From assembly GCA_965206025.1 (NCBI GenBank), contig CBDBIU010000004.1, positions 1,543,342 to 1,607,341 on the forward strand: a stretch of 64,000 nt of DNA, given 5' to 3'. The notes under the pieces are model-generated. The model did no database searches. It saw only the letters and a program-made list of their open reading frames with translations, and was not told the DNA's origin. Within the stretch, counting starts at the first letter, position 1; every line of letters begins with the position of its first letter. Origin of the DNA: Bryobacterales bacterium (GTDB lineage Bacteria; Acidobacteriota; Terriglobia; Bryobacterales; UBA6623). Below, piece after piece: positions 1 to 64,000 of this stretch. The translations under genes were made by a program, and so were the position numbers.

Positions 1-1
1 G

Positions 2-31
2 CGCCGCAAGAAGAAACGGCCGCACAACTGA
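2..31 (+). CDS. 3' end of an upstream gene (RRKKKRPHN*), possibly yidC
   Basis: Short basic open frame ending in TGA just before jag; identity inferred only from the usual yidC-jag-mnmE synteny. Confidence 0.25.
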   Translation, partial: RRKKKRPHN

Positions 32-55
32 CCGCTGGACCCCCTTTCTTCGAAC

Positions 56-562
56 ATGCCCGAGCTGACCTGGACGGTGGACGCTCTGCGCCCGAAAATC
101 GTCGAATTCCTGGACCCCGTCTTGACGGCGTCCGCTCTTGAACTCAGCTTCGACGTTCGCGACGCCGGCCCCCTCCAGAACCCGGACCTTATCTCTCCCG
201 ATTTGATGGTCGCCTTCGAGGGCCCGGACGTCGATTTGTTGCTGGCTTATCGAGGCGAGCTGCTGCTGGCGCTCGAACAACTGACCATGGAGGCTCTCAG
301 GGTTCCGCACGGCGAGCGTTACAGGCTAATATTCGATGCCAACGACTATCGCATGATGCGCATCGAGGAGTTAAGACTCAGTGCCGTCACGGCGGCTGAG
401 AAGGTCAAAAGCGCCGGCGCGCCCTTCCATTTCCACCCCATGACCTCCCGGGAGCGCAGAATCGTTCACTTGGCCCTGCGCGACGACGCGGACGTTACAA
501 CCGTCTCGGAAGGCGTTGCGCCAAACCGGCACGCGGTCGTTTACGCGGCTGAGCGCAAGTGA
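56..562 (+). CDS. jag: Jag/EloR-type RNA-binding protein (KH + R3H)
   Basis: C-terminal R3H signature ERRIVH..L and SEG...RH.VV; lies directly upstream of mnmE. Confidence 0.85.
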   Translation: MPELTWTVDALRPKIVEFLDPVLTASALELSFDVRDAGPLQNPDLISPDLMVAFEGPDVDLLLAYRGELLLALEQLTMEALRVPHGERYRLIFDANDYRMMRIEELRLSAVTAAEKVKSAGAPFHFHPMTSRERRIVHLALRDDADVTTVSEGVAPNRHAVVYAAERK

Positions 563-1010
563 GACGAGCATTGCGCGGAGCGGTCGGAAGTTCGCTGAAT
601 AGCGGGAGCGCTCGCTGGCGTTCGCGGCTCTGATTCGCTCGGCGCGAGTTGCAGCCTTGACCGCAGGCTTCCGCCCGCGGCTCTGAATCGTGCTCGCGCC
701 CTCCTTCGCAGCGTTAGCCGCGAACGTGGTTGCCCGAACAGTTCGGCGTCGACAGTCGGCCGGCCGATCATAGCCAGACAGAGCCGCCGGGCGGAAGCCC
801 GCGGGACCGTGCTCGGGCAGCGCGAATCTGTGCAGTTCTCGCCAAGGGCCCACGCCCTGACGGGCACGGCTCTGTTCGGTGGTTGCCTGCTTTGTCGCGT
901 TCGCGAGCCCGCACCCTGACGGGCGAGGCCCATGCGCTACGCGCCAAGAGTGTTTGACGGGCCGCTCGGAGCGCGGGCTAGCTTTTGAAAGTCGAGGAAC
1001 AGCGACGCCC
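563..1010. repeat. Cluster of REP-like palindromes (BIME-like)
   Basis: 608-643 is the reverse complement of 13816-13853 (about 32/36 identical); further CGGCTCTG and CCCTGACGGGC units lie at about 673-930. Confidence 0.65.
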
Positions 1011-1019
1011 GGGGCGAAA

Positions 1020-2381
1020 TTGACTCCTATCGATCCCCAAGACACGATTGTTGCCGTCTCCACCCCACCGGGCAGAGGCGGGATCGGTGTCGTACGGCTT
1101 TCCGGGACAAAGACTCTCGAGTTGACGGAGAAGCTGGTCTCGACCAAGGCTCCCAAAACGTTCGAGCCGCGCGTCGCTACCCGCGGCGAGCTCGTAGACG
1201 GCGAGGGACGCGGCGTAGACCAAGTGCTGGTCACTTTCTTCCGCGGGCCGAACTCCTACACCGGCGAGGACGTGGCCGAGATCTCTTGCCACGGCTCACC
1301 GGTCGTTTTAGCCTTCGCCGTCGAGCGGGCCATGGAGTTTGGCGCCCGCCTCGCCGAGCCGGGCGAGTTCACCCAGCGCGCTTTCTTCAACGGCCGCATC
1401 GACCTCGCTCAAGCGGAGGCCGTACGGGACTTGATCGAAGCCACCACGGTGTATCAGGCCCGCGTGGCGCTGCAACAGGTCGAGGGGGCGCTGTCTCGCC
1501 GCCTGACCTCGCCGAAGAATCAACTCTGTGAACTGATCGCGCTCCTGGAAGCCGGAATTGACTTTGCCGAAGATGATGTTCCCGTGGCCGCGGACGCCGA
1601 AATTCTGGGGCGCCTTCGGCCGCTGATGGCCGATATCGAGAAGCTGGCCGAGAGCTACCGCTTCGGCAAGGTTGTCCGCGGGGGCATTACGCTTTCCATC
1701 CTAGGGCGCCCGAACGTCGGCAAATCCAGCCTTTTCAACCGCTTGTTGGAACAGGATCGGGCCATCGTCACGGCGACGCCGGGAACGACCCGGGACCAGG
1801 TGAGCGAGACCCTGGTTGTCGAGGGATTGCCCGTCAAGCTTATCGACACGGCCGGAATTCGAGCGACTTCCGACGTCGTGGAAACCAAGGGTGTCGAGAA
1901 GAGCTACGAGGCGCTGGCGGATGCCGACTTGATCCTGGTCGTCCTCGATCTGTCGCAGCCGCTGCAAAATACCGATAGAGAGTTGTTGGCGCGGGAAGGG
2001 AAGGGCTGCCGTAGCCTTGTGGTCGGCAATAAGAGCGACTTGCCCGGGAAAGCGGAGGTCGGCCGACCCTATTTGGCCGTCTCGGCGACGACGGGAGACG
2101 GAATTCCCGAGCTCCGGCGGCAGATCTACCAGCACGCCGTTCCCGACCATAGCGAGGGCGCCGAGGCCGGCTTCATCACCAATATCCGCCACGCGCAGCT
2201 GCTACGGGACTCGCTCGAACAGTTGGAACGCGCCGCGCGAGCCGTCGCCGCCCAAGTGCCTCACGAAATGCTACTGCTTGACCTCTACGCTGCGCTCAAA
2301 CCGATCGATGCCGTCACCGGAGCGACAACTGTCGAGGACATCCTGGACAACATCTTTTCCACCTTCTGCATCGGAAAGTGA
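1020..2381 (+). CDS. mnmE: tRNA modification GTPase MnmE/TrmE
   Basis: [36 protein letters not shown] and terminal FCIGK motifs; probable TTG start at 1020 (the ORF-track start at 879 runs through repeats). Confidence 0.97.
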
Positions 2382-2396
2382 CGATACAATGGAGCC

Positions 2397-2642
2397 ATGC
2401 AGGCTGTGGTCTACGTCACGTTGAAGACAACTGTCTTGGATCCCCAGGGGCGAACGATCTGCTCGACGCTGAACGGGCTGGGGCATGAGAGCGTAAAGGA
2501 TGTCCGGCAGGGCAAGTATTTCGAGATCGAAATGGACGACACCGCTTCTGCCGACGAAGCCCGCGAGGAGTTGGAAAAGATCGCCCGGGAAGTTCTCGCC
2601 AACCCCGTCATCGAGGAGTACCGCATTGACTGGAAAGATTAG
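2397..2642 (+). CDS. purS: Phosphoribosylformylglycinamidine synthase subunit PurS
   Basis: VTLK..VLDPQG, VRQGKYFEI and LANPVIE motifs; 81 aa. Confidence 0.95.
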   Translation: MQAVVYVTLKTTVLDPQGRTICSTLNGLGHESVKDVRQGKYFEIEMDDTASADEAREELEKIAREVLANPVIEEYRIDWKD

Positions 2643-2803
2643 CGAGTTCCCGGCAGGACAGGCGCTTGCGGCTCGCGGCGGGGAGGGCCACCAATTTCGA
2701 GCCGTCGAAGAGTCAACAAGTTACGGAGGTATCCGGACGCGAAATCGGCTGACTCCCCCTGCCACCACCCAGTTCCTCCTTTTTGCATCGGAAAGCATCT
2801 AAA

Positions 2804-4663
2804 ATGTGCGGCATCGTAGGCTATATCGGCCCCGGGGAAGCGGTCCCGGTCATCATTGACAGTCTCAAGAGGCTTGAGTATCGCGGCTATGACTCGGCCG
2901 GTCTCGCCGTAGGGGCCGACGGCAGTGAACTGGCGGTGCGCCGGGCCGCGGGGAAACTCCGCAACCTTGAAGAGGCCGTGCGCCTGAACCCGGTCGAGGG
3001 CACCTACGGCATCGGCCACACCCGCTGGGCCACGCACGGCCGGCCGACGGAAGAAAACGCCCACCCGCATCGCGACTCCACGGGCGACATCGTCGTCGTT
3101 CACAACGGCATCATCGAGAACTACCTGGCTCTAAAGGCCGGCCTGGAAAAAGAAGGGCATCGCTTCGTCACCGACACGGATACGGAAATCATTGCCCATC
3201 TGATCGAGAAGTTCAGCCGCGACGGAGAGTCGCTGGAACAAGCCGTGCGCAAAGCGGTGCCTCATCTGCGAGGCGTCTTCGCCATGGCGGCGATCTCCCG
3301 CCGCGACCCGCACAAGATCGTCGCCGCCCGCCGCGGTCCGCCCGCCGTCGTGGGTTTGGGCCGGAACGAGTACTTCGTAGCGTCCGACGTTCCCGCCATC
3401 CTGCACCACACGCGCGACATCTTTTTCCTGGCTGACGGGGACATTGCCATCTTGACGGCGAACGGCGTGCGCCTGACGGACTTCGAGGGCCGCGGGGTCA
3501 ACCGTCCGGTGAAGCATATTCTCTGGGACCCGGTCATGACCGAGAAGGGCGGCTACAAGCACTTCATGCTCAAGGAGATCTTTGAGCAGCCGCGCGCTAT
3601 CCGTGATACCACTCTGGGACGAGTCGGCCGTGAAAGCGGCCGAGTCTTTCTCGACCAGATGGAAATCACGCCCAGCGAGTTCGCCGCCGTCGAACAGGTT
3701 CGCATCGTAGGCTGCGGCACCTCGTGGCACGCCGGGTTGGCGGGGAAGTTCATGATCGAGCGGGTAGCGGGCATACCGGTCGAAGTCGACTATGGCAGCG
3801 AGTTCCGTTACCGCGACCCGATTCTTCCCGACAACACGCTGGCGGTCGTTATCAGCCAGTCCGGCGAGACGGCGGATACTTTGGCCGCTCAGCGCGAAGC
3901 CAACGGCAAGGGGGCCAAGACCCTGGCGATCTGCAATGTCTTGGATTCCATGGTGACTCGAGAGGCCGCCGGCACGATCTACACCCACGCCGGACCGGAG
4001 ATCGGCGTCGCCTCGACCAAGGCCTTCAGCGCGCAACTGACGGCGCTGTTCATTCTGGCTCTACATCTTGGCCAGGCGAGCGACAAGTTGACGACGAAAG
4101 AGTCTCGCCGGCTGGTCCAGGAACTGCTTAGCGTCCCAACAAAGCTGGAAAGCGTGCTGGGTAAAGACAGCGAGTGTGAAGAGCTGGCGCGAAAGTTTTA
4201 CCGGGCGAACGATTTTCTTTTCTTGGGCCGCGGCATTCACTACCCCATCGCCCTCGAGGGCGCGTTAAAGCTCAAGGAGATCTCCTATATTCACGCCGAG
4301 GGTTACCCGGCCGGAGAGATGAAGCACGGCCCCAACGCCCTGATCGACGAGGATCTGCCCGTTGTGATCATCGCCACCCGAGATCCTTCGAGCGAAGCGT
4401 CCCAACTGCGCTACGAGAAGACGCTCGCCAACATCAAGGAAGTCGAAGCCCGGCAGGGCCAGGTTTTAGCCGTCGCCAATCAAGGGGACGAGGCGATCAA
4501 GCAGATCTTGGAACATGTGATCGAGGTTCCGCCGGCCCACGAGCTGCTGCTGCCGATCATCGAAATCGTGCCCCTCCAGCTTCTCGCCTACCACATCGGC
4601 GTACTGCGCGGCTGCGACGTCGACCAGCCACGCAATCTGGCGAAGAGCGTCACCGTGGAGTAG
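2804..4663 (+). CDS. glmS: Glutamine--fructose-6-phosphate aminotransferase
   Basis: MCGIVG start, [46 protein letters not shown]. Confidence 0.98.
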
Positions 4664-4828
4664 CGCGCCGCGGGCAGAGTCGTGGCCCTGGGCGTCCGGT
4701 CCGGCCTCGGATCGGCTTCACTCGCCGCACGATTCAGCTCCCGACTTCAGAACGGACGCCTTTGCCGATGTGCCGGCGGTTCGGCATTCCACGTGGAAGC
4801 CGAGCGAACCAAGGAAGGTATAATTTGT

Positions 4829-5029
4829 CTAGCCCGCTTTTCTCACCACGTGGCGAGGCGAAGTGCGTGAGAGGCCCGTCAGTACAAGGCGCGCGCCGCT
4901 CGGCGCCGCATTTCTTGAATAATGCGGGCGTACTTGAACAGTACGTTGAGCACGGCGAGCAAGCGCAACGCAGTCATGGCGGGCTTATCGCGTGCTTCGA
5001 CCGTCAGGTGGTGAGATAAGGCGGGCTAG
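4829..5029. mobile_element. MITE family A, copy 1 (about 200 bp)
   Basis: TIRs CTAGCCCGCTTTTCTCACCAC ... GTGGTGAGATAAGGCGGGCTAG; near-identical copies elsewhere in the window. Confidence 0.85.
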
Positions 5030-5089
5030 TTGCCGTCCGAGGGCCCGCTCGATCCGTCTTCGCCCTGAAGCTGCGGCACAAGCTCTGCG

Positions 5090-6247
5090 TTGACCAACAT
5101 GCCCCCAACCTCGGCTAAGGATAGCGGATTTCCCTATGATCGGATTTACGTTGCCCTTGGCGTACTCATCTTCGCCTGCTGGTCGTGGCTTATCCTCGGA
5201 ACGCTGAGCTTCCCCAAGCGCGGATTTGATTTTCGGGCCTTCTACACCGCCGCTTCACTGCCCCTCGATGAGCTTTACGATTTTGAGACCCAGGCTGTGT
5301 ACCAAAGGGAGCTTTGGAAAGATTGGCCGGAGATCGACAACGTTCTGCCGTCGCCATTCCCCCGGCCGCCTTTCTACGCTCTGCTGCTCAAGCCCTTGGG
5401 GTATCTCGATTATGTGACTGCTCTTCACACCTGGCTCGTGCTCCTGTCGCTGGCGTCGGTGGCGAGCGTGCTCCTGGTGGGAAAACTCTACGGCGGGGGT
5501 CCCGGCATCCTCGTCCTGCTGATCAGCTTCTATCCCTTCTCCACCGCCCTTCGCATGGGTCAGGACTCTCCTCTGGTACTGCTCGCGGCTTTGCTTGCCA
5601 TCCACTTCCTTCGGCGCGGCCGCGAGTGGCTGGCGGCGCTGTGTCTGGCATTCGCCTTCCAAAAGTTCAATATGGTCTTTCTTCTTCCCGTGGCCCTGCT
5701 TTTGCACAAGAAGACCTCATTCCTAGCGAAGCTGGCCACCGTGGTGGCGGGGCTTGCCGCTTTGAGCGTAGCCCTGGTTGGACTGGATGGCGTCTGGGGT
5801 TACTACCATCTCTTGACCCGCGGTTCGCTGGACTTGTTCTTTTGGAATGCCTGGAACCTTCGTGCTCTGGTGTGGCGGTTCGGATGGAACCAGCCGCTCT
5901 ATGTTCTTCTCACGGTCTTGGTTCTGGCCTGGTTGTTTGTGTTGTTGCGGAAGCTGGAGTTTGAAACGGCGTTTTGGATGAGTATATCGGGGGCGCTGAT
6001 CGTTTCCTGGCATTCCTCTGGCTATGAGCACCCGGTCGTGCTGCCCTTGATCTACCTAGCCTGGACTCGGTACCGGGTCTACATGGCCGCTTTTCTACTC
6101 TTTTTCGGACTGTGGCCTCACTTCCACTTCGTAGACCGAATATCTTGGCTGGTGACCCTCACTCTGCTGGCCTTCACCGTCGAATTGTGGTGGAAGGGCC
6201 GTTCTCCGAATGTTCCCCGAGAAGCGCCGGCCGCCCCTTCCGGGTAA
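5090..6247 (+). CDS. Glycosyltransferase family 87 (DUF2029)-like membrane protein
   Basis: Polytopic membrane protein with DF..FY.A, PF..PP, GQ and FQKF motifs typical of GT87. Confidence 0.75.
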   Translation: MTNMPPTSAKDSGFPYDRIYVALGVLIFACWSWLILGTLSFPKRGFDFRAFYTAASLPLDELYDFETQAVYQRELWKDWPEIDNVLPSPFPRPPFYALLLKPLGYLDYVTALHTWLVLLSLASVASVLLVGKLYGGGPGILVLLISFYPFSTALRMGQDSPLVLLAALLAIHFLRRGREWLAALCLAFAFQKFNMVFLLPVALLLHKKTSFLAKLATVVAGLAALSVALVGLDGVWGYYHLLTRGSLDLFFWNAWNLRALVWRFGWNQPLYVLLTVLVLAWLFVLLRKLEFETAFWMSISGALIVSWHSSGYEHPVVLPLIYLAWTRYRVYMAAFLLFFGLWPHFHFVDRISWLVTLTLLAFTVELWWKGRSPNVPREAPAAPSG

Positions 6248-6264
6248 CTCTTGCTTCTTCGTGG

Positions 6265-6464
6265 CTAGCCCGCATTTCTCACCACCTGACGGTCGAAGCA
6301 CGCGATAAGCCCGCCATGACTGCGTTGCGCTTGCTCGCCGTGCTCAACGTACTGTTCAAGTACGCCCGCATCATTCAAGAAATGCGGCGCCGAGCGGCGC
6401 GCGCCTTGTACTGACGGGCATCTCACGCACTTCGTCTTGCCACGTGGTCGGAAAAGCGGGCTGG
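6265..6464. mobile_element. MITE family A, copy 2 (inverted relative to copy 1)
   Basis: CTAGCCCGCATTTCTCACCAC ... GTGGTCGGAAAAGCGGGCTGG; reverse complement of copy 1 with few differences. Confidence 0.85.
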
Positions 6465-6478
6465 ATGGCCTCTAGCCT

Positions 6479-8196
6479 TCACGCAAAATAGATCATCATC
6501 CACAGAGCCAGCCCGCACAGCAGCCAGGCCCACGGCCGTTCGCTGCGCCAGAAGGGCCGTGAGAGTTCGCCGGCCGGATCCGACCGATAGGTCCACCAGG
6601 TGTAGCGCTCCGAACCTTCGTCACGTCGAGTGACTAGCCTTACTACAAGGATTAATGCAGCTCCGAACAGCGCGGTTAGGGCCACTCGGTGCAGAAAATT
6701 CAGTTCTGATCCGAACGTAAGTTGAACCCATTCGGCGATTGCCGGTGGATCAACCATCAAACGGTTGTAGGCCTGCTCAATGAACACCGAGAAGAAGGGC
6801 GAAAGAAGGATAGTCAGGAAGCCGCCGGTCGCCGTCGCCCCCCCCATAGCGCCCCCACCAGGAACGCGACCAGGATCCCCGGCAGAAGGTGTGAAGATTG
6901 ATCGGCCATTCGGAAAAAGAAGTTGTCGCCCTCCGTTTCTGTGAAGGTGACGGCGGCCAACCATCCGGGAATAATGACCAAAATCACAATGCAAACCCGG
7001 CCGACAAGCAGCAATTCCCGTTCGCCGGCCTCGCGCCGAATGTAGCGTTTGTAGAAGTCGAACGTGAGGATGGTCGCACCGGAGTTCATCATCGAGTCAA
7101 GGCTGGAGAGAATCGCACCGATGAGTCCGGCCGCGATGACGCCGGCGAGTCCGTACCCCGCCGGCACGACGAGGCGCACAAGCATGGAAAACGCGTCGTC
7201 AGGCTGAGGGAGCGCCGCCAGCTCTCCGGAATCGACCCGCGCCTGGAACAAATGACCGGCCGCGATTCCGCCGGCAACCGAGAAGAACGGGATGAGTAGC
7301 TTCAGGTAGCCCGCGGCGACGATTCCCATTCTGCCGTCGAAACTAGTGCGGGCGGCCAACGTGCGCTGCACGATGAACTGATTCGTCCCCCAGTAAGAGA
7401 AGTGCAGGATCATCAACCCCGTAAAGATACCGGTCCAGGGAATCTCCGGATGATTCGGCGGCAAGTAGAGGTGAAATTTCTGTTCGGCCGGCGGTAAAGC
7501 CGCGTCTTTCGCCATCAGTCCGGTGAACCCGCCGATCTCGGGCTGCGCGAAGACAAACAGGGCTACAGAAATCCCTGCCATCATCAGCAGCATCGATTGG
7601 ATCGCGTCGGTCCAGATGACTGCTTTCAATCCCCCTACGATCGTGTAACAGGCGGTCACCAGCGCGAAGATCACAATCCCGGTCGTATAGCTGACTTCCA
7701 GGGGCGTGCCGCGCAACAGAAAAAGCATTGACCGTGAACCGATGTAGAAGGCGATGACCATATGGACCAGAACGATGAAGACGAGAATCGTAATGGCGTA
7801 AGCCACGCGGCTCCTCTCGTCGTAGCGACGACCCAGGTATTCCGACAGCGTGTAAATCCCCATGCGCCGATAAAGCGGAAGAAAGACGTAACAGAGCAGC
7901 ATGAGCCCTGCAACAGCCCCAATCTCGAAATGCGCCTGAGCGAAGCCGATCGAGTACCCGATGCCCATCATTCCGACCAAGTGGTTGGCGTTTATGTTCG
8001 TGCCAAAGATCGAGCCCGCCACACCCCACCAGGGCACCCCGCGCCCGGCCAGGAAAAAGTCTTTCGTATCCTTCTCCTTGCGGCCGGTCCACAGACCCAC
8101 GGCCATGATCAAAGCGATGCTGGCCAGAAAAATGCCGATGTCCAGCGTCGTCAGGGTGACCCGCGTCACGCTCTCTACTCCGTCGGTTCCAGCCAT
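6479..8196 (-). pseudogene. Sodium:solute symporter (SSS) with a frameshift in a G8 run at 6838-6845
   Basis: DFFLAGR, NINANHLVGM.G, WTDAIQ, QFIVQR.LAA and SSLDSMMNS motifs in 6814..8196; the expected C-terminal TM segments continue in another frame (ATATGGFLTILLSP...) to 6479. Confidence 0.85.
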
Positions 8197-8512
8197 GTCT
8201 CGCCCTAATACTCGTTAGTTAAGGCCTGTCCAGCCCCGGAGGGGCCTAGCCCGCGGCGGAGGAAAAAGGGGGACTCGAAGAGGTGAAAAAATCGGGGCTG
8301 TCACAAGCGGCGATTTTCTCACCTATTAAAGAAGGGACGTATAATCGATGACGCCTTCCGCAGCGGTTGACCGTCCCCAGGATTTTCTCACATCTTTCTG
8401 CCACCAATTCGCTACGCTTGGTAACCCTCGGGAAAAGCACATGGCCGGAAGCGAATTGGCTGGCTGTACGCGTTTTTTTCAGCATTTTGAGCGTGAAGGG
8501 GTCTTCGACCAA

Positions 8513-9517
8513 CTATTGAACATTGCCGTCCACGAGCTTGCGCACGGTTGGATCGTCGAGGTCAGTCGCGGTAATAATGCGAGCCGGAAATTGAATCGAT
8601 CTTTGCGGCGTTTCGCCGTTTAGTTTTTGGACGACGGTCTCTACGCCCAGGTAGCCGATGCGGAACGTATCCTGTATGAGCAGCGCGTCGATGACCCCGT
8701 CTCGAAGACCCTGCTGCAAGCCGGGGCTGGCGTCAAACCCAACCAGCTTGACTTTGCCCGCCAAGCCGCGGGCGCGCAATGCCCGCGCCGCCCCCAGCGT
8801 AGTCTCCTCCCCTGAACAGAAGAAGCCGTCCAGCTCCGGGTGTGCCGTCAGCATGGTTTCCGCGACGGCCAAGGCGCGAGCCCGATCCGCCATGGCGTAC
8901 TGTTCGGCCACGATCTCGAGTCCGGCGTAGTCTTCCCGGAGCGCTGACTCAAAGGCTCTTTCTCGCTCCCCAATCGAAGAGGCGCCGGGAACATCTCGTA
9001 TGACGGCCACCCTTCCGACTCCACCCAGGAGTTCACTAACGCGGCGGGCGCCCGACAAACCAGCCGCGTGGTTGTCGGTGGCCACAAAGGATACGTATCG
9101 CTCTGTCGCTACTTTCGAATCGAGGATGGTTACGGGGATGCCCAGATCCGCCGCTCGCTCGACTACGCCCGCTAGAGCCATCCTCTCGGTCGGCGAGAGC
9201 ACGATCCCATCTACCCGGCCGTTGATCATGGACTCGACGATCTGAATCTGCCGCGAGAAGTCGGTTTCCTTCGTCGGGCCGTTCCACCGAATCTCGACAT
9301 CGAGATCCCGTCCAGCGGCGAGCACCCCCGCTTGCACGGATCGCCAAAACATGGAGTTCGTTCCTTTGGGCACAACGCCGATGACTCTTCGGCCCCTTCT
9401 CCGGCACGAAACCATTGTCGCCGGGAGCAATGCAATCAGGACACTCAGAAAGGTTCGTCTGCCCGTGGCGCGCCGTAACGTGTAGTGTACCGAGTTGAGT
9501 CGAAGAATCTCGCTCAT
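8513..9517 (-). CDS. Sugar-binding periplasmic protein (RbsB/Peripla_BP_4 type)
   Basis: IGVVPKG...FW..V.AG, VDGIVLSP, VATDN..AG, VGFD, QD.FRIGY; probable start ATG 9517 followed by a signal/lipobox-like segment (MVSC). Confidence 0.85.
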   Translation of the reverse strand: MSEILRLNSVHYTLRRATGRRTFLSVLIALLPATMVSCRRRGRRVIGVVPKGTNSMFWRSVQAGVLAAGRDLDVEIRWNGPTKETDFSRQIQIVESMINGRVDGIVLSPTERMALAGVVERAADLGIPVTILDSKVATERYVSFVATDNHAAGLSGARRVSELLGGVGRVAVIRDVPGASSIGERERAFESALREDYAGLEIVAEQYAMADRARALAVAETMLTAHPELDGFFCSGEETTLGAARALRARGLAGKVKLVGFDASPGLQQGLRDGVIDALLIQDTFRIGYLGVETVVQKLNGETPQRSIQFPARIITATDLDDPTVRKLVDGNVQ

Positions 9518-9664
9518 TCGAGGCTGTCCTACAATTAGATTTGCCCCTAGGATTACACCCTCGGCGGATGCTTGCGTCCTTCGCCGCTCCCGATGGTGGG
9601 AACGGCTCTCGTGCGTATTTTTGGCCAGCGGTCGGCAGCCGTGGAGCAAAGCCTCGCCGTTTGA

Positions 9665-9707
9665 GATGTAGGGGCGCGATTCATCGCGTCCGCTTGCCTT
9701 ACCAACT
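9665..9707 (+). repeat. GTAG-type REP, copy upstream of murB
   Basis: GATGTAGGGGCGCGATTCATCGCGTCC...ACCAACT; direct-repeat partner at 10790. Confidence 0.8.
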
Positions 9708-9761
9708 GTAAGCCGGGCGAGGTAGAACCTCTCGCCCCGAACACTGTGACAGCGGTGAGAA

Positions 9762-10736
9762 ATGCCGGCTGATCTCCTGGCCCGCGCCGTGGCCGCGCTG
9801 GGCGAAATTTCGGGCCTAGCGGTCCGTGAAAAAGTCAGTCTTCGCCACTACACTCGCTTCGGTATCGGGGGCGAGGCCGACCTTTTCGCCGAAACGGCGA
9901 GTCCGGAGGCTTTTGCGGCGGCGGTTGAAGTCTGCCGCGGGCAGCGATTCCCCTACTACGTTCTCGGCGACGGCAGCAACGTCATTGTGTCCGATGAGGG
10001 ATTTCGCGGCCTGATCCTGCGGTTCGTGGCAGACAATCTCGCGCTTGACGGCCGCCAGGTGACCGCGGACGCCGGCGCATCGCTCGAAGCGCTGGTCGAT
10101 TTCACGATCGCCGCCGGCCTGAGGGGCCTGGAAACGCTGGCCCGCATCCCCGGGTCCGTCGGAGCGGCCGTTTACGGGAACGCCGGAGCCTATGGCCATT
10201 CGATCTCCGAGAGCATAGAACAAGTCACCTTCTTCGACGGCGGCAAGGTCCTCGAGATCGACAGCGCCGCCTGCGAATTCGCCTATCGGGGCAGCGTCTT
10301 CAAGCATCACAAAGACTGGGTCATCTTCCAATGCCGGCTGAGGCTCGATCGAGCGGACGCCGGCGACTTGCGAAAAAGAGCCGACGAAATCACCGCCATT
10401 CGGGATGAAAAATTCCCTCCCGCCATGCGCTGCGCCGGCAGTATCTTTAAAAACTTGCACCTCAAGGACCTGCCGGAAGACGTAAGGACCCAAGTCCCCA
10501 AGCAAGTCACTCGGGAGGGCAAGGTTCCCGCCGCCTACTTTCTCGAACAAGTGGGCGCCAAGGGCCTGCGCCGCGGCGGCATCGAGATCGCTTCCTACCA
10601 CGCCAACCTGATCTACAACAAAGGCAATGGCACGGCGACCGAGCTGCGAGGCCTAATCGCCGAGCTGAAGGGCCGCGTCCACGAGCGCTACGGCTTCGAA
10701 GTCGAAGAGGAAGTGCAGTACGTGGGAGAGGTTTAG
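9762..10736 (+). CDS. murB: UDP-N-acetylenolpyruvoylglucosamine reductase
   Basis: YTRFGIGG.A, LGDGSNV, IPGSVGAAVYGNAGAYG, FAYRGS.F, CAGSIFKN, HAN.I.N. Confidence 0.97.
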   Translation: MPADLLARAVAALGEISGLAVREKVSLRHYTRFGIGGEADLFAETASPEAFAAAVEVCRGQRFPYYVLGDGSNVIVSDEGFRGLILRFVADNLALDGRQVTADAGASLEALVDFTIAAGLRGLETLARIPGSVGAAVYGNAGAYGHSISESIEQVTFFDGGKVLEIDSAACEFAYRGSVFKHHKDWVIFQCRLRLDRADAGDLRKRADEITAIRDEKFPPAMRCAGSIFKNLHLKDLPEDVRTQVPKQVTREGKVPAAYFLEQVGAKGLRRGGIEIASYHANLIYNKGNGTATELRGLIAELKGRVHERYGFEVEEEVQYVGEV

Positions 10737-10789
10737 CTCGCTTCTCGCCAGCGCTCGCCAGGAATGAGAGCGAAACGCCCGCCGTTAGG

Positions 10790-10832
10790 GATGTAGGGGC
10801 GCGATTCATCGCGCCCGCCTTCGTCACCAACT
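10790..10832 (+). repeat. GTAG-type REP, copy downstream of murB
   Basis: GATGTAGGGGCGCGATTCATCGCGCCC...ACCAACT. Confidence 0.8.
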
Positions 10833-10911
10833 CTATACCGGCCGATCTGTACAAACTGTTGCCGCGGGCCACGGCCACCGGTCTTGGCCCGACTGCGCGA
10901 CGTGGTGGCCG

Positions 10912-10940
10912 TTGACCGCTTCCGCCCGAGCCGATATACT
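10912..10940 (+). promoter_or_regulatory. Sigma70-type promoter of the his operon
   Basis: TTGACC (10912-10917), 17-nt spacer, TATACT (10935-10940). Confidence 0.75.
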
Positions 10941-10948
10941 GGAGTTTC

Positions 10949-11011
10949 ATGCGGTTAATGCTCCATCACCGGCATAGCCACCGCCATCATGGCGGTCGTG
11001 TGCGCCGGTAG
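10949..11011 (+). CDS. hisL: His operon leader peptide [20 protein letters not shown]
   Basis: 20 codons with 6 His codons in a 9-codon stretch, located between the promoter and a terminator hairpin; too short for the ORF track. Confidence 0.85.
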
Positions 11012-11049
11012 GGGATCACAGCAACAGTACGCAGCAGTTTCCGAATCCC

Positions 11050-11086
11050 AACCCGCCGGCGAGAGCGCTGGGCGGGTTTTTTCTTT
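11050..11086 (+). terminator. Attenuator intrinsic terminator
   Basis: AACCCGCC-ggcg-agag-cgctg-GGCGGGTT stem followed by TTTTCTTT; its 5' arm (CCGGCG 11056-61) can instead pair with CGCCGG 11003-08. Confidence 0.85.
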
Positions 11087-11096
11087 GGGCACAACT

Positions 11097-11480
11097 ATGA
11101 AACTCGACTTCACCAAACTCGACGGCCTGGCGCCTGCGGTCATTCAAGACGTGGATGACGGCCGCGTGCTCATGGTCGGCTTTATGAATGAAGAGTCGTT
11201 TCGAAAGACTTGCGAAACCGGGAGGGTGACGTTCTTCAGCCGTTCCCGCAACGAACTTTGGACGAAAGGCGGCACGTCGGGCCACTACCTGCTGGTGAAA
11301 GAGATCCAGGTGGACTGCGACGAAGATACGCTGCTGATCAAGGCCGAGTCCCTGGGTCCGGGCGTTTGCCATAATGGGTTCCGAAGTTGCTTCTACCGCC
11401 GTCTGAACAACGACGAATGGGAGCAATTTGAGGATCGCGCCTACGACCCGGACAGGGTCTACAAGGCGGAAACCCGGTAG
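11097..11480 (+). CDS. hisI: Phosphoribosyl-AMP cyclohydrolase (monofunctional)
   Basis: [29 protein letters not shown]; 127 aa with no HisE domain. Confidence 0.95.
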
Positions 11481-11486
11481 TTCCCG

Positions 11487-12740
11487 ATGCTCGAAATCAC
11501 CTCCAGTACTGACAAGGCGGCCCTGAACCGGCTCTTCACTCGCCGCCGGCGGCGGCTTGGGCGCGCCGAGGCGGTCGTGGGCCCGATTCTGGAGGCGGTC
11601 CGCAAACGCGGTGACCGCGCGCTTCTCCGATACGCTCGGCAGATGGATGGCCTTACCGCGCGCGGTGTTCGCGTGCCGCCGGAGGTCTTGCGGCGGGCGG
11701 CTGCTGGTCTGCCGAAGGATTTCCGCGGGGCGCTGGTCACAGCCCGCCGGCAAATACGCCGCTACGCCGAGCTTCAGATGCCTCGCTCATGGACGAAGCG
11801 GGCGCTCCCTGGCGTGAAGCTGGGCCAACTCGTGCGGCCCATCGAGTCGGTTGCGGCCTACGTGCCGGGAGGCCGATATCCCCTGCCCTCGACCTTGATG
11901 ATGACGGTCGTGCCGGCTCAGGTGGTCGGGGTGAAAGTCATTTCCGCCGCCTCGCCCCAGCCGACGAACGAAACGTTGGGCGCGGCGGGCTTGCTCGGGG
12001 TCGAAAACTTTTTCCACATGGGAGGCGCGCAGGCGATTGCCGCCTTCGCCTTCGGGACCGAGACTGTGCCCCGCGCGCAGCGCATTGTCGGTCCCGGAAA
12101 CATCTACGTCGCGGCAGCAAAAAAGTTGCTCGCCGGGGATGTCGGCATCGATTTCGTCGCCGGGCCGACTGAGATCGTTCTCATCGCGCCCGACGGCGAC
12201 CCCCGCCTTCTGGCGGCCGACATGCTGGCGCAGGCCGAGCACGACGCCGATGCCTCGGCAATCTTGCTGACCCGCTCCAAGCGGCTGGCCGGAAGGGTCG
12301 CGGCCGAGATCAACAGGCAGCTTTCTACCTTGCCCACCCGGGCGACGGCCGCGAAGTCGATCGCCAAGAACGGCGCCATCGTGGTAACGCGAAGTATCGA
12401 TGAAGCTTTCGAAATAGCGAACCGCTTCGCCCCGGAACACCTTTGGATTCCAGAGGAATCGCTCCTCTCGAAGGTCCAAAACGCCGGCAGCGTGTTTGTC
12501 GGCGCTTGGAGTCCGGAAGCAGCGGGCGACTACGCCTCGGGACCGAACCACGTCCTGCCAACGGGCGGGGCAGCCGCGCTGCGCGGGGGGTTGTCGGTGT
12601 TCGACTACTTGAAGATTATCTCCGTGCAGCAGCTTGAGGCGGCAGGTTTGCGGCGGCTGGCGCCTTCGATTTTGACGCTGGCCCGCGCGGAAGGCCTCGA
12701 GGCCCACGCCCGCTCGATCGAGGTGCGGCTCCATGCCTAA
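11487..12740 (+). CDS. hisD: Histidinol dehydrogenase
   Basis: YVPGG, GPGN.YV..AK, AGPTE, DMLAQAEHD, APEHL, DYASGPNHVLPT. Confidence 0.97.
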   Translation: MLEITSSTDKAALNRLFTRRRRRLGRAEAVVGPILEAVRKRGDRALLRYARQMDGLTARGVRVPPEVLRRAAAGLPKDFRGALVTARRQIRRYAELQMPRSWTKRALPGVKLGQLVRPIESVAAYVPGGRYPLPSTLMMTVVPAQVVGVKVISAASPQPTNETLGAAGLLGVENFFHMGGAQAIAAFAFGTETVPRAQRIVGPGNIYVAAAKKLLAGDVGIDFVAGPTEIVLIAPDGDPRLLAADMLAQAEHDADASAILLTRSKRLAGRVAAEINRQLSTLPTRATAAKSIAKNGAIVVTRSIDEAFEIANRFAPEHLWIPEESLLSKVQNAGSVFVGAWSPEAAGDYASGPNHVLPTGGAAALRGGLSVFDYLKIISVQQLEAAGLRRLAPSILTLARAEGLEAHARSIEVRLHA

Positions 12741-13800
12741 AACGGCGTCCATTCGACGGCCTCGACCTCGTCGCGCGGTTCGACGGATGAAGCCCTACTC
12801 TCCACCGACCAGCGACCGCTACGGCAAGGTGCGCCTGGACTTCAACGAAAACACGGTGGGCTGCTCTCCCCGTGTCGCTCGGGTGCTTAAGAGCCGCGTA
12901 GGACGCGACTTTTTGGCGGTCTACCCGGAATACGAGAAGGCTCGGGAAAAGATGGCCGAATTCTTCGGCGTCAACTCGGACCGTATCTTGTTTACCAATG
13001 GGACCGACGAGGCGATTCACCTGCTGGCGAGCACGTATGTCGATGACGGCGGCGAAGTTGTGATTCCCTCGCCGACCTATGCCATGTTCCGCTTCTATGC
13101 GGAGCTCGCCGGGGCGGCGCTGCGGCTCATCCCCTATCACGAGGATCTGGCCTTCCCACTCGAAGAAATGCTTTCCGCCATCACGGCAAAGACGAGGCTG
13201 GTGCTGGTCGCCAACCCGAACAACCCTACGGCGGGGGCGATTCGCTTGAAGGAGATCGAAGCCATATTGCGCCGCGCTCGCAACGCCGCTGTGTTGATTG
13301 ACGAGGCGTATCACGAGTTCTGCGGCATTACGGCTCTCAAGCGGCTGTCGCGGTTCCCCAACCTTTTTGTGAGCCGAACATTCTCGAAGGTGTACGGGCT
13401 AGCCGGTTTGCGGATGGGCTGCCTCTTCTCGCAGGCCGAAAATATTCAATCGGTGCGCAAGGGCCAGTCGCCCTACAGTGCTAACTCGGTCGGCGTGATG
13501 TGCGCTCTGGAGGCCATCAAAGACCAGGACTACATACGTTCCTATGTCGAAGAAACATTGGAGGCCCGGGAGATGTTGTGCCGGGGGTTCGATCGGCTGG
13601 GGATTCACTACTACCCGAGTCAGGCGAACTTCGTCCTGGTGAAATTCGGGAAGAGGGCCGCGGAAGTCTGCGGCTATTTGCGGGATAAGGGTTTACTCAC
13701 TCGCGACCGCAGCCACGAAATTCCCGGGACGGTGCGCATCACCGCCGGCAAGAAATCGCAGGCCCGGAAGCTGCTGGCTTGCCTGCGAGAGGTGCTCTAG
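12733..13800 (+). CDS. hisC: Histidinol-phosphate aminotransferase
   Basis: LDFNEN, NGTDEAI, NPNNPT, IDEAY.EF, RTFSK.YGLAGLR.G. Confidence 0.95.
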   Translation: MPKTASIRRPRPRRAVRRMKPYSPPTSDRYGKVRLDFNENTVGCSPRVARVLKSRVGRDFLAVYPEYEKAREKMAEFFGVNSDRILFTNGTDEAIHLLASTYVDDGGEVVIPSPTYAMFRFYAELAGAALRLIPYHEDLAFPLEEMLSAITAKTRLVLVANPNNPTAGAIRLKEIEAILRRARNAAVLIDEAYHEFCGITALKRLSRFPNLFVSRTFSKVYGLAGLRMGCLFSQAENIQSVRKGQSPYSANSVGVMCALEAIKDQDYIRSYVEETLEAREMLCRGFDRLGIHYYPSQANFVLVKFGKRAAEVCGYLRDKGLLTRDRSHEIPGTVRITAGKKSQARKLLACLREVL

Positions 13801-13815
13801 CCTGGACTTCTTCCG

Positions 13816-13975
13816 GCCGAGCGAATCGGAGCCGCGAACGCAAGTGAGCGGTCAGCGGCCCAATATGTCGTTACGGATAGTTGACCTGTCACTGACGTTC
13901 CAGGCTCAGTTGCCTGCTCTCGCGGACCCGCGCGACGAGCGAGACAGAGCCTCCAGTGCAAGCAAGCGGTCCCCG
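13816..13975. repeat. REP-like pair in the hisC-hisB spacer
   Basis: GCCGAGCGAATCGGAGCCGCGAACGCAAGTGAGCGG (13816-13851) and a degenerate ACAGAGCCTCCAGTGCAAGCAAGCGG near 13945. Confidence 0.65.
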
Positions 13976-14055
13976 GCCTGCCTGACTGAGCGGCGCGGCG
14001 GGAAGTGGATCACCAGCTTATGTAGCGGCCTTTGATCCGCCAGTCTGGAAACGCG

Positions 14056-14652
14056 ATGAGAAAAGCGACCGTCGAGCGCACTACGAAAGAGACGCGAATC
14101 CGCGCCCGGCTCGCGATCGAGGGCAAGGGACGCTACGAGGTGTCCACCGGCATTCGTTTCTTCGATCATATGCTGGAGTTGTTTGCCAAACACGGCGGAT
14201 TCGACCTGACGATCCAAGCCGAAGGGGATCTGGACGTCGATCAGCACCACACCGTGGAAGACGTAGGAATCGTGCTGGGACAGTGTTTTTCCCAAGCCCT
14301 GGGCAAGCGCGTCGGCATCAACCGGGCCGGCTATTTCGTCATGCCCATGGATGAATCGTTGGCTGTCGTGGCCGTCGACCTCGGGGGCCGTCCGGCGCTG
14401 GTCTACCACGCGCCGACGCGCTTTCGAATGGTAGGCGATTTACAAGTCGAGCTGCTGCACGATTTCTTCGATGGCTTCGTGCACCACTGCGGAGCAAATC
14501 TCCACGCCCGCTTGTTGTATGGCCGCTCGAACCACCACAAGATCGAAGCGATCTTCAAGTGTTTCGCACGGGCGATGCGATATGCGTGCTCGAAAGACGC
14601 ACGACTGAAGAATCAACTGCCCAGCACCAAAGGTTTGCTGGAGGGAACGTGA
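14056..14652 (+). CDS. hisB: Imidazoleglycerol-phosphate dehydratase (monofunctional)
   Basis: [34 protein letters not shown]; start taken at ATG 14056. Confidence 0.97.
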
Positions 14653-14698
14653 AGCACGCCGGGGTTAGAGACAAGATGAACCGCACCGCGAAGGCCGT

Positions 14699-15301
14699 AT
14701 GATTGCCATTTTTGACTACGGCGCCGGGAACCTGCGTTCGGTAGAGAATACCTTGGCTGCCATCGGCACGCGCTATGAACTGGTTCGCGACGCCGAGGGT
14801 TTGGGGCGGGCCGAGAAGATCATCCTTCCGGGTGTGGGGCACTTCGGGCAACTGATCCGTTCGCTGGATTCATTAGGCGTCCGGGAGACATTTCGGGAGC
14901 GGATCGCGGCGGGCGTCCCCTTCCTGGGCATCTGTCTCGGCTTGCAGGCGCTGTTTGAGAGCAGCGAAGAGGCCCCGGAACTGGCCGGCTTGGGCGTCTA
15001 CCCGGGCACGATTCGTCGCTTTCCGGCGGGGACGCGGGTGCCCCATATGGGCTGGAACACCCTAGAGTTGCAGGGTCGGCCGCGCCTGTTCAAAGGCCTT
15101 TCGAGCGACCCTTATGTTTATTTCGCCCACAGCTACTACGTGCCGGATACCGTTGCCGGGGAGCGTGCGGCGGCCTGGTGTGAATACGGAGTAAGATACG
15201 CCGCCGCGCTGGAAGCCGATAACGTTTTCGGGGTGCAGTTCCATCCGGAAAAATCAAGCGCGATCGGCCGGCAAGTTGTTCGGAACTTCCTAGAGTGCTA
15301 G
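14699..15301 (+). CDS. hisH: Imidazole glycerol phosphate synthase glutaminase subunit
   Basis: DYGAGNL.SV, LPGVG.F, GICLGLQ, PHMGWN, YFAHSY, QFHPEKS. Confidence 0.97.
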
Positions 15302-16074
15302 CCAAGAGAATCATCCCGTGTCTTGATGTCACCGAAGGCCGCGTCGTCAAAGGCGTCAACTTCGTCAACCTGCGCGACGCCGGCGATCCCGTCGAGCTGG
15401 CCGAGGCGTACAACCGGGATGGCGCGGACGAGCTGGTCTTCTTGGACATCACTGCCTCGAGTGATCGCCGGGATACGATGGTCGATGTTGTCGAGCGGAC
15501 CGCCCGGAAGGTTTTCATTCCGTTGACCGTAGGCGGTGGTATTCGCGCGGTGCCCGACGCTCGAAAGCTGCTCGTCGTAGGCGCCGACAAAGTGTCGGTT
15601 AACACCGCCGCCGTGGAACGTCCCGAGCTAATTACCGAACTTTCGGAGGAATTCGGCTCGCAGGCCGTTGTGTTGGCGATCGACGCCCGCCGCGGTTCGC
15701 CGGGCAAGTGGAACGTTTTCACCTACGGAGGCCGCAAGGACACCGGTCTGGATGCGATCGAGTGGGCCAAGCGCGGCGAGTCGCTGGGAGCCGGCGAGAT
15801 CCTGCTCACCTCGATGGACTGCGACGGTACGCAGTCCGGTTTCGATTGCGAGTTGACCCGACAGATTTCGCGCAACACGAACATCCCCATTATCGCGAGC
15901 GGAGGGGGCGGCCAACCCGAAGATTTTGTGGAGGTGCTGACCGACGGGAAGGCTGATGCGGCATTGGCCGCCTCGATTTTCCACTACGGCACATATATCG
16001 TTAACGGCCTCAAAGGGATTCTCGACGAGCACGGCATTCCGGTGCGGATTGCCCCAGCCTCGCAGACGGACTGA
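15295..16074 (+). CDS. hisF: Imidazole glycerol phosphate synthase cyclase subunit
   Basis: [53 protein letters not shown]. Confidence 0.98.
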
Positions 16075-16103
16075 TCGGTTTCCCGCCGGCGTAGGAATAT
16101 CTC

Positions 16104-16592
16104 GTGCCCCATCTTTTTTACCACCTCGACTTCACGGTCTCGGTCTTCGTCGTTTATCGAGATAAGGTTCTGCTGGCCGATCACATTCAGCTGGACAAAT
16201 GGTTGCCTTTGGGAGGGCACATCGAGCCCGGGGAGGACCCCGAACAAGCAGCGCTACGCGAAGTGCGGGAGGAGAGCGGGCTCCGAATCGAGCTTTGCGG
16301 CGACCGCCCGCCGCGGGAATTTCCCGGGACTAGGACGCTGGTGGCGCCGGTCTTCCTGGACGTTCACGACATTTCCGGCGAGCATCGCCACATCGGCATG
16401 ATTTACTACGCGCGGGCCGCAAGCGACGACACGGTCCTTTCCGTTCAAGAGCATCGTCAGATCCGGTGGTTCGACGCCGAGGAGCTTAAGAATCCAAAAT
16501 GGAAGATCCCGGACGCGATCCAGTTCTACGCGGGAGACGCCATCCGCCGCTTGCGGCCCGTGGAACATGTCCCCAACAGGCCAACAGAGTAG
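16104..16592 (+). CDS. Nudix hydrolase embedded in the his operon
   Basis: Canonical Nudix box GGHIEPGEDPEQAALREVREESGL. Confidence 0.92.
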   Translation: MPHLFYHLDFTVSVFVVYRDKVLLADHIQLDKWLPLGGHIEPGEDPEQAALREVREESGLRIELCGDRPPREFPGTRTLVAPVFLDVHDISGEHRHIGMIYYARAASDDTVLSVQEHRQIRWFDAEELKNPKWKIPDAIQFYAGDAIRRLRPVEHVPNRPTE

Positions 16593-16665
16593 TCGACGTG
16601 GGAGCAGGCGCGAGCGAGCCAATATGCGACGGCCTTTGGGGTCACATCCCGGCGAGGGAAAACCT

Positions 16666-17388
16666 ATGATCATCCCCTGTATAGACCTGATGGGAGGCAA
16701 AGTCGTCCAGCTCGTCCAGGGCCGGGAAAAGGCTCTGGAGGGGGACGAACCGCTGGTGATGCTCGCAAAGTTCTCCGGCTTCCCGGTGATTCAAGTCATC
16801 GATTTGGACGCCGCCATGGACCAAGGTTCAAACGACGCCGTGGTCCGGGAGCTGGTTTCGCGGGCCCAGACGCGCGTGGGTGGTGGCGTGCGTACGGTCG
16901 AACGCGCGCGGCGCTTGGTTGAGGCTGGGGCATCGAGGGTAATCGTCGGCACGGCGGCCTTTGGCTCCGAGGGTGTCAACGAGCCCCTGCTTCAGCAATT
17001 CGGGACGTCGATCGGAGCTGAGCGGGTTATCGTGGCGCTCGACTCCAGAGACGGTCGCATTGTCGTCAGAGGCTGGCGGCAGTCGACCAAGCTTTCGGCG
17101 GAAGAGATGATTCACGGGTTGGAGCCCTACTGCGGAGGGTTTTTGTGCACCTATGTCGACAAGGAAGGGATGTTGGAAGGCACGGACCTGGATTGGTTTC
17201 GCCGTCTGCGCGCGGCTACGGACCACGAAATCACCGCCGCGGGTGGAATCACTACCTTGGAAGAAGTCCGCGAGCTTGCCCGGCTCAATATCCACGCAGC
17301 GCTGGGCATGGCCATCTACACCGGCAGACTCGATTTGGCCGCGCTGGCAACGATCCAAAGGGATCTGGGCGGCCCGCCACCCGAGTGA
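16666..17388 (+). CDS. hisA: ProFAR isomerase
   Basis: MIIPCIDL.GGKVVQL.QG, VIDLDAA, VGGGVR, TYVDKEGM..G, AAGGIT; start ATG 16666. Confidence 0.93.
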   Translation: MIIPCIDLMGGKVVQLVQGREKALEGDEPLVMLAKFSGFPVIQVIDLDAAMDQGSNDAVVRELVSRAQTRVGGGVRTVERARRLVEAGASRVIVGTAAFGSEGVNEPLLQQFGTSIGAERVIVALDSRDGRIVVRGWRQSTKLSAEEMIHGLEPYCGGFLCTYVDKEGMLEGTDLDWFRRLRAATDHEITAAGGITTLEEVRELARLNIHAALGMAIYTGRLDLAALATIQRDLGGPPPE

Positions 17389-18786
17389 CGACCGGCGAAT
17401 AGGTCGCGCCCGGACGCGGCAAACCCTCGCCTGGTCGAGGTTTTCGAAGCAATCGCTCATTCGGGAGTCCAAGCTGCGATATCCTCTGGTAGAGCCCCGT
17501 CCGGCTCCGCCGTGAATGATTTCGATCCGTCGGCACCCGCAAACTCGCCACACGGCCTGAGGGCAGTTGCCATGATTTCTGTCGAGCCTCCTCATTTGAG
17601 CGATCATGATCTGCGTCTTTTGGCGGAAGGCGCCCACTACCGAAGTTTTTGGAAACTCGGCGCGCACCTATCGGAACTAAACGGCAAACTAGGCGCCCGG
17701 TTCGCGGTTTGGGCGCCCGGTGCGAAACGAGTTTCGGTTTTCGGCGATTTCAACGGCTGGAATCGCGGTTCCGACCGCATGAAACTGCGCGCCGAAGCCG
17801 GCGTCTGGGAGCTTTTTGTGCCCGATGTCGGACAGGGCGACCTTTACAAGTTCCGTGTCCTTTCCCGGTTCGACGGTCATCGGGCCGACAAGAGCGATCC
17901 CTGCGCTTTCGCCAGTGAGACGTCGCCCCAAGCAGCGTCGAAGGTGTGGGATCTCACCGGCTACCAGTGGGGCGATGAAGACTGGATGAGCATCCGGCGG
18001 CTGCACAATTCCCCTCGATCCGCGATTTCGATCTATGAAGTGCAGCTAGGCTCTTGGATGCGCGTCCCCGAGGAAGACAACAGGTCGTTGAGCTACCGCG
18101 AGATCGCCCCGAAATTGGCGGACTACGTCGAGACGATGGGGTTCACCCATGTCGAACTGCTGCCTGTCAGCGAACATCCGCTCGACGCTCCTTGGGGCTA
18201 CCCGACCACAAGTTACTTCGCCCCGACCTCTCGCTTTGGGACGCCGCAGGATTTCATGTATTTGATCGACACGCTGCATCGCCGCGGAATCGGTGTGATT
18301 CTCGACTGGGCGCCCGCCCACTTCCCCGACGACGAGCAAGGGCTGAGGTTTTTCGACGGTACGCACCTTTACGAACACCCCGATCCGCGCCCCGGGACGG
18401 CGACCGAACCGGAAGAGCGGGTTTTCAACTACGGCCGGCGTGAAGTCAGCAATTTCCTTATCAGCAACGCTCTTTTCTGGTGCGACAAATACCACGTGGA
18501 TGGTCTGCGGGTGGACGCCGTGGCGGCGATACTCTACTTCGACCGCGGCCTCGGGGGTGATGGCGAGACGCCGAGCCGACGCGGCGGCAGGAAAAACATC
18601 GAGGGGATCGACTTTCTGCGGCGCTTCAACGAGGTGCTCCGCGCGGAGTACCCCGACGTGATGACCATAGCCGAGGAGTCCTCCGCTTGGCCGATGGTTT
18701 CCCGGCCGACCTCTTCGGGAGGATTGGGCTTTGGGTTCAAGTGGAACATGGGCTGGATGAACGACATCTTGGCCTATATGTCAGAA

Positions 18787-20115
18787 CAGTGCTGTCCGGG
18801 GAAAGTTGCGCCAACGGACGGTAAGTCTCTACCGCTCAATGTCTTATGGCCTGTTTTGCCCGGGAACGATTTGAAATCACGAGGCCGCAAATGGCCGCCT
18901 GAGCGGAGCATCCCGACGCGGCACAATGGGGGATGAACCTTGGCCGTACGGTTTTCTCCCAACTGATCGAGCACCTGCCGAGCAAAGAGTTTCACAAATG
19001 TGTATGGCGCTACCGCGGCGATTCCTATCTGAAAAGTTTCTCCTGCTGGGATCAGTTTCTTTCGATGGCATTCGCCCAGCTGACCTATCGGGAAAGCCTC
19101 CGCGACATCGAGACGTGCCTGCGTTCGATGCACGGCAAACTCTACCATATGGGATTCGGCGGCAGGGTAGCGCGCTCGACACTGGCCGATGCGAACGAGT
19201 CGCGCGACTGGCGGATCTACGCGGACTTCGCGCAGGTCTTGATTGGCATGGCACGGCCGTTATATGCCCACGACCCGATCGGTGTGGACTTGGACCAGAC
19301 TCTGTACGCTCTCGACTCGACAACAATCGACCTCTGCCTGTCGCTGTTTCCGTGGGCCAGATTCCGCCAGCACAAGGCCGCCGTGAAGATGCACACGCTG
19401 CTGGATCTGCACGGCAATATTCCCACGTTTATCAGCATTACTGCAGGCAAAGTGCAGGACGTCAACATCCTGGATGAATTTCTTCCCGAGGCCGGCGCGT
19501 TCTACGTCATGGATCGGGGTTATGTCGATTTTCGGCGCCTCTTCGTGTTCACGCTCTGTTCGGCCTTCTTCGTGGTGCGAACCAAAAAGAACGTTTTGCT
19601 GCAGCGTCGCTACTCCCACCCGGTGGATAGGAGCACGGGCCTGCGATCCGATCACACCGTTATTTTGACCCCCTTCAACTCCGCCCAAGTGTACCCGGAC
19701 CCCCTACGGCGGGTGAGTTATTTCGATGCCGAAAGCAACAAGCGGTTGAAATTCCTGACCAATAACTTCACCCTGCCGGCACTGACCATCGCCCACATCT
19801 ACAAATCGCGCTGGCAGGTGGAACTCTTCTTCAAGTGGATCAAGCAACATCTGCGAATCAAGTCGTTTTACGGCACCAGCGAGAACGCCGTCAAGACGCA
19901 GATCTGGATCGCTGTCTCGATTTACGTGCTCATCGCCATGGTCCGGAAACGCCTCGGGCTGGAAGCGAGTCTCTACCAGATTCTACAGATTCTCAGCGTT
20001 ACGCTATTCGAAAAAATGCCCATTTTACAGGCACTCCAGCCATCCGACTCCCAAAACGGATCCCCCTATGACCCCAACCAATTGATTCTATTCGACTTTT
20101 AACCGGACAGCAGTG
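18787..20115 (+). mobile_element. IS4-family insertion sequence, 1329 bp
   Basis: TIRs CAGTGCTGTCCGG / CCGGACAGCAGTG; 9-bp TSD ATGTCAGAA at 18778-18786 and 20116-20124. Confidence 0.97.
18933..20102 (+). CDS. IS4-family transposase (DUF4372 + DDE_Tnp_1-like)
   Basis: F.QL...LP, SLRDIE, LDSTTIDL, MDRGY.D, Y..RWQVELFFKWIKQ. Confidence 0.93.
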   Translation: MNLGRTVFSQLIEHLPSKEFHKCVWRYRGDSYLKSFSCWDQFLSMAFAQLTYRESLRDIETCLRSMHGKLYHMGFGGRVARSTLADANESRDWRIYADFAQVLIGMARPLYAHDPIGVDLDQTLYALDSTTIDLCLSLFPWARFRQHKAAVKMHTLLDLHGNIPTFISITAGKVQDVNILDEFLPEAGAFYVMDRGYVDFRRLFVFTLCSAFFVVRTKKNVLLQRRYSHPVDRSTGLRSDHTVILTPFNSAQVYPDPLRRVSYFDAESNKRLKFLTNNFTLPALTIAHIYKSRWQVELFFKWIKQHLRIKSFYGTSENAVKTQIWIAVSIYVLIAMVRKRLGLEASLYQILQILSVTLFEKMPILQALQPSDSQNGSPYDPNQLILFDF

Positions 20116-21052
20116 ATGTCAGAAGACCCTACCGGCCGCCAGCAACACCATGACAAGGTCACCTTCAGCATGCTTTACGCCCTGAGCGAGAACTTTGTTC
20201 TACCTCTGCCCCACCATGGGGTCGTCGATGGCAAAGGTTCGCTCATCGCCAAGATGCCCGGCGACGATGGACAGAAACTCGCCAACCTGAGGCTTCTCTA
20301 TGGGTATATGTACGGCCACAGCGGGAAGAAGCTCTTGTTCATGGGAGGTGAGTTCGGCCAGCGATCGGAATGGAGCTGCGAGGACTGTCTCGACTGGGCC
20401 GCGCTCGACGACAAGGCGCATGAAGGCCTGCAGCGCTGGGTCCGCGATCTAAACACTTTTTATCGCGGCCAACCCGCGCTTTTCGAGCGCGACTTCGAGC
20501 AGGATGGGTTCGAGTGGATCGATTGCCACGATCGCCAATCGGGCGTGCTGAGTCTCCTGCGGCGAGGCAAGGACGCTAAGGACCCCATTGTCTTTGTCTG
20601 CAATTTTACGCCTGCGTCTCGCTACTACTACCGGGTCGGAGTTCCCTTTGGCGGATACTGGCAAGAAGTGCTCAACAGTGACTCCTCCGCCTACGGCGGA
20701 AGCAACCAGGGCAATGCCGGCGGGATAGCGGCGGCTGACGAGCCGGTCCACGGGCGCCCTTGTTCGCTGAGTATCACGCTACCACCGTGGGCCGTCGTGG
20801 TCTTCCGGCGGGTGCCCTGATGGCTCGGTGGCGGGCTTGGCCGCCGTTTGAGATATTGGGGGGCGCCGTTGATCGCGCCCGCTTGCCGACAAAACTGTGC
20901 GCTGGGCGATGTTCACAAACTGTTGCCGCGAGCCGCCGTCGCCAGCCTTGCGCCTCATCCACCGCGGGCCGCGGCGAGAAATGCGGCCTTCTGGCTGGAC
21001 GCGTTTTTCGACATGTTAGACTGATGGTCGAATTCCGCCGTCGCTCACCCCA

Positions 21053-23008
21053 TTGGGACCGCCACAAATGAACCGGCCTGGCAACCCCGAACCACGAGGG
21101 TTCCGGTCGCTCACGCTGGGCTTTTTCAAAGAAACCAAGTTTCTCGCGAAGTGCACGCTGATAACGGCCGTGTGGGCGGGCGGTCTTTACAGCCAGGGGC
21201 CAACGCCGCCATCAGCCGAAAGGCCTCCCGCCGCGGACGCGAGCAGTAAGCAAGCCGCCGCTGTTTCACCCGAAACCGCGATATTCACCGACACGGCCGA
21301 GGAAGCGGGCATCGACTTCGTCCATTTCAACGGCATGTCGGGCGAATACTACTACTGTGAGCCGGTGGGTTCGGGCGCGGCGATGTTCGACTACGACAAT
21401 GACGGCGATTTGGACATCTATATGGTTCAGGGCAATATGTTGGGACAGGGGAAGACGCCGGCCGATGCTCTGTTCCCGCCTCGCGGTCCATTGCCCCCCA
21501 AGGACCGTCTCTATCGCAACGAATCGGTGGGCGAAAACGGCGGCTCAAGCGAATTGCGATTCACCGATGTCACCGACAAAAGCGGCATCGACGCCCGCGG
21601 ATACGGGATGGGCGTGGCCGCCGGCGACTGGAATGACGACGGCTGGATCGATCTCTATGTGACGAATTTCGGCCCCAATCAGATCTGGCGGAACAACGGG
21701 GACGGCACGTTCAGCGACACCACCCGCGAGACCGGCGTCGACGACTACCGATGGAGCATTAGCGCTGCCTTTCTGGACTTCAACCGCGACGGGTGGCTGG
21801 ATCTCTACGTCGGCAACTATGTGGACTTCAGCTTCACAAATCGCAAGAAATGTTTTTCCGAAGGCGGCAGGAGGGACTACTGTGGTCCACGCGGCTTCAA
21901 CCCGGTGCCGGAACGTCTGTTTCGCAACCGCGGCGACGGAACGTTTGAGGACGTCTCGGCCAAGTCGCGGATTGCCGCCGAGCACAACGGATCGTTAGGC
22001 GTCGTGGCCGCGGACTTCAACGCGGATGGGTGGGCGGATTTGTACGTGACCAATGACGGGCGTGCGAATCATTTGTGGATGAACCAGGGAAACGGCTCGT
22101 TCAAGAACGAGGCCATGCTGGCGGGCTGCGCTCTAAACGCGGACGGCAATCCCGAGGCCAGCATGGGGGTCGATGCCGGCGATTACGACAATGACGGCGA
22201 CGAAGATCTCTTCATGACGCACCTTAACGGGGAAAAGAACACTCTCTACGCCAACGACGGGAACGGCTGGTTTGACGATCTCTCCTACCGCACTCGATTG
22301 GGAGCGCCGAGCTTGCCCTACACAGCTTTTGGAATGGCTTTTTTCGACTACGACAACGACGGCTGGCTGGACATCCTGGCGGTCAATGGGGAGGTGAAAA
22401 CGCTCGAGGCCCTCGCCAGAGCCAAGGACCCCTACCCGCTGCACCAGCCCAACCAGCTTTTTCGCAATCTAGCTAACGGGCGGTTCGAGGAGGTGACGCA
22501 CAGGGCTGGTTCGGTGTTCGAGTTGTCTGAAGTCAGCCGTGGAGCGGCTTTTGGCGACGTCGATAATGACGGTGACACGGATGTGTTGGTGGTAAACAAC
22601 AACGGCCGTGCGCGGCTGCTAATCAATCACGTCGGCAACCGCAACCACTGGCTGGGCCTTCGGCTGGTGGACAAGACGGGAAAGCGCGACATGCTGGGAA
22701 CGCGCGTTGCCGTGATCCGACCGAAGGGGTCGGAGCTATGGCGAAGGGCGCGAGCCGACGGCAGCTACGCTTCCGCCAATGATCCTCGGGTGTTGGTCGG
22801 GCTGGGCGATTCGACCGATGTTACCGCCGTTCGTGCACACTGGCCCAGCGGTCAAGTCGAGGAGTGGACCGACGTCTCCGTCGACCATTACACGACTTTG
22901 CGAGAGGGGAGTGGAAAAGGTTGTGCGGTAGTTCTAGGCTCGGTTTCCTACTCGCGCAGCGCCCCTAGCCCGCATTTCTCACCACCTGACGGTCGAAGCA
23001 CACGATAG
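21053..23008 (+). CDS. FG-GAP/ASPIC-UnbV (CRTAC1-like) secreted protein #1
   Basis: Repeated D.DNDG..D motifs, SRGAAFGDVDNDGD.D, GSY.S..D.R..VGLG, V.WPSG; start uncertain; the last 13 aa are read from MITE copy 3. Confidence 0.9.
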   Translation: MGPPQMNRPGNPEPRGFRSLTLGFFKETKFLAKCTLITAVWAGGLYSQGPTPPSAERPPAADASSKQAAAVSPETAIFTDTAEEAGIDFVHFNGMSGEYYYCEPVGSGAAMFDYDNDGDLDIYMVQGNMLGQGKTPADALFPPRGPLPPKDRLYRNESVGENGGSSELRFTDVTDKSGIDARGYGMGVAAGDWNDDGWIDLYVTNFGPNQIWRNNGDGTFSDTTRETGVDDYRWSISAAFLDFNRDGWLDLYVGNYVDFSFTNRKKCFSEGGRRDYCGPRGFNPVPERLFRNRGDGTFEDVSAKSRIAAEHNGSLGVVAADFNADGWADLYVTNDGRANHLWMNQGNGSFKNEAMLAGCALNADGNPEASMGVDAGDYDNDGDEDLFMTHLNGEKNTLYANDGNGWFDDLSYRTRLGAPSLPYTAFGMAFFDYDNDGWLDILAVNGEVKTLEALARAKDPYPLHQPNQLFRNLANGRFEEVTHRAGSVFELSEVSRGAAFGDVDNDGDTDVLVVNNNGRARLLINHVGNRNHWLGLRLVDKTGKRDMLGTRVAVIRPKGSELWRRARADGSYASANDPRVLVGLGDSTDVTAVRAHWPSGQVEEWTDVSVDHYTTLREGSGKGCAVVLGSVSYSRSAPSPHFSPPDGRSTR

Positions 23009-23164
23009 GCCCGCCATGACTTCGTTGCGCTTGCTCACCGTGCTCAACGTACTGTTCAAGTACGCCCGCATTATTCAACAAATGAGTCGCCGAGCGTCGC
23101 GCGCCTTGTGCTGACGGGCTTCTCACGCACTTCGCCTCGCCACGTGGTGAGAAAAGCGGGCTAA
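22965..23164. mobile_element. MITE family A, copy 3
   Basis: CTAGCCCGCATTTCTCACCAC ... GTGGTGAGAAAAGCGGGCTAA, 200 bp. Confidence 0.85.
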
Positions 23165-23243
23165 CCGAGCCGCGCCCGAAAGGGTGCGGTCGCGCCCGCG
23201 CGCGGGTGAGCGCCGATAAGCAGAAATGCCGGCCGGATCGCCG

Positions 23244-24047
23244 CTACCCTCGCTGGCGATCCTCGGAGAAATCCTGTTGCGACATATCCGGCGTGTAGCC
23301 GAGCAGAGTCCACCCGCCGTCGACGTGGAGCACTTCACCGGTTAGGAAACGAGAGTCGTCGCCGGCCAGGAATACGCACGGACCTACGTAGTCCTCGACG
23401 TAGGCAACACGGCCCCCCGGTATGATGGCCCCCCATTTCTTGTCGTAGTCGGGGTCGTAACCGCGATTCCTCTCCGTGCTGGTGGGACCTGGCGAGATCG
23501 CGTTGACGCGGATCTTGGGACCTAGCTCGATCGCCAGTTGGCGGGTCAGACTTTCGAGTCCGCCCTTGATGGCCGTATAGACGGAATGGTACCGAACGAT
23601 CAGACTGACGGCGCAAGAGCTGACGTTGATGATAGAATCGCCTCCCTGTTCGAGCATTTTTCTTGCCGTGGCCAGCGTGCCGAAGAACGGACCTCGGAGA
23701 TTCGTGTTCATGACATCGTCAAAATCTTCTTCGCTGGCTTCAAACATGGGCCCGAACCTGGTGCGTCCGGCATTGTTCACTAGAACGTCGAGCCGGCCGA
23801 AACGCTCGCAGACCGAGTCCACCAAGCCTTCGAACTCGGACTTCGATCCCACGTCGGCTTGAAAAACATTAGCCTCTCCACCGGATTCGCGAATCGCCCG
23901 GCACGTGGCGTTCGCTCCCTCGGCGTCGGTCTTGTAGTTAACCGCCACGCGGGCCCCGGCGGCAGCCACGCCCTTGGCCAATCCTTGGCCGATTCCTTTG
24001 CTGGCGCCGGTGACGAGAACAGTCTTCCCACTTAGTTTTCCGTTCAT
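23244..24047 (-). CDS. Short-chain dehydrogenase/reductase (FabG-like)
   Basis: TGASKGIG, LVNNAG, NVSS, Y.A.KGG, IRVNAISPG, TG..L.VDGG. Confidence 0.93.
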   Translation of the reverse strand: MNGKLSGKTVLVTGASKGIGQGLAKGVAAAGARVAVNYKTDAEGANATCRAIRESGGEANVFQADVGSKSEFEGLVDSVCERFGRLDVLVNNAGRTRFGPMFEASEEDFDDVMNTNLRGPFFGTLATARKMLEQGGDSIINVSSCAVSLIVRYHSVYTAIKGGLESLTRQLAIELGPKIRVNAISPGPTSTERNRGYDPDYDKKWGAIIPGGRVAYVEDYVGPCVFLAGDDSRFLTGEVLHVDGGWTLLGYTPDMSQQDFSEDRQRG

Positions 24048-24111
24048 CGGAGTACCTCCCCGGGGGATTCCGTCGACCGACCGGCAATCTGCCGAGCGTC
24101 AGACGATGGGA

Positions 24112-26139
24112 CTACTTAGTTGGAATACCCATATGTTCGTCGAACCACTCGATCATCCGGCGGTAATACTGCTTCAGGTGGTTCCTTTCTCGAATCAAGT
24201 GACCCTCGCGCGGAAAGACGATCAGTCTGCTCGGCACGCCGTAGTGTTGCAGGCCGCGAAACAATTGCACCGCGTGAGTGACTGGTATCGCAGGGTCTTT
24301 TTCGCCCCACATGATGAGCAGCGGAGTTTTGGACTTGCCGACGTGTGTACTGGGGGAGCGCAGCAGCAGCAGTTCCTGATTCTCATAGGGCGAGCGCGAC
24401 CACTCCAACTGGACCGCGCTTCCGGGCGCCTTGGTTTGGCCGGTGTGTATGCTGAACCAGTTGCTGATGCCGGATGCCATCACGCCCGCCTTGAATCGCG
24501 TCGTTGTTGTCACAGCCAAGGCGGTCAGATATCCCCCATAGCTGATCCCGCTGACGCCGAGACGATCCGGATCCGCAATTCCACGCTCGACCATGGCGTT
24601 CACACCCGCCAGGACATCGCCAAGATCTTTGCCGCCGAAATCAGCTCGCGCCCCCCGGCGGAACTCGTAGCTATCCATCAAGCTCCCGCGATAGTTCGTC
24701 ATCAACACGGCATACCCGTGAGCCGCGAAAAACTGCCCCCAGTGACTCGTGCTCACTTGAAAGTCATTGGCCTCACCGACGTTCGACCCGTGAAGGTGCG
24801 TAATCATGGGATAACGTTTGCCTGCCTGAAACCCGACAGGCTTAATCAAGACCCCCGAAATTGCCCAACCGTCCTTGCCGGTCCAGCGGACTCTCTCGCC
24901 TTCGCCGTACGTGCGACCTTCCAGTTCGGGGTTGAGATGAGTCAATTGCTTTGCGACCGCAGCGGGCTCCAAGATCCAAATGTCGGGAGGCTTTGTACTC
25001 TTTGCTAGAACGCAGGCGATCCGTCGTTCTTCACTGATGCTGTAGTCGGATCGAAACTGCACCTGCAACGGGGAGCGGACCAAGCGCGTTGTGGTTCGAG
25101 TTTCCAGGTCGATCCTCAGCAGATACCGTTGGGCGTCTTGGGCCGCTGTGACCAACACGGACCGGCTCCCCGGCATCCATCGAAAAGCTTCCGCGGCGTA
25201 GGAGGACCCTTCGACGACGTTCTCCGGCGTGCTCCCTTTACCCCGGCAAATGAACAGACCTCCGGGATAAAAGTCCGTGCCATTCTCGAGGCTGCCCAAG
25301 AAAGCGATCGCTCCCCCGTCCGGAGACCACCTGGCGCGCCTGACTTGGCCGCTTGTTGCGCAATACAGGTCCGGTTCTCCTCCCGAGAGAGTAACCGTGA
25401 CTAGACGCGGGCGTAGTTGGACGTCATCGGGGTAAGGACCATCAGCGACCGTCAGCAACAGACTGTCTCCCGCCGGAGACCATCGGGCGGAAAGAACGTG
25501 AAGACGGCCGATCCTCACAGCCTTCCGCTGTTCGGCCTCGATGTCGGCGATCCAAATCTCACTCCGGCGCCGCCGTTCGACCGGTTCGGATGGCCCGACG
25601 TCGATTTCGTCGTAGCCCGGCCCGCTGGATTTCTGCGTCTGTTCGTCCCGGGACTCTCGCGCCGCGGCGAGATAGACGATTTTGCTCCCGTCGGCTGACC
25701 AGTCGAAGGAGCGGACGGCGGTCGGATGGTCGGTGATAGGGCGCGCTTCCCCGCCATTCACGTCCATCAAATAGACCTGGGTTGCCGGTTTGGCGGAGCG
25801 AGCACCGAGAAAAGCAATGCTCCGGCTATTAGGCGACCATTGAGGCGAGTAGGCCCGAGTCGGAGCACTAGTATACGGCCGAGCTTTGCCTCCCGTGGCC
25901 GGCACGACCCAAATCGACCTCCTGAGTGGTTCCTTGAAACGCGCCGCCTGGCTCAGCACGAAAGCCACGTGTTTACCGTCGGGCGAGATCCGCACGGCCT
26001 GAGGCGTCGCCATAGAAACGATGTCGTCGATACTGAGCCGCCTCAACTCCGACGCGGGGGCGGCCGTGGAGAGCAATAAAAAGAGCCAGCCGAAGGCTAC
26101 ACTCACTCTTAGTCCGCATTTAATGCTTCTAGTACGCAT
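24112..26139 (-). CDS. S9 family (prolyl oligopeptidase/DAP) peptidase with beta-propeller, secreted
   Basis: PD40-like W/SPDG repeats, G.SYGG nucleophile elbow, GEKD and EGH triad motifs; real start ATG 26139 with a signal peptide (the ORF track extends it into IS3). Confidence 0.9.
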   Translation of the reverse strand: MRTRSIKCGLRVSVAFGWLFLLLSTAAPASELRRLSIDDIVSMATPQAVRISPDGKHVAFVLSQAARFKEPLRRSIWVVPATGGKARPYTSAPTRAYSPQWSPNSRSIAFLGARSAKPATQVYLMDVNGGEARPITDHPTAVRSFDWSADGSKIVYLAAARESRDEQTQKSSGPGYDEIDVGPSEPVERRRRSEIWIADIEAEQRKAVRIGRLHVLSARWSPAGDSLLLTVADGPYPDDVQLRPRLVTVTLSGGEPDLYCATSGQVRRARWSPDGGAIAFLGSLENGTDFYPGGLFICRGKGSTPENVVEGSSYAAEAFRWMPGSRSVLVTAAQDAQRYLLRIDLETRTTTRLVRSPLQVQFRSDYSISEERRIACVLAKSTKPPDIWILEPAAVAKQLTHLNPELEGRTYGEGERVRWTGKDGWAISGVLIKPVGFQAGKRYPMITHLHGSNVGEANDFQVSTSHWGQFFAAHGYAVLMTNYRGSLMDSYEFRRGARADFGGKDLGDVLAGVNAMVERGIADPDRLGVSGISYGGYLTALAVTTTTRFKAGVMASGISNWFSIHTGQTKAPGSAVQLEWSRSPYENQELLLLRSPSTHVGKSKTPLLIMWGEKDPAIPVTHAVQLFRGLQHYGVPSRLIVFPREGHLIRERNHLKQYYRRMIEWFDEHMGIPTK

Positions 26140-26495
26140 TTGCTCGCCCCCGGCAGTCAGCGGCCACGCCTCGGCACGACTTACTGAGTCTCGCAAATTA
26201 TAGCGACATGCCTGTGTTGTAGGGGAACCGCGGTGGACCCCTGAAGGGAGACAATCTGCTAAGCAGGGTTTCCCCATTCGCTGAAAAAAGCTTGGCCGGG
26301 GAATGGCCTTCATTGTAAACTTCTGCTCGGCTGGTGAAGCGGAAGCGGGCTCTGCGGGAGCGCAACCCGGCCAGGAATAGCCGGCTGGAAACCCATCGCA
26401 ACGATGGGTCGGGGCGTGGAGCCCTCCGCTTCGCGCCCCACTCTCACGAAAGCCCAGCCCATCGGATCGATAGATTTCCCGATGCCTCAGAAAAC

Positions 26496-27368
26496 TCATC
26501 CCGCGACCTCCTGCGGCGTCTGCTGGTTGAGCAACCACTGCTCATACTCGTTGGGCGGCCGGTAGCCCAGCGCCGAGTGCAGCCGTTTTTCGTTGTAGAC
26601 GCGCTCGATGAACTCCTCGATGCGCTGCTGCGCCTCGGCGTAATGCTCGTACTCGAACAGGTAGACTTCTTCGTACTTGAGCGTCTTGATGAACGACTCC
26701 GCTTTGGCATTGTCGTTGGGGCTCGCCTTGCGGCTCATGCTGATGGCGATGCCGTGCTCGGCCAACAGCGCCGTATGGTCTCCGGCCGCGTATTGCGAGC
26801 CGCGATCGGAATGATGCACCAGTGCAGGCCCCACGTCGCGCTTCGCCAAGGCCATCCGCAAAGCTCCGAGCGTCAGCTCCGTCCCCAGCGTGCGGCCCAG
26901 TGACCAGCCGATGCAGCGCCGCGAGTGGCCGTCCAACAACACCGCCAGGTAAACGAACTCGCGCAGCAGCCGAATATAGGTGATATCGGCCACCCACAGC
27001 TGGTTCAGCCCCGTCAGCTGGAGCTCGGGAACCAGGTTCGGATAGACCGTCAGCCCGTGCCGCGAATCGGTGGTACGCACGCGTTGGACCCGCCGCAGGC
27101 ACAGCAGATTGTCTTCCCGCATGAGGCGCTCTACGCGCTTGCGATTGATCGTCCAACCACGCCGCCGCAGCTCGGCGGTGATGCGCCGCGAGCCGTAGCC
27201 AGGCATCTCCAAGGCGATGCGCTGGATGGCATCGCGCAACTCGCTGTCGTCGCGGCTCCTCGCCTGCTGATGCGCCCGGTAGTAGGCGGCGCGATTCACC
27301 TGCAAGGCGCGGCACATCGCCGCCAACGATAGCGCAGTGGTTGGTTCCTGCTCGATCACCGCGATCAT
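26496..27368 (-). CDS. IS3 OrfB DDE transposase
   Basis: YG.RRI, W.ADITY, HSDRGSQY, DNA.AESF.KTLK.E, YN..RLHSALGY. Confidence 0.95.
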   Translation of the reverse strand: MIAVIEQEPTTALSLAAMCRALQVNRAAYYRAHQQARSRDDSELRDAIQRIALEMPGYGSRRITAELRRRGWTINRKRVERLMREDNLLCLRRVQRVRTTDSRHGLTVYPNLVPELQLTGLNQLWVADITYIRLLREFVYLAVLLDGHSRRCIGWSLGRTLGTELTLGALRMALAKRDVGPALVHHSDRGSQYAAGDHTALLAEHGIAISMSRKASPNDNAKAESFIKTLKYEEVYLFEYEHYAEAQQRIEEFIERVYNEKRLHSALGYRPPNEYEQWLLNQQTPQEVAG

Positions 27369-27685
27369 CTTTTGCTTGTAGGCGCGACGCTCGGCAGGCG
27401 TTGTTCCTCGAGCCGCGCCAAGGCCTTTTTTAACAGCGCGTTCTCCATGGTCAGCCGGCCGACCATGCGCTCTAGCTCTCCGATGCGAGCTTCTTCGTCC
27501 GAGCCGTTTCTGTTGCCGCGGAACGCTCGCTCAGGATCCTGCCGCAGCTGTTTACGCCACTTTGTCAGCAGCGTGGGATGGACTTCATAGCGCCGAGCGA
27601 CTGCGGCCGTCGAAGCTCCCAACTCGACCTGCCGTACCGCCCGTAACTTGAACTCCACAGAAAACTTCCGTCTTGACAACGCCAT
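27365..27685 (-). CDS. IS3 OrfA (HTH)
   Basis: RRKFS.EFK..AV, VARRY.V....L.KW, LE..VGRLTMEN.LLKKA; ATGA overlap with orfB in the -1 frame. Confidence 0.9.
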   Translation of the reverse strand: MALSRRKFSVEFKLRAVRQVELGASTAAVARRYEVHPTLLTKWRKQLRQDPERAFRGNRNGSDEEARIGELERMVGRLTMENALLKKALARLEEQRLPSVAPTSKR

Positions 27686-27923
27686 AGCACCTCTCTCCGT
27701 TCACTGTAAAAAGATGCTTAGCCAGTTGTCTCATTTTGGGGTCCACTCCGAGTGGCGACCCTGGTACTGGCGAGTCTTACTACTATGTTCGCGTAATCCA
27801 GGAAAATGGCGATATAGCCCGGGGCTCACCGAGCTGGGTCCGCTATGATTGATGCGCATGGCCTGACGGCGGGCGCAGTGACGCTATCCGCTGCGAGGGT
27901 GAAAAGCTAAGTTATTGAAAGAG

Positions 27924-27968
27924 TGGAGCCACGGGTCGGACTCGAACCGACGACCTGCGGTTTACGAA
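27924..27968 (-). other. 3' half of tRNA-Thr(CGT): att-site remnant, not a complete tRNA
   Basis: Minus strand TTCGTAA-ACCGC-AGGTC-GTCGG-TTCGAGT-CCGAC-CCGTGGC-T-CCA; the sequence 5' of the anticodon loop cannot form the anticodon, D or acceptor stems. Confidence 0.85.
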
Positions 27969-28335
27969 TGCGTAGACTGTCGTACTGGATGCTATTCGGC
28001 AGTGCCGTGACATGTTGATTCGTTTAGGGCTTAAGCGCACCCGAGTGCCACCCCATCCTACCTGATATCAGCCTGTGTTGGCAGGTTCGGGTTGCAATTT
28101 GGGTTGCAAGAAAGATGCGCGGTGGGCGATAGGCTAACAACTCTCGGGTTGACAGTCCGTGGGTACCCTGCGTCAACTGCTTCCGCCCGTGTCCATCTTT
28201 CGGCAACCTAATTAGGTTCACCGTCTCAAATCGTCCACCGAGGTAGCAAGAAACCCCACCCCCTTGGCTACCAACCCCAAGTGCAACCCCAGGACCCGAA
28301 ATTCGGCATCACTGAAGGGTAGTCGCTGATCGTCA

Positions 28336-28623
28336 TCATTCGCCTCCATTATGGGTCTTCCCGTTGATTTTGAGCGTGAATTTGAAGGGTTCATCGAGTC
28401 CGTCATGGTGCAGGTCAACCGCCTTGCGCTTGGGATACACGTAGTGGGCAAGCTCCGTGTACATCTTGGCGCGAAGCTCGATGGGGTGCTGCTTGTTGGC
28501 GGCGATTTCCGCCATGCTCCGGATGGGGTTGCAGCCTAACTCCCAGAGCAGTTCAGCCGCTTGTTGGGTGCGCTTGTTGGGCGTGCCCTTCTTGCGGCCC
28601 CCGGTTTTTCGTGTGAGCGCCAC
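28336..28623 (-). CDS. Phage/satellite-type small protein, terminase small subunit-like
   Basis: TGGRKKGTPNK N-terminus and ELAHYVYPKRKAV, motifs I recognise from prophage proteins; next to the att remnant. Confidence 0.55.
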   Translation of the reverse strand: MALTRKTGGRKKGTPNKRTQQAAELLWELGCNPIRSMAEIAANKQHPIELRAKMYTELAHYVYPKRKAVDLHHDGLDEPFKFTLKINGKTHNGGE

Positions 28624-28984
28624 GGTCTACTTTAGTCTACTTTAGACGGCCTACCGATTGCCCGTTGAGCCGACCAAACGTTCAAGTCTGGCGACAAGCA
28701 GCTAGACATTTCGATCAAAGTCGAGTAGCTGAACTGGTGAGGCGACCCTCCACGGGGGTTGGTGTCGAAGGAGTGCCGGAGACCCCTACCGAGGCCGTTT
28801 CACATAGCAACGAACGCAACCCGCACCGCAAACGACCGGCCATGAGCGTTCGGGGGGTCTGATCCCATTGCGAAGGACGTTGCAGTGGGGTTTCGCCTAC
28901 CCTCAACGCCCGGTACCCGGCAGCTCAGCCAGCATCTGTTCTCGATCCCGTTTCTGTCAACGGCGGAGGCATGATAAGTTGTTT

Positions 28985-29022
28985 AATTGCTATAACATAA
29001 CGTCCTTTATGTTACCCCAATT
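28985..29022. promoter_or_regulatory. Palindromic dif/Xer-like recombination site or operator
   Basis: AATTG-cta-TAACATAA [CGTCCT] TTATGTTA-ccc-CAATT: perfect 8-bp core arms around a 6-bp spacer. Confidence 0.5.
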
Positions 29023-29074
29023 GTAGCAGTAGGGGAGGGGGTGTCAAGGGGTCTAGCTGCTAGACTATGGGGCT

Positions 29075-29167
29075 ATGGATACGCTAGATCAGATTGTGCC
29101 GGGCATCCTGTCAGGTCTTGCGGTTCTGGGTATTGTCTGGTTGGCTCGTAATGTGGTCCCTGCCTAA
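29075..29167 (+). CDS. Putative 30-aa single-TM small protein
   Basis: MDTLDQIVPGILSGLAVLGIVWLARNVVPA; one hydrophobic helix; could be the start of a broken longer gene. Confidence 0.3.
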   Translation: MDTLDQIVPGILSGLAVLGIVWLARNVVPA

Positions 29168-29647
29168 GGAGCGTAACGCGCTCCAATCGTCCGCCCAAAT
29201 GGGCCGCGCGGCGGCTTGGGTGAACACTAGCCGACAAGGGCGGATTCAGCCGCAACTTCCCGTACTTCGAGGCCGCTCTGGAGAAAGAGAGCTTCACTTG
29301 CCCTGGACTGCCGACCAGACAGCCAGGTTCGGCGATGAATCGAGCCAAGTCCATATTTTGTAACGAGTTAGACGGAGAGGTGGCCGGTTCGGAGTAGGAT
29401 CGATCCCGATATCCTGACATCTAACTGCGGATGAGCGCTATGTGATTCGTTTCGTGGGGTTTAGTCCTGCTGCCGGTGTTTGGACCCGGCGAACCAGCTC
29501 TCGACCACGCGGATCGTCGGCTGCAGAACTTCGGTCGGGTCGTAGCCGACCGGCGCAGGGGAAATGAACCTTTGGCCATCCGGCGCGGCTCCAGCGCACA
29601 TCACGCCCCCCATCGTTCGACACCGTCACCTTCCGCTCAACGGTAGA

Positions 29648-31384
29648 ATGAGGAAACCGCACAGAAGCCTGATGACGAGTCACCCACTTTCTGTCGTTGC
29701 CGAATCTGAATCTAAGCTGGAGGCGGTTTATTTCTACCATGACCGTACGAAGCATCACGTGGACCGCTACGCTCGGGCGTTGGGTTACATGGACTGGGCC
29801 AGCCAGCCGAACCCCTTCCGACGCTTCGAGAGCGCCCAACTGATCCCGTTGCCCCTGCCCAGGATCGAAGCGGAACCAACCTACGACGCGATCTTGGCCG
29901 CAGCACCCACCCCTGCTCCGATCGGGATTGGAACCATCAGCAACTTGTTTTTCTTCAGTCTGGCCCTTTCAGCCTGGAAGCAGGTGACGGGACTTGACGG
30001 CCAGGTCGGCTCACGATGGTCGCTGCGTGTGAATCCTTCCAGCGGAAACCTGCACCCGACGGAAGGCTACCTGATCTCCGGTCCCGTGCCGGGGTTGGCC
30101 CAGTTTCCAGGGATCTACCACTACGCCCCTTTCGAGCATGGTCTGGAGTTGCGCCGCCGTTTGACTGACGCCGAGTGGCGGATCCTCTCACCGCTTCTTC
30201 CCCCGGAGGCCTGCCTCCTCGGACTGACATCTATCTATTGGCGGGAGTCCTGGAAGTACGGCGAGAGAGCTTTTCGCTACTGCCAGCACGACGTGGGGCA
30301 CGCCGTCGGAGCCGTTACGATCTCTGCAGGCAGCCTTGGATGGCGCACCCGCTTACTCGAACGGGTGAGCACTCCGGCTCTCGAACGCCTTCTCGGTATC
30401 GATCAGCAGCAGGGCATCGAAGCGGAGCATGGCGACTGCCTGCTCTTGCTTCATCCAGGAGGAGAGGGCGTCCCAGATTTCGCTCCGCCTGAGGCGCTGT
30501 TGGCAAAGCTTGCCGCCGGAGAGTGGTTGGGCGAGCCGAACCACCTGAGTTCCCAGCATCACCCATGGCCGGTGATCGACGACGTATCGGAAGCCTGCAC
30601 CTGGCCCGGCGCTGCTCCGGTAGATGGCACGGAGGCCCCTTCGGGACTTCGCTTGTCTGGCGAGCGGGGCCTTTCGGCCTACCGGCTGATTCATGAGCGC
30701 CGCAGTGCCGTCGCCTTGGACGGACGGACTACGATCTCTTCCGGAACCTTCTACCGCATGCTGCAAAACGTCATGCCGGAAGCGAATCCCATCCCGTTTG
30801 CCACCCTACCCTGGCAGCCTACCGTTTCTCTCGTGCTGTTTGTGCACCGCGTCAGCGGCCTGGTCGAAGGGATCTACGTGCTCGTGCGTCACCCAGAGCA
30901 GTTGCAGTCTCTGAGGCGGAGCTTGGGTCCTGATCTGATTTGGGGGAAGCCCGAGGGATGCCCCCAATCCCTTCCTCTCTATTTGCTCTTGACGGGCGAT
31001 GAAAGAGCGATTGCTCGCACCGTTAGCTGTGACCAGGAGATCGCAGCGGACGGAGTCTTCTCAGCTGGGATGCTGGCAGCCTTTGACAAAGCTCTTTCCG
31101 CAGCTGGCCCAGGGATGTACCCGCGCATGTTCTGGGAGACCGGCGTCATCGGCCAAGCGCTCTATCTGGAAGCCGAAGCGGCTCGGATCCGGGCCACTGG
31201 CATCGGCTGCTTCTACGACGACGAGGTTCACCGGATCCTCGGGATCAAGGACCACTCCTGGCAGAGCCTCTACCACTTCACCATGGGCGGAGCTGTCGAG
31301 GATCCGCGACTCCAGTCCTTGGATGCCTATGGGCACCTGTCTGACGACCGCCGCGCCACAGCCGCCACAGGGAGAGTTAAATAG
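29648..31384 (+). CDS. SagB/ThcOx-like two-domain nitroreductase
   Basis: YH.RTKH, LRVNPSSGNLHPTE, WKYGERAFRYCQHDVGH, RRSA, TGIGCFYDD; start uncertain (29564, 29648 or 29672). Confidence 0.85.
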   Translation: MRKPHRSLMTSHPLSVVAESESKLEAVYFYHDRTKHHVDRYARALGYMDWASQPNPFRRFESAQLIPLPLPRIEAEPTYDAILAAAPTPAPIGIGTISNLFFFSLALSAWKQVTGLDGQVGSRWSLRVNPSSGNLHPTEGYLISGPVPGLAQFPGIYHYAPFEHGLELRRRLTDAEWRILSPLLPPEACLLGLTSIYWRESWKYGERAFRYCQHDVGHAVGAVTISAGSLGWRTRLLERVSTPALERLLGIDQQQGIEAEHGDCLLLLHPGGEGVPDFAPPEALLAKLAAGEWLGEPNHLSSQHHPWPVIDDVSEACTWPGAAPVDGTEAPSGLRLSGERGLSAYRLIHERRSAVALDGRTTISSGTFYRMLQNVMPEANPIPFATLPWQPTVSLVLFVHRVSGLVEGIYVLVRHPEQLQSLRRSLGPDLIWGKPEGCPQSLPLYLLLTGDERAIARTVSCDQEIAADGVFSAGMLAAFDKALSAAGPGMYPRMFWETGVIGQALYLEAEAARIRATGIGCFYDDEVHRILGIKDHSWQSLYHFTMGGAVEDPRLQSLDAYGHLSDDRRATAATGRVK

Positions 31385-31578
31385 TCAAGAGTTGTCCAAC
31401 GAGGCCGGTTGCGCCCGAGGCCTTTTGCACTGGCTTCGCGAAGCCGCTCGAACCGCTTCGAGTTCCTGCGGTCTGGCGAGCTAGGTCGATGCCAGTCTGG
31501 GGGATCATCATCGTTCTTCTTGTCTCGTGGAGCACAACGAGCTAATGGTATTCCAAATCGCCGCCTCCGGAAAGGCCT

Positions 31579-31800
31579 TTGCGCCTGTTGCCGCTCGTGC
31601 AGCTAGGTATCACCGTTGATGGGTTGTTGCCTCAGATGTCCGATTCGCCAGCATTGATCATTCTGGACTTAAATGCCAAGAGCCTCAAGGTGATCCAAGT
31701 TATTGGGAAGCTCAAAGCCGATCCGAAACTGAAAGACATAGCGGTCGTGGCCTCGGAACGCGCAACGTCATACTCAACACAGTGCAAGCGGCGGCGATGA
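31579..31800 (+). pseudogene. Response-regulator receiver-domain fragment
   Basis: PALIILDLN...I.KLKADP.LKDI.VV resembles the C-terminal half of a REC domain; no complete gene. Confidence 0.45.
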
Positions 31801-32204
31801 TCGCGCATGAGATGAGAGAAGCCGGTCGCAGCATCTTGCGCCTTTTTTCTTTTCCGACGGTGCCGTATCAGCCCCTAAAGCTCGGGATCTGCGATCCACA
31901 CTGCCACGCGTGCACTACCTGCCCGTACACATCGGCGCGTACGGACGGCCCCTTGCGGGTGCAATGCTGACGGTAAGCCTTCTCCAGCTCTCCGGCGATC
32001 TCATCAGGCATCATGCGCTCGATGTGCCGACGCTCCAGCGCGTAGACAAGCGGTTTTGGAACACAACGCGGGCGCGCCCGACGTTCCCAACGTGTTCAAG
32101 GCTCTCGGAACGAACGAGTGCTGGTTCCCTCCTACCACCTTACGAGCTGATCTGTTAACAGCATTCGGTTGTGACGGGTTTGCTTTTGCGCGGGAATTGC
32201 TTTC

Positions 32205-34400
32205 TCAGTGGAAATTAAGTCCGCTGAGCACAACCATGAGGACGACTGTGCCTGCAATCGCCGCCGCCAGCAACGCCCACACCAACCAGCGGCGGCCCCG
32301 GACGCCCCTTGCGCCGCTCGGGTATCCTGGCACGCAAGTAAAGTATTCCGCCTGGCGTCGGGTCAATCGCATACGCGCGTTGATGGCCCACCCGGAGGCC
32401 TCGAGGATCGCGCTTAGGTCCCGCCGGCGAAGCTTCAGATGAGCAACAAGGGAGGCAGGGACTGCTACGGCCGCCACCGCGGCCAGGATGCCGGCGAGGG
32501 TGGATTGCCAAGTAAGGCTGGCGAAGGTCTTCACAATGAATGCAGCCGAGGACCCGAGCGCAGCAAGAGCAATGCCTCCTCCCGCCAGTAGCCCACCAAC
32601 CACTTGGCCGGAAGGAGCCGGTGGGACTTGTGAGGCAGGCTGTTTCTTCGCGAAGGCTGCTTGGACGCCGATAACAGCTTCCGAGCCCGCGGCGTCGAGC
32701 TTCTCTTCCGCGGCGCCTGTGACGCTCTCGATCTTGCCCGTAACCACTCGCCCTAAGCGCTGGAAGGGCGCCATGACGGCTTCCCCTAAACTGACGGGAT
32801 TCTCGACGATCTCGACCACGAAGGCGTCCATCTCCCGACCATCCACCTCACGGAAAACGCCTCTCTTGCCTACGTACAAGTTTCCCCTACTGCCGGAGGT
32901 CACCGGAACAGCAACCTCATAGAGCTTTCCCTTCTCTTTCGATCCCACCTCCACATAGAGCACTAACATGTTGCTCGCGCGGGCGATGTTTGCGTGCTGA
33001 GAACGGTCGTGCACCCGGATGCTCATGTTGAAGTGACGGCCGTCCATGATTAGTGTCCCCATCTCAAAAAGGGCCCGTCTTTTCGGGTTGTAGAGGTCGG
33101 GAAAGCTCACAAAGTTGTTGGCGAACGACAGTAGATAGGCCTGGTAAAGGATGACCTTCTCCAGGAGGCGGACATTATCGAGAACGAAGGCGGTAGTCTT
33201 GCTCTGATCCATTAGCTCACGAGCGGCCCGAACCAATTGGGAGTCGTTCAGATACTCCCGCAATCTTTCAGCGCCCAGGCCCTTGACCCGGCAAGCCGGC
33301 TCCGAGTCGATCCAGTTTTCATGCGGGCTAAAGCACTCCTTTACGTGGCCCCACTGCTCTTTTGTCAGTTCCTTCTCGGCTGCGCCTTCCAGCAGTGGCA
33401 GGAGAACCCCCTTTCGAAGATCCTTGAGCTGTACGGCGTAATGGGGATTGATTCGACTGTCGAAGTCCAGCACGCCGTCTGGCTGGGGGGGAGCCAGAGG
33501 AGCTCTGATCAGCAGGGATTGGACGGCGGAAGGATCGGCAAAATCGACTTCCTCCAGGCGTGAGCTGCCTGCCAGCATCTGCTCACCGACACGGCGATCC
33601 AGGAGGAGGGTCTGGCAGAGTACGAAGTATTCATCGATCTTGTTCCGTAGGGAGGAGAACAGGGAGTAGGCGGAGGAGGTTGTCTCGCCCAAAGGCATGA
33701 CGGGGGAGAAGGGTTCCCCATCAACCCGCTCGGCCTTTGCTAGCCAGTAGAGGAACGACTCGGTCTCGGTTAGAAATTCATCCAGGTACTTCCGGCTTAC
33801 TCCCTTGGAACCGCTGGGATGTGAGTCGCCGCCGACAGTGGCAAGGATGTCGCTCAGAAACTGGCGGAGCGCGGCAGCGTCATCACCCTGTGCGGCCTCG
33901 GGCAAGACAATCCCCGCCTCGCTGACCGCCCGGTCCTCCTCCTCCTTCTTAATCCGCCTCACCTGATCGAGGGTGATCCGGGACTTTTCGGTGGAGCCGA
34001 GACGCGTCAGGATCTTGATCGCGGTCTCGACTATGCGCCGGCCCTCGTCGCTATCATTACGAATCGGAGCCAACACCAGGGCGGTGTTGCCGGCGTTGGT
34101 GCCGGCGTAGTCTTTCAGGTGTTCAAAGAGCCAGGAAATCGCTTGGCGAAGCTCAGAGCATCCTATGCGCCCGTCATGGTCGGTGTCCACAAGCTCGAGG
34201 AAGACGGGGTCACCGTTGATGGCTGCGATCGGAGCGCTCGTAGCGACCCAGTGGGCTTCATCCAGTTCGCCTACGCGACGTAAGTCCCAGGCGTTCTCGA
34301 GCTTGAGGTGAAGCGTGCTGCCAAAATACTGGAAGCGGAAGCGACCCCCACGATTCTCGTCCGCAAGACCGTCCTTTGGGCCCCATGCCATATCAGGCAC
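32205..34400 (-). CDS. Large conserved hypothetical protein: N-terminal EF-hand-like loop, C-terminal TM helices
   Basis: 731-aa ORF; DTDHDGRIGCSE loop; Gly/Ala-rich hydrophobic hairpin plus a terminal TM. Confidence 0.75.
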   Translation of the reverse strand: MPDMAWGPKDGLADENRGGRFRFQYFGSTLHLKLENAWDLRRVGELDEAHWVATSAPIAAINGDPVFLELVDTDHDGRIGCSELRQAISWLFEHLKDYAGTNAGNTALVLAPIRNDSDEGRRIVETAIKILTRLGSTEKSRITLDQVRRIKKEEEDRAVSEAGIVLPEAAQGDDAAALRQFLSDILATVGGDSHPSGSKGVSRKYLDEFLTETESFLYWLAKAERVDGEPFSPVMPLGETTSSAYSLFSSLRNKIDEYFVLCQTLLLDRRVGEQMLAGSSRLEEVDFADPSAVQSLLIRAPLAPPQPDGVLDFDSRINPHYAVQLKDLRKGVLLPLLEGAAEKELTKEQWGHVKECFSPHENWIDSEPACRVKGLGAERLREYLNDSQLVRAARELMDQSKTTAFVLDNVRLLEKVILYQAYLLSFANNFVSFPDLYNPKRRALFEMGTLIMDGRHFNMSIRVHDRSQHANIARASNMLVLYVEVGSKEKGKLYEVAVPVTSGSRGNLYVGKRGVFREVDGREMDAFVVEIVENPVSLGEAVMAPFQRLGRVVTGKIESVTGAAEEKLDAAGSEAVIGVQAAFAKKQPASQVPPAPSGQVVGGLLAGGGIALAALGSSAAFIVKTFASLTWQSTLAGILAAVAAVAVPASLVAHLKLRRRDLSAILEASGWAINARMRLTRRQAEYFTCVPGYPSGARGVRGRRWLVWALLAAAIAGTVVLMVVLSGLNFH

Positions 34401-34570
34401 ATTATGGCATTGTCAAGTTAACGGTGGTCGGCGACAATCGGACCGGCCCCCGGATTCCAGCAGCGACCGACCACAAATCAACGCACTCTGTGCGCCCGCT
34501 CGGAGTGCGTTTGTGTTCTTCGGAATCAGTCGATCGTGTTTTGTGACGATACGTCGAGTTTGCGATAGAG

Positions 34571-34662
34571 CAAGGCGCGGGACGCTCGGCGAGCAAGCGC
34601 AACGCAGTAATGGCGGGCCTATTGCGTGCTTCGACCGTCAGGTGGTGAGAAAAGCGGGCTAG
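34571..34662. mobile_element. MITE family A, copy 4 (truncated, internally deleted)
   Basis: Right end ...GTGGTGAGAAAAGCGGGCTAG intact; the internal block is deleted between two CGGCG microhomologies. Confidence 0.8.
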
Positions 34663-34833
34663 GGTGCTTTGAACAGCTACAAAACCGGTCGATACGGTGT
34701 TCGTAAGGGACTAGCGTCTGGAGGCACTAGGTCAAACACCGAGCGAGCCACTGAATGGCCGGCCGCCCCATCCGTCTTGTCGCGTTGCTAGACACTGCAG
34801 CAGTGTATAGGATCTATGTGCCATAATTGACCT

Positions 34834-35010
34834 ATGTTTGTCGGAAGCGGGAGGATTTTGGAGGCTAGGCGCCGTGGACCGCCGGGTCAGCGTCAGTCGG
34901 CATTGGGCCTATCTCCGGAGCAGCCGAAGCCGAGGCCTTACGATCGTGTCGTGGAAGTTCCGCGCGCCCGCCGCTACAGCCGCCGCACTGAGCAAGCCTA
35001 CATCTATTGA
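34834..35010 (+). pseudogene. intI: Integron-integrase 5' remnant (SAM-like N-domain)
   Basis: ...QPKPRPYDRVVEVPRARRYSRRTEQAYIY* matches the IntI N-terminal pattern (L.D.V...R.RHYS.RTE.AY..W); the Trp codon has become TGA and the rest of the gene is absent. Confidence 0.75.
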
Positions 35011-35103
35011 TAGGCGCGCGGCTGAACGGGGCCGGAAACCGAGGCAGGGCAAGTCCAGACACAACTGATTTGATAGCCACTCGAGCGGGAAAGAGAAGGA
35101 CCG

Positions 35104-37059
35104 GTGTTACGCCGCATAATCGTTCTTTCTAGTGTCGGGTTCCTTCTCGGTTTGCGAAGCCTGCTGCTCTGGGCCCAGCAGCCCGAGGACGGTGCTTCCG
35201 ATCCGGAGATTTTGTCCATGTTTCCACTCGCTGGGGAACGGGACAAGGTCTGGCAAGCCGAACTTCGGGGACGTTTCCTGCACGGAGCTCATGCCGTTTG
35301 GTTCGATTGTGAAGAACTGTACGGCTCGGTGAAGAGTCTGGAAACCATCAACTTAGATGCTGGAAAGGACGTTTCCGAAGGCTCCCCTAAAGCACCGCGC
35401 GAGGGCCAGCGCGTTCTGCTCGAACTCGGTGCTCATGCGGACGCCCTGGTTGGATCCCACAAGGTTCGACTCATTGCCTCTCGCGGCGTTTCCAACAGTT
35501 TTGTCCTATTCATCCACCGCGAGCCCGTAGTCTTGGAAAACCAGACCGTTTCCGGGGTTCCCACCGAGACTCAGCAAGTCATCTGGCCGGCGGTGGTAAG
35601 CGGACGAATAAGCAAAGAGGGTGAAGTCGATCACTTTGCCGTGGAGGTTCCTGGAGATCGTGAGTTCCATTTTGAAATGGTTTCCAGCGGAGCTGGTTTC
35701 GACCCCGGAATCACGGTGTTCGATCCCTCCGGAAGCTGGCTGGATGCTCACCGGCTAGTCCGCTTGGCCGACGCCGACGTGTACAGCAACAATAATGTAA
35801 ACCTGGTTGGCCCGGTCTCTGCCGCCAGCCTGAACCATCGGTTCAGAAAGCGTGGCCGTTACATAGTGGCGGCCGCAGCTCTTCTTGGACTTGGTGGGCC
35901 CGACTTCTCCTATCAACTGCGGATTGTGGAGAGCGCGAAACAAGCGGTTTCCCCATGGAAACCAGGGGGCGCGGCCAAGTGGGCGCATGGCGAGCCCCAG
36001 GAGTGGGAGGAGCGAGGGTTTTCTCGTAGCATCGAGCCGGACCGCCTGCGGGAACTTTGGTCCAGGACTGTCCGCGCGAGCAAGAAAGATAGTCAGGCGG
36101 GGAACGACGTAAGCGATACCTCGAGTCCTGAGAAAGGGTCAGCGTCAGCAACTCCTGTTCCCGAGATCCTAGATGGAGCGTCTCCGGTCCCTATCGTTCC
36201 CGTGGTCAAGGAACACGAGCCTAACGATAGGGCGGCGGAGGCGTTGAACGTTGAACTTCCCGTCATTGTTGAAGGCACGATCGATCGGCCGGGGGACTCC
36301 GACAGTTATCGAATTCACGTCACGGCGGGGCAGGCGCTGGCGTTCGAGATAGCCGCTCTCCAGGAGGCGCCGCCGGATTTCAACCCACACTTGGAAGTTC
36401 TAGATGCTCTTGGCCAAACGGTGCTGAACAACGTGTACCAGCAAATCGGGGGGGATGGAGACGATTGGCTTCAGTCCTTGGAGTCCAAGTGCATCTACAC
36501 GTTTGAGCAGGAGGGTGAGTTCATTCTCAAGATTCGCGACCTGACCCCGCATAGTGGTTCTTCCCGGTTTGTCTACCGTTTGCTGGTGCGGCCGCAGATT
36601 CCACATGTAGGAGACGTGAATTTGGTCGAGATTGAGGATACGCGAAACCACGTCAAACGGGCGTTCAACTTATTCGCGGGTGAAGCGAAGAAGCTCACCG
36701 TAGGCGTAGGGCAAGAAGAAGGGTTTGACGGACAAGTGATAATATCGGTACGGAATCTTCCGTCCGGTGTTGTTTGCCTGCCGGCTGTCGATGTCGAAGC
36801 GCCACAAGGGCCGGCGTTTGCGAAGGTTCATCCGGAACGGTTTGTTCCGCGCAAGCAGAATGCGACGTTAATGTTATATGTCCATAAGGACGCGCCGGCT
36901 ACGCCGTTGCCCCATTCGGTGATACTTACGGCACAACCCGTCGTACAAGGGAAACCGGGGCAGGTTTTTGAGGTCAAGGAATTTCCGATCATGGTGGTAA
37001 AGAGTCCGCCCCCCAGTCTGGGCGGGAAGACTTTGCCCGAAGCCGGCTTGCTGCCGTGA
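35104..37059 (+). CDS. Secreted PPC (pre-peptidase C-terminal)-domain protein
   Basis: Signal peptide; G.RGVSN, G.I...GE.D.F, E.EPND, G.IDRPGD.D.Y, GSSRF.YRL motifs; typical partner of DUF1553/DUF1501. Confidence 0.8.
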   Translation: MLRRIIVLSSVGFLLGLRSLLLWAQQPEDGASDPEILSMFPLAGERDKVWQAELRGRFLHGAHAVWFDCEELYGSVKSLETINLDAGKDVSEGSPKAPREGQRVLLELGAHADALVGSHKVRLIASRGVSNSFVLFIHREPVVLENQTVSGVPTETQQVIWPAVVSGRISKEGEVDHFAVEVPGDREFHFEMVSSGAGFDPGITVFDPSGSWLDAHRLVRLADADVYSNNNVNLVGPVSAASLNHRFRKRGRYIVAAAALLGLGGPDFSYQLRIVESAKQAVSPWKPGGAAKWAHGEPQEWEERGFSRSIEPDRLRELWSRTVRASKKDSQAGNDVSDTSSPEKGSASATPVPEILDGASPVPIVPVVKEHEPNDRAAEALNVELPVIVEGTIDRPGDSDSYRIHVTAGQALAFEIAALQEAPPDFNPHLEVLDALGQTVLNNVYQQIGGDGDDWLQSLESKCIYTFEQEGEFILKIRDLTPHSGSSRFVYRLLVRPQIPHVGDVNLVEIEDTRNHVKRAFNLFAGEAKKLTVGVGQEEGFDGQVIISVRNLPSGVVCLPAVDVEAPQGPAFAKVHPERFVPRKQNATLMLYVHKDAPATPLPHSVILTAQPVVQGKPGQVFEVKEFPIMVVKSPPPSLGGKTLPEAGLLP

Positions 37060-37089
37060 GGCTGGGACGCACGCGAACGAGGGAGAAAA

Positions 37090-39723
37090 ATGATTTTTCG
37101 CGACCTTCGCTTTCACCAGGGGCTACGAAGACGATATCTAACTTGGATATGGACCTTTCTCGTCGCAGTCTCGATGGCAGGGGTGGCTTGGGCGGCAGAT
37201 CCGCCGAAAAAACAAGTGGCCGCGCCGACCGCCCAAAAGGCCGCCGACCAGACGGGCGTGGCAAAGGAAAATCTTGCAAACAGGCAGGACGCGTCCAAGA
37301 TCATATCGATTCAATTGGCGCCCAGCGAGGTGGACCTTTGGGGCAGCAATGCCTCGCAGCGGTTCCTCGTAATCGGAAGGTTCGCCGACGGCATGGAGCG
37401 AGACCTGACGGCGAGGAGCAGCTTCACGATTGCCAACCCGAAACTGGCTGAGGTTTCCCCCCATGGGCGGGTCGCGGCTCTTCGGGATGGAGAGACCTTT
37501 CTCGAAGCTGAGGTCTCTGGCCGGGCCGTTCGAGCCAAGGTCCGGGTCAAGGGTTCCCAGGAAGAACGGCCTTTCAGCTTTGGCCGGGAGATAGGCGGAA
37601 TCCTTACAAAGAAGGGCTGTAACGACAGTCATTGTCACGGCAGCGTAAAGGGTAAGGGAGGCTTCAAGCTCTCTATGAATGCGCTCCATCCACGCGATGA
37701 CTACGAATGGATCATCGAAGGAGGCGCCTATCAGGTCCTGACAGCGGAGCCGGGTGGAGAGAGAATACCACGCATTGATTTAGAAACGCCGGAGAACAGC
37801 TTACTCCTGCAAAAACCCGCGTTTACTGTACCTCATGGAGGGGGTCAGATTCTGCCAGTGGGTTCCGTCGACTACGAAACGATTCTCAACTGGATTCGGA
37901 GCGGCGCTCCGTTTGGTGTAGAGGAAGGGGAATCGGCCAAGATTACCGATGTTCAGGTCTTTCCCAAGGAATTCATCTTGGGCTCTAACGGAAAACATCG
38001 CCTCCTCGTAACGGCCGAGCTTTCAAATGGACGAAGGGAAGACTTCACCGACCAGGTGATGTACTCGACAAACAATGCGGAGGTGGTCAAAGTAAGCTCG
38101 GAAGGACTGGTTGAGGCCGTCAAGAAGGGGGAGACTTCAATCATCATTCGCGCCCCGGGGTTTACGGTCAGCGCCCGAGTCGGCGTCGTTGCCGAACCGA
38201 TCACGGACTATCCGAGCGCGCCGCGGAAGAATTTTATCGATGACCATGTCTTTGCAAAACTGCGCAAGTTCCACATCATCCCCTCTGATCTCTCCAGCGA
38301 CGGCGAGTTCGTGCGCAGAGTCTGTCTAGACCTCGCGGGAACTCTTCCTCCGCCTGATCGGGTTCGAGAATTTCTGGCCAGCGGCGATCCGCAAAAGCGC
38401 GAGAAGCTGATTGAGATCCTCTTGCATTCTCCCGAGTATGTGGATTACTGGACGTTTCGCTTTTCCGATCTCTTTCGCGTGGCGCTTTACGCGGCGGGTT
38501 TCAGCCCGAACAAGACACATCCTTATTGGACGTGGATTCGCGACAGCATTGAGGAAAATAAACCCTACGACCGGATCGCTATCGAACGAGTGGCCGCTCA
38601 GGGAACGGCCGGCCCCGCCGCCCACTACATGCCCGGTGAGTTTCAGCCGTACGACAATATGGCCGAGCAGATCCGAGTCTTTATGGGGCGAAGGCTGGAT
38701 TGCGCCCAATGCCACAATCATCCTTACGAAACTTGGTCTCAGAACCAGTATTGGGGATTAGCGGCTTTCTTTGGCCGCTTGTCCCGTGTTGGGGGCGTGC
38801 TTGCGGACGTCCCCGGCGGAGGCTTCGCCAAGGGGGGGACGACGGGCCCGGCCCGGCCCATGCTGCATCCCAGAACGAAAGTCGAGGTCACGCCCGCGTT
38901 CCTCGATGGAAAAGTTCTGCCGGAAGCCGAATCGGCTGATCTGCGCATGGAACTCGCCGACTGGATGACACGGCATCCCTACTTTGCCGAAGCGGCGGTT
39001 AACCGGATGTGGAGCTACTTCTTCGGCAGAGGAATCGTGGATCCGGTCGACGACTTCAAGTCGACCGATCCTCCCACGCATCCCGAGTTGCTCGAGGCGT
39101 TGGCCGATGACTTCAGACGGAACGACTATGACCTGAAGCATCTAATGCGGATGATTGTTCAGTCCAGGACGTATCAATTGTCCAAGATCCCAAACAAAAC
39201 TAATGAAGACGACACCATCAACTACTCGCGCTCGTGGCCTCGCGCCTTGGACGCTGAGGTATTGTTGGACGCTATCTCCGCAGTCAGCGGAGTTCCGGAA
39301 TCCTTCACGCGAGCCTCGGGACCCGGCGGGACGGATCCGATCGGCTCACGCGCCATTCATATCAAAGACACCGATAGTTACGCGTCGCGTTTTCTGGACA
39401 TGTATGGCCGCACTGATCGGATGATGGTTCCCGAACGCGACCGAAACGCGAACCTGACGCAAGCCCTCCACATGCTGGTGGGCGCGACCTACACCGACAA
39501 GCTCTCCGCGGACGGGAGTCGGATCGATCGATGGATGAAAAACGGGGCCTCCGACGAAGAAGTTATTGAAGATCTCTGCTTGGCGGGCTTTTCGCGATTT
39601 CCTTCGGAAGAAGAACTAGAGGTACTGGGGGCGTTGATTCGGAAGAGTCCGTCACGACAACAGGCTCTTGAGGACTTGATGTGGGGCCTGATTACGTCCC
39701 GCGAGTTTGCGTACAAGCATTGA
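37090..39723 (+). CDS. DUF1549/DUF1553 protein with Ig-like (Big_2) domains and cytochrome-c-type motifs
   Basis: CNDSHCH, N.ID..V..KL, D.EF.RRV.LDL.G.LP, LDCAQCHNHP, VNR.W..FFGRGIVDPVDD, THPELL. Confidence 0.9.
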   Translation: MIFRDLRFHQGLRRRYLTWIWTFLVAVSMAGVAWAADPPKKQVAAPTAQKAADQTGVAKENLANRQDASKIISIQLAPSEVDLWGSNASQRFLVIGRFADGMERDLTARSSFTIANPKLAEVSPHGRVAALRDGETFLEAEVSGRAVRAKVRVKGSQEERPFSFGREIGGILTKKGCNDSHCHGSVKGKGGFKLSMNALHPRDDYEWIIEGGAYQVLTAEPGGERIPRIDLETPENSLLLQKPAFTVPHGGGQILPVGSVDYETILNWIRSGAPFGVEEGESAKITDVQVFPKEFILGSNGKHRLLVTAELSNGRREDFTDQVMYSTNNAEVVKVSSEGLVEAVKKGETSIIIRAPGFTVSARVGVVAEPITDYPSAPRKNFIDDHVFAKLRKFHIIPSDLSSDGEFVRRVCLDLAGTLPPPDRVREFLASGDPQKREKLIEILLHSPEYVDYWTFRFSDLFRVALYAAGFSPNKTHPYWTWIRDSIEENKPYDRIAIERVAAQGTAGPAAHYMPGEFQPYDNMAEQIRVFMGRRLDCAQCHNHPYETWSQNQYWGLAAFFGRLSRVGGVLADVPGGGFAKGGTTGPARPMLHPRTKVEVTPAFLDGKVLPEAESADLRMELADWMTRHPYFAEAAVNRMWSYFFGRGIVDPVDDFKSTDPPTHPELLEALADDFRRNDYDLKHLMRMIVQSRTYQLSKIPNKTNEDDTINYSRSWPRALDAEVLLDAISAVSGVPESFTRASGPGGTDPIGSRAIHIKDTDSYASRFLDMYGRTDRMMVPERDRNANLTQALHMLVGATYTDKLSADGSRIDRWMKNGASDEEVIEDLCLAGFSRFPSEEELEVLGALIRKSPSRQQALEDLMWGLITSREFAYKH

Positions 39724-39791
39724 GAAGATATCTCGGGGTTTGAGGCAGACCAGTCGTTCGTCTGCCAACTCATTCGGAAATAGGAGTTCAC

Positions 39792-41132
39792 ATGCGACGA
39801 ATCGGATGTTTGCCATGCACCGAATCGACCGTACGTCGGCGGGATTTTGTTCGCGTGGGCGGCTTGAGTCTTTTGGGCATCAATCTAGCCCAATTCCTAC
39901 AGCTTCGGAGTGCGATGGCCGCGAGCGACGGACCCCGAACCAAGGCCAAAGCCGAGGCCTGCATCCTGCTCTGGCTGGAGGGAGGCCCAAGCCACGTCGA
40001 CACCTGGGACCCCAAATCAAACAGCAATTTCCGGCCCATTTCAACGAACGTTCCAGGAATACAGATCTCCGAGTTGTTGCCCCGGATGGCCGAGCAGATG
40101 GACAAGATCTCCATCGTTCGCTCCATCCACACGGAGGAAGACAATCACCCACAGGGAACCTATTATGCACTGACGGGCCATCGGCCCAATGCGGCCATGC
40201 AGTTTCCCAGTCTCGGCTCGATCATCTCCAAGGAAATGGCAACCAGGAACAACATCCCTCGCCATGTTCTAACTCCACAGTGGGCAAAGGAGAAGCAGTA
40301 TGAAAAGTACTTTGGGAGCGCATTCATTGGACCCCAATACAGTCCCATGATCGTCCCCGATCCGAGCAAAGAGGATTTTGAGGTGGCGGACCTCAGTCTG
40401 CCTAAAGGCTTTTCTGTAGGGCGAATTGAGAACCGGCGAGCGTTTATGCATGCCTGGGACCGGTTTCATCGAGATAGGGTCGAAATTGCAGAGTATTCGA
40501 ATATGGATACGTTTACCGAGCAAGCTCTGACAATGATTTTGTCGCCCGAGGTAAGGGACGCTTTCGATGTTTCCAAGGAGTCCGATAGAACAAGGGATCT
40601 CTACGGCCGCGACGGTTTCGGACAGAGTGTTTTGCTGGCAAGACGTCTGGTGGAGGCCGGAAGCCGTTTCGTGACGGCAGCGGGCTTTCCTTTCAATGCG
40701 TGGGATTCACACGGCGAGAACGACAAGAATCATCGAGACAAACTGGTTCCACCCCTTGACCGGACTCTCGCGGCGCTGTTGACGGACTTGGACGAGCGGG
40801 GCCTGCTGGAATCGACTGTGGTAATCGCCATGGGCGAATTCGGACGGACGCCCCATCTCAACCCGGCCTTCGGAAGAGATCACTGGCCGCACTGCTGGTC
40901 CCTCGTGCTGGGAGGCGGCGGCATTCAAGGCGGAAAAGTTGTCGGTGCGAGCGACGAGCGAGGGGCTTACGTGGCCGAAGAGACGACCTCCATGGGCGAT
41001 GTGTTCGCGACCATCTACAAAGCATTCGGCATCGACTGGAAAAAAACCTACATGTCCCCGATTGGCCGCCCCATCAAGATTGCCAACTCCATTGAAGATG
41101 AGACCGGCGTGCCGATTCAGGCATTGGTCTAA
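39792..41132 (+). CDS. DUF1501 domain protein (Tat-like RR motif)
   Basis: RRRDF.RVG, WLEGGPSH.DTWDPK, CLLARRL-like SVLLARRLVEAG.RFV, WDSH, GEFGRTP, GRDHWP. Confidence 0.92.
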   Translation: MRRIGCLPCTESTVRRRDFVRVGGLSLLGINLAQFLQLRSAMAASDGPRTKAKAEACILLWLEGGPSHVDTWDPKSNSNFRPISTNVPGIQISELLPRMAEQMDKISIVRSIHTEEDNHPQGTYYALTGHRPNAAMQFPSLGSIISKEMATRNNIPRHVLTPQWAKEKQYEKYFGSAFIGPQYSPMIVPDPSKEDFEVADLSLPKGFSVGRIENRRAFMHAWDRFHRDRVEIAEYSNMDTFTEQALTMILSPEVRDAFDVSKESDRTRDLYGRDGFGQSVLLARRLVEAGSRFVTAAGFPFNAWDSHGENDKNHRDKLVPPLDRTLAALLTDLDERGLLESTVVIAMGEFGRTPHLNPAFGRDHWPHCWSLVLGGGGIQGGKVVGASDERGAYVAEETTSMGDVFATIYKAFGIDWKKTYMSPIGRPIKIANSIEDETGVPIQALV

Positions 41133-41445
41133 GAACTGACCGCGGGGACTTCAGCTTCCAGGCTCTGGCGGAGACCAACCCGCCGAACAGCCGGCCGGTA
41201 GAAGTGCTTCGTCTCGGGTAGTGGCTTAGTCTCGGGACCGAGGGCGGGCGGGAGACTCGCTCCTCACAGGGGAGATCTTTGACGTTGACACTGGCCCCGC
41301 CCGCGAATCGGTGGAAATGAGCCGGATCCCGCCGGCGCCAAGGGCGCACAAAAGGCTGCCGGGGTACAACTCGCGATTTCCGATTGAAGGGTTGAAGGGC
41401 CCATCGGGCCTGGGCATGCCAACGTCAGCGGTAGAATGGGCCCAT

Positions 41446-43791
41446 ATGCTTCCGCGCGGGAGCCTCGCTATTTTCTCCGGTCTGGCTATAGGGGTAATCT
41501 GTGGGTCGTGGTCAAGCCCGGTTCTTGGTGCGGAAGAGGCCGGAAAAGACAAGGCGCCGTACATTGGCTCGGGGACGAAGCGAATGGCCGCGAGACTCGC
41601 CGAAATCGCCGAGCGGGCCGAGGGAAGGCCCGATGAGACCCCCTACCTAAATCACAAGAGGGCCGAGGCTCTTCGTTCTCTGCTGGCTCGGATCAGCGAC
41701 CCGGACAAAGAAACTGAATTCAGAACCTATCTAGGACGCGAGCTCCTCTTCGCCGGCAAGACTGAGGAAGCTCTGAAGGAAGTCCATGCCGTCGAGCAAA
41801 GGCTCAAGCAGTCCGGGAAGCCCGTAAGTCCGGAGCTCGAGTCCCAAATCACGCATTTGTTGGGACTGTCTTATCTCCGCCTCGGGGAACAGGAAAACTG
41901 CATCCGCAGCCACAACCCGGAGTCGTGCTTACTCCCCATCAAGGGCAAGGGAGTTCATCTGATTCAGCGCGGTTCTCGCGAGGCCGTCAAGCGCTTTAGC
42001 GCCGTACTGGAAGAAAACCCCGACGACCTGACTGCCGTTTGGCTGCTCAATATTGCCTACATGACCTTGGGGGAGCATCCGGAAAAGGTTCCCGAGGAGT
42101 GGTTGATCTCATTCGACGCTTTTGACTCTGACCGCGATATCAAACGCTTTCCCGACATCGCGGCGGCTCTGGGCCTCGATGTCGACGGCCTAGCGGGAGG
42201 CGGCCTCATGGAAGACTTTGATGGCGACGGCTATCTGGATCTGATGGTTTCTTCCTGGGGCTTGCGAGATCAGCTTCGTTATTTCCGAAACAACACCGAC
42301 GGTACTTTTTCCGACCGAACGAGAGAGGCCGGCTTGACGGGCGTGACGGGGGGGCTAAACCTTGTCCACGCTGACTATGACAATGATGGCGATGCCGACG
42401 TATTCGTTCTTCGAGGGGCGTGGTTGGCGGAGGCCGGGCGCCACCCGAACTCGCTGCTGCGAAACAACGGTGACGGGACGTTTGACGATGTGACTGAACA
42501 GGCCGGCTTGCTCTCATTCCATCCGACGCAGACCGCGGCCTGGGGAGATTACGACAACGACGGTTGGCTGGATCTCTTCATCGGCAACGAAACCACGGGG
42601 GAACAAGAGCATCCCTGTGAGCTGTTTCACAACAACCGCGACGGGACTTTCAGCGAGATTGCCGCGCAGGCGGGCGTTGGCAGTGTCGGCTACGTCAAAG
42701 GCGCAGTCTGGGGCGACTACGACAACGACGGACGAGTCGATCTCTACCTCTCACGCCTTGGTCAGTCCAACCTGCTCTATCGCAACAATGGCCCGCGCAG
42801 GCAGGCTGAAGAAAGTTCGGAGGGCGGCTCGCCGGAAAACGAAGAAACGGTGTCGGGAATTCAGCCATGGAGCTTCACGGACGTCAGCGTGAGCGCGGGC
42901 GTCACCCGGCCCAGGGACAGTTTCCCCACTTGGTTTTGGGATTACAACAACGATGGTTCGTTGGATCTCTTCGTCTGTGGCTGGAGGCTGGAGGACTTGG
43001 TCGGCGACATAGCGGCCGATTACCTCGGCTACCCGAACACCGGCGAGCCGCCGAGGCTCTACCGCAACAACGGCGATGGAACGTTCACCGACGTTGCGCC
43101 CGAGGCACAGCTCAATAGGCTCCTTTTGGCCATGGGAAGCAACTTTGGCGACCTGGATAACGACGGGTTTCCGGACTTCTATGTCGCCACCGGCACGCCC
43201 GATCTGGCGCTGCTGGTTCCCAACCTCATGTTTCGCAACGCCGAGGGCAAATTCTTTCAAGACGTTACAGCTTCGGGTGGATTCGGTCATTTGCAAAAAG
43301 GCCACGGAGTGTCGTTTGGGGATATCGACAATGATGGCGACCAGGATATTTCGACCGTCATGGGTGGAGCGTACACCGGCGACAACTACTGGAATGTGCT
43401 CTTCCTCAACCCCGGACACGGCAACCATTGGATCACGCTTCGTCTCGAAGGTGTCGAGTCAAACCGCTCGGCGGTCGGCGCCCGAATTCGGATTCGCTTA
43501 CAGGCCGCGGGCGGGCAGCGCGATGTCCACGCAACGGTGGGCACGGGGGGAAGCTTTGGGGGGTCGAGCCTTCAGCAGGAAATCGGGCTGGGAGAGGCGA
43601 CATCGATCGACTTCATTGAGATTAGCTGGCCGTCCGGCAAAACCCAGCTATTCAAAGACATCGCCATGGATCAGATGCTGAAGATACGAGAAGGCGACCG
43701 GGCGCCTGTCCCGGTGAAGCTAAGGCACGTTGATCTGGAAGCAGCGAGCGGGCAAGCCCACGCTCACGATCATCAAAACTCCGAGCCCTGA
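41446..43791 (+). CDS. FG-GAP/ASPIC-UnbV (CRTAC1-like) protein #2 with N-terminal helical/TPR-like domain
   Basis: YLRLGEQENC, W.LN.AYMTLG, many D.D.DG..D repeats, MG.NFGDLDNDG, QKGHGV.FGD, GGSFG; start uncertain (41311-41446). Confidence 0.9.
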   Translation: MLPRGSLAIFSGLAIGVICGSWSSPVLGAEEAGKDKAPYIGSGTKRMAARLAEIAERAEGRPDETPYLNHKRAEALRSLLARISDPDKETEFRTYLGRELLFAGKTEEALKEVHAVEQRLKQSGKPVSPELESQITHLLGLSYLRLGEQENCIRSHNPESCLLPIKGKGVHLIQRGSREAVKRFSAVLEENPDDLTAVWLLNIAYMTLGEHPEKVPEEWLISFDAFDSDRDIKRFPDIAAALGLDVDGLAGGGLMEDFDGDGYLDLMVSSWGLRDQLRYFRNNTDGTFSDRTREAGLTGVTGGLNLVHADYDNDGDADVFVLRGAWLAEAGRHPNSLLRNNGDGTFDDVTEQAGLLSFHPTQTAAWGDYDNDGWLDLFIGNETTGEQEHPCELFHNNRDGTFSEIAAQAGVGSVGYVKGAVWGDYDNDGRVDLYLSRLGQSNLLYRNNGPRRQAEESSEGGSPENEETVSGIQPWSFTDVSVSAGVTRPRDSFPTWFWDYNNDGSLDLFVCGWRLEDLVGDIAADYLGYPNTGEPPRLYRNNGDGTFTDVAPEAQLNRLLLAMGSNFGDLDNDGFPDFYVATGTPDLALLVPNLMFRNAEGKFFQDVTASGGFGHLQKGHGVSFGDIDNDGDQDISTVMGGAYTGDNYWNVLFLNPGHGNHWITLRLEGVESNRSAVGARIRIRLQAAGGQRDVHATVGTGGSFGGSSLQQEIGLGEATSIDFIEISWPSGKTQLFKDIAMDQMLKIREGDRAPVPVKLRHVDLEAASGQAHAHDHQNSEP

Positions 43792-43814
43792 TTCCGCGGC
43801 AAAAAGCCGGCCGG

Positions 43815-44573
43815 CTACCGAACCTTGCGGTTGATGTTGGGCAGTTTCCGCATCAATGCATCCTGCGACGCGGCGTTCTTGGCGCTCTGCTGTTCCCGCT
43901 TTAAGCGTTTCGCCTCGGCAAGTTCCAAGGCTCTCTGACGAGCTCTTTGACGGCTCCAGCGATCGAGCGAGTCCTTGTCGGACCGGTTGAACTTGACCGC
44001 CGCGCGCTTGCCCGTAGCTCCATTCAGCACGAGGGAGTGCTTCGACCTTACCTCGTATCCCGATCCGCCGAGCGAAACGAGCGCTTCGCCGCGAAAGACC
44101 TTGAGAACCGGCGACTGCCCTTCTTGCGCGTCGATCCGATACAGGCCCTTGCTTCTAAACTGCACGGAGGACTTCGCGACAAGCAGGGAAATCGTGTTTT
44201 CTTGAGGCTCTTTGACAACATGGACGATGCCCGATCCGGAAATCCAGCGGAGCTTGCCGTCCTTTAGCTTGTCGGAGACAATCTCGACTGCACTCTGTTC
44301 CCCGACGTGGACGAAATCATTAGGACCGAGATTCATCTCCGCCCGGCCACTCTCGGTTCGGAGCCTCTCGCCTTCTTCGAGGTGGTGGAACCCGGCACCC
44401 TTGGTTAGGGAAGGGCGTGCCGAGTCTATGAAAACCTGGCCCTCCGCGTAGTAGATCAGGCCGGCGCGGGCTGAAACAGCAGTTTGGGCGAACGAAGCGG
44501 CCGGGAGGACGAGTAGACCGAAAACGCTTGCCGCGTTGGCCCTGAATCCACGGCTCTTGAAGATCTCGGCCAT
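43815..44573 (-). CDS. FecR-domain secreted protein
   Basis: Signal peptide, SARAGLI.Y.EG.V, L..GE.LRT..GRAE, G.YRID, D.LDRWS..R. Confidence 0.7.
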   Translation of the reverse strand: MAEIFKSRGFRANAASVFGLLVLPAASFAQTAVSARAGLIYYAEGQVFIDSARPSLTKGAGFHHLEEGERLRTESGRAEMNLGPNDFVHVGEQSAVEIVSDKLKDGKLRWISGSGIVHVVKEPQENTISLLVAKSSVQFRSKGLYRIDAQEGQSPVLKVFRGEALVSLGGSGYEVRSKHSLVLNGATGKRAAVKFNRSDKDSLDRWSRQRARQRALELAEAKRLKREQQSAKNAASQDALMRKLPNINRKVR

Positions 44574-44613
44574 GATTCGACACCCTCGCCGCCGCGCCGC
44601 GACAGTCGGGAAG

Positions 44614-45834
44614 CTATGGCAGCGCCGAAGCCGTTTCGGCGCCCGGCGATTCGATGACGCCCAGCGCCTCCCATTCGGCGAGCTGTTTTCTCACCTCGGG
44701 GGCGATCGGGGAATCGGGTTGCGCTTTCAAGAAGGTTCGAAAGTCGCCGGCGGCGCTCGGGAAATCCCCTTGCCTGGCATGGATCATCCCCAATAAATGA
44801 TGAGCCAGCGGAAACGACTGCGCCCCCTCGCCGGACTCAATCGCCAGGGCTGACTTCTCGGCCGCTTCCATGTTACCCCGCTGAAAGTTGGCCACGGCAC
44901 GATAATAGCGGATCTCCTTGTGATGCGGATTGAGCCGCAGCACGTCGTCCGAGAGCTGAGCGACCCGCTGCCAATCATTGCTCTTCATGGCCAGCTTCAC
45001 GAGGGGCGCATACGGCTTCAGATACTTTGCGTCCGCCGCGATTGCATTCTGTAGTGCTTGCCGCGCCCCAGCGTCATCTCCCATCGTCAGCCGGGTTTCG
45101 CCTAGCAGGGCCCAGGCGGCGGCGAATTGCGGGTATTCGTGTACCGCCTTCTCGAGATCCTTGGCCGCCCTTTTCGGATTCGGCTTAGTCCCGAGCAGCT
45201 CCTTGAGCGCCTTCTCGTAGGCTTTCTTCGCTTTCTTCGGCGCGGCCAGCGTGGTGACGCTAACGGCGGCGCCCTCGACATTCTCCAAACGATGCAGCAC
45301 GATCACGCCGATGTCGGGCTTGTCGTATGCGGTTCGCCGGCCCAGGGTAATGACGTCCGAGCGATAGCCGGGCATTACGGCCCGCAATTCACATCCCGTC
45401 AAATCGACGTGACGCGCACTGCCCAGCATCAACATTTGAAGCTTTTCCCGGCCGACGTATTGCCCGACATCTCGCACGTCGGGACTGACCCCGGCAACGC
45501 TGGCGTCGGTACCGGATGAAGTATTGTCAGCGCCGATGGCAAGGCTGAACCGTCCGTTGCTGTTTGTGCGCGTTTCGCGAAAAGTTTGGTTGTTGCACGC
45601 TCGTTCGATCGTCACCAGCTGGGCGGGGGTTGTACCATCGTCCAAGGCGACCTTGCCCCTGATGTAAACCGGTCGCGGCCGCCGAGGGTCGCTGGCGCCT
45701 GCCTGTTGACCCGGTCCGCCGAAAAGGCCCGGAGCCTGCGCGCCGGCACCCCGGCCTGAGCCGTCTTGTTGAGCCCAGATGGGGTTCGTGAGTACCACGG
45801 AAAGACTCAGAAGCAGCCAAGGGTTCTTGCGCAT
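44614..45834 (-). CDS. Secreted TPR-repeat protein with carboxypeptidase-regulatory-like N-domain
   Basis: Signal peptide, I.GKV.LDDG, KKAKKAYEK, AW.LLGE, A...FRTFLKA.P. Confidence 0.75.
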   Translation of the reverse strand: MRKNPWLLLSLSVVLTNPIWAQQDGSGRGAGAQAPGLFGGPGQQAGASDPRRPRPVYIRGKVALDDGTTPAQLVTIERACNNQTFRETRTNSNGRFSLAIGADNTSSGTDASVAGVSPDVRDVGQYVGREKLQMLMLGSARHVDLTGCELRAVMPGYRSDVITLGRRTAYDKPDIGVIVLHRLENVEGAAVSVTTLAAPKKAKKAYEKALKELLGTKPNPKRAAKDLEKAVHEYPQFAAAWALLGETRLTMGDDAGARQALQNAIAADAKYLKPYAPLVKLAMKSNDWQRVAQLSDDVLRLNPHHKEIRYYRAVANFQRGNMEAAEKSALAIESGEGAQSFPLAHHLLGMIHARQGDFPSAAGDFRTFLKAQPDSPIAPEVRKQLAEWEALGVIESPGAETASALP

Positions 45835-45858
45835 ACGTTGTGCCTGGATTGGCCGGGT

Positions 45859-45910
45859 CTAGCCCGCTTTTCTCGCCAGCTAACGGTCGAAGGACACGAT
45901 CAACCCGCCA
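45859..45910. mobile_element. MITE family A, degenerate left-end fragment
   Basis: CTAGCCCGCTTTTCTCGCCAGCTAACGGTCGAAGGACACGATCAACCCGCCA aligns to the copy-2 left end. Confidence 0.65.
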
Positions 45911-45949
45911 AACTATCCCTAAGTATCTGTAAAACAACGCTTTATGAGG

Positions 45950-46216
45950 AATTGGGTTCGTTTGGTAATTCTGTTGTTCGGCAGCCCACCGACGCGGACG
46001 CTGGAACAGCGCCAGGTCCGAGCTACAAGCTGCTCCGATCGTCCGTTGCCGCCGTGTTGCTCCTTCGGGGCCTCCCGCGCCGCGGCAAAGCTACTCTTGT
46101 ACCCGGCTGGTCCGATCCGTCGGATTTTATGGGTCCGACCGTCCCGCCGTACTGGAAACCAACTGTAAACCATTGATTCCCTTTGGGTTCGACGAAATTG
46201 GGTTCGTTTGGTAATT
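45950..46216. repeat. Perfect 21-bp direct repeat AATTGGGTTCGTTTGGTAATT (two copies)
   Basis: 45950-45970 and 46196-46216. Confidence 0.8.
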
Positions 46217-46374
46217 TTGTTCTCTCGTTGGTTCGTGGCTTCCGACGGCCCGTGCTCGAATGGGCCCCGAATGCTTCGCGTGTACTCAATTACATTGTAC
46301 CCTGCCAATCCAAGGAGGACTTGGCGCCAATGGGTCTAAGCTACTTTTAATGAGACACTTAGGCTGTGAGACAT

Positions 46375-46570
46375 CTAGCCCGCATTTCTCAAGACAAAAC
46401 TGTGGGGGCGGGCCGCTGCGCCCGCCCAGAGAGGTTCTCGCGTGGTTGGGTTGCGTGATCGAGTGGGACGGAGCGTGCATCTCACGAATGGGCGGACACG
46501 GCGGTCCGCCCCTACAAACGAAGTCCCTTCAACCCCGGTCGTCCGAACGCTCGTGAGAAAAGCGGTCTAA
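46375..46570. mobile_element. MITE family B, copy 1 (same TIRs as family A, different core with a GTAG-REP hairpin)
   Basis: CTAGCCCGCATTTCTCA ... TGAGAAAAGCGGTCTAA, 196 bp; internal GGGCGGACACGGCGGTCCGCCCCTAC. Confidence 0.75.
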
Positions 46571-46695
46571 GAAGACCATACAATCTCAGGAGATCCCCGG
46601 CGTCGCAATCTACCGTCTTCACAAGCAAATTTACAGATGTTTCCAGGAACGGCTCTTCCAGCTACCCCTTGGCTTTGCGGTTACCCCATCGAAGC

Positions 46696-46733
46696 AAAAA
46701 AAAGAGGCCCCGGCTTCGAAAAGCCAGGACCCC
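46696..46733 (-). terminator. Intrinsic terminator of the TonB-dependent receptor gene
   Basis: Minus strand GGGGTCCTGGCT-TTTCGA-AGCCGGGGCCTC followed by T8. Confidence 0.8.
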
Positions 46734-46760
46734 GTAATTCGTTAAAAACCAGCTAGGCGG

Positions 46761-49700
46761 CTACCACAGGATGCGGACGCCCAGTTGGATCCTGCGCGGC
46801 TCCTGGGCGCTGGTGATGATGTTCGTGCTACCCGGAGACGACACCGGGAAGATCGTAGTACTCGGGTTGCCTAAGTTTGCGTGGTTCAAGGCATTGAAGA
46901 ACTCACCCCGAATGTTGAGGGTGAGCCTTTCCTTCAAGACGATGTTCTTACTCACGGAGAGGTCAAGCCCCCAAGCGCCGGGGCCGATGATAGAACCGCG
47001 GGAAGAGTTGCCGAACGCATCGTTTCCGATCACATCCGTCCCTTGGTGCGAGAACGCATTCAAGTTGAACCAGCTAGATTGCGTCTTGGCGCCCTTCGTA
47101 TCGCTACCGTCAACTCGGTCCGGACGGATCCCTCCGACAGCAAAGCATTTACAATCGACGCCAGACGCCGAGGGGGTTAACGCCCGACCCGATACCACCG
47201 TGAACTGTTGAGTAAGATCCCAGCCACCCAGAAGGTAATCTATAGCCCCCGAATTGAGCCATTTGCGACCGCGTCCCAAAGGAAGCTCATAGCTCCCGGC
47301 CCAGACCACCCGGTGACGCTGGTCGTTGCCGTTAAGCCCCCGATCGGACTGCCGGTCGTACCAGTTCGAACGGCCCATGTCGTCGAGATACTTCGACCAG
47401 GTGTAGTTCGACACAAAGCTCAAGCCGTTGCGATATCTCTGCTCGACCTTGAAGACGAGGGCATGGTAATTCGAGTTCCCAAGCGCCGTATACGGAAGGA
47501 CATTCCCATATTGCGGGAAGGGGCGAATGGCCTGAATGTTCCCAGCCACCTCGGTGCCAACCGCGGCGGGGAAGACCTGGTTAATGTTGTTTCGTTGGAA
47601 CAGATGGTGCCCTATGTTGGCGATCCAACCCAGCTCGAAGAACAGCCCGTTCTCAAGCTGGTGCTGGACGTTGAAATTCCATTGCACTGAGTATGGCGTC
47701 TCGTTGTCCCTCAGCAAGAAGTCAGGGTTAATCCGAGGGGCGTCGCCCACCGGAACACTGCCAAAAGCCGGATCCAATGTGCCGTCAAAAGGAGCGGGCG
47801 CCGGCAGACCGGTAGCAAGGTGATACGGGGCGGTGACGCCGCTATCCACCGTGGAGGTGGCCACGGTGGTGCTCACATCGGGGCGCAAAAGCCCGGGAGC
47901 TCCACGAAGACCCCATTGGACATGGTAGCCGTAGAAGAGGCCACCCCCTCCTCGAATGACGGTATTCGGGGCAACGTTCCAAGAGAAGCCAACGCGCGGC
48001 GCAAAGTTATTACTGTCTTGGTCCCAATACGTGTCCGGGTAGGTCGCCACACCCGGGGTTCCAGAGACCGAGTTGATGGCCTCCAGATCAAACGCATTCA
48101 GCCGATCTTTGCACGGGAAGCCCGTGTTACAGCGGCTGTCGCTCAGGCCCTCGGTCATGGGAGTGTCCACCTCGTAGCGCATGCCAAGATTCAGGGTGAA
48201 GTTAGGCGTGACCTTCCAGTCGTCTTGGATGTAGAAGCTGTGCCACCAACTCAAGAAATGCCTCATGGCCGTGGAACTCAAGCTGCCGCTGTCGGGCCAA
48301 TCGAGCAGCAGGGAAGCGACGCTATCTCCCGAGGTGGGATCCGTTGGAGTCGCCGCCGTGCCCCGGGTGGCGAAGTTGTAGGTCCCGGGCCAATTGAGGT
48401 GGGTATACATCGTCGCCGAAGAGCGGCGAGTCTCATAACCGAACTTCAAGGAATGCGCGCCCCTCAACGTCGTGATCGAGTCGATGAGGTTCCAATTGCG
48501 CATCGGGAGCTGCCAGTCTCCGGAGCCGATCCAGCCGTTGCCGGGCATGGCGTAGCCGGAAGCGTTGATGTTGGGGAAGGCGTCGTTGGGAACGTCAAAT
48601 TTCTCCGTCGTCTTGGCCACCGGTGTCGGCAACACAAGACCGATCTGCTCCGGAAAACCTTGCCCCGTGCTCAGATGTTGCCCCCCCCAGGACCGGGTGG
48701 CGTAGGAAAAGCGAACATCATTAATCACCGTCGGACTGACGATACGCGTCCAGTTGAAACCTTGATTCCGGCTCCAGGGCTCGAGGACCATGTCGCCTCG
48801 GTCGAACCAGTTCCGGGTGGATGTGTTCCCGGTGATGCCCACGGCATTCTCTACTCCGGGAGCTCCGGGCCAAGGTCCATCGTATTGGAACGGTCCGTTA
48901 TCCAGAAGGACGCGCCAGAAGAACCTGTCTTTGTCGCTGGGAGCGTAGTCGAATTTCGAGCTGGTCGCCCAACGGTTTGTGCTATTGGAGTCGGCAATGG
49001 AAACAAAGTTGTTCGTACCCGACAGGTCAGTCGGTATGTTGTTCGGCGTCGGAATAAGCGCCAAGATGTTTCTACCGACGTCGAACTGTTGCGCCCGGGG
49101 GATGATGTTGTTCTGGAACGGGGTCCGGGTAACCGAGCCGCCCGTCCCTATCACGGTCGAACGAGGGTCGTAAATCGTCTTGAGATTCCCGGCGGCGTCC
49201 GTCTTGCCGGAAAAATCGCCGTCCCTCTGCGCCAAGGTGGGCAACGTCTGGAAGAACTCCGCGGTCAGGCCTCGGCCCGCGCCTGTCAGGTTGGTAATTT
49301 TGAACTTGGTCTTTTCATAGGTACCGAAGAAAAAGAGCTTGTTCTTGACGATCGCTCCGCCGCCGCCTATGCCGAATATGTGCTCGCGGAACGGTGCCGG
49401 CTCTTGCGCAAAAAGGTTCCTAGCGTCAAAGGCCTGTTGGCGGTGAAACCACCAGCCTGTACCGTGAAACTCGTTGGTTCCCGATTTCGTGGTCATCAGG
49501 AGCAAGCCGCCGGCGCTGCCCCCGTATTCCGCCTTGTAGCCGTTCGCCACCACGCGAAACTCGGAGGTCACTTCTAGGCTGGGGTTGATAGTGTGAACGT
49601 TGGACTCGACGCGCGTATTCGTGGCGTTGCCACCGTCAATGTAGACGGCCGGCAGCGTAGGTCCGCCCGCCAGCGAGTAGAAGGGAGTCTGGGTGGTGGT

Positions 49701-50267
49701 GGGCTCGGTGCCATTGTACGCGACGGCCGCGGCCACCGTGAGCAATTGCAGGGGCCGCCGTAACGCCACCGGCAAGGTGTGAATCAGTCTCTCCTCCACC
49801 TGGTTGCTGACGGTCTGCGTCTCCGTTTCCAACGTGACCGCCGAAGCCTCCACTTCGACCACCTGGACCAACTCCCCGACTTCGAGAGTTACGTCCACGG
49901 TGGTAACGCGAGCGCCCTCCAGAACGACCGAGCTGACGTGTTTCTTGAAGCCCTCCTGCTCGACTCCTACCTCATACCTGCCGGGTATGAGCTCGATGAA
50001 GCGATACAGACCGGCTTGGTTGGTGACGGTTGACAATTGGACACCCGTGGCTACATTCGTCGTTGTCACCGTCGCGTCCACAATGGAGGCGCCGGTGGCG
50101 TCGGTTACCGAGCCCGCTAAGCCGGCGGCTCGCTGCCCCCAGCCCGGCGTCGCGAAGAGTATCAAGCAACAGCATATGGCTGCCCAACGGCATACGGCCG
50201 AGACGCCCGTGTACCGGACAGCTGAAAACTTCCTAGCCTTCACGAAAATTTCTGAATGTGTTCGCAT
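46761..50267 (-). CDS. TonB-dependent receptor-like protein (Oar type) with CarboxypepD_reg N-domain
   Basis: G.V.DATGA.I..A.V, EFRV..N.Y.AEYG.S.GG, YIQDDWKV, NFAPRVGFSW, PRRIQLG.R..W end. Confidence 0.92.
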   Translation of the reverse strand: MRTHSEIFVKARKFSAVRYTGVSAVCRWAAICCCLILFATPGWGQRAAGLAGSVTDATGASIVDATVTTTNVATGVQLSTVTNQAGLYRFIELIPGRYEVGVEQEGFKKHVSSVVLEGARVTTVDVTLEVGELVQVVEVEASAVTLETETQTVSNQVEERLIHTLPVALRRPLQLLTVAAAVAYNGTEPTTTQTPFYSLAGGPTLPAVYIDGGNATNTRVESNVHTINPSLEVTSEFRVVANGYKAEYGGSAGGLLLMTTKSGTNEFHGTGWWFHRQQAFDARNLFAQEPAPFREHIFGIGGGGAIVKNKLFFFGTYEKTKFKITNLTGAGRGLTAEFFQTLPTLAQRDGDFSGKTDAAGNLKTIYDPRSTVIGTGGSVTRTPFQNNIIPRAQQFDVGRNILALIPTPNNIPTDLSGTNNFVSIADSNSTNRWATSSKFDYAPSDKDRFFWRVLLDNGPFQYDGPWPGAPGVENAVGITGNTSTRNWFDRGDMVLEPWSRNQGFNWTRIVSPTVINDVRFSYATRSWGGQHLSTGQGFPEQIGLVLPTPVAKTTEKFDVPNDAFPNINASGYAMPGNGWIGSGDWQLPMRNWNLIDSITTLRGAHSLKFGYETRRSSATMYTHLNWPGTYNFATRGTAATPTDPTSGDSVASLLLDWPDSGSLSSTAMRHFLSWWHSFYIQDDWKVTPNFTLNLGMRYEVDTPMTEGLSDSRCNTGFPCKDRLNAFDLEAINSVSGTPGVATYPDTYWDQDSNNFAPRVGFSWNVAPNTVIRGGGGLFYGYHVQWGLRGAPGLLRPDVSTTVATSTVDSGVTAPYHLATGLPAPAPFDGTLDPAFGSVPVGDAPRINPDFLLRDNETPYSVQWNFNVQHQLENGLFFELGWIANIGHHLFQRNNINQVFPAAVGTEVAGNIQAIRPFPQYGNVLPYTALGNSNYHALVFKVEQRYRNGLSFVSNYTWSKYLDDMGRSNWYDRQSDRGLNGNDQRHRVVWAGSYELPLGRGRKWLNSGAIDYLLGGWDLTQQFTVVSGRALTPSASGVDCKCFAVGGIRPDRVDGSDTKGAKTQSSWFNLNAFSHQGTDVIGNDAFGNSSRGSIIGPGAWGLDLSVSKNIVLKERLTLNIRGEFFNALNHANLGNPSTTIFPVSSPGSTNIITSAQEPRRIQLGVRILW

Positions 50268-50412
50268 GATGTACCTCTCCCAAGGAATATCAGATCACCA
50301 GCCGGGATTGCGATAGGCCCACCCTTCTACAACGACCGTCGGGCAGGAACCTCAGACCCCCAGCTCGAACTAGCGTTTATTATTTCACAATCTGATTGTT
50401 CGGTCAACATCT

Positions 50413-51983
50413 AGTCTTGTCTCATGCAAGATGAGTCTGAACGAGGAGTTTGTTTCTCACACAAGATGAGCCTGAAGGATCGGGGAGTGGGCATGCTGGG
50501 AATTGACTATCCAAGTGCAAAACACCAGCAAGCTGAACCTGCAACAGATCCAGCAGTTTCTCCACTCCAGCGAGGAGATTCGATTCAAAGGCAAAGGGCG
50601 GGCCGAGATCTACACGTGGGTGGCGCGCACGCTTCGCCAGCACGGCTACAGCCGCCAAAACCGCGCCGACAAAGGGCTGCTGCGGCAGTATCTGGTCAAG
50701 ATGACCGGACTGAGCCGGGCGCAAATCACGCGGCTGATCCAGCAGTACCGGCAGGGCGGAGAACTCCAACCCGCCCGCTACCGGCGGCATCGCTTTGCCC
50801 GCAAGTACACGCCCGCCGACGTCGAACTGCTGGCGGCGGTGGACGAGGCCCACGAAACCCTCAGCGGCCCGGCCACGCGCAAGATCCTCGAGCGGGAATA
50901 CCAGCAGTACCAGCAGCGCGAATACGAGCGGCTGGCGGGGATCTCGGTGGCCCAGATCTATCGCCTGCGGCGGCGCAGAGCCTACCGCCAGCGGCGGCTG
51001 CATTTCACCAAGACCCGGCCCACGGCGGTGTCGATCGGCGAGCGGCGCCGGCCCGACCCGCAAGGCCAACCCGGCTTTCTGCGAGTGGATACGGTGCATC
51101 AAGGGGATCGCGATGGCGTCAAGGGCGTCTACCACATCAATGCCGTGGATGAAGTCACCCAGTGGCAAGTGGTCGGCGCCACGCCCGCGATCAGTGAAGC
51201 CTGGCTGGAGCCGTTGCTGAAAGCCATGATCGAGCAGTTTCCCTTTCGTATCCGCGGCTTCCATTCCGACAACGGCAGCGAGTTCCTCAATCGCACGGTG
51301 GAGAAGCTATTGAACAAGCTGCTGATCGAACAGACCAAGTCGCGTCCGCGGCACTCCAACGACAACGGCTTGGTGGAATCGAAAAACGGCGCGGTGATCC
51401 GCAAACACATGGGATATACGTACATCGCGGCGCCGCACGCGGGGCGCATCCAGCGCTTCTACCAACAGCACTTCAATCCCTATTTGAACTTCCACCGGCC
51501 CTGCGGACAGCCCGAGATCAAGACCGACGCCAAAGGCAAGCAGAAGCGGGTGTACCGCCACTACCAGACGCCTTGGGAATCTTTCGAGAAGTTGCCCGAG
51601 GCCGCCAGCTATCTCAAGCCAGGGCAGAGGCTGGAGGCTCTGGGCCGCATTGCCCAGGCCGAAAGCGACACGGCGGCGGCCCGCCGGATGCAGCGAGCCA
51701 AGCAGAAGCTGTTTGCCAGTTTCCGTTCCGCGAACACGCCGTGCTGAACAGCAGGAAGAGGGCTGTGGAAATGACGGGCGATGGAAAACGAGGAAAACCA
51801 AAACCAGGTTTCCCTTCGTTTCCCACCGCCCTTGGAAATCGCTCCGCGATTCCCACAATCCCACAACCCCGACGACGATTCTCCCCTTCCCAAAACTCAA
51901 AATCAAAAAGCCCGAAAGGAGCCCCAGCGACTCAAAAAGCCCCAACCCCCGTCTTCAGGCTCATCCTTCGATGAGAAAATGCT
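50413..51983 (+). mobile_element. 1571-bp IS with rve-type integrase/transposase (IS481-like or unclassified), copy 1
   Basis: TIRs AGTCTTGTCTCATGCAAGATGAGTCTGAA vs AGCATTTTCTCATCGAAGGATGAGCCTGAA; 5-bp TSD CATCT. Confidence 0.95.
50503..51747 (+). CDS. DDE integrase-core transposase
   Basis: RVDTVHQG, HSDNGSEF, SRP.HSNDNGLVESKNG; protein identical to 60075..61319. Confidence 0.92.
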   Translation: MTIQVQNTSKLNLQQIQQFLHSSEEIRFKGKGRAEIYTWVARTLRQHGYSRQNRADKGLLRQYLVKMTGLSRAQITRLIQQYRQGGELQPARYRRHRFARKYTPADVELLAAVDEAHETLSGPATRKILEREYQQYQQREYERLAGISVAQIYRLRRRRAYRQRRLHFTKTRPTAVSIGERRRPDPQGQPGFLRVDTVHQGDRDGVKGVYHINAVDEVTQWQVVGATPAISEAWLEPLLKAMIEQFPFRIRGFHSDNGSEFLNRTVEKLLNKLLIEQTKSRPRHSNDNGLVESKNGAVIRKHMGYTYIAAPHAGRIQRFYQQHFNPYLNFHRPCGQPEIKTDAKGKQKRVYRHYQTPWESFEKLPEAASYLKPGQRLEALGRIAQAESDTAAARRMQRAKQKLFASFRSANTPC

Positions 51984-52158
51984 CATCTATTTCGGCTCCC
52001 AAAGCCCGTTTGTCATATGACCATCGCGCTAAAATTACCGCTAGGCCGACCAGGGTCTAAGTATATGGAAAACAGTAATGTTGCTGCCACTTCTGTCCAT
52101 TTGTCCTTACTGTTGAGAGAAATTTTGTTTGCATTTCTTGTTGTACATATAGCAACGT

Positions 52159-52315
52159 TTAGGGCGCATTTCTCACGACAAGACAGTGGGGGCGGGACGC
52201 TGCGCTTGCCCAGAGAGGTTCTCACGGGGGTTGGGCATCTCACGAATGAGCGGACACAGCGGTCCGCCTCTACAAACAAAGCCCGTTCAACGCCGGCCGT
52301 CCCAACGCTGGTGAG
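52159..52315. mobile_element. MITE family B, copy 2 (degenerate, right TIR truncated)
   Basis: TTAGGGCGCATTTCTCACGAC...GTGGGGGCGGG...CCAGAGAGGTTCTC...GCGGACAC.GCGGTCCGCC.CTACAAAC aligns to 46375-46570. Confidence 0.7.
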
Positions 52316-52466
52316 CGCGTTGCGGCTTGCGGCAGTCCCCCCCCACCTCTCGTGGATTAGGAAAATGATAGAGTACGGCTGAACCTGCGAAATCGCCGGC
52401 CCGCGGGCGGTATATTGGGGCTCTAGCGAAAGAAGTAGCGACCCGCGTTCGGCGCCCGACCGGGAA

Positions 52467-52555
52467 AGTACGTTGAGCACGGCGAGCAAGCGCAACGCAG
52501 TAATGGCGGGCCTATTGCGTGCTTCGACCGTCAGGTGGTGAGAAATGCGGGCTAG
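52467..52555. mobile_element. MITE family A, copy 5 (right half)
   Basis: AGTACGTTGAGCACGGCGAGCAAGCGC...GTGGTGAGAAATGCGGGCTAG. Confidence 0.8.
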
Positions 52556-54296
52556 ACGTTCTGGTGAAAACAGGACCCCGGCAAACGCTTGCCGCCGCCG
52601 CATACCCTTTTCCGCTCTCCCATGGGTTGCCGCTACTACTCTGATAGCCGCCGTGTTGCCGGCTCCAGTAAGCAGTTGGCTTGCTTTCGAGGACGTGGGC
52701 CCTGAAGCCGGTTTTACCACGGAAATCGTCTACGGGGGCGTCGAGCGGCAGAAGTATATTCTGGAAACATCGGGGACAGGCGTTGGCATCTTCGACTATG
52801 ACCGCGACGGCCAACCCGATGTTTTCCTGGTGAACGGAACGCGGCTGGAGCTGTCGCGGGAACAGGCGCCCGGCAATCGTTTGTATCGGAATCTCGGAGA
52901 CTGGAAGTTCGAGGATGTGACCGAGGATGCCGGCCTCCATCGCTCCGGGTGGGGCCAGGCCGCTTGTGTAGGTGATTTCGATAACGACGGATGGACCGAC
53001 CTGAATGTGACCTCTTTCGGAGGAAACAACCTCTACCGCAACCGGGGAGACGGAACGTTCGTCGACGTCTCAAACAAGGCGGGCGTCCAAACCACTGGCC
53101 GGTGGAACGCCGGGTGCACCTTCCTCGACTTCGACAAAGACGGACATCTGGATCTGTTCATCGCCAATTACGTGGATCACGACGACGCCACCCGCTTTCA
53201 ACCCGGCTCCGGCCCGAACTGTAAATGGCGCGACATGTCCGTCATGTGCGGCCCGATGGGGCTGAAGGCGTCGCGGAATATCCTCTACCGCGGAAACGGC
53301 GACGGCACGTTCACGGATGTTTCGACGGCGAGCGGCATCACCGAGACCGAGGGTTTTTACTGCTTTATGCCCGCCACCTTGGACTTTGACGGCGACGGTT
53401 GGACGGACATCTACGTGGCTTGTGATTCATCTCCTAATATCCTGTATCGCAACAATGGCGACGGCAGCTTCACCGACGTCGCCATGGAATCGGGAGCGGC
53501 CTACAACGAAAACGGCCAAGAGCAGGCCGGCATGGGAGTCGGCATTGGCGACTACGATCGCGATGGCAGGCTTGATCTCCTGGTGACGAACTTTTCCGAA
53601 GACACCCCAACGCTCTACCGAAATATCGGAGACGGCGAGTTTACCGACGAGACATTCTCGGCCAAGCTGGGCTACAAAACCCAGTACCTGAGCTGGGGCG
53701 CGGGCCTCGTGGACTTAGATAACGACGGCTGGAAGGACATCTTCATCGCCAGCGGCCACGTCTATCCCGAAGTCGATCGCCATCCCTCGGCCACAACCTA
53801 CCGTCAGGCGAAGCAGGTCTACCGCAATCGGGGCAATGGCTCGTTCGAAGATCTCTCCGCGCGAACGGGGGCCGCGATCGCAGCCGAGAAGGCGAGCCGG
53901 GGAGCGGCCTTTGAAGACCTGGACGGCGATGGAGATCTAGACATCGTCGTCGCAAACCTCAATGATCTTCCCTCAGTGCTTCGTAATGAGGGGGGTGAAA
54001 GAAACAATTGGCTGATGCTCCGCCTGGAAGGGGCCGAGTCGAACCGCGGCGCCATCGGCGCGCGCATCGAGGTAACGGCCGACGGGCTGACGCAGACGGA
54101 TGAGGTGCGCAGCGCGTCGAGCTATTACTCCACGAACGGCTTGCGAGTACATTTCGGCCTGGGCAAGGAAATGGAAGCGGAGAGTATTGAAGTACACTGG
54201 CCGAGCGGCGCGCACCAGAGATTCGAAAAGGTCAGAGGCAATCGGGTTGTCCTCATTCACGAGAAGGAAGGAATCGTGAGCGATCCCCACGAGTGA
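52545..54296 (+). CDS. FG-GAP/ASPIC-UnbV (CRTAC1-like) protein #3
   Basis: YILETSG.GV..FDYD.DG, AGMGV..GDYD.DG, SRGAAF.D.DGDGD.D, NRGAIGAR, SSY.S....VHFGLG. Confidence 0.92.
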   Translation: MRARRSGENRTPANACRRRIPFSALPWVAATTLIAAVLPAPVSSWLAFEDVGPEAGFTTEIVYGGVERQKYILETSGTGVGIFDYDRDGQPDVFLVNGTRLELSREQAPGNRLYRNLGDWKFEDVTEDAGLHRSGWGQAACVGDFDNDGWTDLNVTSFGGNNLYRNRGDGTFVDVSNKAGVQTTGRWNAGCTFLDFDKDGHLDLFIANYVDHDDATRFQPGSGPNCKWRDMSVMCGPMGLKASRNILYRGNGDGTFTDVSTASGITETEGFYCFMPATLDFDGDGWTDIYVACDSSPNILYRNNGDGSFTDVAMESGAAYNENGQEQAGMGVGIGDYDRDGRLDLLVTNFSEDTPTLYRNIGDGEFTDETFSAKLGYKTQYLSWGAGLVDLDNDGWKDIFIASGHVYPEVDRHPSATTYRQAKQVYRNRGNGSFEDLSARTGAAIAAEKASRGAAFEDLDGDGDLDIVVANLNDLPSVLRNEGGERNNWLMLRLEGAESNRGAIGARIEVTADGLTQTDEVRSASSYYSTNGLRVHFGLGKEMEAESIEVHWPSGAHQRFEKVRGNRVVLIHEKEGIVSDPHE

Positions 54297-54300
54297 CGCC

Positions 54301-55737
54301 GTGAAGTATCATTCACGGGGACTCCCGGCGCGGCCCAGAATGAAGTTTGCCGTGCTAGCCAACAAGTTCAGGTCGCCGAAACGATCAGCTTGGTGGCTCG
54401 TATTTGCCTGTCTTGTTCTGATTTCCACGCGCTCTGCGTTTGGGCAGGCCGAACAATTTCGGAGGGCGATCGAGCTCCTCGAAGGGGGCCGGGACGACGA
54501 AGCCCGTGAGCTGCTGAACGAGGCGGTTCGGCGGCATCCGAATGCTGAGCCTTTTCATGCTCTGCTGGGGCAAATCGCATTCACGCGAAACGACTACGCC
54601 CAAGCCGCGGAGCATTTCCAGCAGTCGCAAGGTTACTTGGCTCAGAACCCGCTCTTGAACCTGAACTACGCCGAAGCTCTTCTGAAGACGAAATCAGTTG
54701 AAGGGGCCAGACGGATATTCGAAAGCTTCCCCGGTGACGATGCGAATCTTCAGTTCGAGTCAGGCCTGCTGCTGGCGCAGGCCGGCCGGTACGCCGACGC
54801 GGAGAGACATTTTGTACTTGCCAAATCGGGCTACCCGAAACCCGACGTAGTAGCCTACAATCTCGCGCTGGTGCAGTACCGGGCTCGAAAACCCGCGGCG
54901 TCCGTCGCTACTTTAGAGGAGGCGCGACGGCACGGTCTCAACAGCGGAGACATGCTGAACCTATTGGGGGAAGCTTACCTGGAGTCGGGACAGTCCCAGA
55001 AGGCCCTCGGCGTGTTGAAGGAGGCTATCGACCTCCATCCCCGGGATGAGCGAAACTATCTTGTGGTCGCCAGGCTCTCCATTGGCGAGGATTTAGCCGC
55101 GATCGGAATGAAACTGCTCGATCAGGGGTTGCTCCACCTGCCGAAATCGCCTCCCTTATTGTTGCAGCGCGGTTATTTGAGACTCTCACAGGGTCTCTAC
55201 AAACAGGCAGAGGAGGACTATCGCGCCGCGATGGAGGTTCAGCCTGAGTCCTATTCGGCGAAGATAGGTCTGGCGTTTGTGTTCTTCCAGAGCCAACGTC
55301 AGAGGGAAGCCACCGAATTGTTGGAGCAGGTGATTAAATCTCATGCCTCCAATTTCTTTCCCTACTATCTTCTGGGCGAGTTGCGCATTCGCGAGGGCCT
55401 CACCGAGGAGGCACTGAAATATACGAAACAGGCGGCAGCTTTAGAGGACGGATTCGCGGCCGTCCATACGAATCTCGGAAAGCTGTACATCAAGAAAAAG
55501 GAGTACCCTTCGGCCATCCGAGAGCTTCAGCGGGCTACGGAGTTGGACCCGGAAGATACACCGGCCCACTACCAGCTTTCGATTGCCTATCGAAGAGCCG
55601 GGGAGAAAGAAAAGTCGCGCCAGGCGCTGGCGGAAGTCCGTCGCCTCAACAAACAGCAGAGGAAGCTGGGGACGACACGATTTCTGGCTCAGAAGCTGCG
55701 AAAAGTCCGTACTGAGGCTCTCCGACAGCCCCGTTGA
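54301..55737 (+). CDS. Secreted TPR-repeat protein
   Basis: Signal-like N-terminus, multiple TPR-like helical repeats, AHYQL..AYRR.G C-terminus. Confidence 0.85.
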   Translation: MKYHSRGLPARPRMKFAVLANKFRSPKRSAWWLVFACLVLISTRSAFGQAEQFRRAIELLEGGRDDEARELLNEAVRRHPNAEPFHALLGQIAFTRNDYAQAAEHFQQSQGYLAQNPLLNLNYAEALLKTKSVEGARRIFESFPGDDANLQFESGLLLAQAGRYADAERHFVLAKSGYPKPDVVAYNLALVQYRARKPAASVATLEEARRHGLNSGDMLNLLGEAYLESGQSQKALGVLKEAIDLHPRDERNYLVVARLSIGEDLAAIGMKLLDQGLLHLPKSPPLLLQRGYLRLSQGLYKQAEEDYRAAMEVQPESYSAKIGLAFVFFQSQRQREATELLEQVIKSHASNFFPYYLLGELRIREGLTEEALKYTKQAAALEDGFAAVHTNLGKLYIKKKEYPSAIRELQRATELDPEDTPAHYQLSIAYRRAGEKEKSRQALAEVRRLNKQQRKLGTTRFLAQKLRKVRTEALRQPR

Positions 55738-55887
55738 GCCGGCATTCCCTTGCCGGCCTGGCGTCTCAGTCAGAAGAGGGTCTCCAAGGACCTGCGACCT
55801 CGGTCATGGCGCCCCGGTCGTTGCGGGGGTTTGGGCCCGTCACTGGCGTTCCAGGCTCAGCTTCCTGCTCACGCACAGCCTTGCGAC

Positions 55888-55922
55888 GAGCGAAGCTGAG
55901 CCGCGAGCGCAAGCGAGCGGTC
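55888..55922. repeat. REP-like palindrome (same family as 608-643 and 13816)
   Basis: GAGCGAAGCTGAGCCGCGAGCGCAAGCGAGCGGTC. Confidence 0.6.
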
Positions 55923-56056
55923 ACGAGGCCCAAGCCCAGCCCAAGGCCCACCGAAGCGGATGAAAACCGGCGGTTTTTTACCGAGCCGGTCGGAAAAGGA
56001 AGGGTGGCGCGGGTCCCTAACGATCGTGTGGTTCGAACAGCCACGAAACGTTGCGA

Positions 56057-56533
56057 TCAGGGTCGCTGCTCGAGGATAGCAGCCCGCAGGTTGGAGGCGA
56101 AGTCTTCCAGTACTTGGCGGACCTGTCCCGCTATGAGGTGGTTGTTCATAGTTGCGAGAAGACCGGCTAAGGTGAACGTCCCGTTGATCGCAACCTCGGT
56201 CTGCCGGTCCGCGTTCCGCCGCAGGGTAAGAGAAATGGCCTGGTTTACCCGGCTCCTCAGCCGGCGATCGTCTCCCGACATCTCCACGCGGAGGTACTCC
56301 GGCGGTCTGGTTTCGACTACCGCTATATCGATCTCGATTCCGATCGCGAAGGGACCCATCGCTCGCCGGACGAGGGCTTTATAAGTCTTCCCCTCTTCCA
56401 CGGTATCCACTTGCTCGCAACCCGGAATGCAACGTGCGACGGCCTTGACATCCCAGATGAATGACCACACCTGCTCAGGCTCGGCTTCCACACTGAAGGC
56501 GTGCTCGATTTCCTGTGTGACCTCTCTTGTCAA
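56057..56533 (-). CDS. CoxG/SRPBCC-family protein
   Basis: F.V.A.PE.VW.F..D...VARCIPG. Confidence 0.8.
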   Translation of the reverse strand: MTREVTQEIEHAFSVEAEPEQVWSFIWDVKAVARCIPGCEQVDTVEEGKTYKALVRRAMGPFAIGIEIDIAVVETRPPEYLRVEMSGDDRRLRSRVNQAISLTLRRNADRQTEVAINGTFTLAGLLATMNNHLIAGQVRQVLEDFASNLRAAILEQRP

Positions 56534-56625
56534 CTTGGTGTACCGGCGTGCGCTGATTTCAACAGGCCCCGGGAACAGGCAGCCACACGGAATATTTCGA
56601 CGGAGCGTCTACGCGCGGCCGTGTC

Positions 56626-58587
56626 TCACGCGGTTTCCAGCGCTCTGAGACGTATCAGCTCCGCCGCCTCGGCAGCTTCGTGCGAAGCCGAGTAGACCTC
56701 GCGCGGCTCGACGGAATCACCGATGTTATAGGCTTCCAGGTCGGGAAGCTCCGCTGCGATCTGTTCGTAGAGCGCATTGTTGGCGGTCCGCCCGCCAATC
56801 ACCGCGCTGCCGACGCCGTCGAGCCGTTCGAAAACGCCCTGCTTTTGAAGCAGCACGTAGCCTTCTCCAATCTCTTCCACCGTCGTTTCCGGGCGCAAGT
56901 GGACCGTCGGGAGAGCCTCCAGAGCCATCATCAGCAAATCCTTCCCGGGCGACATCTTGTCTTGGGAGAATGCCGCGGCGGGATTCACCACGTGGACTTC
57001 GGCTCCGCGACCGGCGATGTAGAGAGCCAGGAAGCAGCTTTCCGAATCGCCGCCGGCGATGATCACGCGGTCCTCCCAGTCCTCGTCGGGACGGTCCATC
57101 GAAGAGAAGAGGTTGAATAATCGCGGGGCGCCTTTCAGCGGCCAAAAATTGATCCCCGCGATGGCTCCGGTGGCGACAACAACAGCATCGGGACCAAACT
57201 CGCTCACGGTACTCAGATCCACCTTCGTGTTCAGATGAACGTCCACCTTCAACTTGGTCATCTGCCCCCGGAGATAGGTGACCAGGTAGCCATAATCCTC
57301 GGCGACACGGGCCGAGTAGCGCATCTGACCGCCGAGTTCTTCCGCGGCTTCAAACAGGCTGACGTGATTCCCCTGTCGGGCGAGAATTCTCGCCGCCTGC
57401 ATGCCCGCGGGGCCGCCGCCGATCACCATGACTTTACGCGGCCGCGCCACGGGACGAATTCGCCGTGTTCTCTCGTAGGTCGTATGGGGGTTGACGGCAC
57501 AGGCAGCCGCAACATCGGCCTCGAGCAGGTTCGTACAGTGGTGGCAGGCGATGCATGGCAGGATGTCCTCCGCGCGCCCCTCGGCGACCTTGCGGATGTA
57601 GTGCGGATCGGCGTGGAACGCCCGCGTCAGCGAAATGAAATCCAGCCCTTCGCGCCGCATCACTTCGTTGGCATACGCGGGGTCGTTCAGCCGCTGAGCG
57701 ACGCTTACCGGAACTTTGTCGCCAACCGCCTTCTTGATGATCGAAGCATTGCGCACAAAACCGCCTTTGGGCGCTTCCGGCCCCTGGATGATCATCTGAA
57801 AACTCTCATAGATTCCGCCGGAGACATCGACAAGATCAATGCCTGCCTCGGCCAGCATCTTCGAGAACTCGGCTGTGTTCTCGACCGTCAATCCGCCGTC
57901 TACGTACTCTTCCGCGGACATCCGATAGCCGATCGGAAAGTCAGGTCCGACCACGTTCCGCACTGCGTCGAGCACCTCTAGGGCGAAGCGGGCGCGATTT
58001 TCCGGGCTTCCCCCGTACTCGTCGGTTCGCTTGTTGCTGAAAGGCGACAGGAAAGCACACAGCAAATACCCGTGGGCGCCGTGGAGGTGGATCATGTCCA
58101 ACCCGGCTTCCTTGATGCGCCGGGCCGCGTCGGCGAATTTCCCGATCACCTCCTGAATGTCCTCGTGGGTCATTTCGCGCGGCGTGGGCGCCGGACTGAG
58201 AATCTCGCACTTGAACGCCGATGGGCCGATCGGCTGGCGCTGCGACATGTACGCAGGCGTCTGCCGTCCTCCCATGTAAATCTCGAGGGCCACCTTGGCG
58301 CCCTCGGCATGCACCGCCTTGCCCAGCCGTTCGAGGGCGGGAATCACGTGGTCGCCGTGGCAGCCGACCTGATAGATGTGCCCGATGCCCCGCGTGTCGA
58401 CGTAGGTCGACTCAACCATTAGCAGGCTCGCGCCACCCCGCGCTCGCTCGGTCAGGTAGTCGATATAGCGTTGGCTGAGGCTCCCATCCCGGTTGGCCAT
58501 GCCCTTCTCCATGGGCCCGGTGATGAGGCGGTTGCGCAGCCCCATCGCGTTTATGCGGCCTTCCCGTAGCAGCAGATCGAATGCCAT
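56626..58587 (-). CDS. NADH:flavin oxidoreductase (OYE-like TIM barrel + 4Fe-4S + FAD domain)
   Basis: LRNRL..GPM, HGAHGYL, N.RTDEYGGS.ENR, CIACHHC...C.VNP, VIGGGPAGM; ATG 58587 with a GAGGAG RBS. Confidence 0.92.
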   Translation of the reverse strand: MAFDLLLREGRINAMGLRNRLITGPMEKGMANRDGSLSQRYIDYLTERARGGASLLMVESTYVDTRGIGHIYQVGCHGDHVIPALERLGKAVHAEGAKVALEIYMGGRQTPAYMSQRQPIGPSAFKCEILSPAPTPREMTHEDIQEVIGKFADAARRIKEAGLDMIHLHGAHGYLLCAFLSPFSNKRTDEYGGSPENRARFALEVLDAVRNVVGPDFPIGYRMSAEEYVDGGLTVENTAEFSKMLAEAGIDLVDVSGGIYESFQMIIQGPEAPKGGFVRNASIIKKAVGDKVPVSVAQRLNDPAYANEVMRREGLDFISLTRAFHADPHYIRKVAEGRAEDILPCIACHHCTNLLEADVAAACAVNPHTTYERTRRIRPVARPRKVMVIGGGPAGMQAARILARQGNHVSLFEAAEELGGQMRYSARVAEDYGYLVTYLRGQMTKLKVDVHLNTKVDLSTVSEFGPDAVVVATGAIAGINFWPLKGAPRLFNLFSSMDRPDEDWEDRVIIAGGDSESCFLALYIAGRGAEVHVVNPAAAFSQDKMSPGKDLLMMALEALPTVHLRPETTVEEIGEGYVLLQKQGVFERLDGVGSAVIGGRTANNALYEQIAAELPDLEAYNIGDSVEPREVYSASHEAAEAAELIRLRALETA

Positions 58588-58952
58588 AGCAGTCGTCTCC
58601 TCTCTCCTAGTCGCTTCCCTCAATCCCACAGAACATGGTCCTATGACAATACGGCGCAAACATGAAATCCCCGAACAATCCTACAACAAAAAGCCCACCG
58701 GTCTGCGTACGGAGCCCTTTCCTGCAAGATGAACCTGGTTGCGACCGGAGGGTCAGGCCGAGTCGTTCATTCGCCTGGGAACGTCCACGAAACGGCTGCG
58801 GCGACCGGCATCCCGCTGTTGTGGGCGACAATTACTTGGGCATGGCCCTCCTGTTGCCCTTGCCTCGACAACATTTGTCGAACAGGATCACCGTTGCTGC
58901 GACCCTCTCGTGGTTGCGTCGGGCCGATAGGTGAACGCTACGCCGTTTAGTG

Positions 58953-59090
58953 AGGATCTACGTCGTATAACTGACGTTGGTCCTGTCGGGAGCCCGACGA
59001 TTTTGGAGGCCAGGCGTCGCGAACAGCGCCAGCGCAGATCGTCAATCGCCCTTGTACCGCGCGCTGCAGCTGAGTGGCAGGCTGTTAGGC
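58953..59090 (+). other. Second intI 5'-region remnant joined to an attC-like 3' half
   Basis: 58953-59020 aligns at roughly three-quarters identity (by eye) with 34809-34875; ends in GCAGCTGAG-TGGCAGGCT-GTTAGGC (L'/R' boxes) 19 nt before the NYN ATG. Confidence 0.6.
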
Positions 59091-59109
59091 AGAATGAAGG
59101 AGAATAATT

Positions 59110-59734
59110 ATGCCGGATGATAGCAAACGCCTTTGGTTGATTGATGCCGGATATTTCTTCAACGCGCAGCGAACGGTTGGTGAAGAATACCATTTTGACT
59201 ACCGCAAACTGCGTACTAAACTCGATGGGACCAGGAGCATCTGGCGCACATGTTACCTCAATTCCACACCGAATCCTCCGTTAGATGCACAGAACCAATT
59301 CCACAGTTGGCTGCGCTCCGGTCCTCCTCGGGGTCCAAAGATCATCACGCAACTTCACGAACTCAAGTCGCGTCCGGGCTGACCATGCCTACTGCGAAGA
59401 GTGTGAAAAGAAAGTCAAGCTGTGCTGTCCGAACGGCAATCACCATCACATCATGAACCAACAGCAGAAGGGTGTTGATGTGGGAATTGCGACGCTCGCG
59501 CTTATCCATCGGAAGAAGTACGATACTTTGCTGCTTTCGTCGGGAGATGGTGATCTCTTAGACGCAATCGAGTTCTTATCGGAGCTTGGCAACCGAATTG
59601 AACTGCTGGTGTTCAAATATGGCGTGTCAACCGATCTTCAGTCCAGAGCAGACGAGATTCTCTGGGTCGACGATTTTGCCGAGGAAGTCAGACGAGACGA
59701 GCAGGAGACTGCGCGACCGTTCACTGGAGCTTAG
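59110..59734 (+). pseudogene. NYN (LabA/DUF88) ribonuclease, frameshifted near 59360-59382
   Basis: LIDAGY in frame 1; QKGVDV and SGDGDL in frame 2; Cys-rich insert CEEC...CCPNG.HHH. Confidence 0.85.
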
Positions 59735-59984
59735 GGGCCCACCGAAGCTCAGCCGTGTCTTGGACGGTTGAGTGACCCTTGGGCCGACGCTATGCTGCAG
59801 ACGACCCGCGCCTTTCAGGACTTTGCGGAGTGCCGCTTAAGCTCGGCGATCACGGCTGTCGTCGACACTATCAAGCGGAATCAACTGCTTCTCATTGATG
59901 CGGCAGCCGCCCTCGCTCCGCTGGTGAATACTGGCTTCGAGCTCGCCGCACTCTCACATCCTAAACCTCCGTCACTCAATTCAC

Positions 59985-61555
59985 AGTCTTGTCTCATGCA
60001 AGATGAGTCTGAACGAGGAGTTTGTTTCTCACACAAGATGAGCCTGAAGGATCGGGGAGTGGGCATGCTGGGAATTGACTATCCAAGTGCAAAACACCAG
60101 CAAGCTGAACCTGCAACAGATCCAGCAGTTTCTCCACTCCAGCGAGGAGATTCGATTCAAAGGCAAAGGGCGGGCCGAGATCTACACGTGGGTGGCGCGC
60201 ACGCTTCGCCAGCACGGCTACAGCCGCCAAAACCGCGCCGACAAAGGGCTGCTGCGGCAGTATCTGGTCAAGATGACCGGACTGAGCCGGGCGCAAATCA
60301 CGCGGCTGATCCAGCAGTACCGGCAGGGCGGAGAACTCCAACCCGCCCGCTACCGGCGGCATCGCTTTGCCCGCAAGTACACGCCCGCCGACGTCGAACT
60401 GCTGGCGGCGGTGGACGAGGCCCACGAAACCCTCAGCGGCCCGGCCACGCGCAAGATCCTCGAGCGGGAATACCAGCAGTACCAGCAGCGCGAATACGAG
60501 CGGCTGGCGGGGATCTCGGTGGCCCAGATCTATCGCCTGCGGCGGCGCAGAGCCTACCGCCAGCGGCGGCTGCATTTCACCAAGACCCGGCCCACGGCGG
60601 TGTCGATCGGCGAGCGGCGCCGGCCCGACCCGCAAGGCCAACCCGGCTTTCTGCGAGTGGATACGGTGCATCAAGGGGATCGCGATGGCGTCAAGGGCGT
60701 CTACCACATCAATGCCGTGGATGAAGTCACCCAGTGGCAAGTGGTCGGCGCCACGCCCGCGATCAGTGAAGCCTGGCTGGAGCCGTTGCTGAAAGCCATG
60801 ATCGAGCAGTTTCCCTTTCGTATCCGCGGCTTCCATTCCGACAACGGCAGCGAGTTCCTCAATCGCACGGTGGAGAAGCTATTGAACAAGCTGCTGATCG
60901 AACAGACCAAGTCGCGTCCGCGGCACTCCAACGACAACGGCTTGGTGGAATCGAAAAACGGCGCGGTGATCCGCAAACACATGGGATATACGTACATCGC
61001 GGCGCCGCACGCGGGGCGCATCCAGCGCTTCTACCAACAGCACTTCAATCCCTATTTGAACTTCCACCGGCCCTGCGGACAGCCCGAGATCAAGACCGAC
61101 GCCAAAGGCAAGCAGAAGCGGGTGTACCGCCACTACCAGACGCCTTGGGAATCTTTCGAGAAGTTGCCCGAGGCCGCCAGCTATCTCAAGCCAGGGCAGA
61201 GGCTGGAGGCTCTGGGCCGCATTGCCCAGGCCGAAAGCGACACGGCGGCGGCCCGCCGGATGCAGCGAGCCAAGCAGAAGCTGTTTGCCAGTTTCCGTTC
61301 CGCGAACACGCCGTGCTGAACAGCAGGAAGAGGGCTGTGGAAATGACGGGCGATGGAAAACGAGGAAAACCAAAACCAGGTTTCCCTTCGTTTCCCACCG
61401 CCCTTGGAAATCGCTCCGCGATTCCCACAATCCCACAACCCCGACGACGATTCTCCCCTTCCCAAAACTCAAAATCAAAAAGCCCGAAAGGAGCCCCAGC
61501 GACTCAAAAAGCCCCAACCCCCGTCTTCAGGCTCATCCTTCGATGAGAAAATGCT
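59985..61555 (+). mobile_element. 1571-bp rve-type IS, copy 2
   Basis: Same ends as copy 1; 5-bp TSD TTCAC at 59980-59984 and 61556-61560. Confidence 0.95.
60075..61319 (+). CDS. DDE integrase-core transposase (identical to 50503..51747)
   Basis: Identical translation in the ORF track. Confidence 0.92.
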   Translation: MTIQVQNTSKLNLQQIQQFLHSSEEIRFKGKGRAEIYTWVARTLRQHGYSRQNRADKGLLRQYLVKMTGLSRAQITRLIQQYRQGGELQPARYRRHRFARKYTPADVELLAAVDEAHETLSGPATRKILEREYQQYQQREYERLAGISVAQIYRLRRRRAYRQRRLHFTKTRPTAVSIGERRRPDPQGQPGFLRVDTVHQGDRDGVKGVYHINAVDEVTQWQVVGATPAISEAWLEPLLKAMIEQFPFRIRGFHSDNGSEFLNRTVEKLLNKLLIEQTKSRPRHSNDNGLVESKNGAVIRKHMGYTYIAAPHAGRIQRFYQQHFNPYLNFHRPCGQPEIKTDAKGKQKRVYRHYQTPWESFEKLPEAASYLKPGQRLEALGRIAQAESDTAAARRMQRAKQKLFASFRSANTPC

Positions 61556-62551
61556 TTCACAGCCATGGTCTCCTACAAATGTTTATACCGAACTAGATTC
61601 GGAATTGGAGTCGATCGATCTGAGCGATTCAGGGTTGGACGTTGACGCTGCTCTCGAGGAAACCATTGCCGCCACAGTAGCAACGTTAGGAGCAGATCTC
61701 GTACGGGTCGTATACAACCTCAACGTAGAGGCTGAACGAGAGGGTAAGCAACCAACTTTCAAACCAACGACGAAATCTTTCTTGGCGTGCGCGATCATTC
61801 CGTCCCGAGTCGCTACAGACGAGCGATCATTCTATGATGTCGTCGATAGCCTTTACTTTCTTTTGTATGAAGGGTCAGGTGCGGCCGCCAGACTGACGGC
61901 AGCCTATACCCCGGAGCAGCTTCAAAGCCTATGGAGATTGAAGCATCTGAGACTTGGTGCTCGGCACGACGTAGATCACGGGTCAGCGTCAGACATAGAA
62001 AGGAAGAATCAACAGGTCGGGGAGGCTTATGAGGTGCTCATTGGCTCTGTACATCCGCGAACTCGGTCAGACTGGCTTAGGTCCCAGATCGCACTCTATC
62101 GCGAACTGGTAGCCATGCTTGAGGCTCTTTGGTACGGGGATAACGAATGACCCTCTTGTTGACGGGTACCAGCTAACCTTGGGTGCCGCTCGTAGCGCGG
62201 TCGAGGCGCCGTTTGCCAGACCCGCAGCCTTTTGCTTTTGTGGCGCACGCATTCTTGTGTGCGCCACGTCCGGACGCCGGTTGGTGCATGACCCATGCAA
62301 TGGAGGTGGTCCAGCGCTCGATGGTTCGCCGAGCAGATCAGGTCAAACAGATGAACAATCCCCGGACCGCCGCCTCGCGGTCGCGGCGCGAAAGACTCGT
62401 GACGGTCGCGACCTGTTATTCGTTGAGTAGCTCCGTTGCCTTCGTAGAGCGTTCTTCGGATTGTCCGCAGGAGTGGGCAACTCAAGATGGACAGGACGGT
62501 CGACCATCTCGACGGCCCAGAAGAGGTCGCTGTTGGCGCAGTCGGGAGGAG

Positions 62552-62749
62552 CTAGCCGCTTTTCTCACCACGTGGCGAGGCGAAGTGCGTGAGAAGCCCG
62601 CCAGTACAAGGCGCGCGCCGCTCGGCGCCACATTTCTTAAACAATGCGGGCGTACTTGAACCTACGTTGAGCACGGCGAGCAAGCGCAACGCAGCAATCG
62701 CGGGCCTATGGCGTGCTTCGACCGTCAGGTGGTGAGAAAAGCGGGCTAG
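62552..62749. mobile_element. MITE family A, copy 6
   Basis: CTAGCCGCTTTTCTCACCAC ... GTGGTGAGAAAAGCGGGCTAG, 198 bp. Confidence 0.85.
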
Positions 62750-63441
62750 TCCAGTGGTTTGATTCGAATGCTTCGCCAAGCGACTTTGTAGGGGCCGCTT
62801 CCTTTTGGAACCCCGTGGACTTGCAGACCAATGAATCCTTTGGAGTGCGTCTTGTAGGTCTCCTCATCCACCAGATCCTCGATCATCTCGCCGTTGATCC
62901 AGGTCTGGATCCGCGCGCCTTTGGCCACAACGCGGTACTGATTCCACGCACCGTCTATGAAGTTCTTGTGCGGAATCACGCGCTTTTCGGAGCTCAGCCA
63001 GCCTTGCCCCATCGCTTCACCGTACACATATCCGGCCTCCGCCCCCTCTTTGCCACTGGCCTCGATCTCGATCTGGGGGCCGTACACGCGCCCGACTGCA
63101 TTGATGGGACCCTCGCCTGTGGGCTGGGTCTTGGTCTTCGAGCGTACTTGCACCCCTGAGTTCAGCTTTTGGTGCACCCGGACCTCGAACTCGAGTTCAA
63201 AATCGCCGTACTCGTTGACGGTGCAAAGAAAAGAGTTTGGGCTCCCCTCGCTCGTTCGCCCCACAATCGCTCCGTCCTCGGGCCGATACGTCGCCGTGCC
63301 GTTCTTTTGGACCCAACCGTCGAGCGTCTTCTTGTCAAAAAGCTCCGCCCAGTCCGCGCCCAAAGTGATCGGATGATGAACAGTAACGAACAGAGCAAAC
63401 GCAAGGATGCCGGCCCAATTTCGCGGGAGTCCATACTTCAC
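62746..63441 (-). CDS. DUF1080 (3-keto-disaccharide hydrolase family) secreted protein
   Basis: LFD.KTLDGW, YGDFELE.E, NSGVQ.RS, GPQIEI, G.WN.Y.V, G.IGLQVHG; GTG start with GAGGAG RBS. Confidence 0.92.
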   Translation of the reverse strand: MKYGLPRNWAGILAFALFVTVHHPITLGADWAELFDKKTLDGWVQKNGTATYRPEDGAIVGRTSEGSPNSFLCTVNEYGDFELEFEVRVHQKLNSGVQVRSKTKTQPTGEGPINAVGRVYGPQIEIEASGKEGAEAGYVYGEAMGQGWLSSEKRVIPHKNFIDGAWNQYRVVAKGARIQTWINGEMIEDLVDEETYKTHSKGFIGLQVHGVPKGSGPYKVAWRSIRIKPLD

Positions 63442-63476
63442 GTAATGTCTCCTCGTGGCTTTCCGGTTATTGAATG

Positions 63477-64000
63477 TTAGGCGAAAAGTTCCTTGATCTC
63501 GCCAAACTTCATGATGCCTTTGGGGGAGATGTTCTCGATGTATTCGAACGCTCTGCCCGAGGGGGTCTTCGTGATTCCCTTGGTCCAATCGATACCCATG
63601 GCGGAATAGAGGGTCACCAAGACGTCCTCGGGGTAGATGGACCGGTTTCGGTGCCACCCGGGATCAACGACCCGCGCAGCCTCTTCGTCGGTGCCGCCTA
63701 TGGCTTGACCGCCTTTGACCCCGGCGCCCGCGAGCAGCGCCACGGCGGCGTAGCGATAGTGGTCCCGTCCGTTCCTCAGATTGGGCGTGCCGGGAGTGCG
63801 GCCAAACTCGCCCATGCAGAGGACCAGAGTCTTGTCGATCAACGGCCGCCCGTCTTTGCCGCTTCGGGTTTCGAGGTCGTCGAGCAGACCCGAGAGCGCC
63901 GGGTCTAGCTCCCCGCACTGCTTATACTGGCTCCCTTTGGCCGTCTTGTCGTAGAGCTTGTCGTGGAGATCCCAGCCATTGTGAGCGATAAAGATGAACC
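63477..64000 (-). CDS. DUF1501 domain protein, 3' part (gene starts beyond the window)
   Basis: GWDLH, LD.ALS.LLDDL, MGEFGRTP, GRDH, GG.K.GQ.IG.TD. Confidence 0.88.
   Translation of the reverse strand, partial: FIFIAHNGWDLHDKLYDKTAKGSQYKQCGELDPALSGLLDDLETRSGKDGRPLIDKTLVLCMGEFGRTPGTPNLRNGRDHYRYAAVALLAGAGVKGGQAIGGTDEEAARVVDPGWHRNRSIYPEDVLVTLYSAMGIDWTKGITKTPSGRAFEYIENISPKGIMKFGEIKELFA

Follow-up and report, generated by a model that had tools for sequence, protein, structure and literature searches.

A putative histidine attenuator with a probably leaderless leader peptide upstream of hisI in Bryobacterales (Acidobacteriota)

In the Bryobacterales genome analysed here a short reading frame rich in histidine codons lies directly upstream of hisI, the first gene of the his operon. 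This raises the question whether the operon is controlled by ribosome-mediated attenuation and, if so, whether the leader message begins at or very close to its own start codon. All positions given below are those of the window, i.e., the whole stretch of 64,000 nt that was analysed, and all elements of the proposed switch lie on its forward strand.

Leader reading frame and alternative helices before hisI

The leader ORF (10949-11011) comprises 20 codons followed by TAG, and its product has 20 residues with six histidines, exactly as the preliminary description had claimed. The histidine codons are found at 10964-69, 10973-75, 10979-81 and 10985-90. No model in Pfam or NCBIfam matched the peptide. 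Every base quoted in the preliminary description lies where it had been placed; only the hisI start codon needs correction, as it occupies 11097-11099 and does not follow position 11097. The hisI gene (11097-11480, Pfam PF01502) encodes the PRA-CH domain only. From an in-frame ATG at 10989, an 'extended hisI' ORF of 163 aa (10989-11480) runs across the 3' end of the leader and the terminator. This ATG is an annotation trap, as automatic gene callers may choose the wrong start for hisI, so that the leader goes unnoticed.

Four RNA segments can be assigned between the histidine codons and hisI. Region 1 (10959-10973) lies within the His-codon tract and forms the 5' strand of a 1:2 anti-antiterminator stem in the MFE folds, which also place an inner hairpin (10980-86/10990-96) in this stem. 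Region 2 (11002-11016, GCGCCGGUAGGGGAU) overlaps the stop codon and pairs with either region 1 or region 3 in the constrained folds. Region 3 (11045-11061, AUCCCAACCCGCCGGCG) serves twice, as 3' strand in the antiterminator and as 5' arm in the terminator, as seen in MFE and constrained folds, and region 4 (11066-11086, CGCUGGGCGGG) supplies the 3' arm of the terminator together with the U-tract U6CU3, as indicated by hairpin energy and RNAalifold. The mutually exclusive pairings that had been proposed for the leader are all present, namely CCGCCA (10981-86) with TGGCGG (10990-95), CGCCGG (11003-08) with CCGGCG (11056-61), and GGGAT (11012-16) with ATCCC (11045-49). The terminator itself, AACCCGCC...GGCGGGTT at 11050-11078, is followed by T6CT3; the hairpin has a predicted energy of -16.9 kcal/mol, runs into U6 and lies 20 nt before hisI.

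The folds of this RNA switch with the position of the ribosome. When the locus is folded without constraint, the 1:2 stem and the terminator form together. If the RNA stops at 11062 and its histidine codons are masked, the 2:3 antiterminator becomes the MFE structure (-19.8 kcal/mol); GCGCCGG then pairs with CCGGCGA and GGGAU with AUCCC. When a ribosome is placed at the stop codon, the terminator alone forms. The three helices are near-isoenergetic, with -20.8 kcal/mol for the 1:2 duplex and -21.0 and -21.6 kcal/mol for the other two.

Conservation of the leader in Bryobacterales and across the phylum

The hisI loci of 40 relatives and of 80 named genomes yielded 99 unique loci of Bryobacterales. 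A His-rich sORF was scored when at least four histidines fell within 10 residues at most 400 nt upstream of hisI. By this measure 91 of the 99 loci carry such a frame, compared to none of the 99 on the opposite strand or in shuffled sequences. The leader start codon is ATG in 84/91 and GTG in 6/91 of these leaders. Within the genus the six histidine codons change only synonymously between CAT and CAC, and residue changes occur at leader positions 2, 4, 10, 17, 18 and 19. We read the pattern at the histidine codons as a signature of selection on codon identity and translation, not on the peptide product. The CAT share amounts to 61% in the leaders versus 43% in the downstream frame, a control frame that is imprecise.

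A GC-rich hairpin with a U-run is found in 80/91 leaders, 14-60 nt before hisI, and in 76 non-redundant aligned leaders the core of region 3, (G/A)CCCGCC, is almost invariant. The RNAalifold consensus of these 76 leaders is the terminator, with compensatory changes at 4/7 pairs. The complement of its 5' arm, G(A/G)CGGGC or CCGGCGG, recurs at the 3' end of the leader ORF, and in a large subclade it lies exactly 14 nt before the stop codon. In the relatives the resulting 2:3 duplex has a median energy of -20 kcal/mol and sequesters the entire 5' arm of the terminator. Two loci (L013 and L014) show a triple compensatory change, where regions 2, 3 and 4 read CCGACG, CGUCGG and CCGGACGG, respectively.

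The preliminary description had proposed to look in related genomes for His-rich sORFs and covarying stems. The sORFs and the compensatory changes in the terminator were found there; covariation in the antiterminator was not significant, with a score of 0.094 compared to 0.095 in shuffles, because both strands are nearly invariant. A flank permutation test of the antiterminator gave p of about 0.04, and in this GC-rich RNA the duplex energies are only about 1-2 standard deviations better than those of shuffles. With covariation weak or null, the case for the antiterminator therefore rests on conserved complementarity and geometry. In fixed register the 2:3 pairing holds in 69.5-78% of cells, versus 19-47% after a shift of the partner by 1-3 columns. 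In 49/62 leaders a ribosome that has stalled on the histidine codons would cover region 1 with its footprint, and region 2 begins a median of 13 nt after the last histidine codon and ends within a few nucleotides of the stop codon.

Stalling of the ribosome could also act on Rho access or on translation initiation of hisI instead of on intrinsic termination. For such a mode speaks that hisI has no strong Shine-Dalgarno (SD) sequence and begins 20 nt after the terminator, and the mycobacterial Cys leaderless sORF provides a precedent that acts on translation (10.1101/834739). However, the hairpin with its U6 is canonical, GC-rich and kept at 80 of the 91 loci, and it is the 5' arm of the terminator, not the start region of hisI, that the alternative pairing engages, which makes this mode very unlikely.

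The higher conservation of regions 2, 3 and 4 compared to the peptide would fit an RNA sensor that works independently of translation, such as a T-box or another riboswitch, or a constitutive terminator or insulator, with the histidine codons being incidental. Against this stand the His-rich frame at 91 of 99 loci and at none of the controls, the purely synonymous variation of its histidine codons within the genus, and the start and stop of the ORF, which hold fixed positions relative to the helices. In addition, Rfam cmscan of 10500-11500 at E<=10 returned four spurious low matches and neither His_leader nor T-box nor any other accepted family. We regard a translation-independent device as extremely improbable.

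A covariance model, R1, was built from the 76 leaders. It matches this genome once, exactly at the leader, and 115/401 Acidobacteriota genomes, usually once per genome. Among these matches 26 lie directly upstream of hisI, and about 20 others are found on the same strand 5-9 kb ahead of it. The distal matches that were checked have hisG or hisD as the first gene downstream, or in one family a hisZ-like gene. Judged by its placement in these genomes, the leader element tracks the head of the his operon whatever the gene order. In a phylum-wide sample the same device was also present at 18/29 hisI loci from outside Bryobacterales. The RNA family defined in this way has no entry in Rfam, and the model can join annotation pipelines.

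Weak R1 matches (E about 1e-4) at L179, before an aroD/aroE-like gene, and at L183, before a PALP/threonine-dehydratase-like gene, were not accepted as histidine leaders; they are either terminator-driven false positives or other leader-type elements. Two MAG records labelled 'Bordetella sp.' (L080) and 'Chthoniobacterales' (L097) contain a Bryobacterales-like hisI (61-69% identity) with the same histidine leader, and their labels or bins are doubtful.

The reading as a ribosome-coupled histidine attenuator, put forward in the preliminary description, is thus supported by an sORF, a terminator and an antiterminator before the his operon, by their conserved geometry, by the switching folds and by the phylum-wide link to his genes. 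A ribosome-mediated transcription attenuator of the his operon is very probably the correct interpretation of this locus.

Promoter and predicted 5' end of the leader

The promoter that had been described, TTGACC-N17-TATACT, is present, and the ATG at 10949 indeed lies 8 nt past its -10 box. The -35 box TTGACC occupies 10912-10917, and in relatives without an extended -10 a TTGAC(A/C/G) is kept 16-18 nt 5' of the -10 box. The -10 box TATACT (10935-10940) recurs as such in 59/91 related leaders. The discriminator together with the predicted start zone reads GGAGTTTC (10941-10948), with transcription expected to start at about 10947-10949. Extended -10 elements (TGn, 43 loci) and good -35 boxes (19 loci) never occur together.

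The distance from the end of the -10 box to the start codon is conserved, being 8 nt in 49/78 loci and 9 nt in 11/78 (60/78 together). The last three nucleotides before the start codon are TTC in 38/78 loci, giving a pyrimidine-purine start context, and an SD-like 4-mer is present in only 5/78 loci. In other lineages 23 of 24 well-scoring promoters follow the scheme TTGACA-16..18-TAnnnT-6..11-ATG without SD. A few Bryobacterales leaders have a gap of 15-16 nt from the -10 box to the start codon and no SD.

Two families, f23 and f21 (L170-L173 and L175), carry the same histidine leader with a gap of 18-23 nt between the -10 box and the ATG, and here a GGAG or GAGG Shine-Dalgarno is located 7-8 nt before the ATG. 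This contrast argues that the short-gap forms manage without SD, as far as can be judged from the leaders compared. The SD-led lineages with the same switch also offer a ready-made comparison.

In the f21 and f23 lineages this device is clearly SD-led, with a short 5' UTR, which at the same time speaks for a second interpretation of the locus analysed here, in which the attenuator is the same and the message is not leaderless. Transcripts would then begin farther upstream, either at a different promoter or as read-through from murB, and the ORF would be initiated via the GGAG at 10941-44, which is located 4 nt 5' of the ATG in this genome. However, all six same-genus genomes have GGAA in place of this GGAG, their discriminator reading GGAATTTC, and SD-like words are as rare as stated above. 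Furthermore, a 4-nt gap between SD and ATG is short, throughout the phylum the promoter keeps its distance of 8-9 nt from the ATG, and TTGACC-17-TATACT is the sole sigma70-like site in 9500-12500. An SD-led start from a more distant promoter is therefore unlikely.

Instead, we consider it likely that the 5' UTR of the leader is at most 3 nt long, i.e., that the transcript is leaderless or near-leaderless, because the -10-to-ATG spacing is kept at 8-9 nt, no SD is conserved and the promoter architecture is shared across the phylum. With a gap of 8 nt, the A of the ATG is the ninth nucleotide after the -10 box, 1-2 nt past the usual start optimum in E. coli, so that a 5' UTR of 1-2 nt is as likely as one of 0 nt.

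Genome-wide, -10-like hexamers 6-12 nt before the first starts of long ORFs are about 1.7-2.7-fold enriched with crude ORF calls, and about 18 long ORFs follow directly after TATACT-N7-11 in this genome; counts for TATACT-N6 are inflated by a repeat family. This enrichment offers weak support for the leaderless reading. Leaderless genes have been predicted in silico for 13% of genes in Acidobacteria, with 9.7-19.4% across three Acidobacteria (PMC3160421).

Taken together, the locus probably encodes an attenuator that senses charged tRNA-His through a ribosome translating a leaderless or near-leaderless transcript. We infer the transcription start, the translation of the sORF and the response to histidine from the features described above, and the switch would work as follows. 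Transcription would start from TTGACC-17-TATACT at the ATG (10949) or 1-2 nt before it, and ribosomes would translate the leader ORF from a leaderless or near-leaderless message, with no help from a Shine-Dalgarno sequence. When histidine is plentiful, the ribosome would reach the TAG at 11009 and cover region 2 (11002-11016), leaving region 3 (11045-61) to pair with region 4 (11066-79) and leading to termination at the U-tract, 20 nt before hisI. When histidine is scarce, the ribosome would stall on the six histidine codons (10964-10990), melting the 1:2 stem and freeing region 2. The free region 2 could then pair with region 3 before region 4 is made, and the polymerase would read into hisIDCBHAF. 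If no ribosome is present, 1:2 and 3:4 would both form and transcription would terminate.

A more far-reaching reading takes the promoter placed against the start codon to be itself part of the sensor and ancestral to Acidobacteriota. Here, the 5'-AUG would be occupied by a 70S ribosome as soon as it emerges from RNA polymerase, resulting in an obligatory coupling of every transcript to a pioneer ribosome, so that an SD and a separate pause-and-catch-up step would not be needed. The conserved T-rich discriminator (TTTC, in a genome of 61% GC) would add stringent-response (ppGpp) control at initiation. If true, a module of about 175 nt would join promoter-level and ribosome-level sensing of amino-acid supply. 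With the pioneer 70S and ppGpp layers included, we regard this reading as doubtful.

Genes of the operon and comparison with known leaders

The his operon has the order hisI-hisD-hisC-hisB-hisH-hisA-NUDIX-hisF and ends at 17388, with Pfam matches, in this order, to PF01502, PF00815, PF00155, PF00475, PF00117, PF00977, PF00293 and PF00977. The NUDIX-family gene (16104-16592) is inserted between hisA and hisF. A classical hisE (PRA-PH) was not seen in the operon, and since in addition hisI is PRA-CH only, the NUDIX protein could be a stand-in for the PRA-PH pyrophosphohydrolase step. The hisG gene is solitary and far from the his operon on another contig (C5:1205890-1206450, reverse strand, locus L190). 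The approximately 450 nt of non-coding sequence upstream of it contain no His-rich sORF and no Rfam match, so the first committed step would escape the attenuator in this genome.

The classical hisL/trpL design is represented by the enterobacterial hisL attenuator (Rfam RF00514; Johnston et al., 1980, as summarised in PMC3896937). The Bryobacterales leader resembles it in the short ORF with histidine codons, in the exclusive 1:2, 2:3 and 3:4 helices, in the terminator before the first his gene and in the predicted control logic via charged tRNA-His. In contrast to this shared design, there is no sequence or covariance-model similarity to RF00514 and no leader-peptide match in Pfam or NCBIfam. 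Moreover, the histidine codons are interspersed (HH-R-H-S-H-R-HH), whereas hisL has seven in a row, and the first gene is hisI instead of the hisG of the enterobacterial operon. The hisL of E. coli is preceded by an SD, whereas the promoter of the leader described here directly adjoins the ATG.

For the leaderless arrangement the closest comparison is with Actinobacteria. In the Corynebacterium ilvB leader the transcription start is at the leader start codon (PMC5784534), and mycobacteria have poly-Cys leaderless sORF attenuators, of which the studied case acts by SD occlusion, i.e., on translation (10.1101/834739). As leaderless leader peptides are known in Actinobacteria, the arrangement is not new in kind. 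As in these leaders, the sensory sORF would be first on the transcript, with no 5' UTR or SD, and stalling on codons specifying the amino acid that is the end product is predicted to control the downstream operon. However, the leaderless state was shown experimentally in Actinobacteria and is a prediction here, the phylum and the amino acid differ, and the acidobacterial leader has a canonical terminator where the mycobacterial case acts on translation. If the leaderless start is true, it would place leaderless sensory sORFs outside Actinobacteria and provide a compact natural system for 70S leaderless initiation coupled to a transcribing polymerase.

Histidine leader peptides have also been predicted upstream of hisS and hisZ in Bacilli (Naville and Gautheret, 2010, PMC2965389). 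As in our analysis, an ORF with histidine codons and a premature terminator were found there outside Proteobacteria by comparative genomics, and the hisZ case has a counterpart in the acidobacterial family with the leader before a hisZ-like gene. However, the two sets of leaders belong to unrelated sequence families and control different genes, and nothing leaderless was suggested for Bacilli. For Acidobacteriota almost no attenuators with an assigned function have been reported (PMC2965389). In agreement with the preliminary description, which knew of no such arrangement characterised in this phylum, our literature searches found neither a his attenuator nor any other functionally assigned leader-peptide attenuator there. 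The leader described here thus assigns a putative function to a conserved non-coding element in an abundant soil phylum.

A scan of the genome for runs of W, C, M, F, Y, L, T, I, V, K, N, Q or S codons followed by a terminator gave no convincing second amino-acid attenuator; the candidates it returned were rejected as MITE frames or coding-frame shadows.

The upstream neighbour of the his promoter is murB. Between the murB stop codon and the promoter lies a palindromic REP/MITE-like dispersed repeat (10777-10818, CCGCCGTTAGGGATGTAGGGGCGCGATTCATCGCGCCCGCC); contig C4 alone has 40 or more copies of it, as judged by blastn against the genome. The repeat belongs to the context of the locus and lies outside the switch, possibly acting as an insulator. 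A second piece (10852-10881) recurs beside two other copies of the same repeat. Two further repeat families are abundant in the genome. One has about 80 copies and contains GGCGCGGATGTATACTGTGGCCGTGCCAAGGCCAA; in the other, a hairpin with a T-run follows a frame that reads SIFSSKDEPEDGGWGFLSRWGSFRAF. Both are found at many sites of the genome, e.g., at C4:1595327 inside the contig of the window.

What the first reader, a model, noticed from the sequence alone, without database searches (positions are those of the whole stretch)
11097..17388. Nudix hydrolase inside a his operon that lacks hisE: candidate non-orthologous PR-ATP pyrophosphohydrolase
Seen: the operon order is hisI-D-C-B-H-F-Nudix-A. 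HisI is a 127-aa monofunctional cyclohydrolase, the window has no hisE, and the 162-aa Nudix gene (intact GX5EX7REUXEEXGU box) sits co-oriented between hisF and hisA with short spacers. Established: HisE converts phosphoribosyl-ATP to phosphoribosyl-AMP + PPi, the alpha-beta pyrophosphatase chemistry typical of Nudix enzymes, but canonical HisE is an unrelated all-alpha (MazG-like) fold. Inference: this Nudix may replace HisE; alternatively it is a house-cleaning enzyme or an operon passenger.
Basis: partly seen in the sequence, partly recalled or inferred. Interest (0 to 1): 0.75.

Follow-up and report, generated by a model that had tools for sequence, protein, structure and literature searches.

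The report
Nudix gene inside a histidine operon
A small, uncharacterised Nudix pyrophosphatase gene sits between hisF and hisA in the histidine operon of a group of soil and aquatic Acidobacteria (Bryobacterales); it may supply the pathway's missing second step, but I could not show that the normal gene for that step (hisE) is absent from the genome.

Summary
Window 11097-17388 encodes hisI (PRA-CH only), hisD, hisC, hisB (IGPD only), hisH, hisF, a 162-aa Nudix protein with an intact Nudix box, and hisA. No HisE, HisG or MazG domain was found in the 64 kb.

Evidence that links the Nudix gene to histidine synthesis:
- Every homologue at 57% identity or more (about 20 loci, Bryobacterales) lies in hisF-Nudix-hisA, often with overlapping stop and start codons.
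- Metatranscriptome contigs span both gene junctions.
- A His-rich leader peptide and terminator (an attenuator) precede the operon.
- The closest characterised homologue (PDB 3F6A, Q0TS82) cleaves purine NTPs at the alpha-beta bond, which is HisE chemistry.

Evidence against:
- Related his operons without the Nudix gene also lack hisE, so its absence from the operon proves little.
- The nearest sister clade (Verrucomicrobiota, about 54% identity) keeps nearly all conserved residues and was not his-linked in any of 72 loci.
- In one MAG an IS element splits the Nudix box.
- I could not check the whole genome for hisE or a MazG-type substitute, for which there is a precedent (Desulfovibrio DVU1186).

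Verdict: this is a plausible and apparently unpublished candidate for an analogous PR-ATP pyrophosphohydrolase (probability about 0.4). It is not demonstrated.

The parts
10912..10940 (+). Promoter-like site (TTGACC-17-TATACT) upstream of the his leader
   Evidence: This is a consensus match only (2 found against 1.2 expected in shuffles); its position fits the leader.
10949..11011 (+). His-rich leader peptide [23 protein letters not shown] (6 His codons within 9 positions)
   Evidence: Sequence read. Similar His-rich mini-ORFs occur upstream of hisI in L001-L004, L035, L039, L045, L050-L052, L125 and L126.
11052..11082 (+). Terminator hairpin (CCCGCCGGCGAGAGCGCTGGGCGGG) plus a U-run, 15 nt before the hisI start; with the leader ORF it forms a putative attenuator
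   Evidence: The hairpin core CCCGCCGG...CGGGC/T followed by a T-run is conserved in nearly all related loci. No Rfam family matched.
11097..11480 (+). hisI, monofunctional phosphoribosyl-AMP cyclohydrolase (127 aa)
   Evidence: PF01502 E=4e-32; NF000768 145.9 bits against a cut-off of 126. All 120 best homologues are PRA-CH only.
11487..12740 (+). hisD, histidinol dehydrogenase
   Evidence: PF00815 E=6e-142; TIGR00069 480 bits.
12733..13800 (+). hisC, histidinol-phosphate aminotransferase
   Evidence: TIGR01141 284.7 bits against a cut-off of 276.6.
13801..14031 (.). hisC-hisB spacer carrying a short dispersed repeat; in relatives a HAD phosphatase gene occupies this position
   Evidence: Repeat copies at window 55836-55933 and 606-643. 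Spike of RNA contig depth. HAD gene between hisC and hisB in L035, L038, L124, L125 and L126.
14032..14652 (+). hisB, imidazoleglycerol-phosphate dehydratase only (no phosphatase domain)
   Evidence: PF00475 E=2e-61; NF002111 259.5 bits against a cut-off of 231. The gene caller starts it at 14056.
14699..15301 (+). hisH, glutamine amidotransferase subunit of IGP synthase
   Evidence: TIGR01855 215 bits.
15295..16074 (+). hisF, cyclase subunit of IGP synthase
   Evidence: TIGR00735 377 bits.
16104..16592 (+). Nudix hydrolase of an uncharacterised His-rich subfamily (162 aa); candidate PR-ATP pyrophosphohydrolase
   Evidence: PF00293 E=2.7e-18. AF2 model pLDDT 89.6. Best PDB match 3F6A, E=3e-26, TM 0.78/0.84. 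hisF-Nudix-hisA synteny in about 20 loci. RNA contigs across both junctions.
16215..16283 (+). Nudix box G38-X5-E-X7-REVREESGL60 (catalytic metal-binding motif)
   Evidence: Translation. Invariant in 90 homologues. This is the site of the IS insertion in the L005 allele.
16666..17388 (+). hisA, ProFAR isomerase (240 aa from MIIPCID)
   Evidence: PF00977 E=6e-50. TIGR00007 scores 179.6 bits, below its cut-off of 228.95. It is 84-91% identical to the hisA genes of L002-L005.

Best explanation
The 162-aa protein is a Mg2+-dependent Nudix nucleoside-triphosphate pyrophosphohydrolase recruited into histidine biosynthesis in one Bryobacterales lineage. It is made from the same histidine-attenuated transcript as hisI-D-C-B-H-F and hisA.

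Proposed reaction: it cleaves the alpha-beta pyrophosphate bond of N1-(5-phosphoribosyl)-ATP to give PR-AMP and PPi (EC 3.6.1.31). PR-AMP is then taken by the monofunctional HisI. On this reading it is an analogue of HisE with an unrelated fold.

Shown here: the gene, its intact catalytic motif, its fold, its conserved position, its co-transcription, and its membership in a family whose nearest characterised member cleaves purine NTPs at the alpha-beta bond.

Inferred only: the substrate (PR-ATP), and that the enzyme is needed because no other PR-ATP pyrophosphatase is present.
For: 1. Position. All homologues at 57% identity or more lie between hisF and hisA. This covers five GTDB Bryobacterales genomes, the window's own contig, the contexts of P0038, P0020 and P0053, and 10 of 10 JGI metagenome loci. 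Most flanking genes outside the operon differ between these loci.
2. Tight coupling. Nudix stop and hisA start overlap in L035 and L039, and hisF overlaps Nudix in L039. In the window the spacers are 29 and 73 nt, with SD-like sequences and no terminator between the genes.
3. Expression. Metatranscriptome contigs cover the gene at depths like its neighbours. They span the hisF/Nudix junction (16051-16147) and the Nudix/hisA junction (16509-16684, 100% identical).
4. Regulation. A His-rich leader peptide and terminator precede the operon and are conserved in relatives.
5. Every other gene in the operon is a his enzyme. In relatives with a HAD gene (a likely histidinol-phosphate phosphatase), only HisG and HisE are unaccounted for, and Nudix chemistry fits HisE only.
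6. HisI is monofunctional in all 120 best homologues. No PRA-PH domain was found in the window or in any of about 120 related loci.
7. The closest characterised relative, Q0TS82_CLOP1 (PDB 3F6A; 38% identity, E=3e-26), hydrolyses purine NTPs mainly at the alpha-beta bond. Its kcat/Km is only about 1e4 M-1 s-1, so its true substrate is unknown (PMC5158307).
8. Non-canonical PR-ATP diphosphatases already exist: the MazG-family protein DVU1186 (PMC5764234).
Against: 1. I could not show that hisE, or a MazG-type substitute, is absent from the genome. Only 64 kb plus 20-kb flanks of relatives were searchable.
2. Related operons without the Nudix gene also lack hisE. Type B is hisI-hisG-D-C-HAD-B-H-F-A. 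Type C is hisI-D-C-HAD-B-H-F followed by acyl-CoA dehydrogenase genes. The HisE activity is therefore supplied from outside the operon in this group.
3. The nearest sister clade (49-57% identity, Verrucomicrobiota) is not his-linked in any of 72 loci. It has its own conserved context, korA-korB-Zn_ribbon-Nudix-MFS.
4. That sister clade shares 51 positions conserved at 90% or more, including all the conserved His, Asp, Glu, Tyr and Trp residues. Only about 10 positions are clade-specific. This suggests one common activity that need not concern histidine.
5. In MAG CBDFJA01 (L005) an IS element interrupts the Nudix box.
6. No fusion with a his domain was found among ten longer (multi-domain-length) relatives picked from the 150 best representatives.
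Confidence: 0.4

Rival explanations
1. Operon passenger. The protein is a general house-cleaning pyrophosphohydrolase for non-canonical purine NTPs, with the same job as its Verrucomicrobial and clostridial relatives. It landed between hisF and hisA in one Bryobacterales ancestor, possibly by horizontal transfer, and has stayed there by inertia. PR-ATP hydrolysis is done by an unlinked HisE or MazG-type enzyme.
For: The sister clade shares 51 conserved positions and is never his-linked. 3F6A/Q0TS82 comes from C. perfringens and acts on GTP analogues. Operon types B and C show that the HisE activity is encoded elsewhere in relatives. An IS-disrupted allele exists. In type C genomes hisF is not followed by the Nudix gene, yet a matching contig length (371,259 bp, shared by P0221 and P0044) suggests the gene is kept elsewhere on the same contig.
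Against: The position is strictly kept in about 20 loci, while other parts of the operon vary (HAD present or absent, hisG present or absent, IS elements and inserts). Start and stop codons overlap with hisF and hisA. A house-cleaning enzyme has no evident reason to be under histidine attenuation.
Confidence: 0.35
2. Accessory enzyme of the pathway rather than a core step. It might remove a by-product or side product made when the pathway runs. Examples are PR-ADP formed when HisG uses ADP, ZTP formed from the AICAR released by HisF, or a regulatory nucleotide such as (p)ppGpp. A separate HisE would carry out the main reaction.
For: The operon position, co-transcription and histidine attenuation are the same as for the main hypothesis. 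The many conserved His and Arg residues are compatible with a polyphosphorylated ligand; that is inference only. Damage-pre-empting Nudix enzymes in vitamin pathways are a known precedent (Tnr3/Nudix in thiamin, cited in PMC4921024).
Against: There is no direct evidence for any of these substrates. The sister clade has the same residues outside any his context. That HisG can use ADP, and that ZTP forms from AICAR, rest on my own knowledge and not on a tool result.
Confidence: 0.15
3. Non-functional or decaying gene, a remnant kept only because it lies inside an essential operon.
For: One IS-disrupted allele. Mobile elements are frequent around and inside these operons.
Against: The ORF is intact and the Nudix box invariant in 90 homologues. 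There are 31 invariant columns and about 66% mean identity within the clade. The model is confident and the gene is transcribed.
Confidence: 0.03

Closest known systems
HisE / PRA-PH domain (phosphoribosyl-ATP pyrophosphatase, PF01503; e.g. PDB 1Y6X, 2A7W; C-terminal half of E. coli HisIE)
   Same: The proposed reaction (PR-ATP to PR-AMP + PPi, alpha-beta cleavage, Mg2+-dependent); a place in a his operon next to a cyclohydrolase-only HisI.
   Different: Unrelated fold: HisE is an all-alpha MazG-like bundle, whereas this protein is an alpha/beta/alpha Nudix sandwich. There is no sequence match to PF01503 or to the HisIE C-terminal half. The activity is not shown here.
DVU1186 / Dde_2453 MazG-family PR-ATP diphosphatase of Desulfovibrio (Price et al. 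2018, PMC5764234)
   Same: A precedent that bacteria without a recognisable hisE use another NTP pyrophosphatase for step 2; it was found by genetics and context.
   Different: DVU1186 still belongs to the all-alpha superfamily of HisE, is not in the his operon, and has genetic proof (an auxotrophic mutant rescued by histidine). The Nudix protein has context evidence only.
Q0TS82_CLOP1 (PDB 3F6A), Clostridium perfringens Nudix NTP pyrophosphohydrolase (Nguyen et al. 2016, PMC5158307)
   Same: The closest solved and assayed relative: E=3e-26, 38% identity, TM 0.78/0.84. It shares the GGH-Nudix box, H27, H94, H96, Y101 and E116. It cleaves purine NTPs at the alpha-beta bond to release PPi.
   Different: It lacks D9, W33, D86, H88 and H117 of the Bryobacterales/Verrucomicrobia clade (alignment). 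Its best library substrate is 3'-dGTP, at only 1.6e4 M-1 s-1, and its physiological substrate is unknown. It has no known his context.
Verrucomicrobiota (Pedosphaera-type) Nudix clade in the korA-korB-Zn_ribbon-Nudix-MFS context
   Same: About 54% identity; 51 positions conserved in both clades, including every conserved His, Asp, Glu, Tyr and Trp residue. The biochemical activity is probably the same.
   Different: A different phylum and no his linkage in any of 72 loci. About 10 clade-specific substitutions (Y6E, G43D, F102W, F123C, F141W and others).
MutT / MTH1-type 8-oxo-(d)GTPases
   Same: Nudix fold, and hydrolysis of a modified purine NTP to NMP + PPi.
   Different: Scores are far below the family cut-offs: TIGR00586 23 bits against 98, NF008044 27 bits against 148. 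The JGI labels 'MutT' and 'YjhB' are generic COG names.

Membership tests
Nudix hydrolase superfamily (PF00293) | Nudix box GX5EX7REUXEEXGU with the catalytic Glu residues | tested here: met
   G38...E44...R52 E53 V R E56 E57 S G59 L60. These positions are invariant in 90 homologues.
Nudix hydrolase superfamily (PF00293) | Pfam score above the gathering threshold | tested here: met
   66.7 bits against a cut-off of 21.1, E=2.7e-18.
Nudix hydrolase superfamily (PF00293) | Alpha/beta/alpha sandwich fold with the Nudix helix | tested here: met
   AF2 model with pLDDT 89.6 and pTM 0.85; helix 46-58 carries the box. 528 PDB Nudix matches at E<=1e-3.
HisE / PRA-PH (PF01503, TIGR03188) | Sequence membership in the all-alpha MazG-like family | tested here: not met
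   No PF01503 or NCBIfam HisE match. A HisE HMM finds nothing in the window. The predicted fold is Nudix.
HisE / PRA-PH (functional class EC 3.6.1.31) | Hydrolysis of PR-ATP to PR-AMP + PPi; required for histidine prototrophy | not testable with these tools
   Needs an enzyme assay or genetics. Only context evidence is available.
HisE replacement (non-orthologous displacement) | Canonical hisE/hisIE and MazG-type substitutes absent from genomes that carry the Nudix gene | not testable with these tools
   Only the 64-kb window and 20-kb flanks could be scanned; none was found there.
HisE replacement (non-orthologous displacement) | Orthologues stay linked to his genes | tested here: inconclusive
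   Met within the clade at 57% identity or more (about 20 of 20 loci). Not met for the sister clade at 49-57% identity (none of 72 loci). Type C genomes have hisF without the Nudix gene.
3F6A / Q0TS82-like purine NTP pyrophosphohydrolases | Significant full-length sequence and structural similarity | tested here: met
   phmmer E=3.1e-26 over residues 9-150. Foldseek E=1.4e-15, TM 0.78/0.84, rmsd 2.5.
3F6A / Q0TS82-like purine NTP pyrophosphohydrolases | Alpha-beta cleavage of purine NTPs | not testable with these tools
   Shown for Q0TS82 only.
MutT, NudC, RppH, NudB and other named Nudix equivalogs (NCBIfam) | Score at or above the curated cut-off | tested here: not met
   The best is NF001299 at 30.8 bits against 158; all 12 hits are far below their cut-offs and cover little beyond the Nudix box.
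Leader-peptide transcription attenuator (his-leader type) | Short ORF with a run of His codons, followed by an intrinsic terminator before the first gene | tested here: met
   ORF 10949-11011 with 6 His in 9 codons; hairpin 11052-11076 plus U-run. Conserved in 12 or more related loci.
Leader-peptide transcription attenuator (his-leader type) | Alternative anti-terminator pairing; match to Rfam His_leader (RF00514) | tested here: not met
   No Rfam match at E<=0.1. The alternative pairing was not analysed. Fold z-score is only -2.1.

The most novel reading that the evidence does not exclude
This His-rich Nudix clade is the sole PR-ATP pyrophosphohydrolase of Nudix-bearing Bryobacterales, and perhaps also of the Pedosphaera-type Verrucomicrobiota that carry the near-identical unlinked clade. 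It would be a third, structurally unrelated solution for EC 3.6.1.31, after HisE and the MazG-type DVU1186. It would also fill a 'missing hisE' gap that makes automated tools call these abundant soil bacteria histidine auxotrophs.
Probability: 0.3. Interest if true: 0.7.

Novelty: new member of a known kind. Interest (0 to 1): 0.5.

Why it matters
If the Nudix protein does hydrolyse PR-ATP:
- It would be a clear case of non-orthologous displacement in one of the best-studied biosynthetic pathways.
- It would give a physiological substrate to a widespread Nudix subfamily whose only assayed member has no convincing substrate.
- It would correct genome-based auxotrophy predictions for Bryobacterales, and possibly for Verrucomicrobiota, which are common in soil and water.

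If it does not, the case is a useful warning: a tightly embedded, co-regulated operon gene can still be a passenger.

Independently of this, the conserved His-codon leader and terminator show classical attenuation control of a his operon in Acidobacteriota. I found no report of this.

Tried and rejected
- Whole-genome test for hisE. There was no way to fetch the rest of the genome. The single genome-contig scan went on the Nudix query. The three protein-database searches went on Nudix, HisI and the sister clade. A HisE query would have returned only close relatives of whichever seed I used, so I judged it nearly useless and did not run it.
- Contig-length 'fingerprints' to co-locate proteins worked only for HisI/Nudix pairs.
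- Two encoding-contig look-ups were wasted on window ORFs whose start codons differ from the called genes. As a result I could not see where the Nudix gene lies in type C genomes.
- Rosetta-stone search: ten longer relatives showed only tandem Nudix domains or one radical-SAM fusion, and no his domain.
- Rfam and tRNA scans of the operon found nothing.
- The RNA spike in the hisC-hisB spacer is explained by a dispersed repeat, not shown to be an sRNA.
- Histidinol-phosphate phosphatase as the Nudix function was rejected: the chemistry is wrong, and the Nudix gene coexists with a HAD phosphatase gene in relatives' operons.
- Literature searches for Nudix with PR-ATP or hisE found no prior claim.

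Full report
**What is there.** Window 11097-17388 carries eight co-oriented genes. By Pfam and NCBIfam they are:
- hisI: 127 aa, PRA-CH only; it aligns to positions 9-113 of the 208-position HisIE model.
- hisD and hisC.
- hisB: IGPD only.
- hisH and hisF.
- A 162-aa Nudix protein: PF00293, E=2.7e-18; no NCBIfam equivalog comes near its cut-off.
- hisA: best start at 16666, 240 aa.

The Nudix box G38-X5-E44-X7-REVREESGL60 (16215-16283) is intact. The spacers are 29 nt (hisF to Nudix, with an AGGA Shine-Dalgarno) and 73 nt (Nudix to hisA), and no terminator-like site lies between these genes.

No HisE, HisG or MazG domain was found in the 64 kb. I checked this by tblastn, by a small HisE HMM over all six-frame ORFs, and by Pfam scans of 30 further window ORFs: the large ones and most mid-sized ones outside the operon. 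About a dozen ORFs of 73-91 aa and a few larger ones were not scanned with Pfam.

One addition: hisG and a histidinol-phosphate phosphatase are also absent from the operon.

**Organism.** The nearest genomes are MAGs labelled Bryobacterales (Acidobacteriota), with Nudix proteins 80-91% identical. The identical Nudix protein is on ENA ERZ25071029 contig_14.

**Conservation of the arrangement.**
- In L001-L005 the same gene order is kept.
- More distant homologues were looked up with their flanks: P0038 (66%), P0020 (67%) and P0053 (62%). All show hisI-D-C-(HAD)-B-H-F-Nudix-A. Flanking genes outside the operon mostly differ, although L035 and the window both have jag and mnmE upstream.
- In L035 and L039 the Nudix stop overlaps the hisA start.
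- A profile scan of JGI metagenomes returned 80 loci. All 10 with 57% identity or more are flanked by hisF, and by hisA where the contig reaches that far. None of the 70 with 49-57% identity has any his gene nearby. L042 and L043 belong to the same unlinked group.

**The sister clade.**
- The unlinked group is Verrucomicrobiota: names include Pedosphaera sp. and Verrucomicrobiae.
- It is very conserved, with mean pairwise identity of 81%.
- About 20 loci share their own context: 2-oxoacid:ferredoxin oxidoreductase alpha and beta subunits, a Zn_ribbon_8 protein, the Nudix gene, and an MFS transporter.
- Fifty-one positions are at least 90% conserved with the same residue in both clades. They include H3, D9, T11, H27, W33, G37-G38-H39, the Nudix box, D86, H88, H94, H96, Y101, E116, H117, R121, W122 and Y142.
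- Only about ten positions are clade-specific.
- The two clades therefore very probably share one biochemical activity.

**Operons without the Nudix gene.** All 120 best relatives of the window's HisI are monofunctional. Four of them were looked up:
- Two contigs carry hisI-hisG-hisD-hisC-HAD-hisB-hisH-hisF-hisA, with hisF directly followed by hisA. They have no Nudix gene and no hisE.
- Two large genomes carry hisI-D-C-HAD-B-H-F followed by acyl-CoA dehydrogenase genes.

So hisE is absent from the operon in this group whether or not the Nudix gene is present. In the nine-gene operon, the HisE step is the only one missing. This removes most of the weight of 'no hisE in the window'.

One further hint comes from contig lengths. 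A HisI 90% identical to that of L124 and a his-type Nudix (P0044) both have a longest contig of 371,259 bp. This suggests the type C lineage keeps the Nudix gene elsewhere on the same contig. I could not look at its neighbours there.

**Expression and regulation.**
- Metatranscriptome contigs from related strains cover the whole operon.
- One contig spans the hisF/Nudix junction (16051-16147). One 100%-identical contig spans the Nudix/hisA junction (16509-16684).
- Depth over the Nudix gene (3-11) is similar to that of its neighbours. Contamination of the RNA libraries with DNA cannot be excluded.
- Upstream of hisI there is a promoter-like site (10912-10940). It is followed by a 20-codon [23 protein letters not shown] (10949-11011), and a GC-rich hairpin with a U-run (11052-11082).
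- His-rich mini-ORFs and the same hairpin core recur upstream of hisI in at least 12 related loci.
- This is the anatomy of a leader-peptide attenuator. Whatever the Nudix protein does, its synthesis is tied to histidyl-tRNA supply.

**Structure and closest characterised relative.**
- The AlphaFold2 model is confident (pLDDT 89.6) and has a canonical Nudix fold.
- The best PDB match by sequence and by fold is 3F6A: E=3e-26, 38% identity, TM 0.78/0.84.
- 3F6A is Q0TS82_CLOP1. Against a 74-compound library it acted only on guanine NTPs. Its best substrate was 3'-dGTP at 1.6e4 M-1 s-1, cleaved mainly at the alpha-beta bond. The authors concluded that its physiological substrate is still unknown (PMC5158307).
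- The family therefore performs the right type of reaction (purine NTP to NMP + PPi) on an unidentified, probably non-canonical, NTP.
- 3F6A lacks several residues that are invariant in the Bryobacterales and Verrucomicrobia clades (D9, W33, D86, H88, H117).

**Precedent and literature.**
- No paper in the library links a Nudix enzyme to PR-ATP hydrolysis or to hisE.
- Price et al. 2018 showed that Desulfovibrio uses a MazG-family protein (DVU1186) for this step. Non-canonical HisE enzymes therefore exist.
- The same result means that an unlinked MazG-type enzyme is a concrete rival in Bryobacterales.

**Counter-evidence from mobile elements.**
- In MAG CBDFJA01 (L005) a 1.3-kb IS element with a 389-aa transposase is inserted inside the Nudix box.
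- A 92%-identical copy of this IS splits the glgB-like gene in the window at about 18.8-20.1 kb. It is absent from the otherwise matching contig L034.
- The element is therefore active. The disrupted allele may be recent or deleterious, but it does show that loss of the gene can be sampled in nature.

**Weighing.**
- For a role in histidine synthesis: strict and tight operon embedding across a clade, co-transcription, histidine attenuation, fitting chemistry, monofunctional HisI, and the fact that every other operon gene is a his enzyme.
- Against: the unverified absence of hisE or a MazG-type gene; relatives that lack both the Nudix gene and hisE in the operon; a sister clade in another phylum with the same conserved residues and no his link; and one disrupted allele.
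- I estimate about 0.5 that a canonical or MazG-type enzyme is absent from the genome. If it is absent, I put about 0.7 on the Nudix protein being the PR-ATP pyrophosphatase. If it is present, about 0.1. That gives roughly 0.4 overall.
- The main rival, a passenger house-cleaning NTP pyrophosphatase, gets about 0.35. An accessory or sanitising role in the pathway gets about 0.15.

**Novelty.**
- Demonstrated: a new, uncharacterised member of the Nudix NTP-pyrophosphohydrolase kind in a previously unreported genomic association.
- If the main hypothesis holds, it would be a third unrelated enzyme family for EC 3.6.1.31.
- The decisive tests are simple: whole-genome HMM searches, an in-vitro PR-ATP assay, and E. 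coli complementation.

Noticed in passing
window 10912-11096: A classical-looking his attenuator: a promoter-like site, a 20-codon leader ORF with 6 His codons in 9 ([20 protein letters not shown], 10949-11011), and a GC-rich hairpin with a U-run (11052-11082) just before hisI. His-rich mini-ORFs and the same hairpin core occur upstream of hisI in L001-L004, L035, L039, L045, L050-L052, L125 and L126. There was no Rfam match, and I found no paper reporting this for Acidobacteria.
   Followed up: partly
window 13801-14031 (also 55836-55933 and 606-643): The hisC-hisB spacer holds a short dispersed repeat. Metatranscriptome contig depth there is 5-20 times that of the his genes, with many loose ends. 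It could be a MITE/REP-like element or a small RNA. No Rfam or tRNA hit.
   Followed up: partly
L005 8585-10402 (MAG CBDFJA01 contig_4): A 1.3-kb IS element (389-aa DDE transposase, minus strand) is inserted inside the Nudix box of the Nudix gene. It leaves two halves, of 52 aa and 124 aa.
   Followed up: yes
window 17512-20820: A glgB-like branching-enzyme gene is split. The N-terminal part (CBM_48 and the start of the alpha-amylase domain) is at 17512-18936 and the C-terminal part (Alpha-amylase_C) at 20113-20820. Between them lies an IS about 92% identical to the one in L005 (transposase 18933-20102). The otherwise matching contig L034 lacks this IS, so the insertion is polymorphic.
   Followed up: partly
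window 50413-51983 and 59985-61555: Two 100%-identical 1,571-bp copies of an IS with a 414-aa rve-domain integrase. A further IS3-type element (HTH_Tnp_1 plus rve) lies at 26496-27685. The window is rich in mobile elements.
   Followed up: partly
L035, L038, L124, L125, L126 (between hisC and hisB): Relatives carry a 218-238-aa HAD-family hydrolase gene between hisC and hisB, a likely histidinol-phosphate phosphatase. The window's operon, like L039's, has none (L001-L005 were not checked for it), so the phosphatase of the window's genome is unidentified.
   Followed up: no
L125 10381-11250 and the P0272 contig: Some related operons include a long-form hisG (289 aa) that overlaps the end of hisI. 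This gives a nine-gene operon that lacks only the HisE step. The window-type operon has lost hisG from this position.
   Followed up: partly
L001 10486-11700: In MAG CAXWPI01 no hisA follows the Nudix gene. Instead there are frame-shifted fragments that resemble a group II intron reverse transcriptase; I judged this from the ORF translations only.
   Followed up: no
L043, L057, L071, L093, L116 and about 15 other loci: The Verrucomicrobial sister clade has its own conserved neighbourhood: 2-oxoacid:ferredoxin oxidoreductase alpha and beta subunits, an acidic Zn_ribbon_8 protein, the Nudix gene, and an MFS transporter. Its function is unknown.
   Followed up: partly
window 11097-17388 (sequencing runs): The operon sequence is held at 90-95% of its sampled 31-mers by at least seven runs from several studies with coded organism labels, and partly by runs labelled seawater or marine metagenome. 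This strain may therefore be aquatic or host-associated rather than a soil organism.
   Followed up: no
window 37090-41132: A PSCyt2/PSD1 (DUF1549/DUF1553) protein is followed by a DUF1501 protein, among several FG-GAP/ASPIC repeat proteins (21053-23008, 41311-43791, 52545-54296). This gene set has no known function.
   Followed up: no
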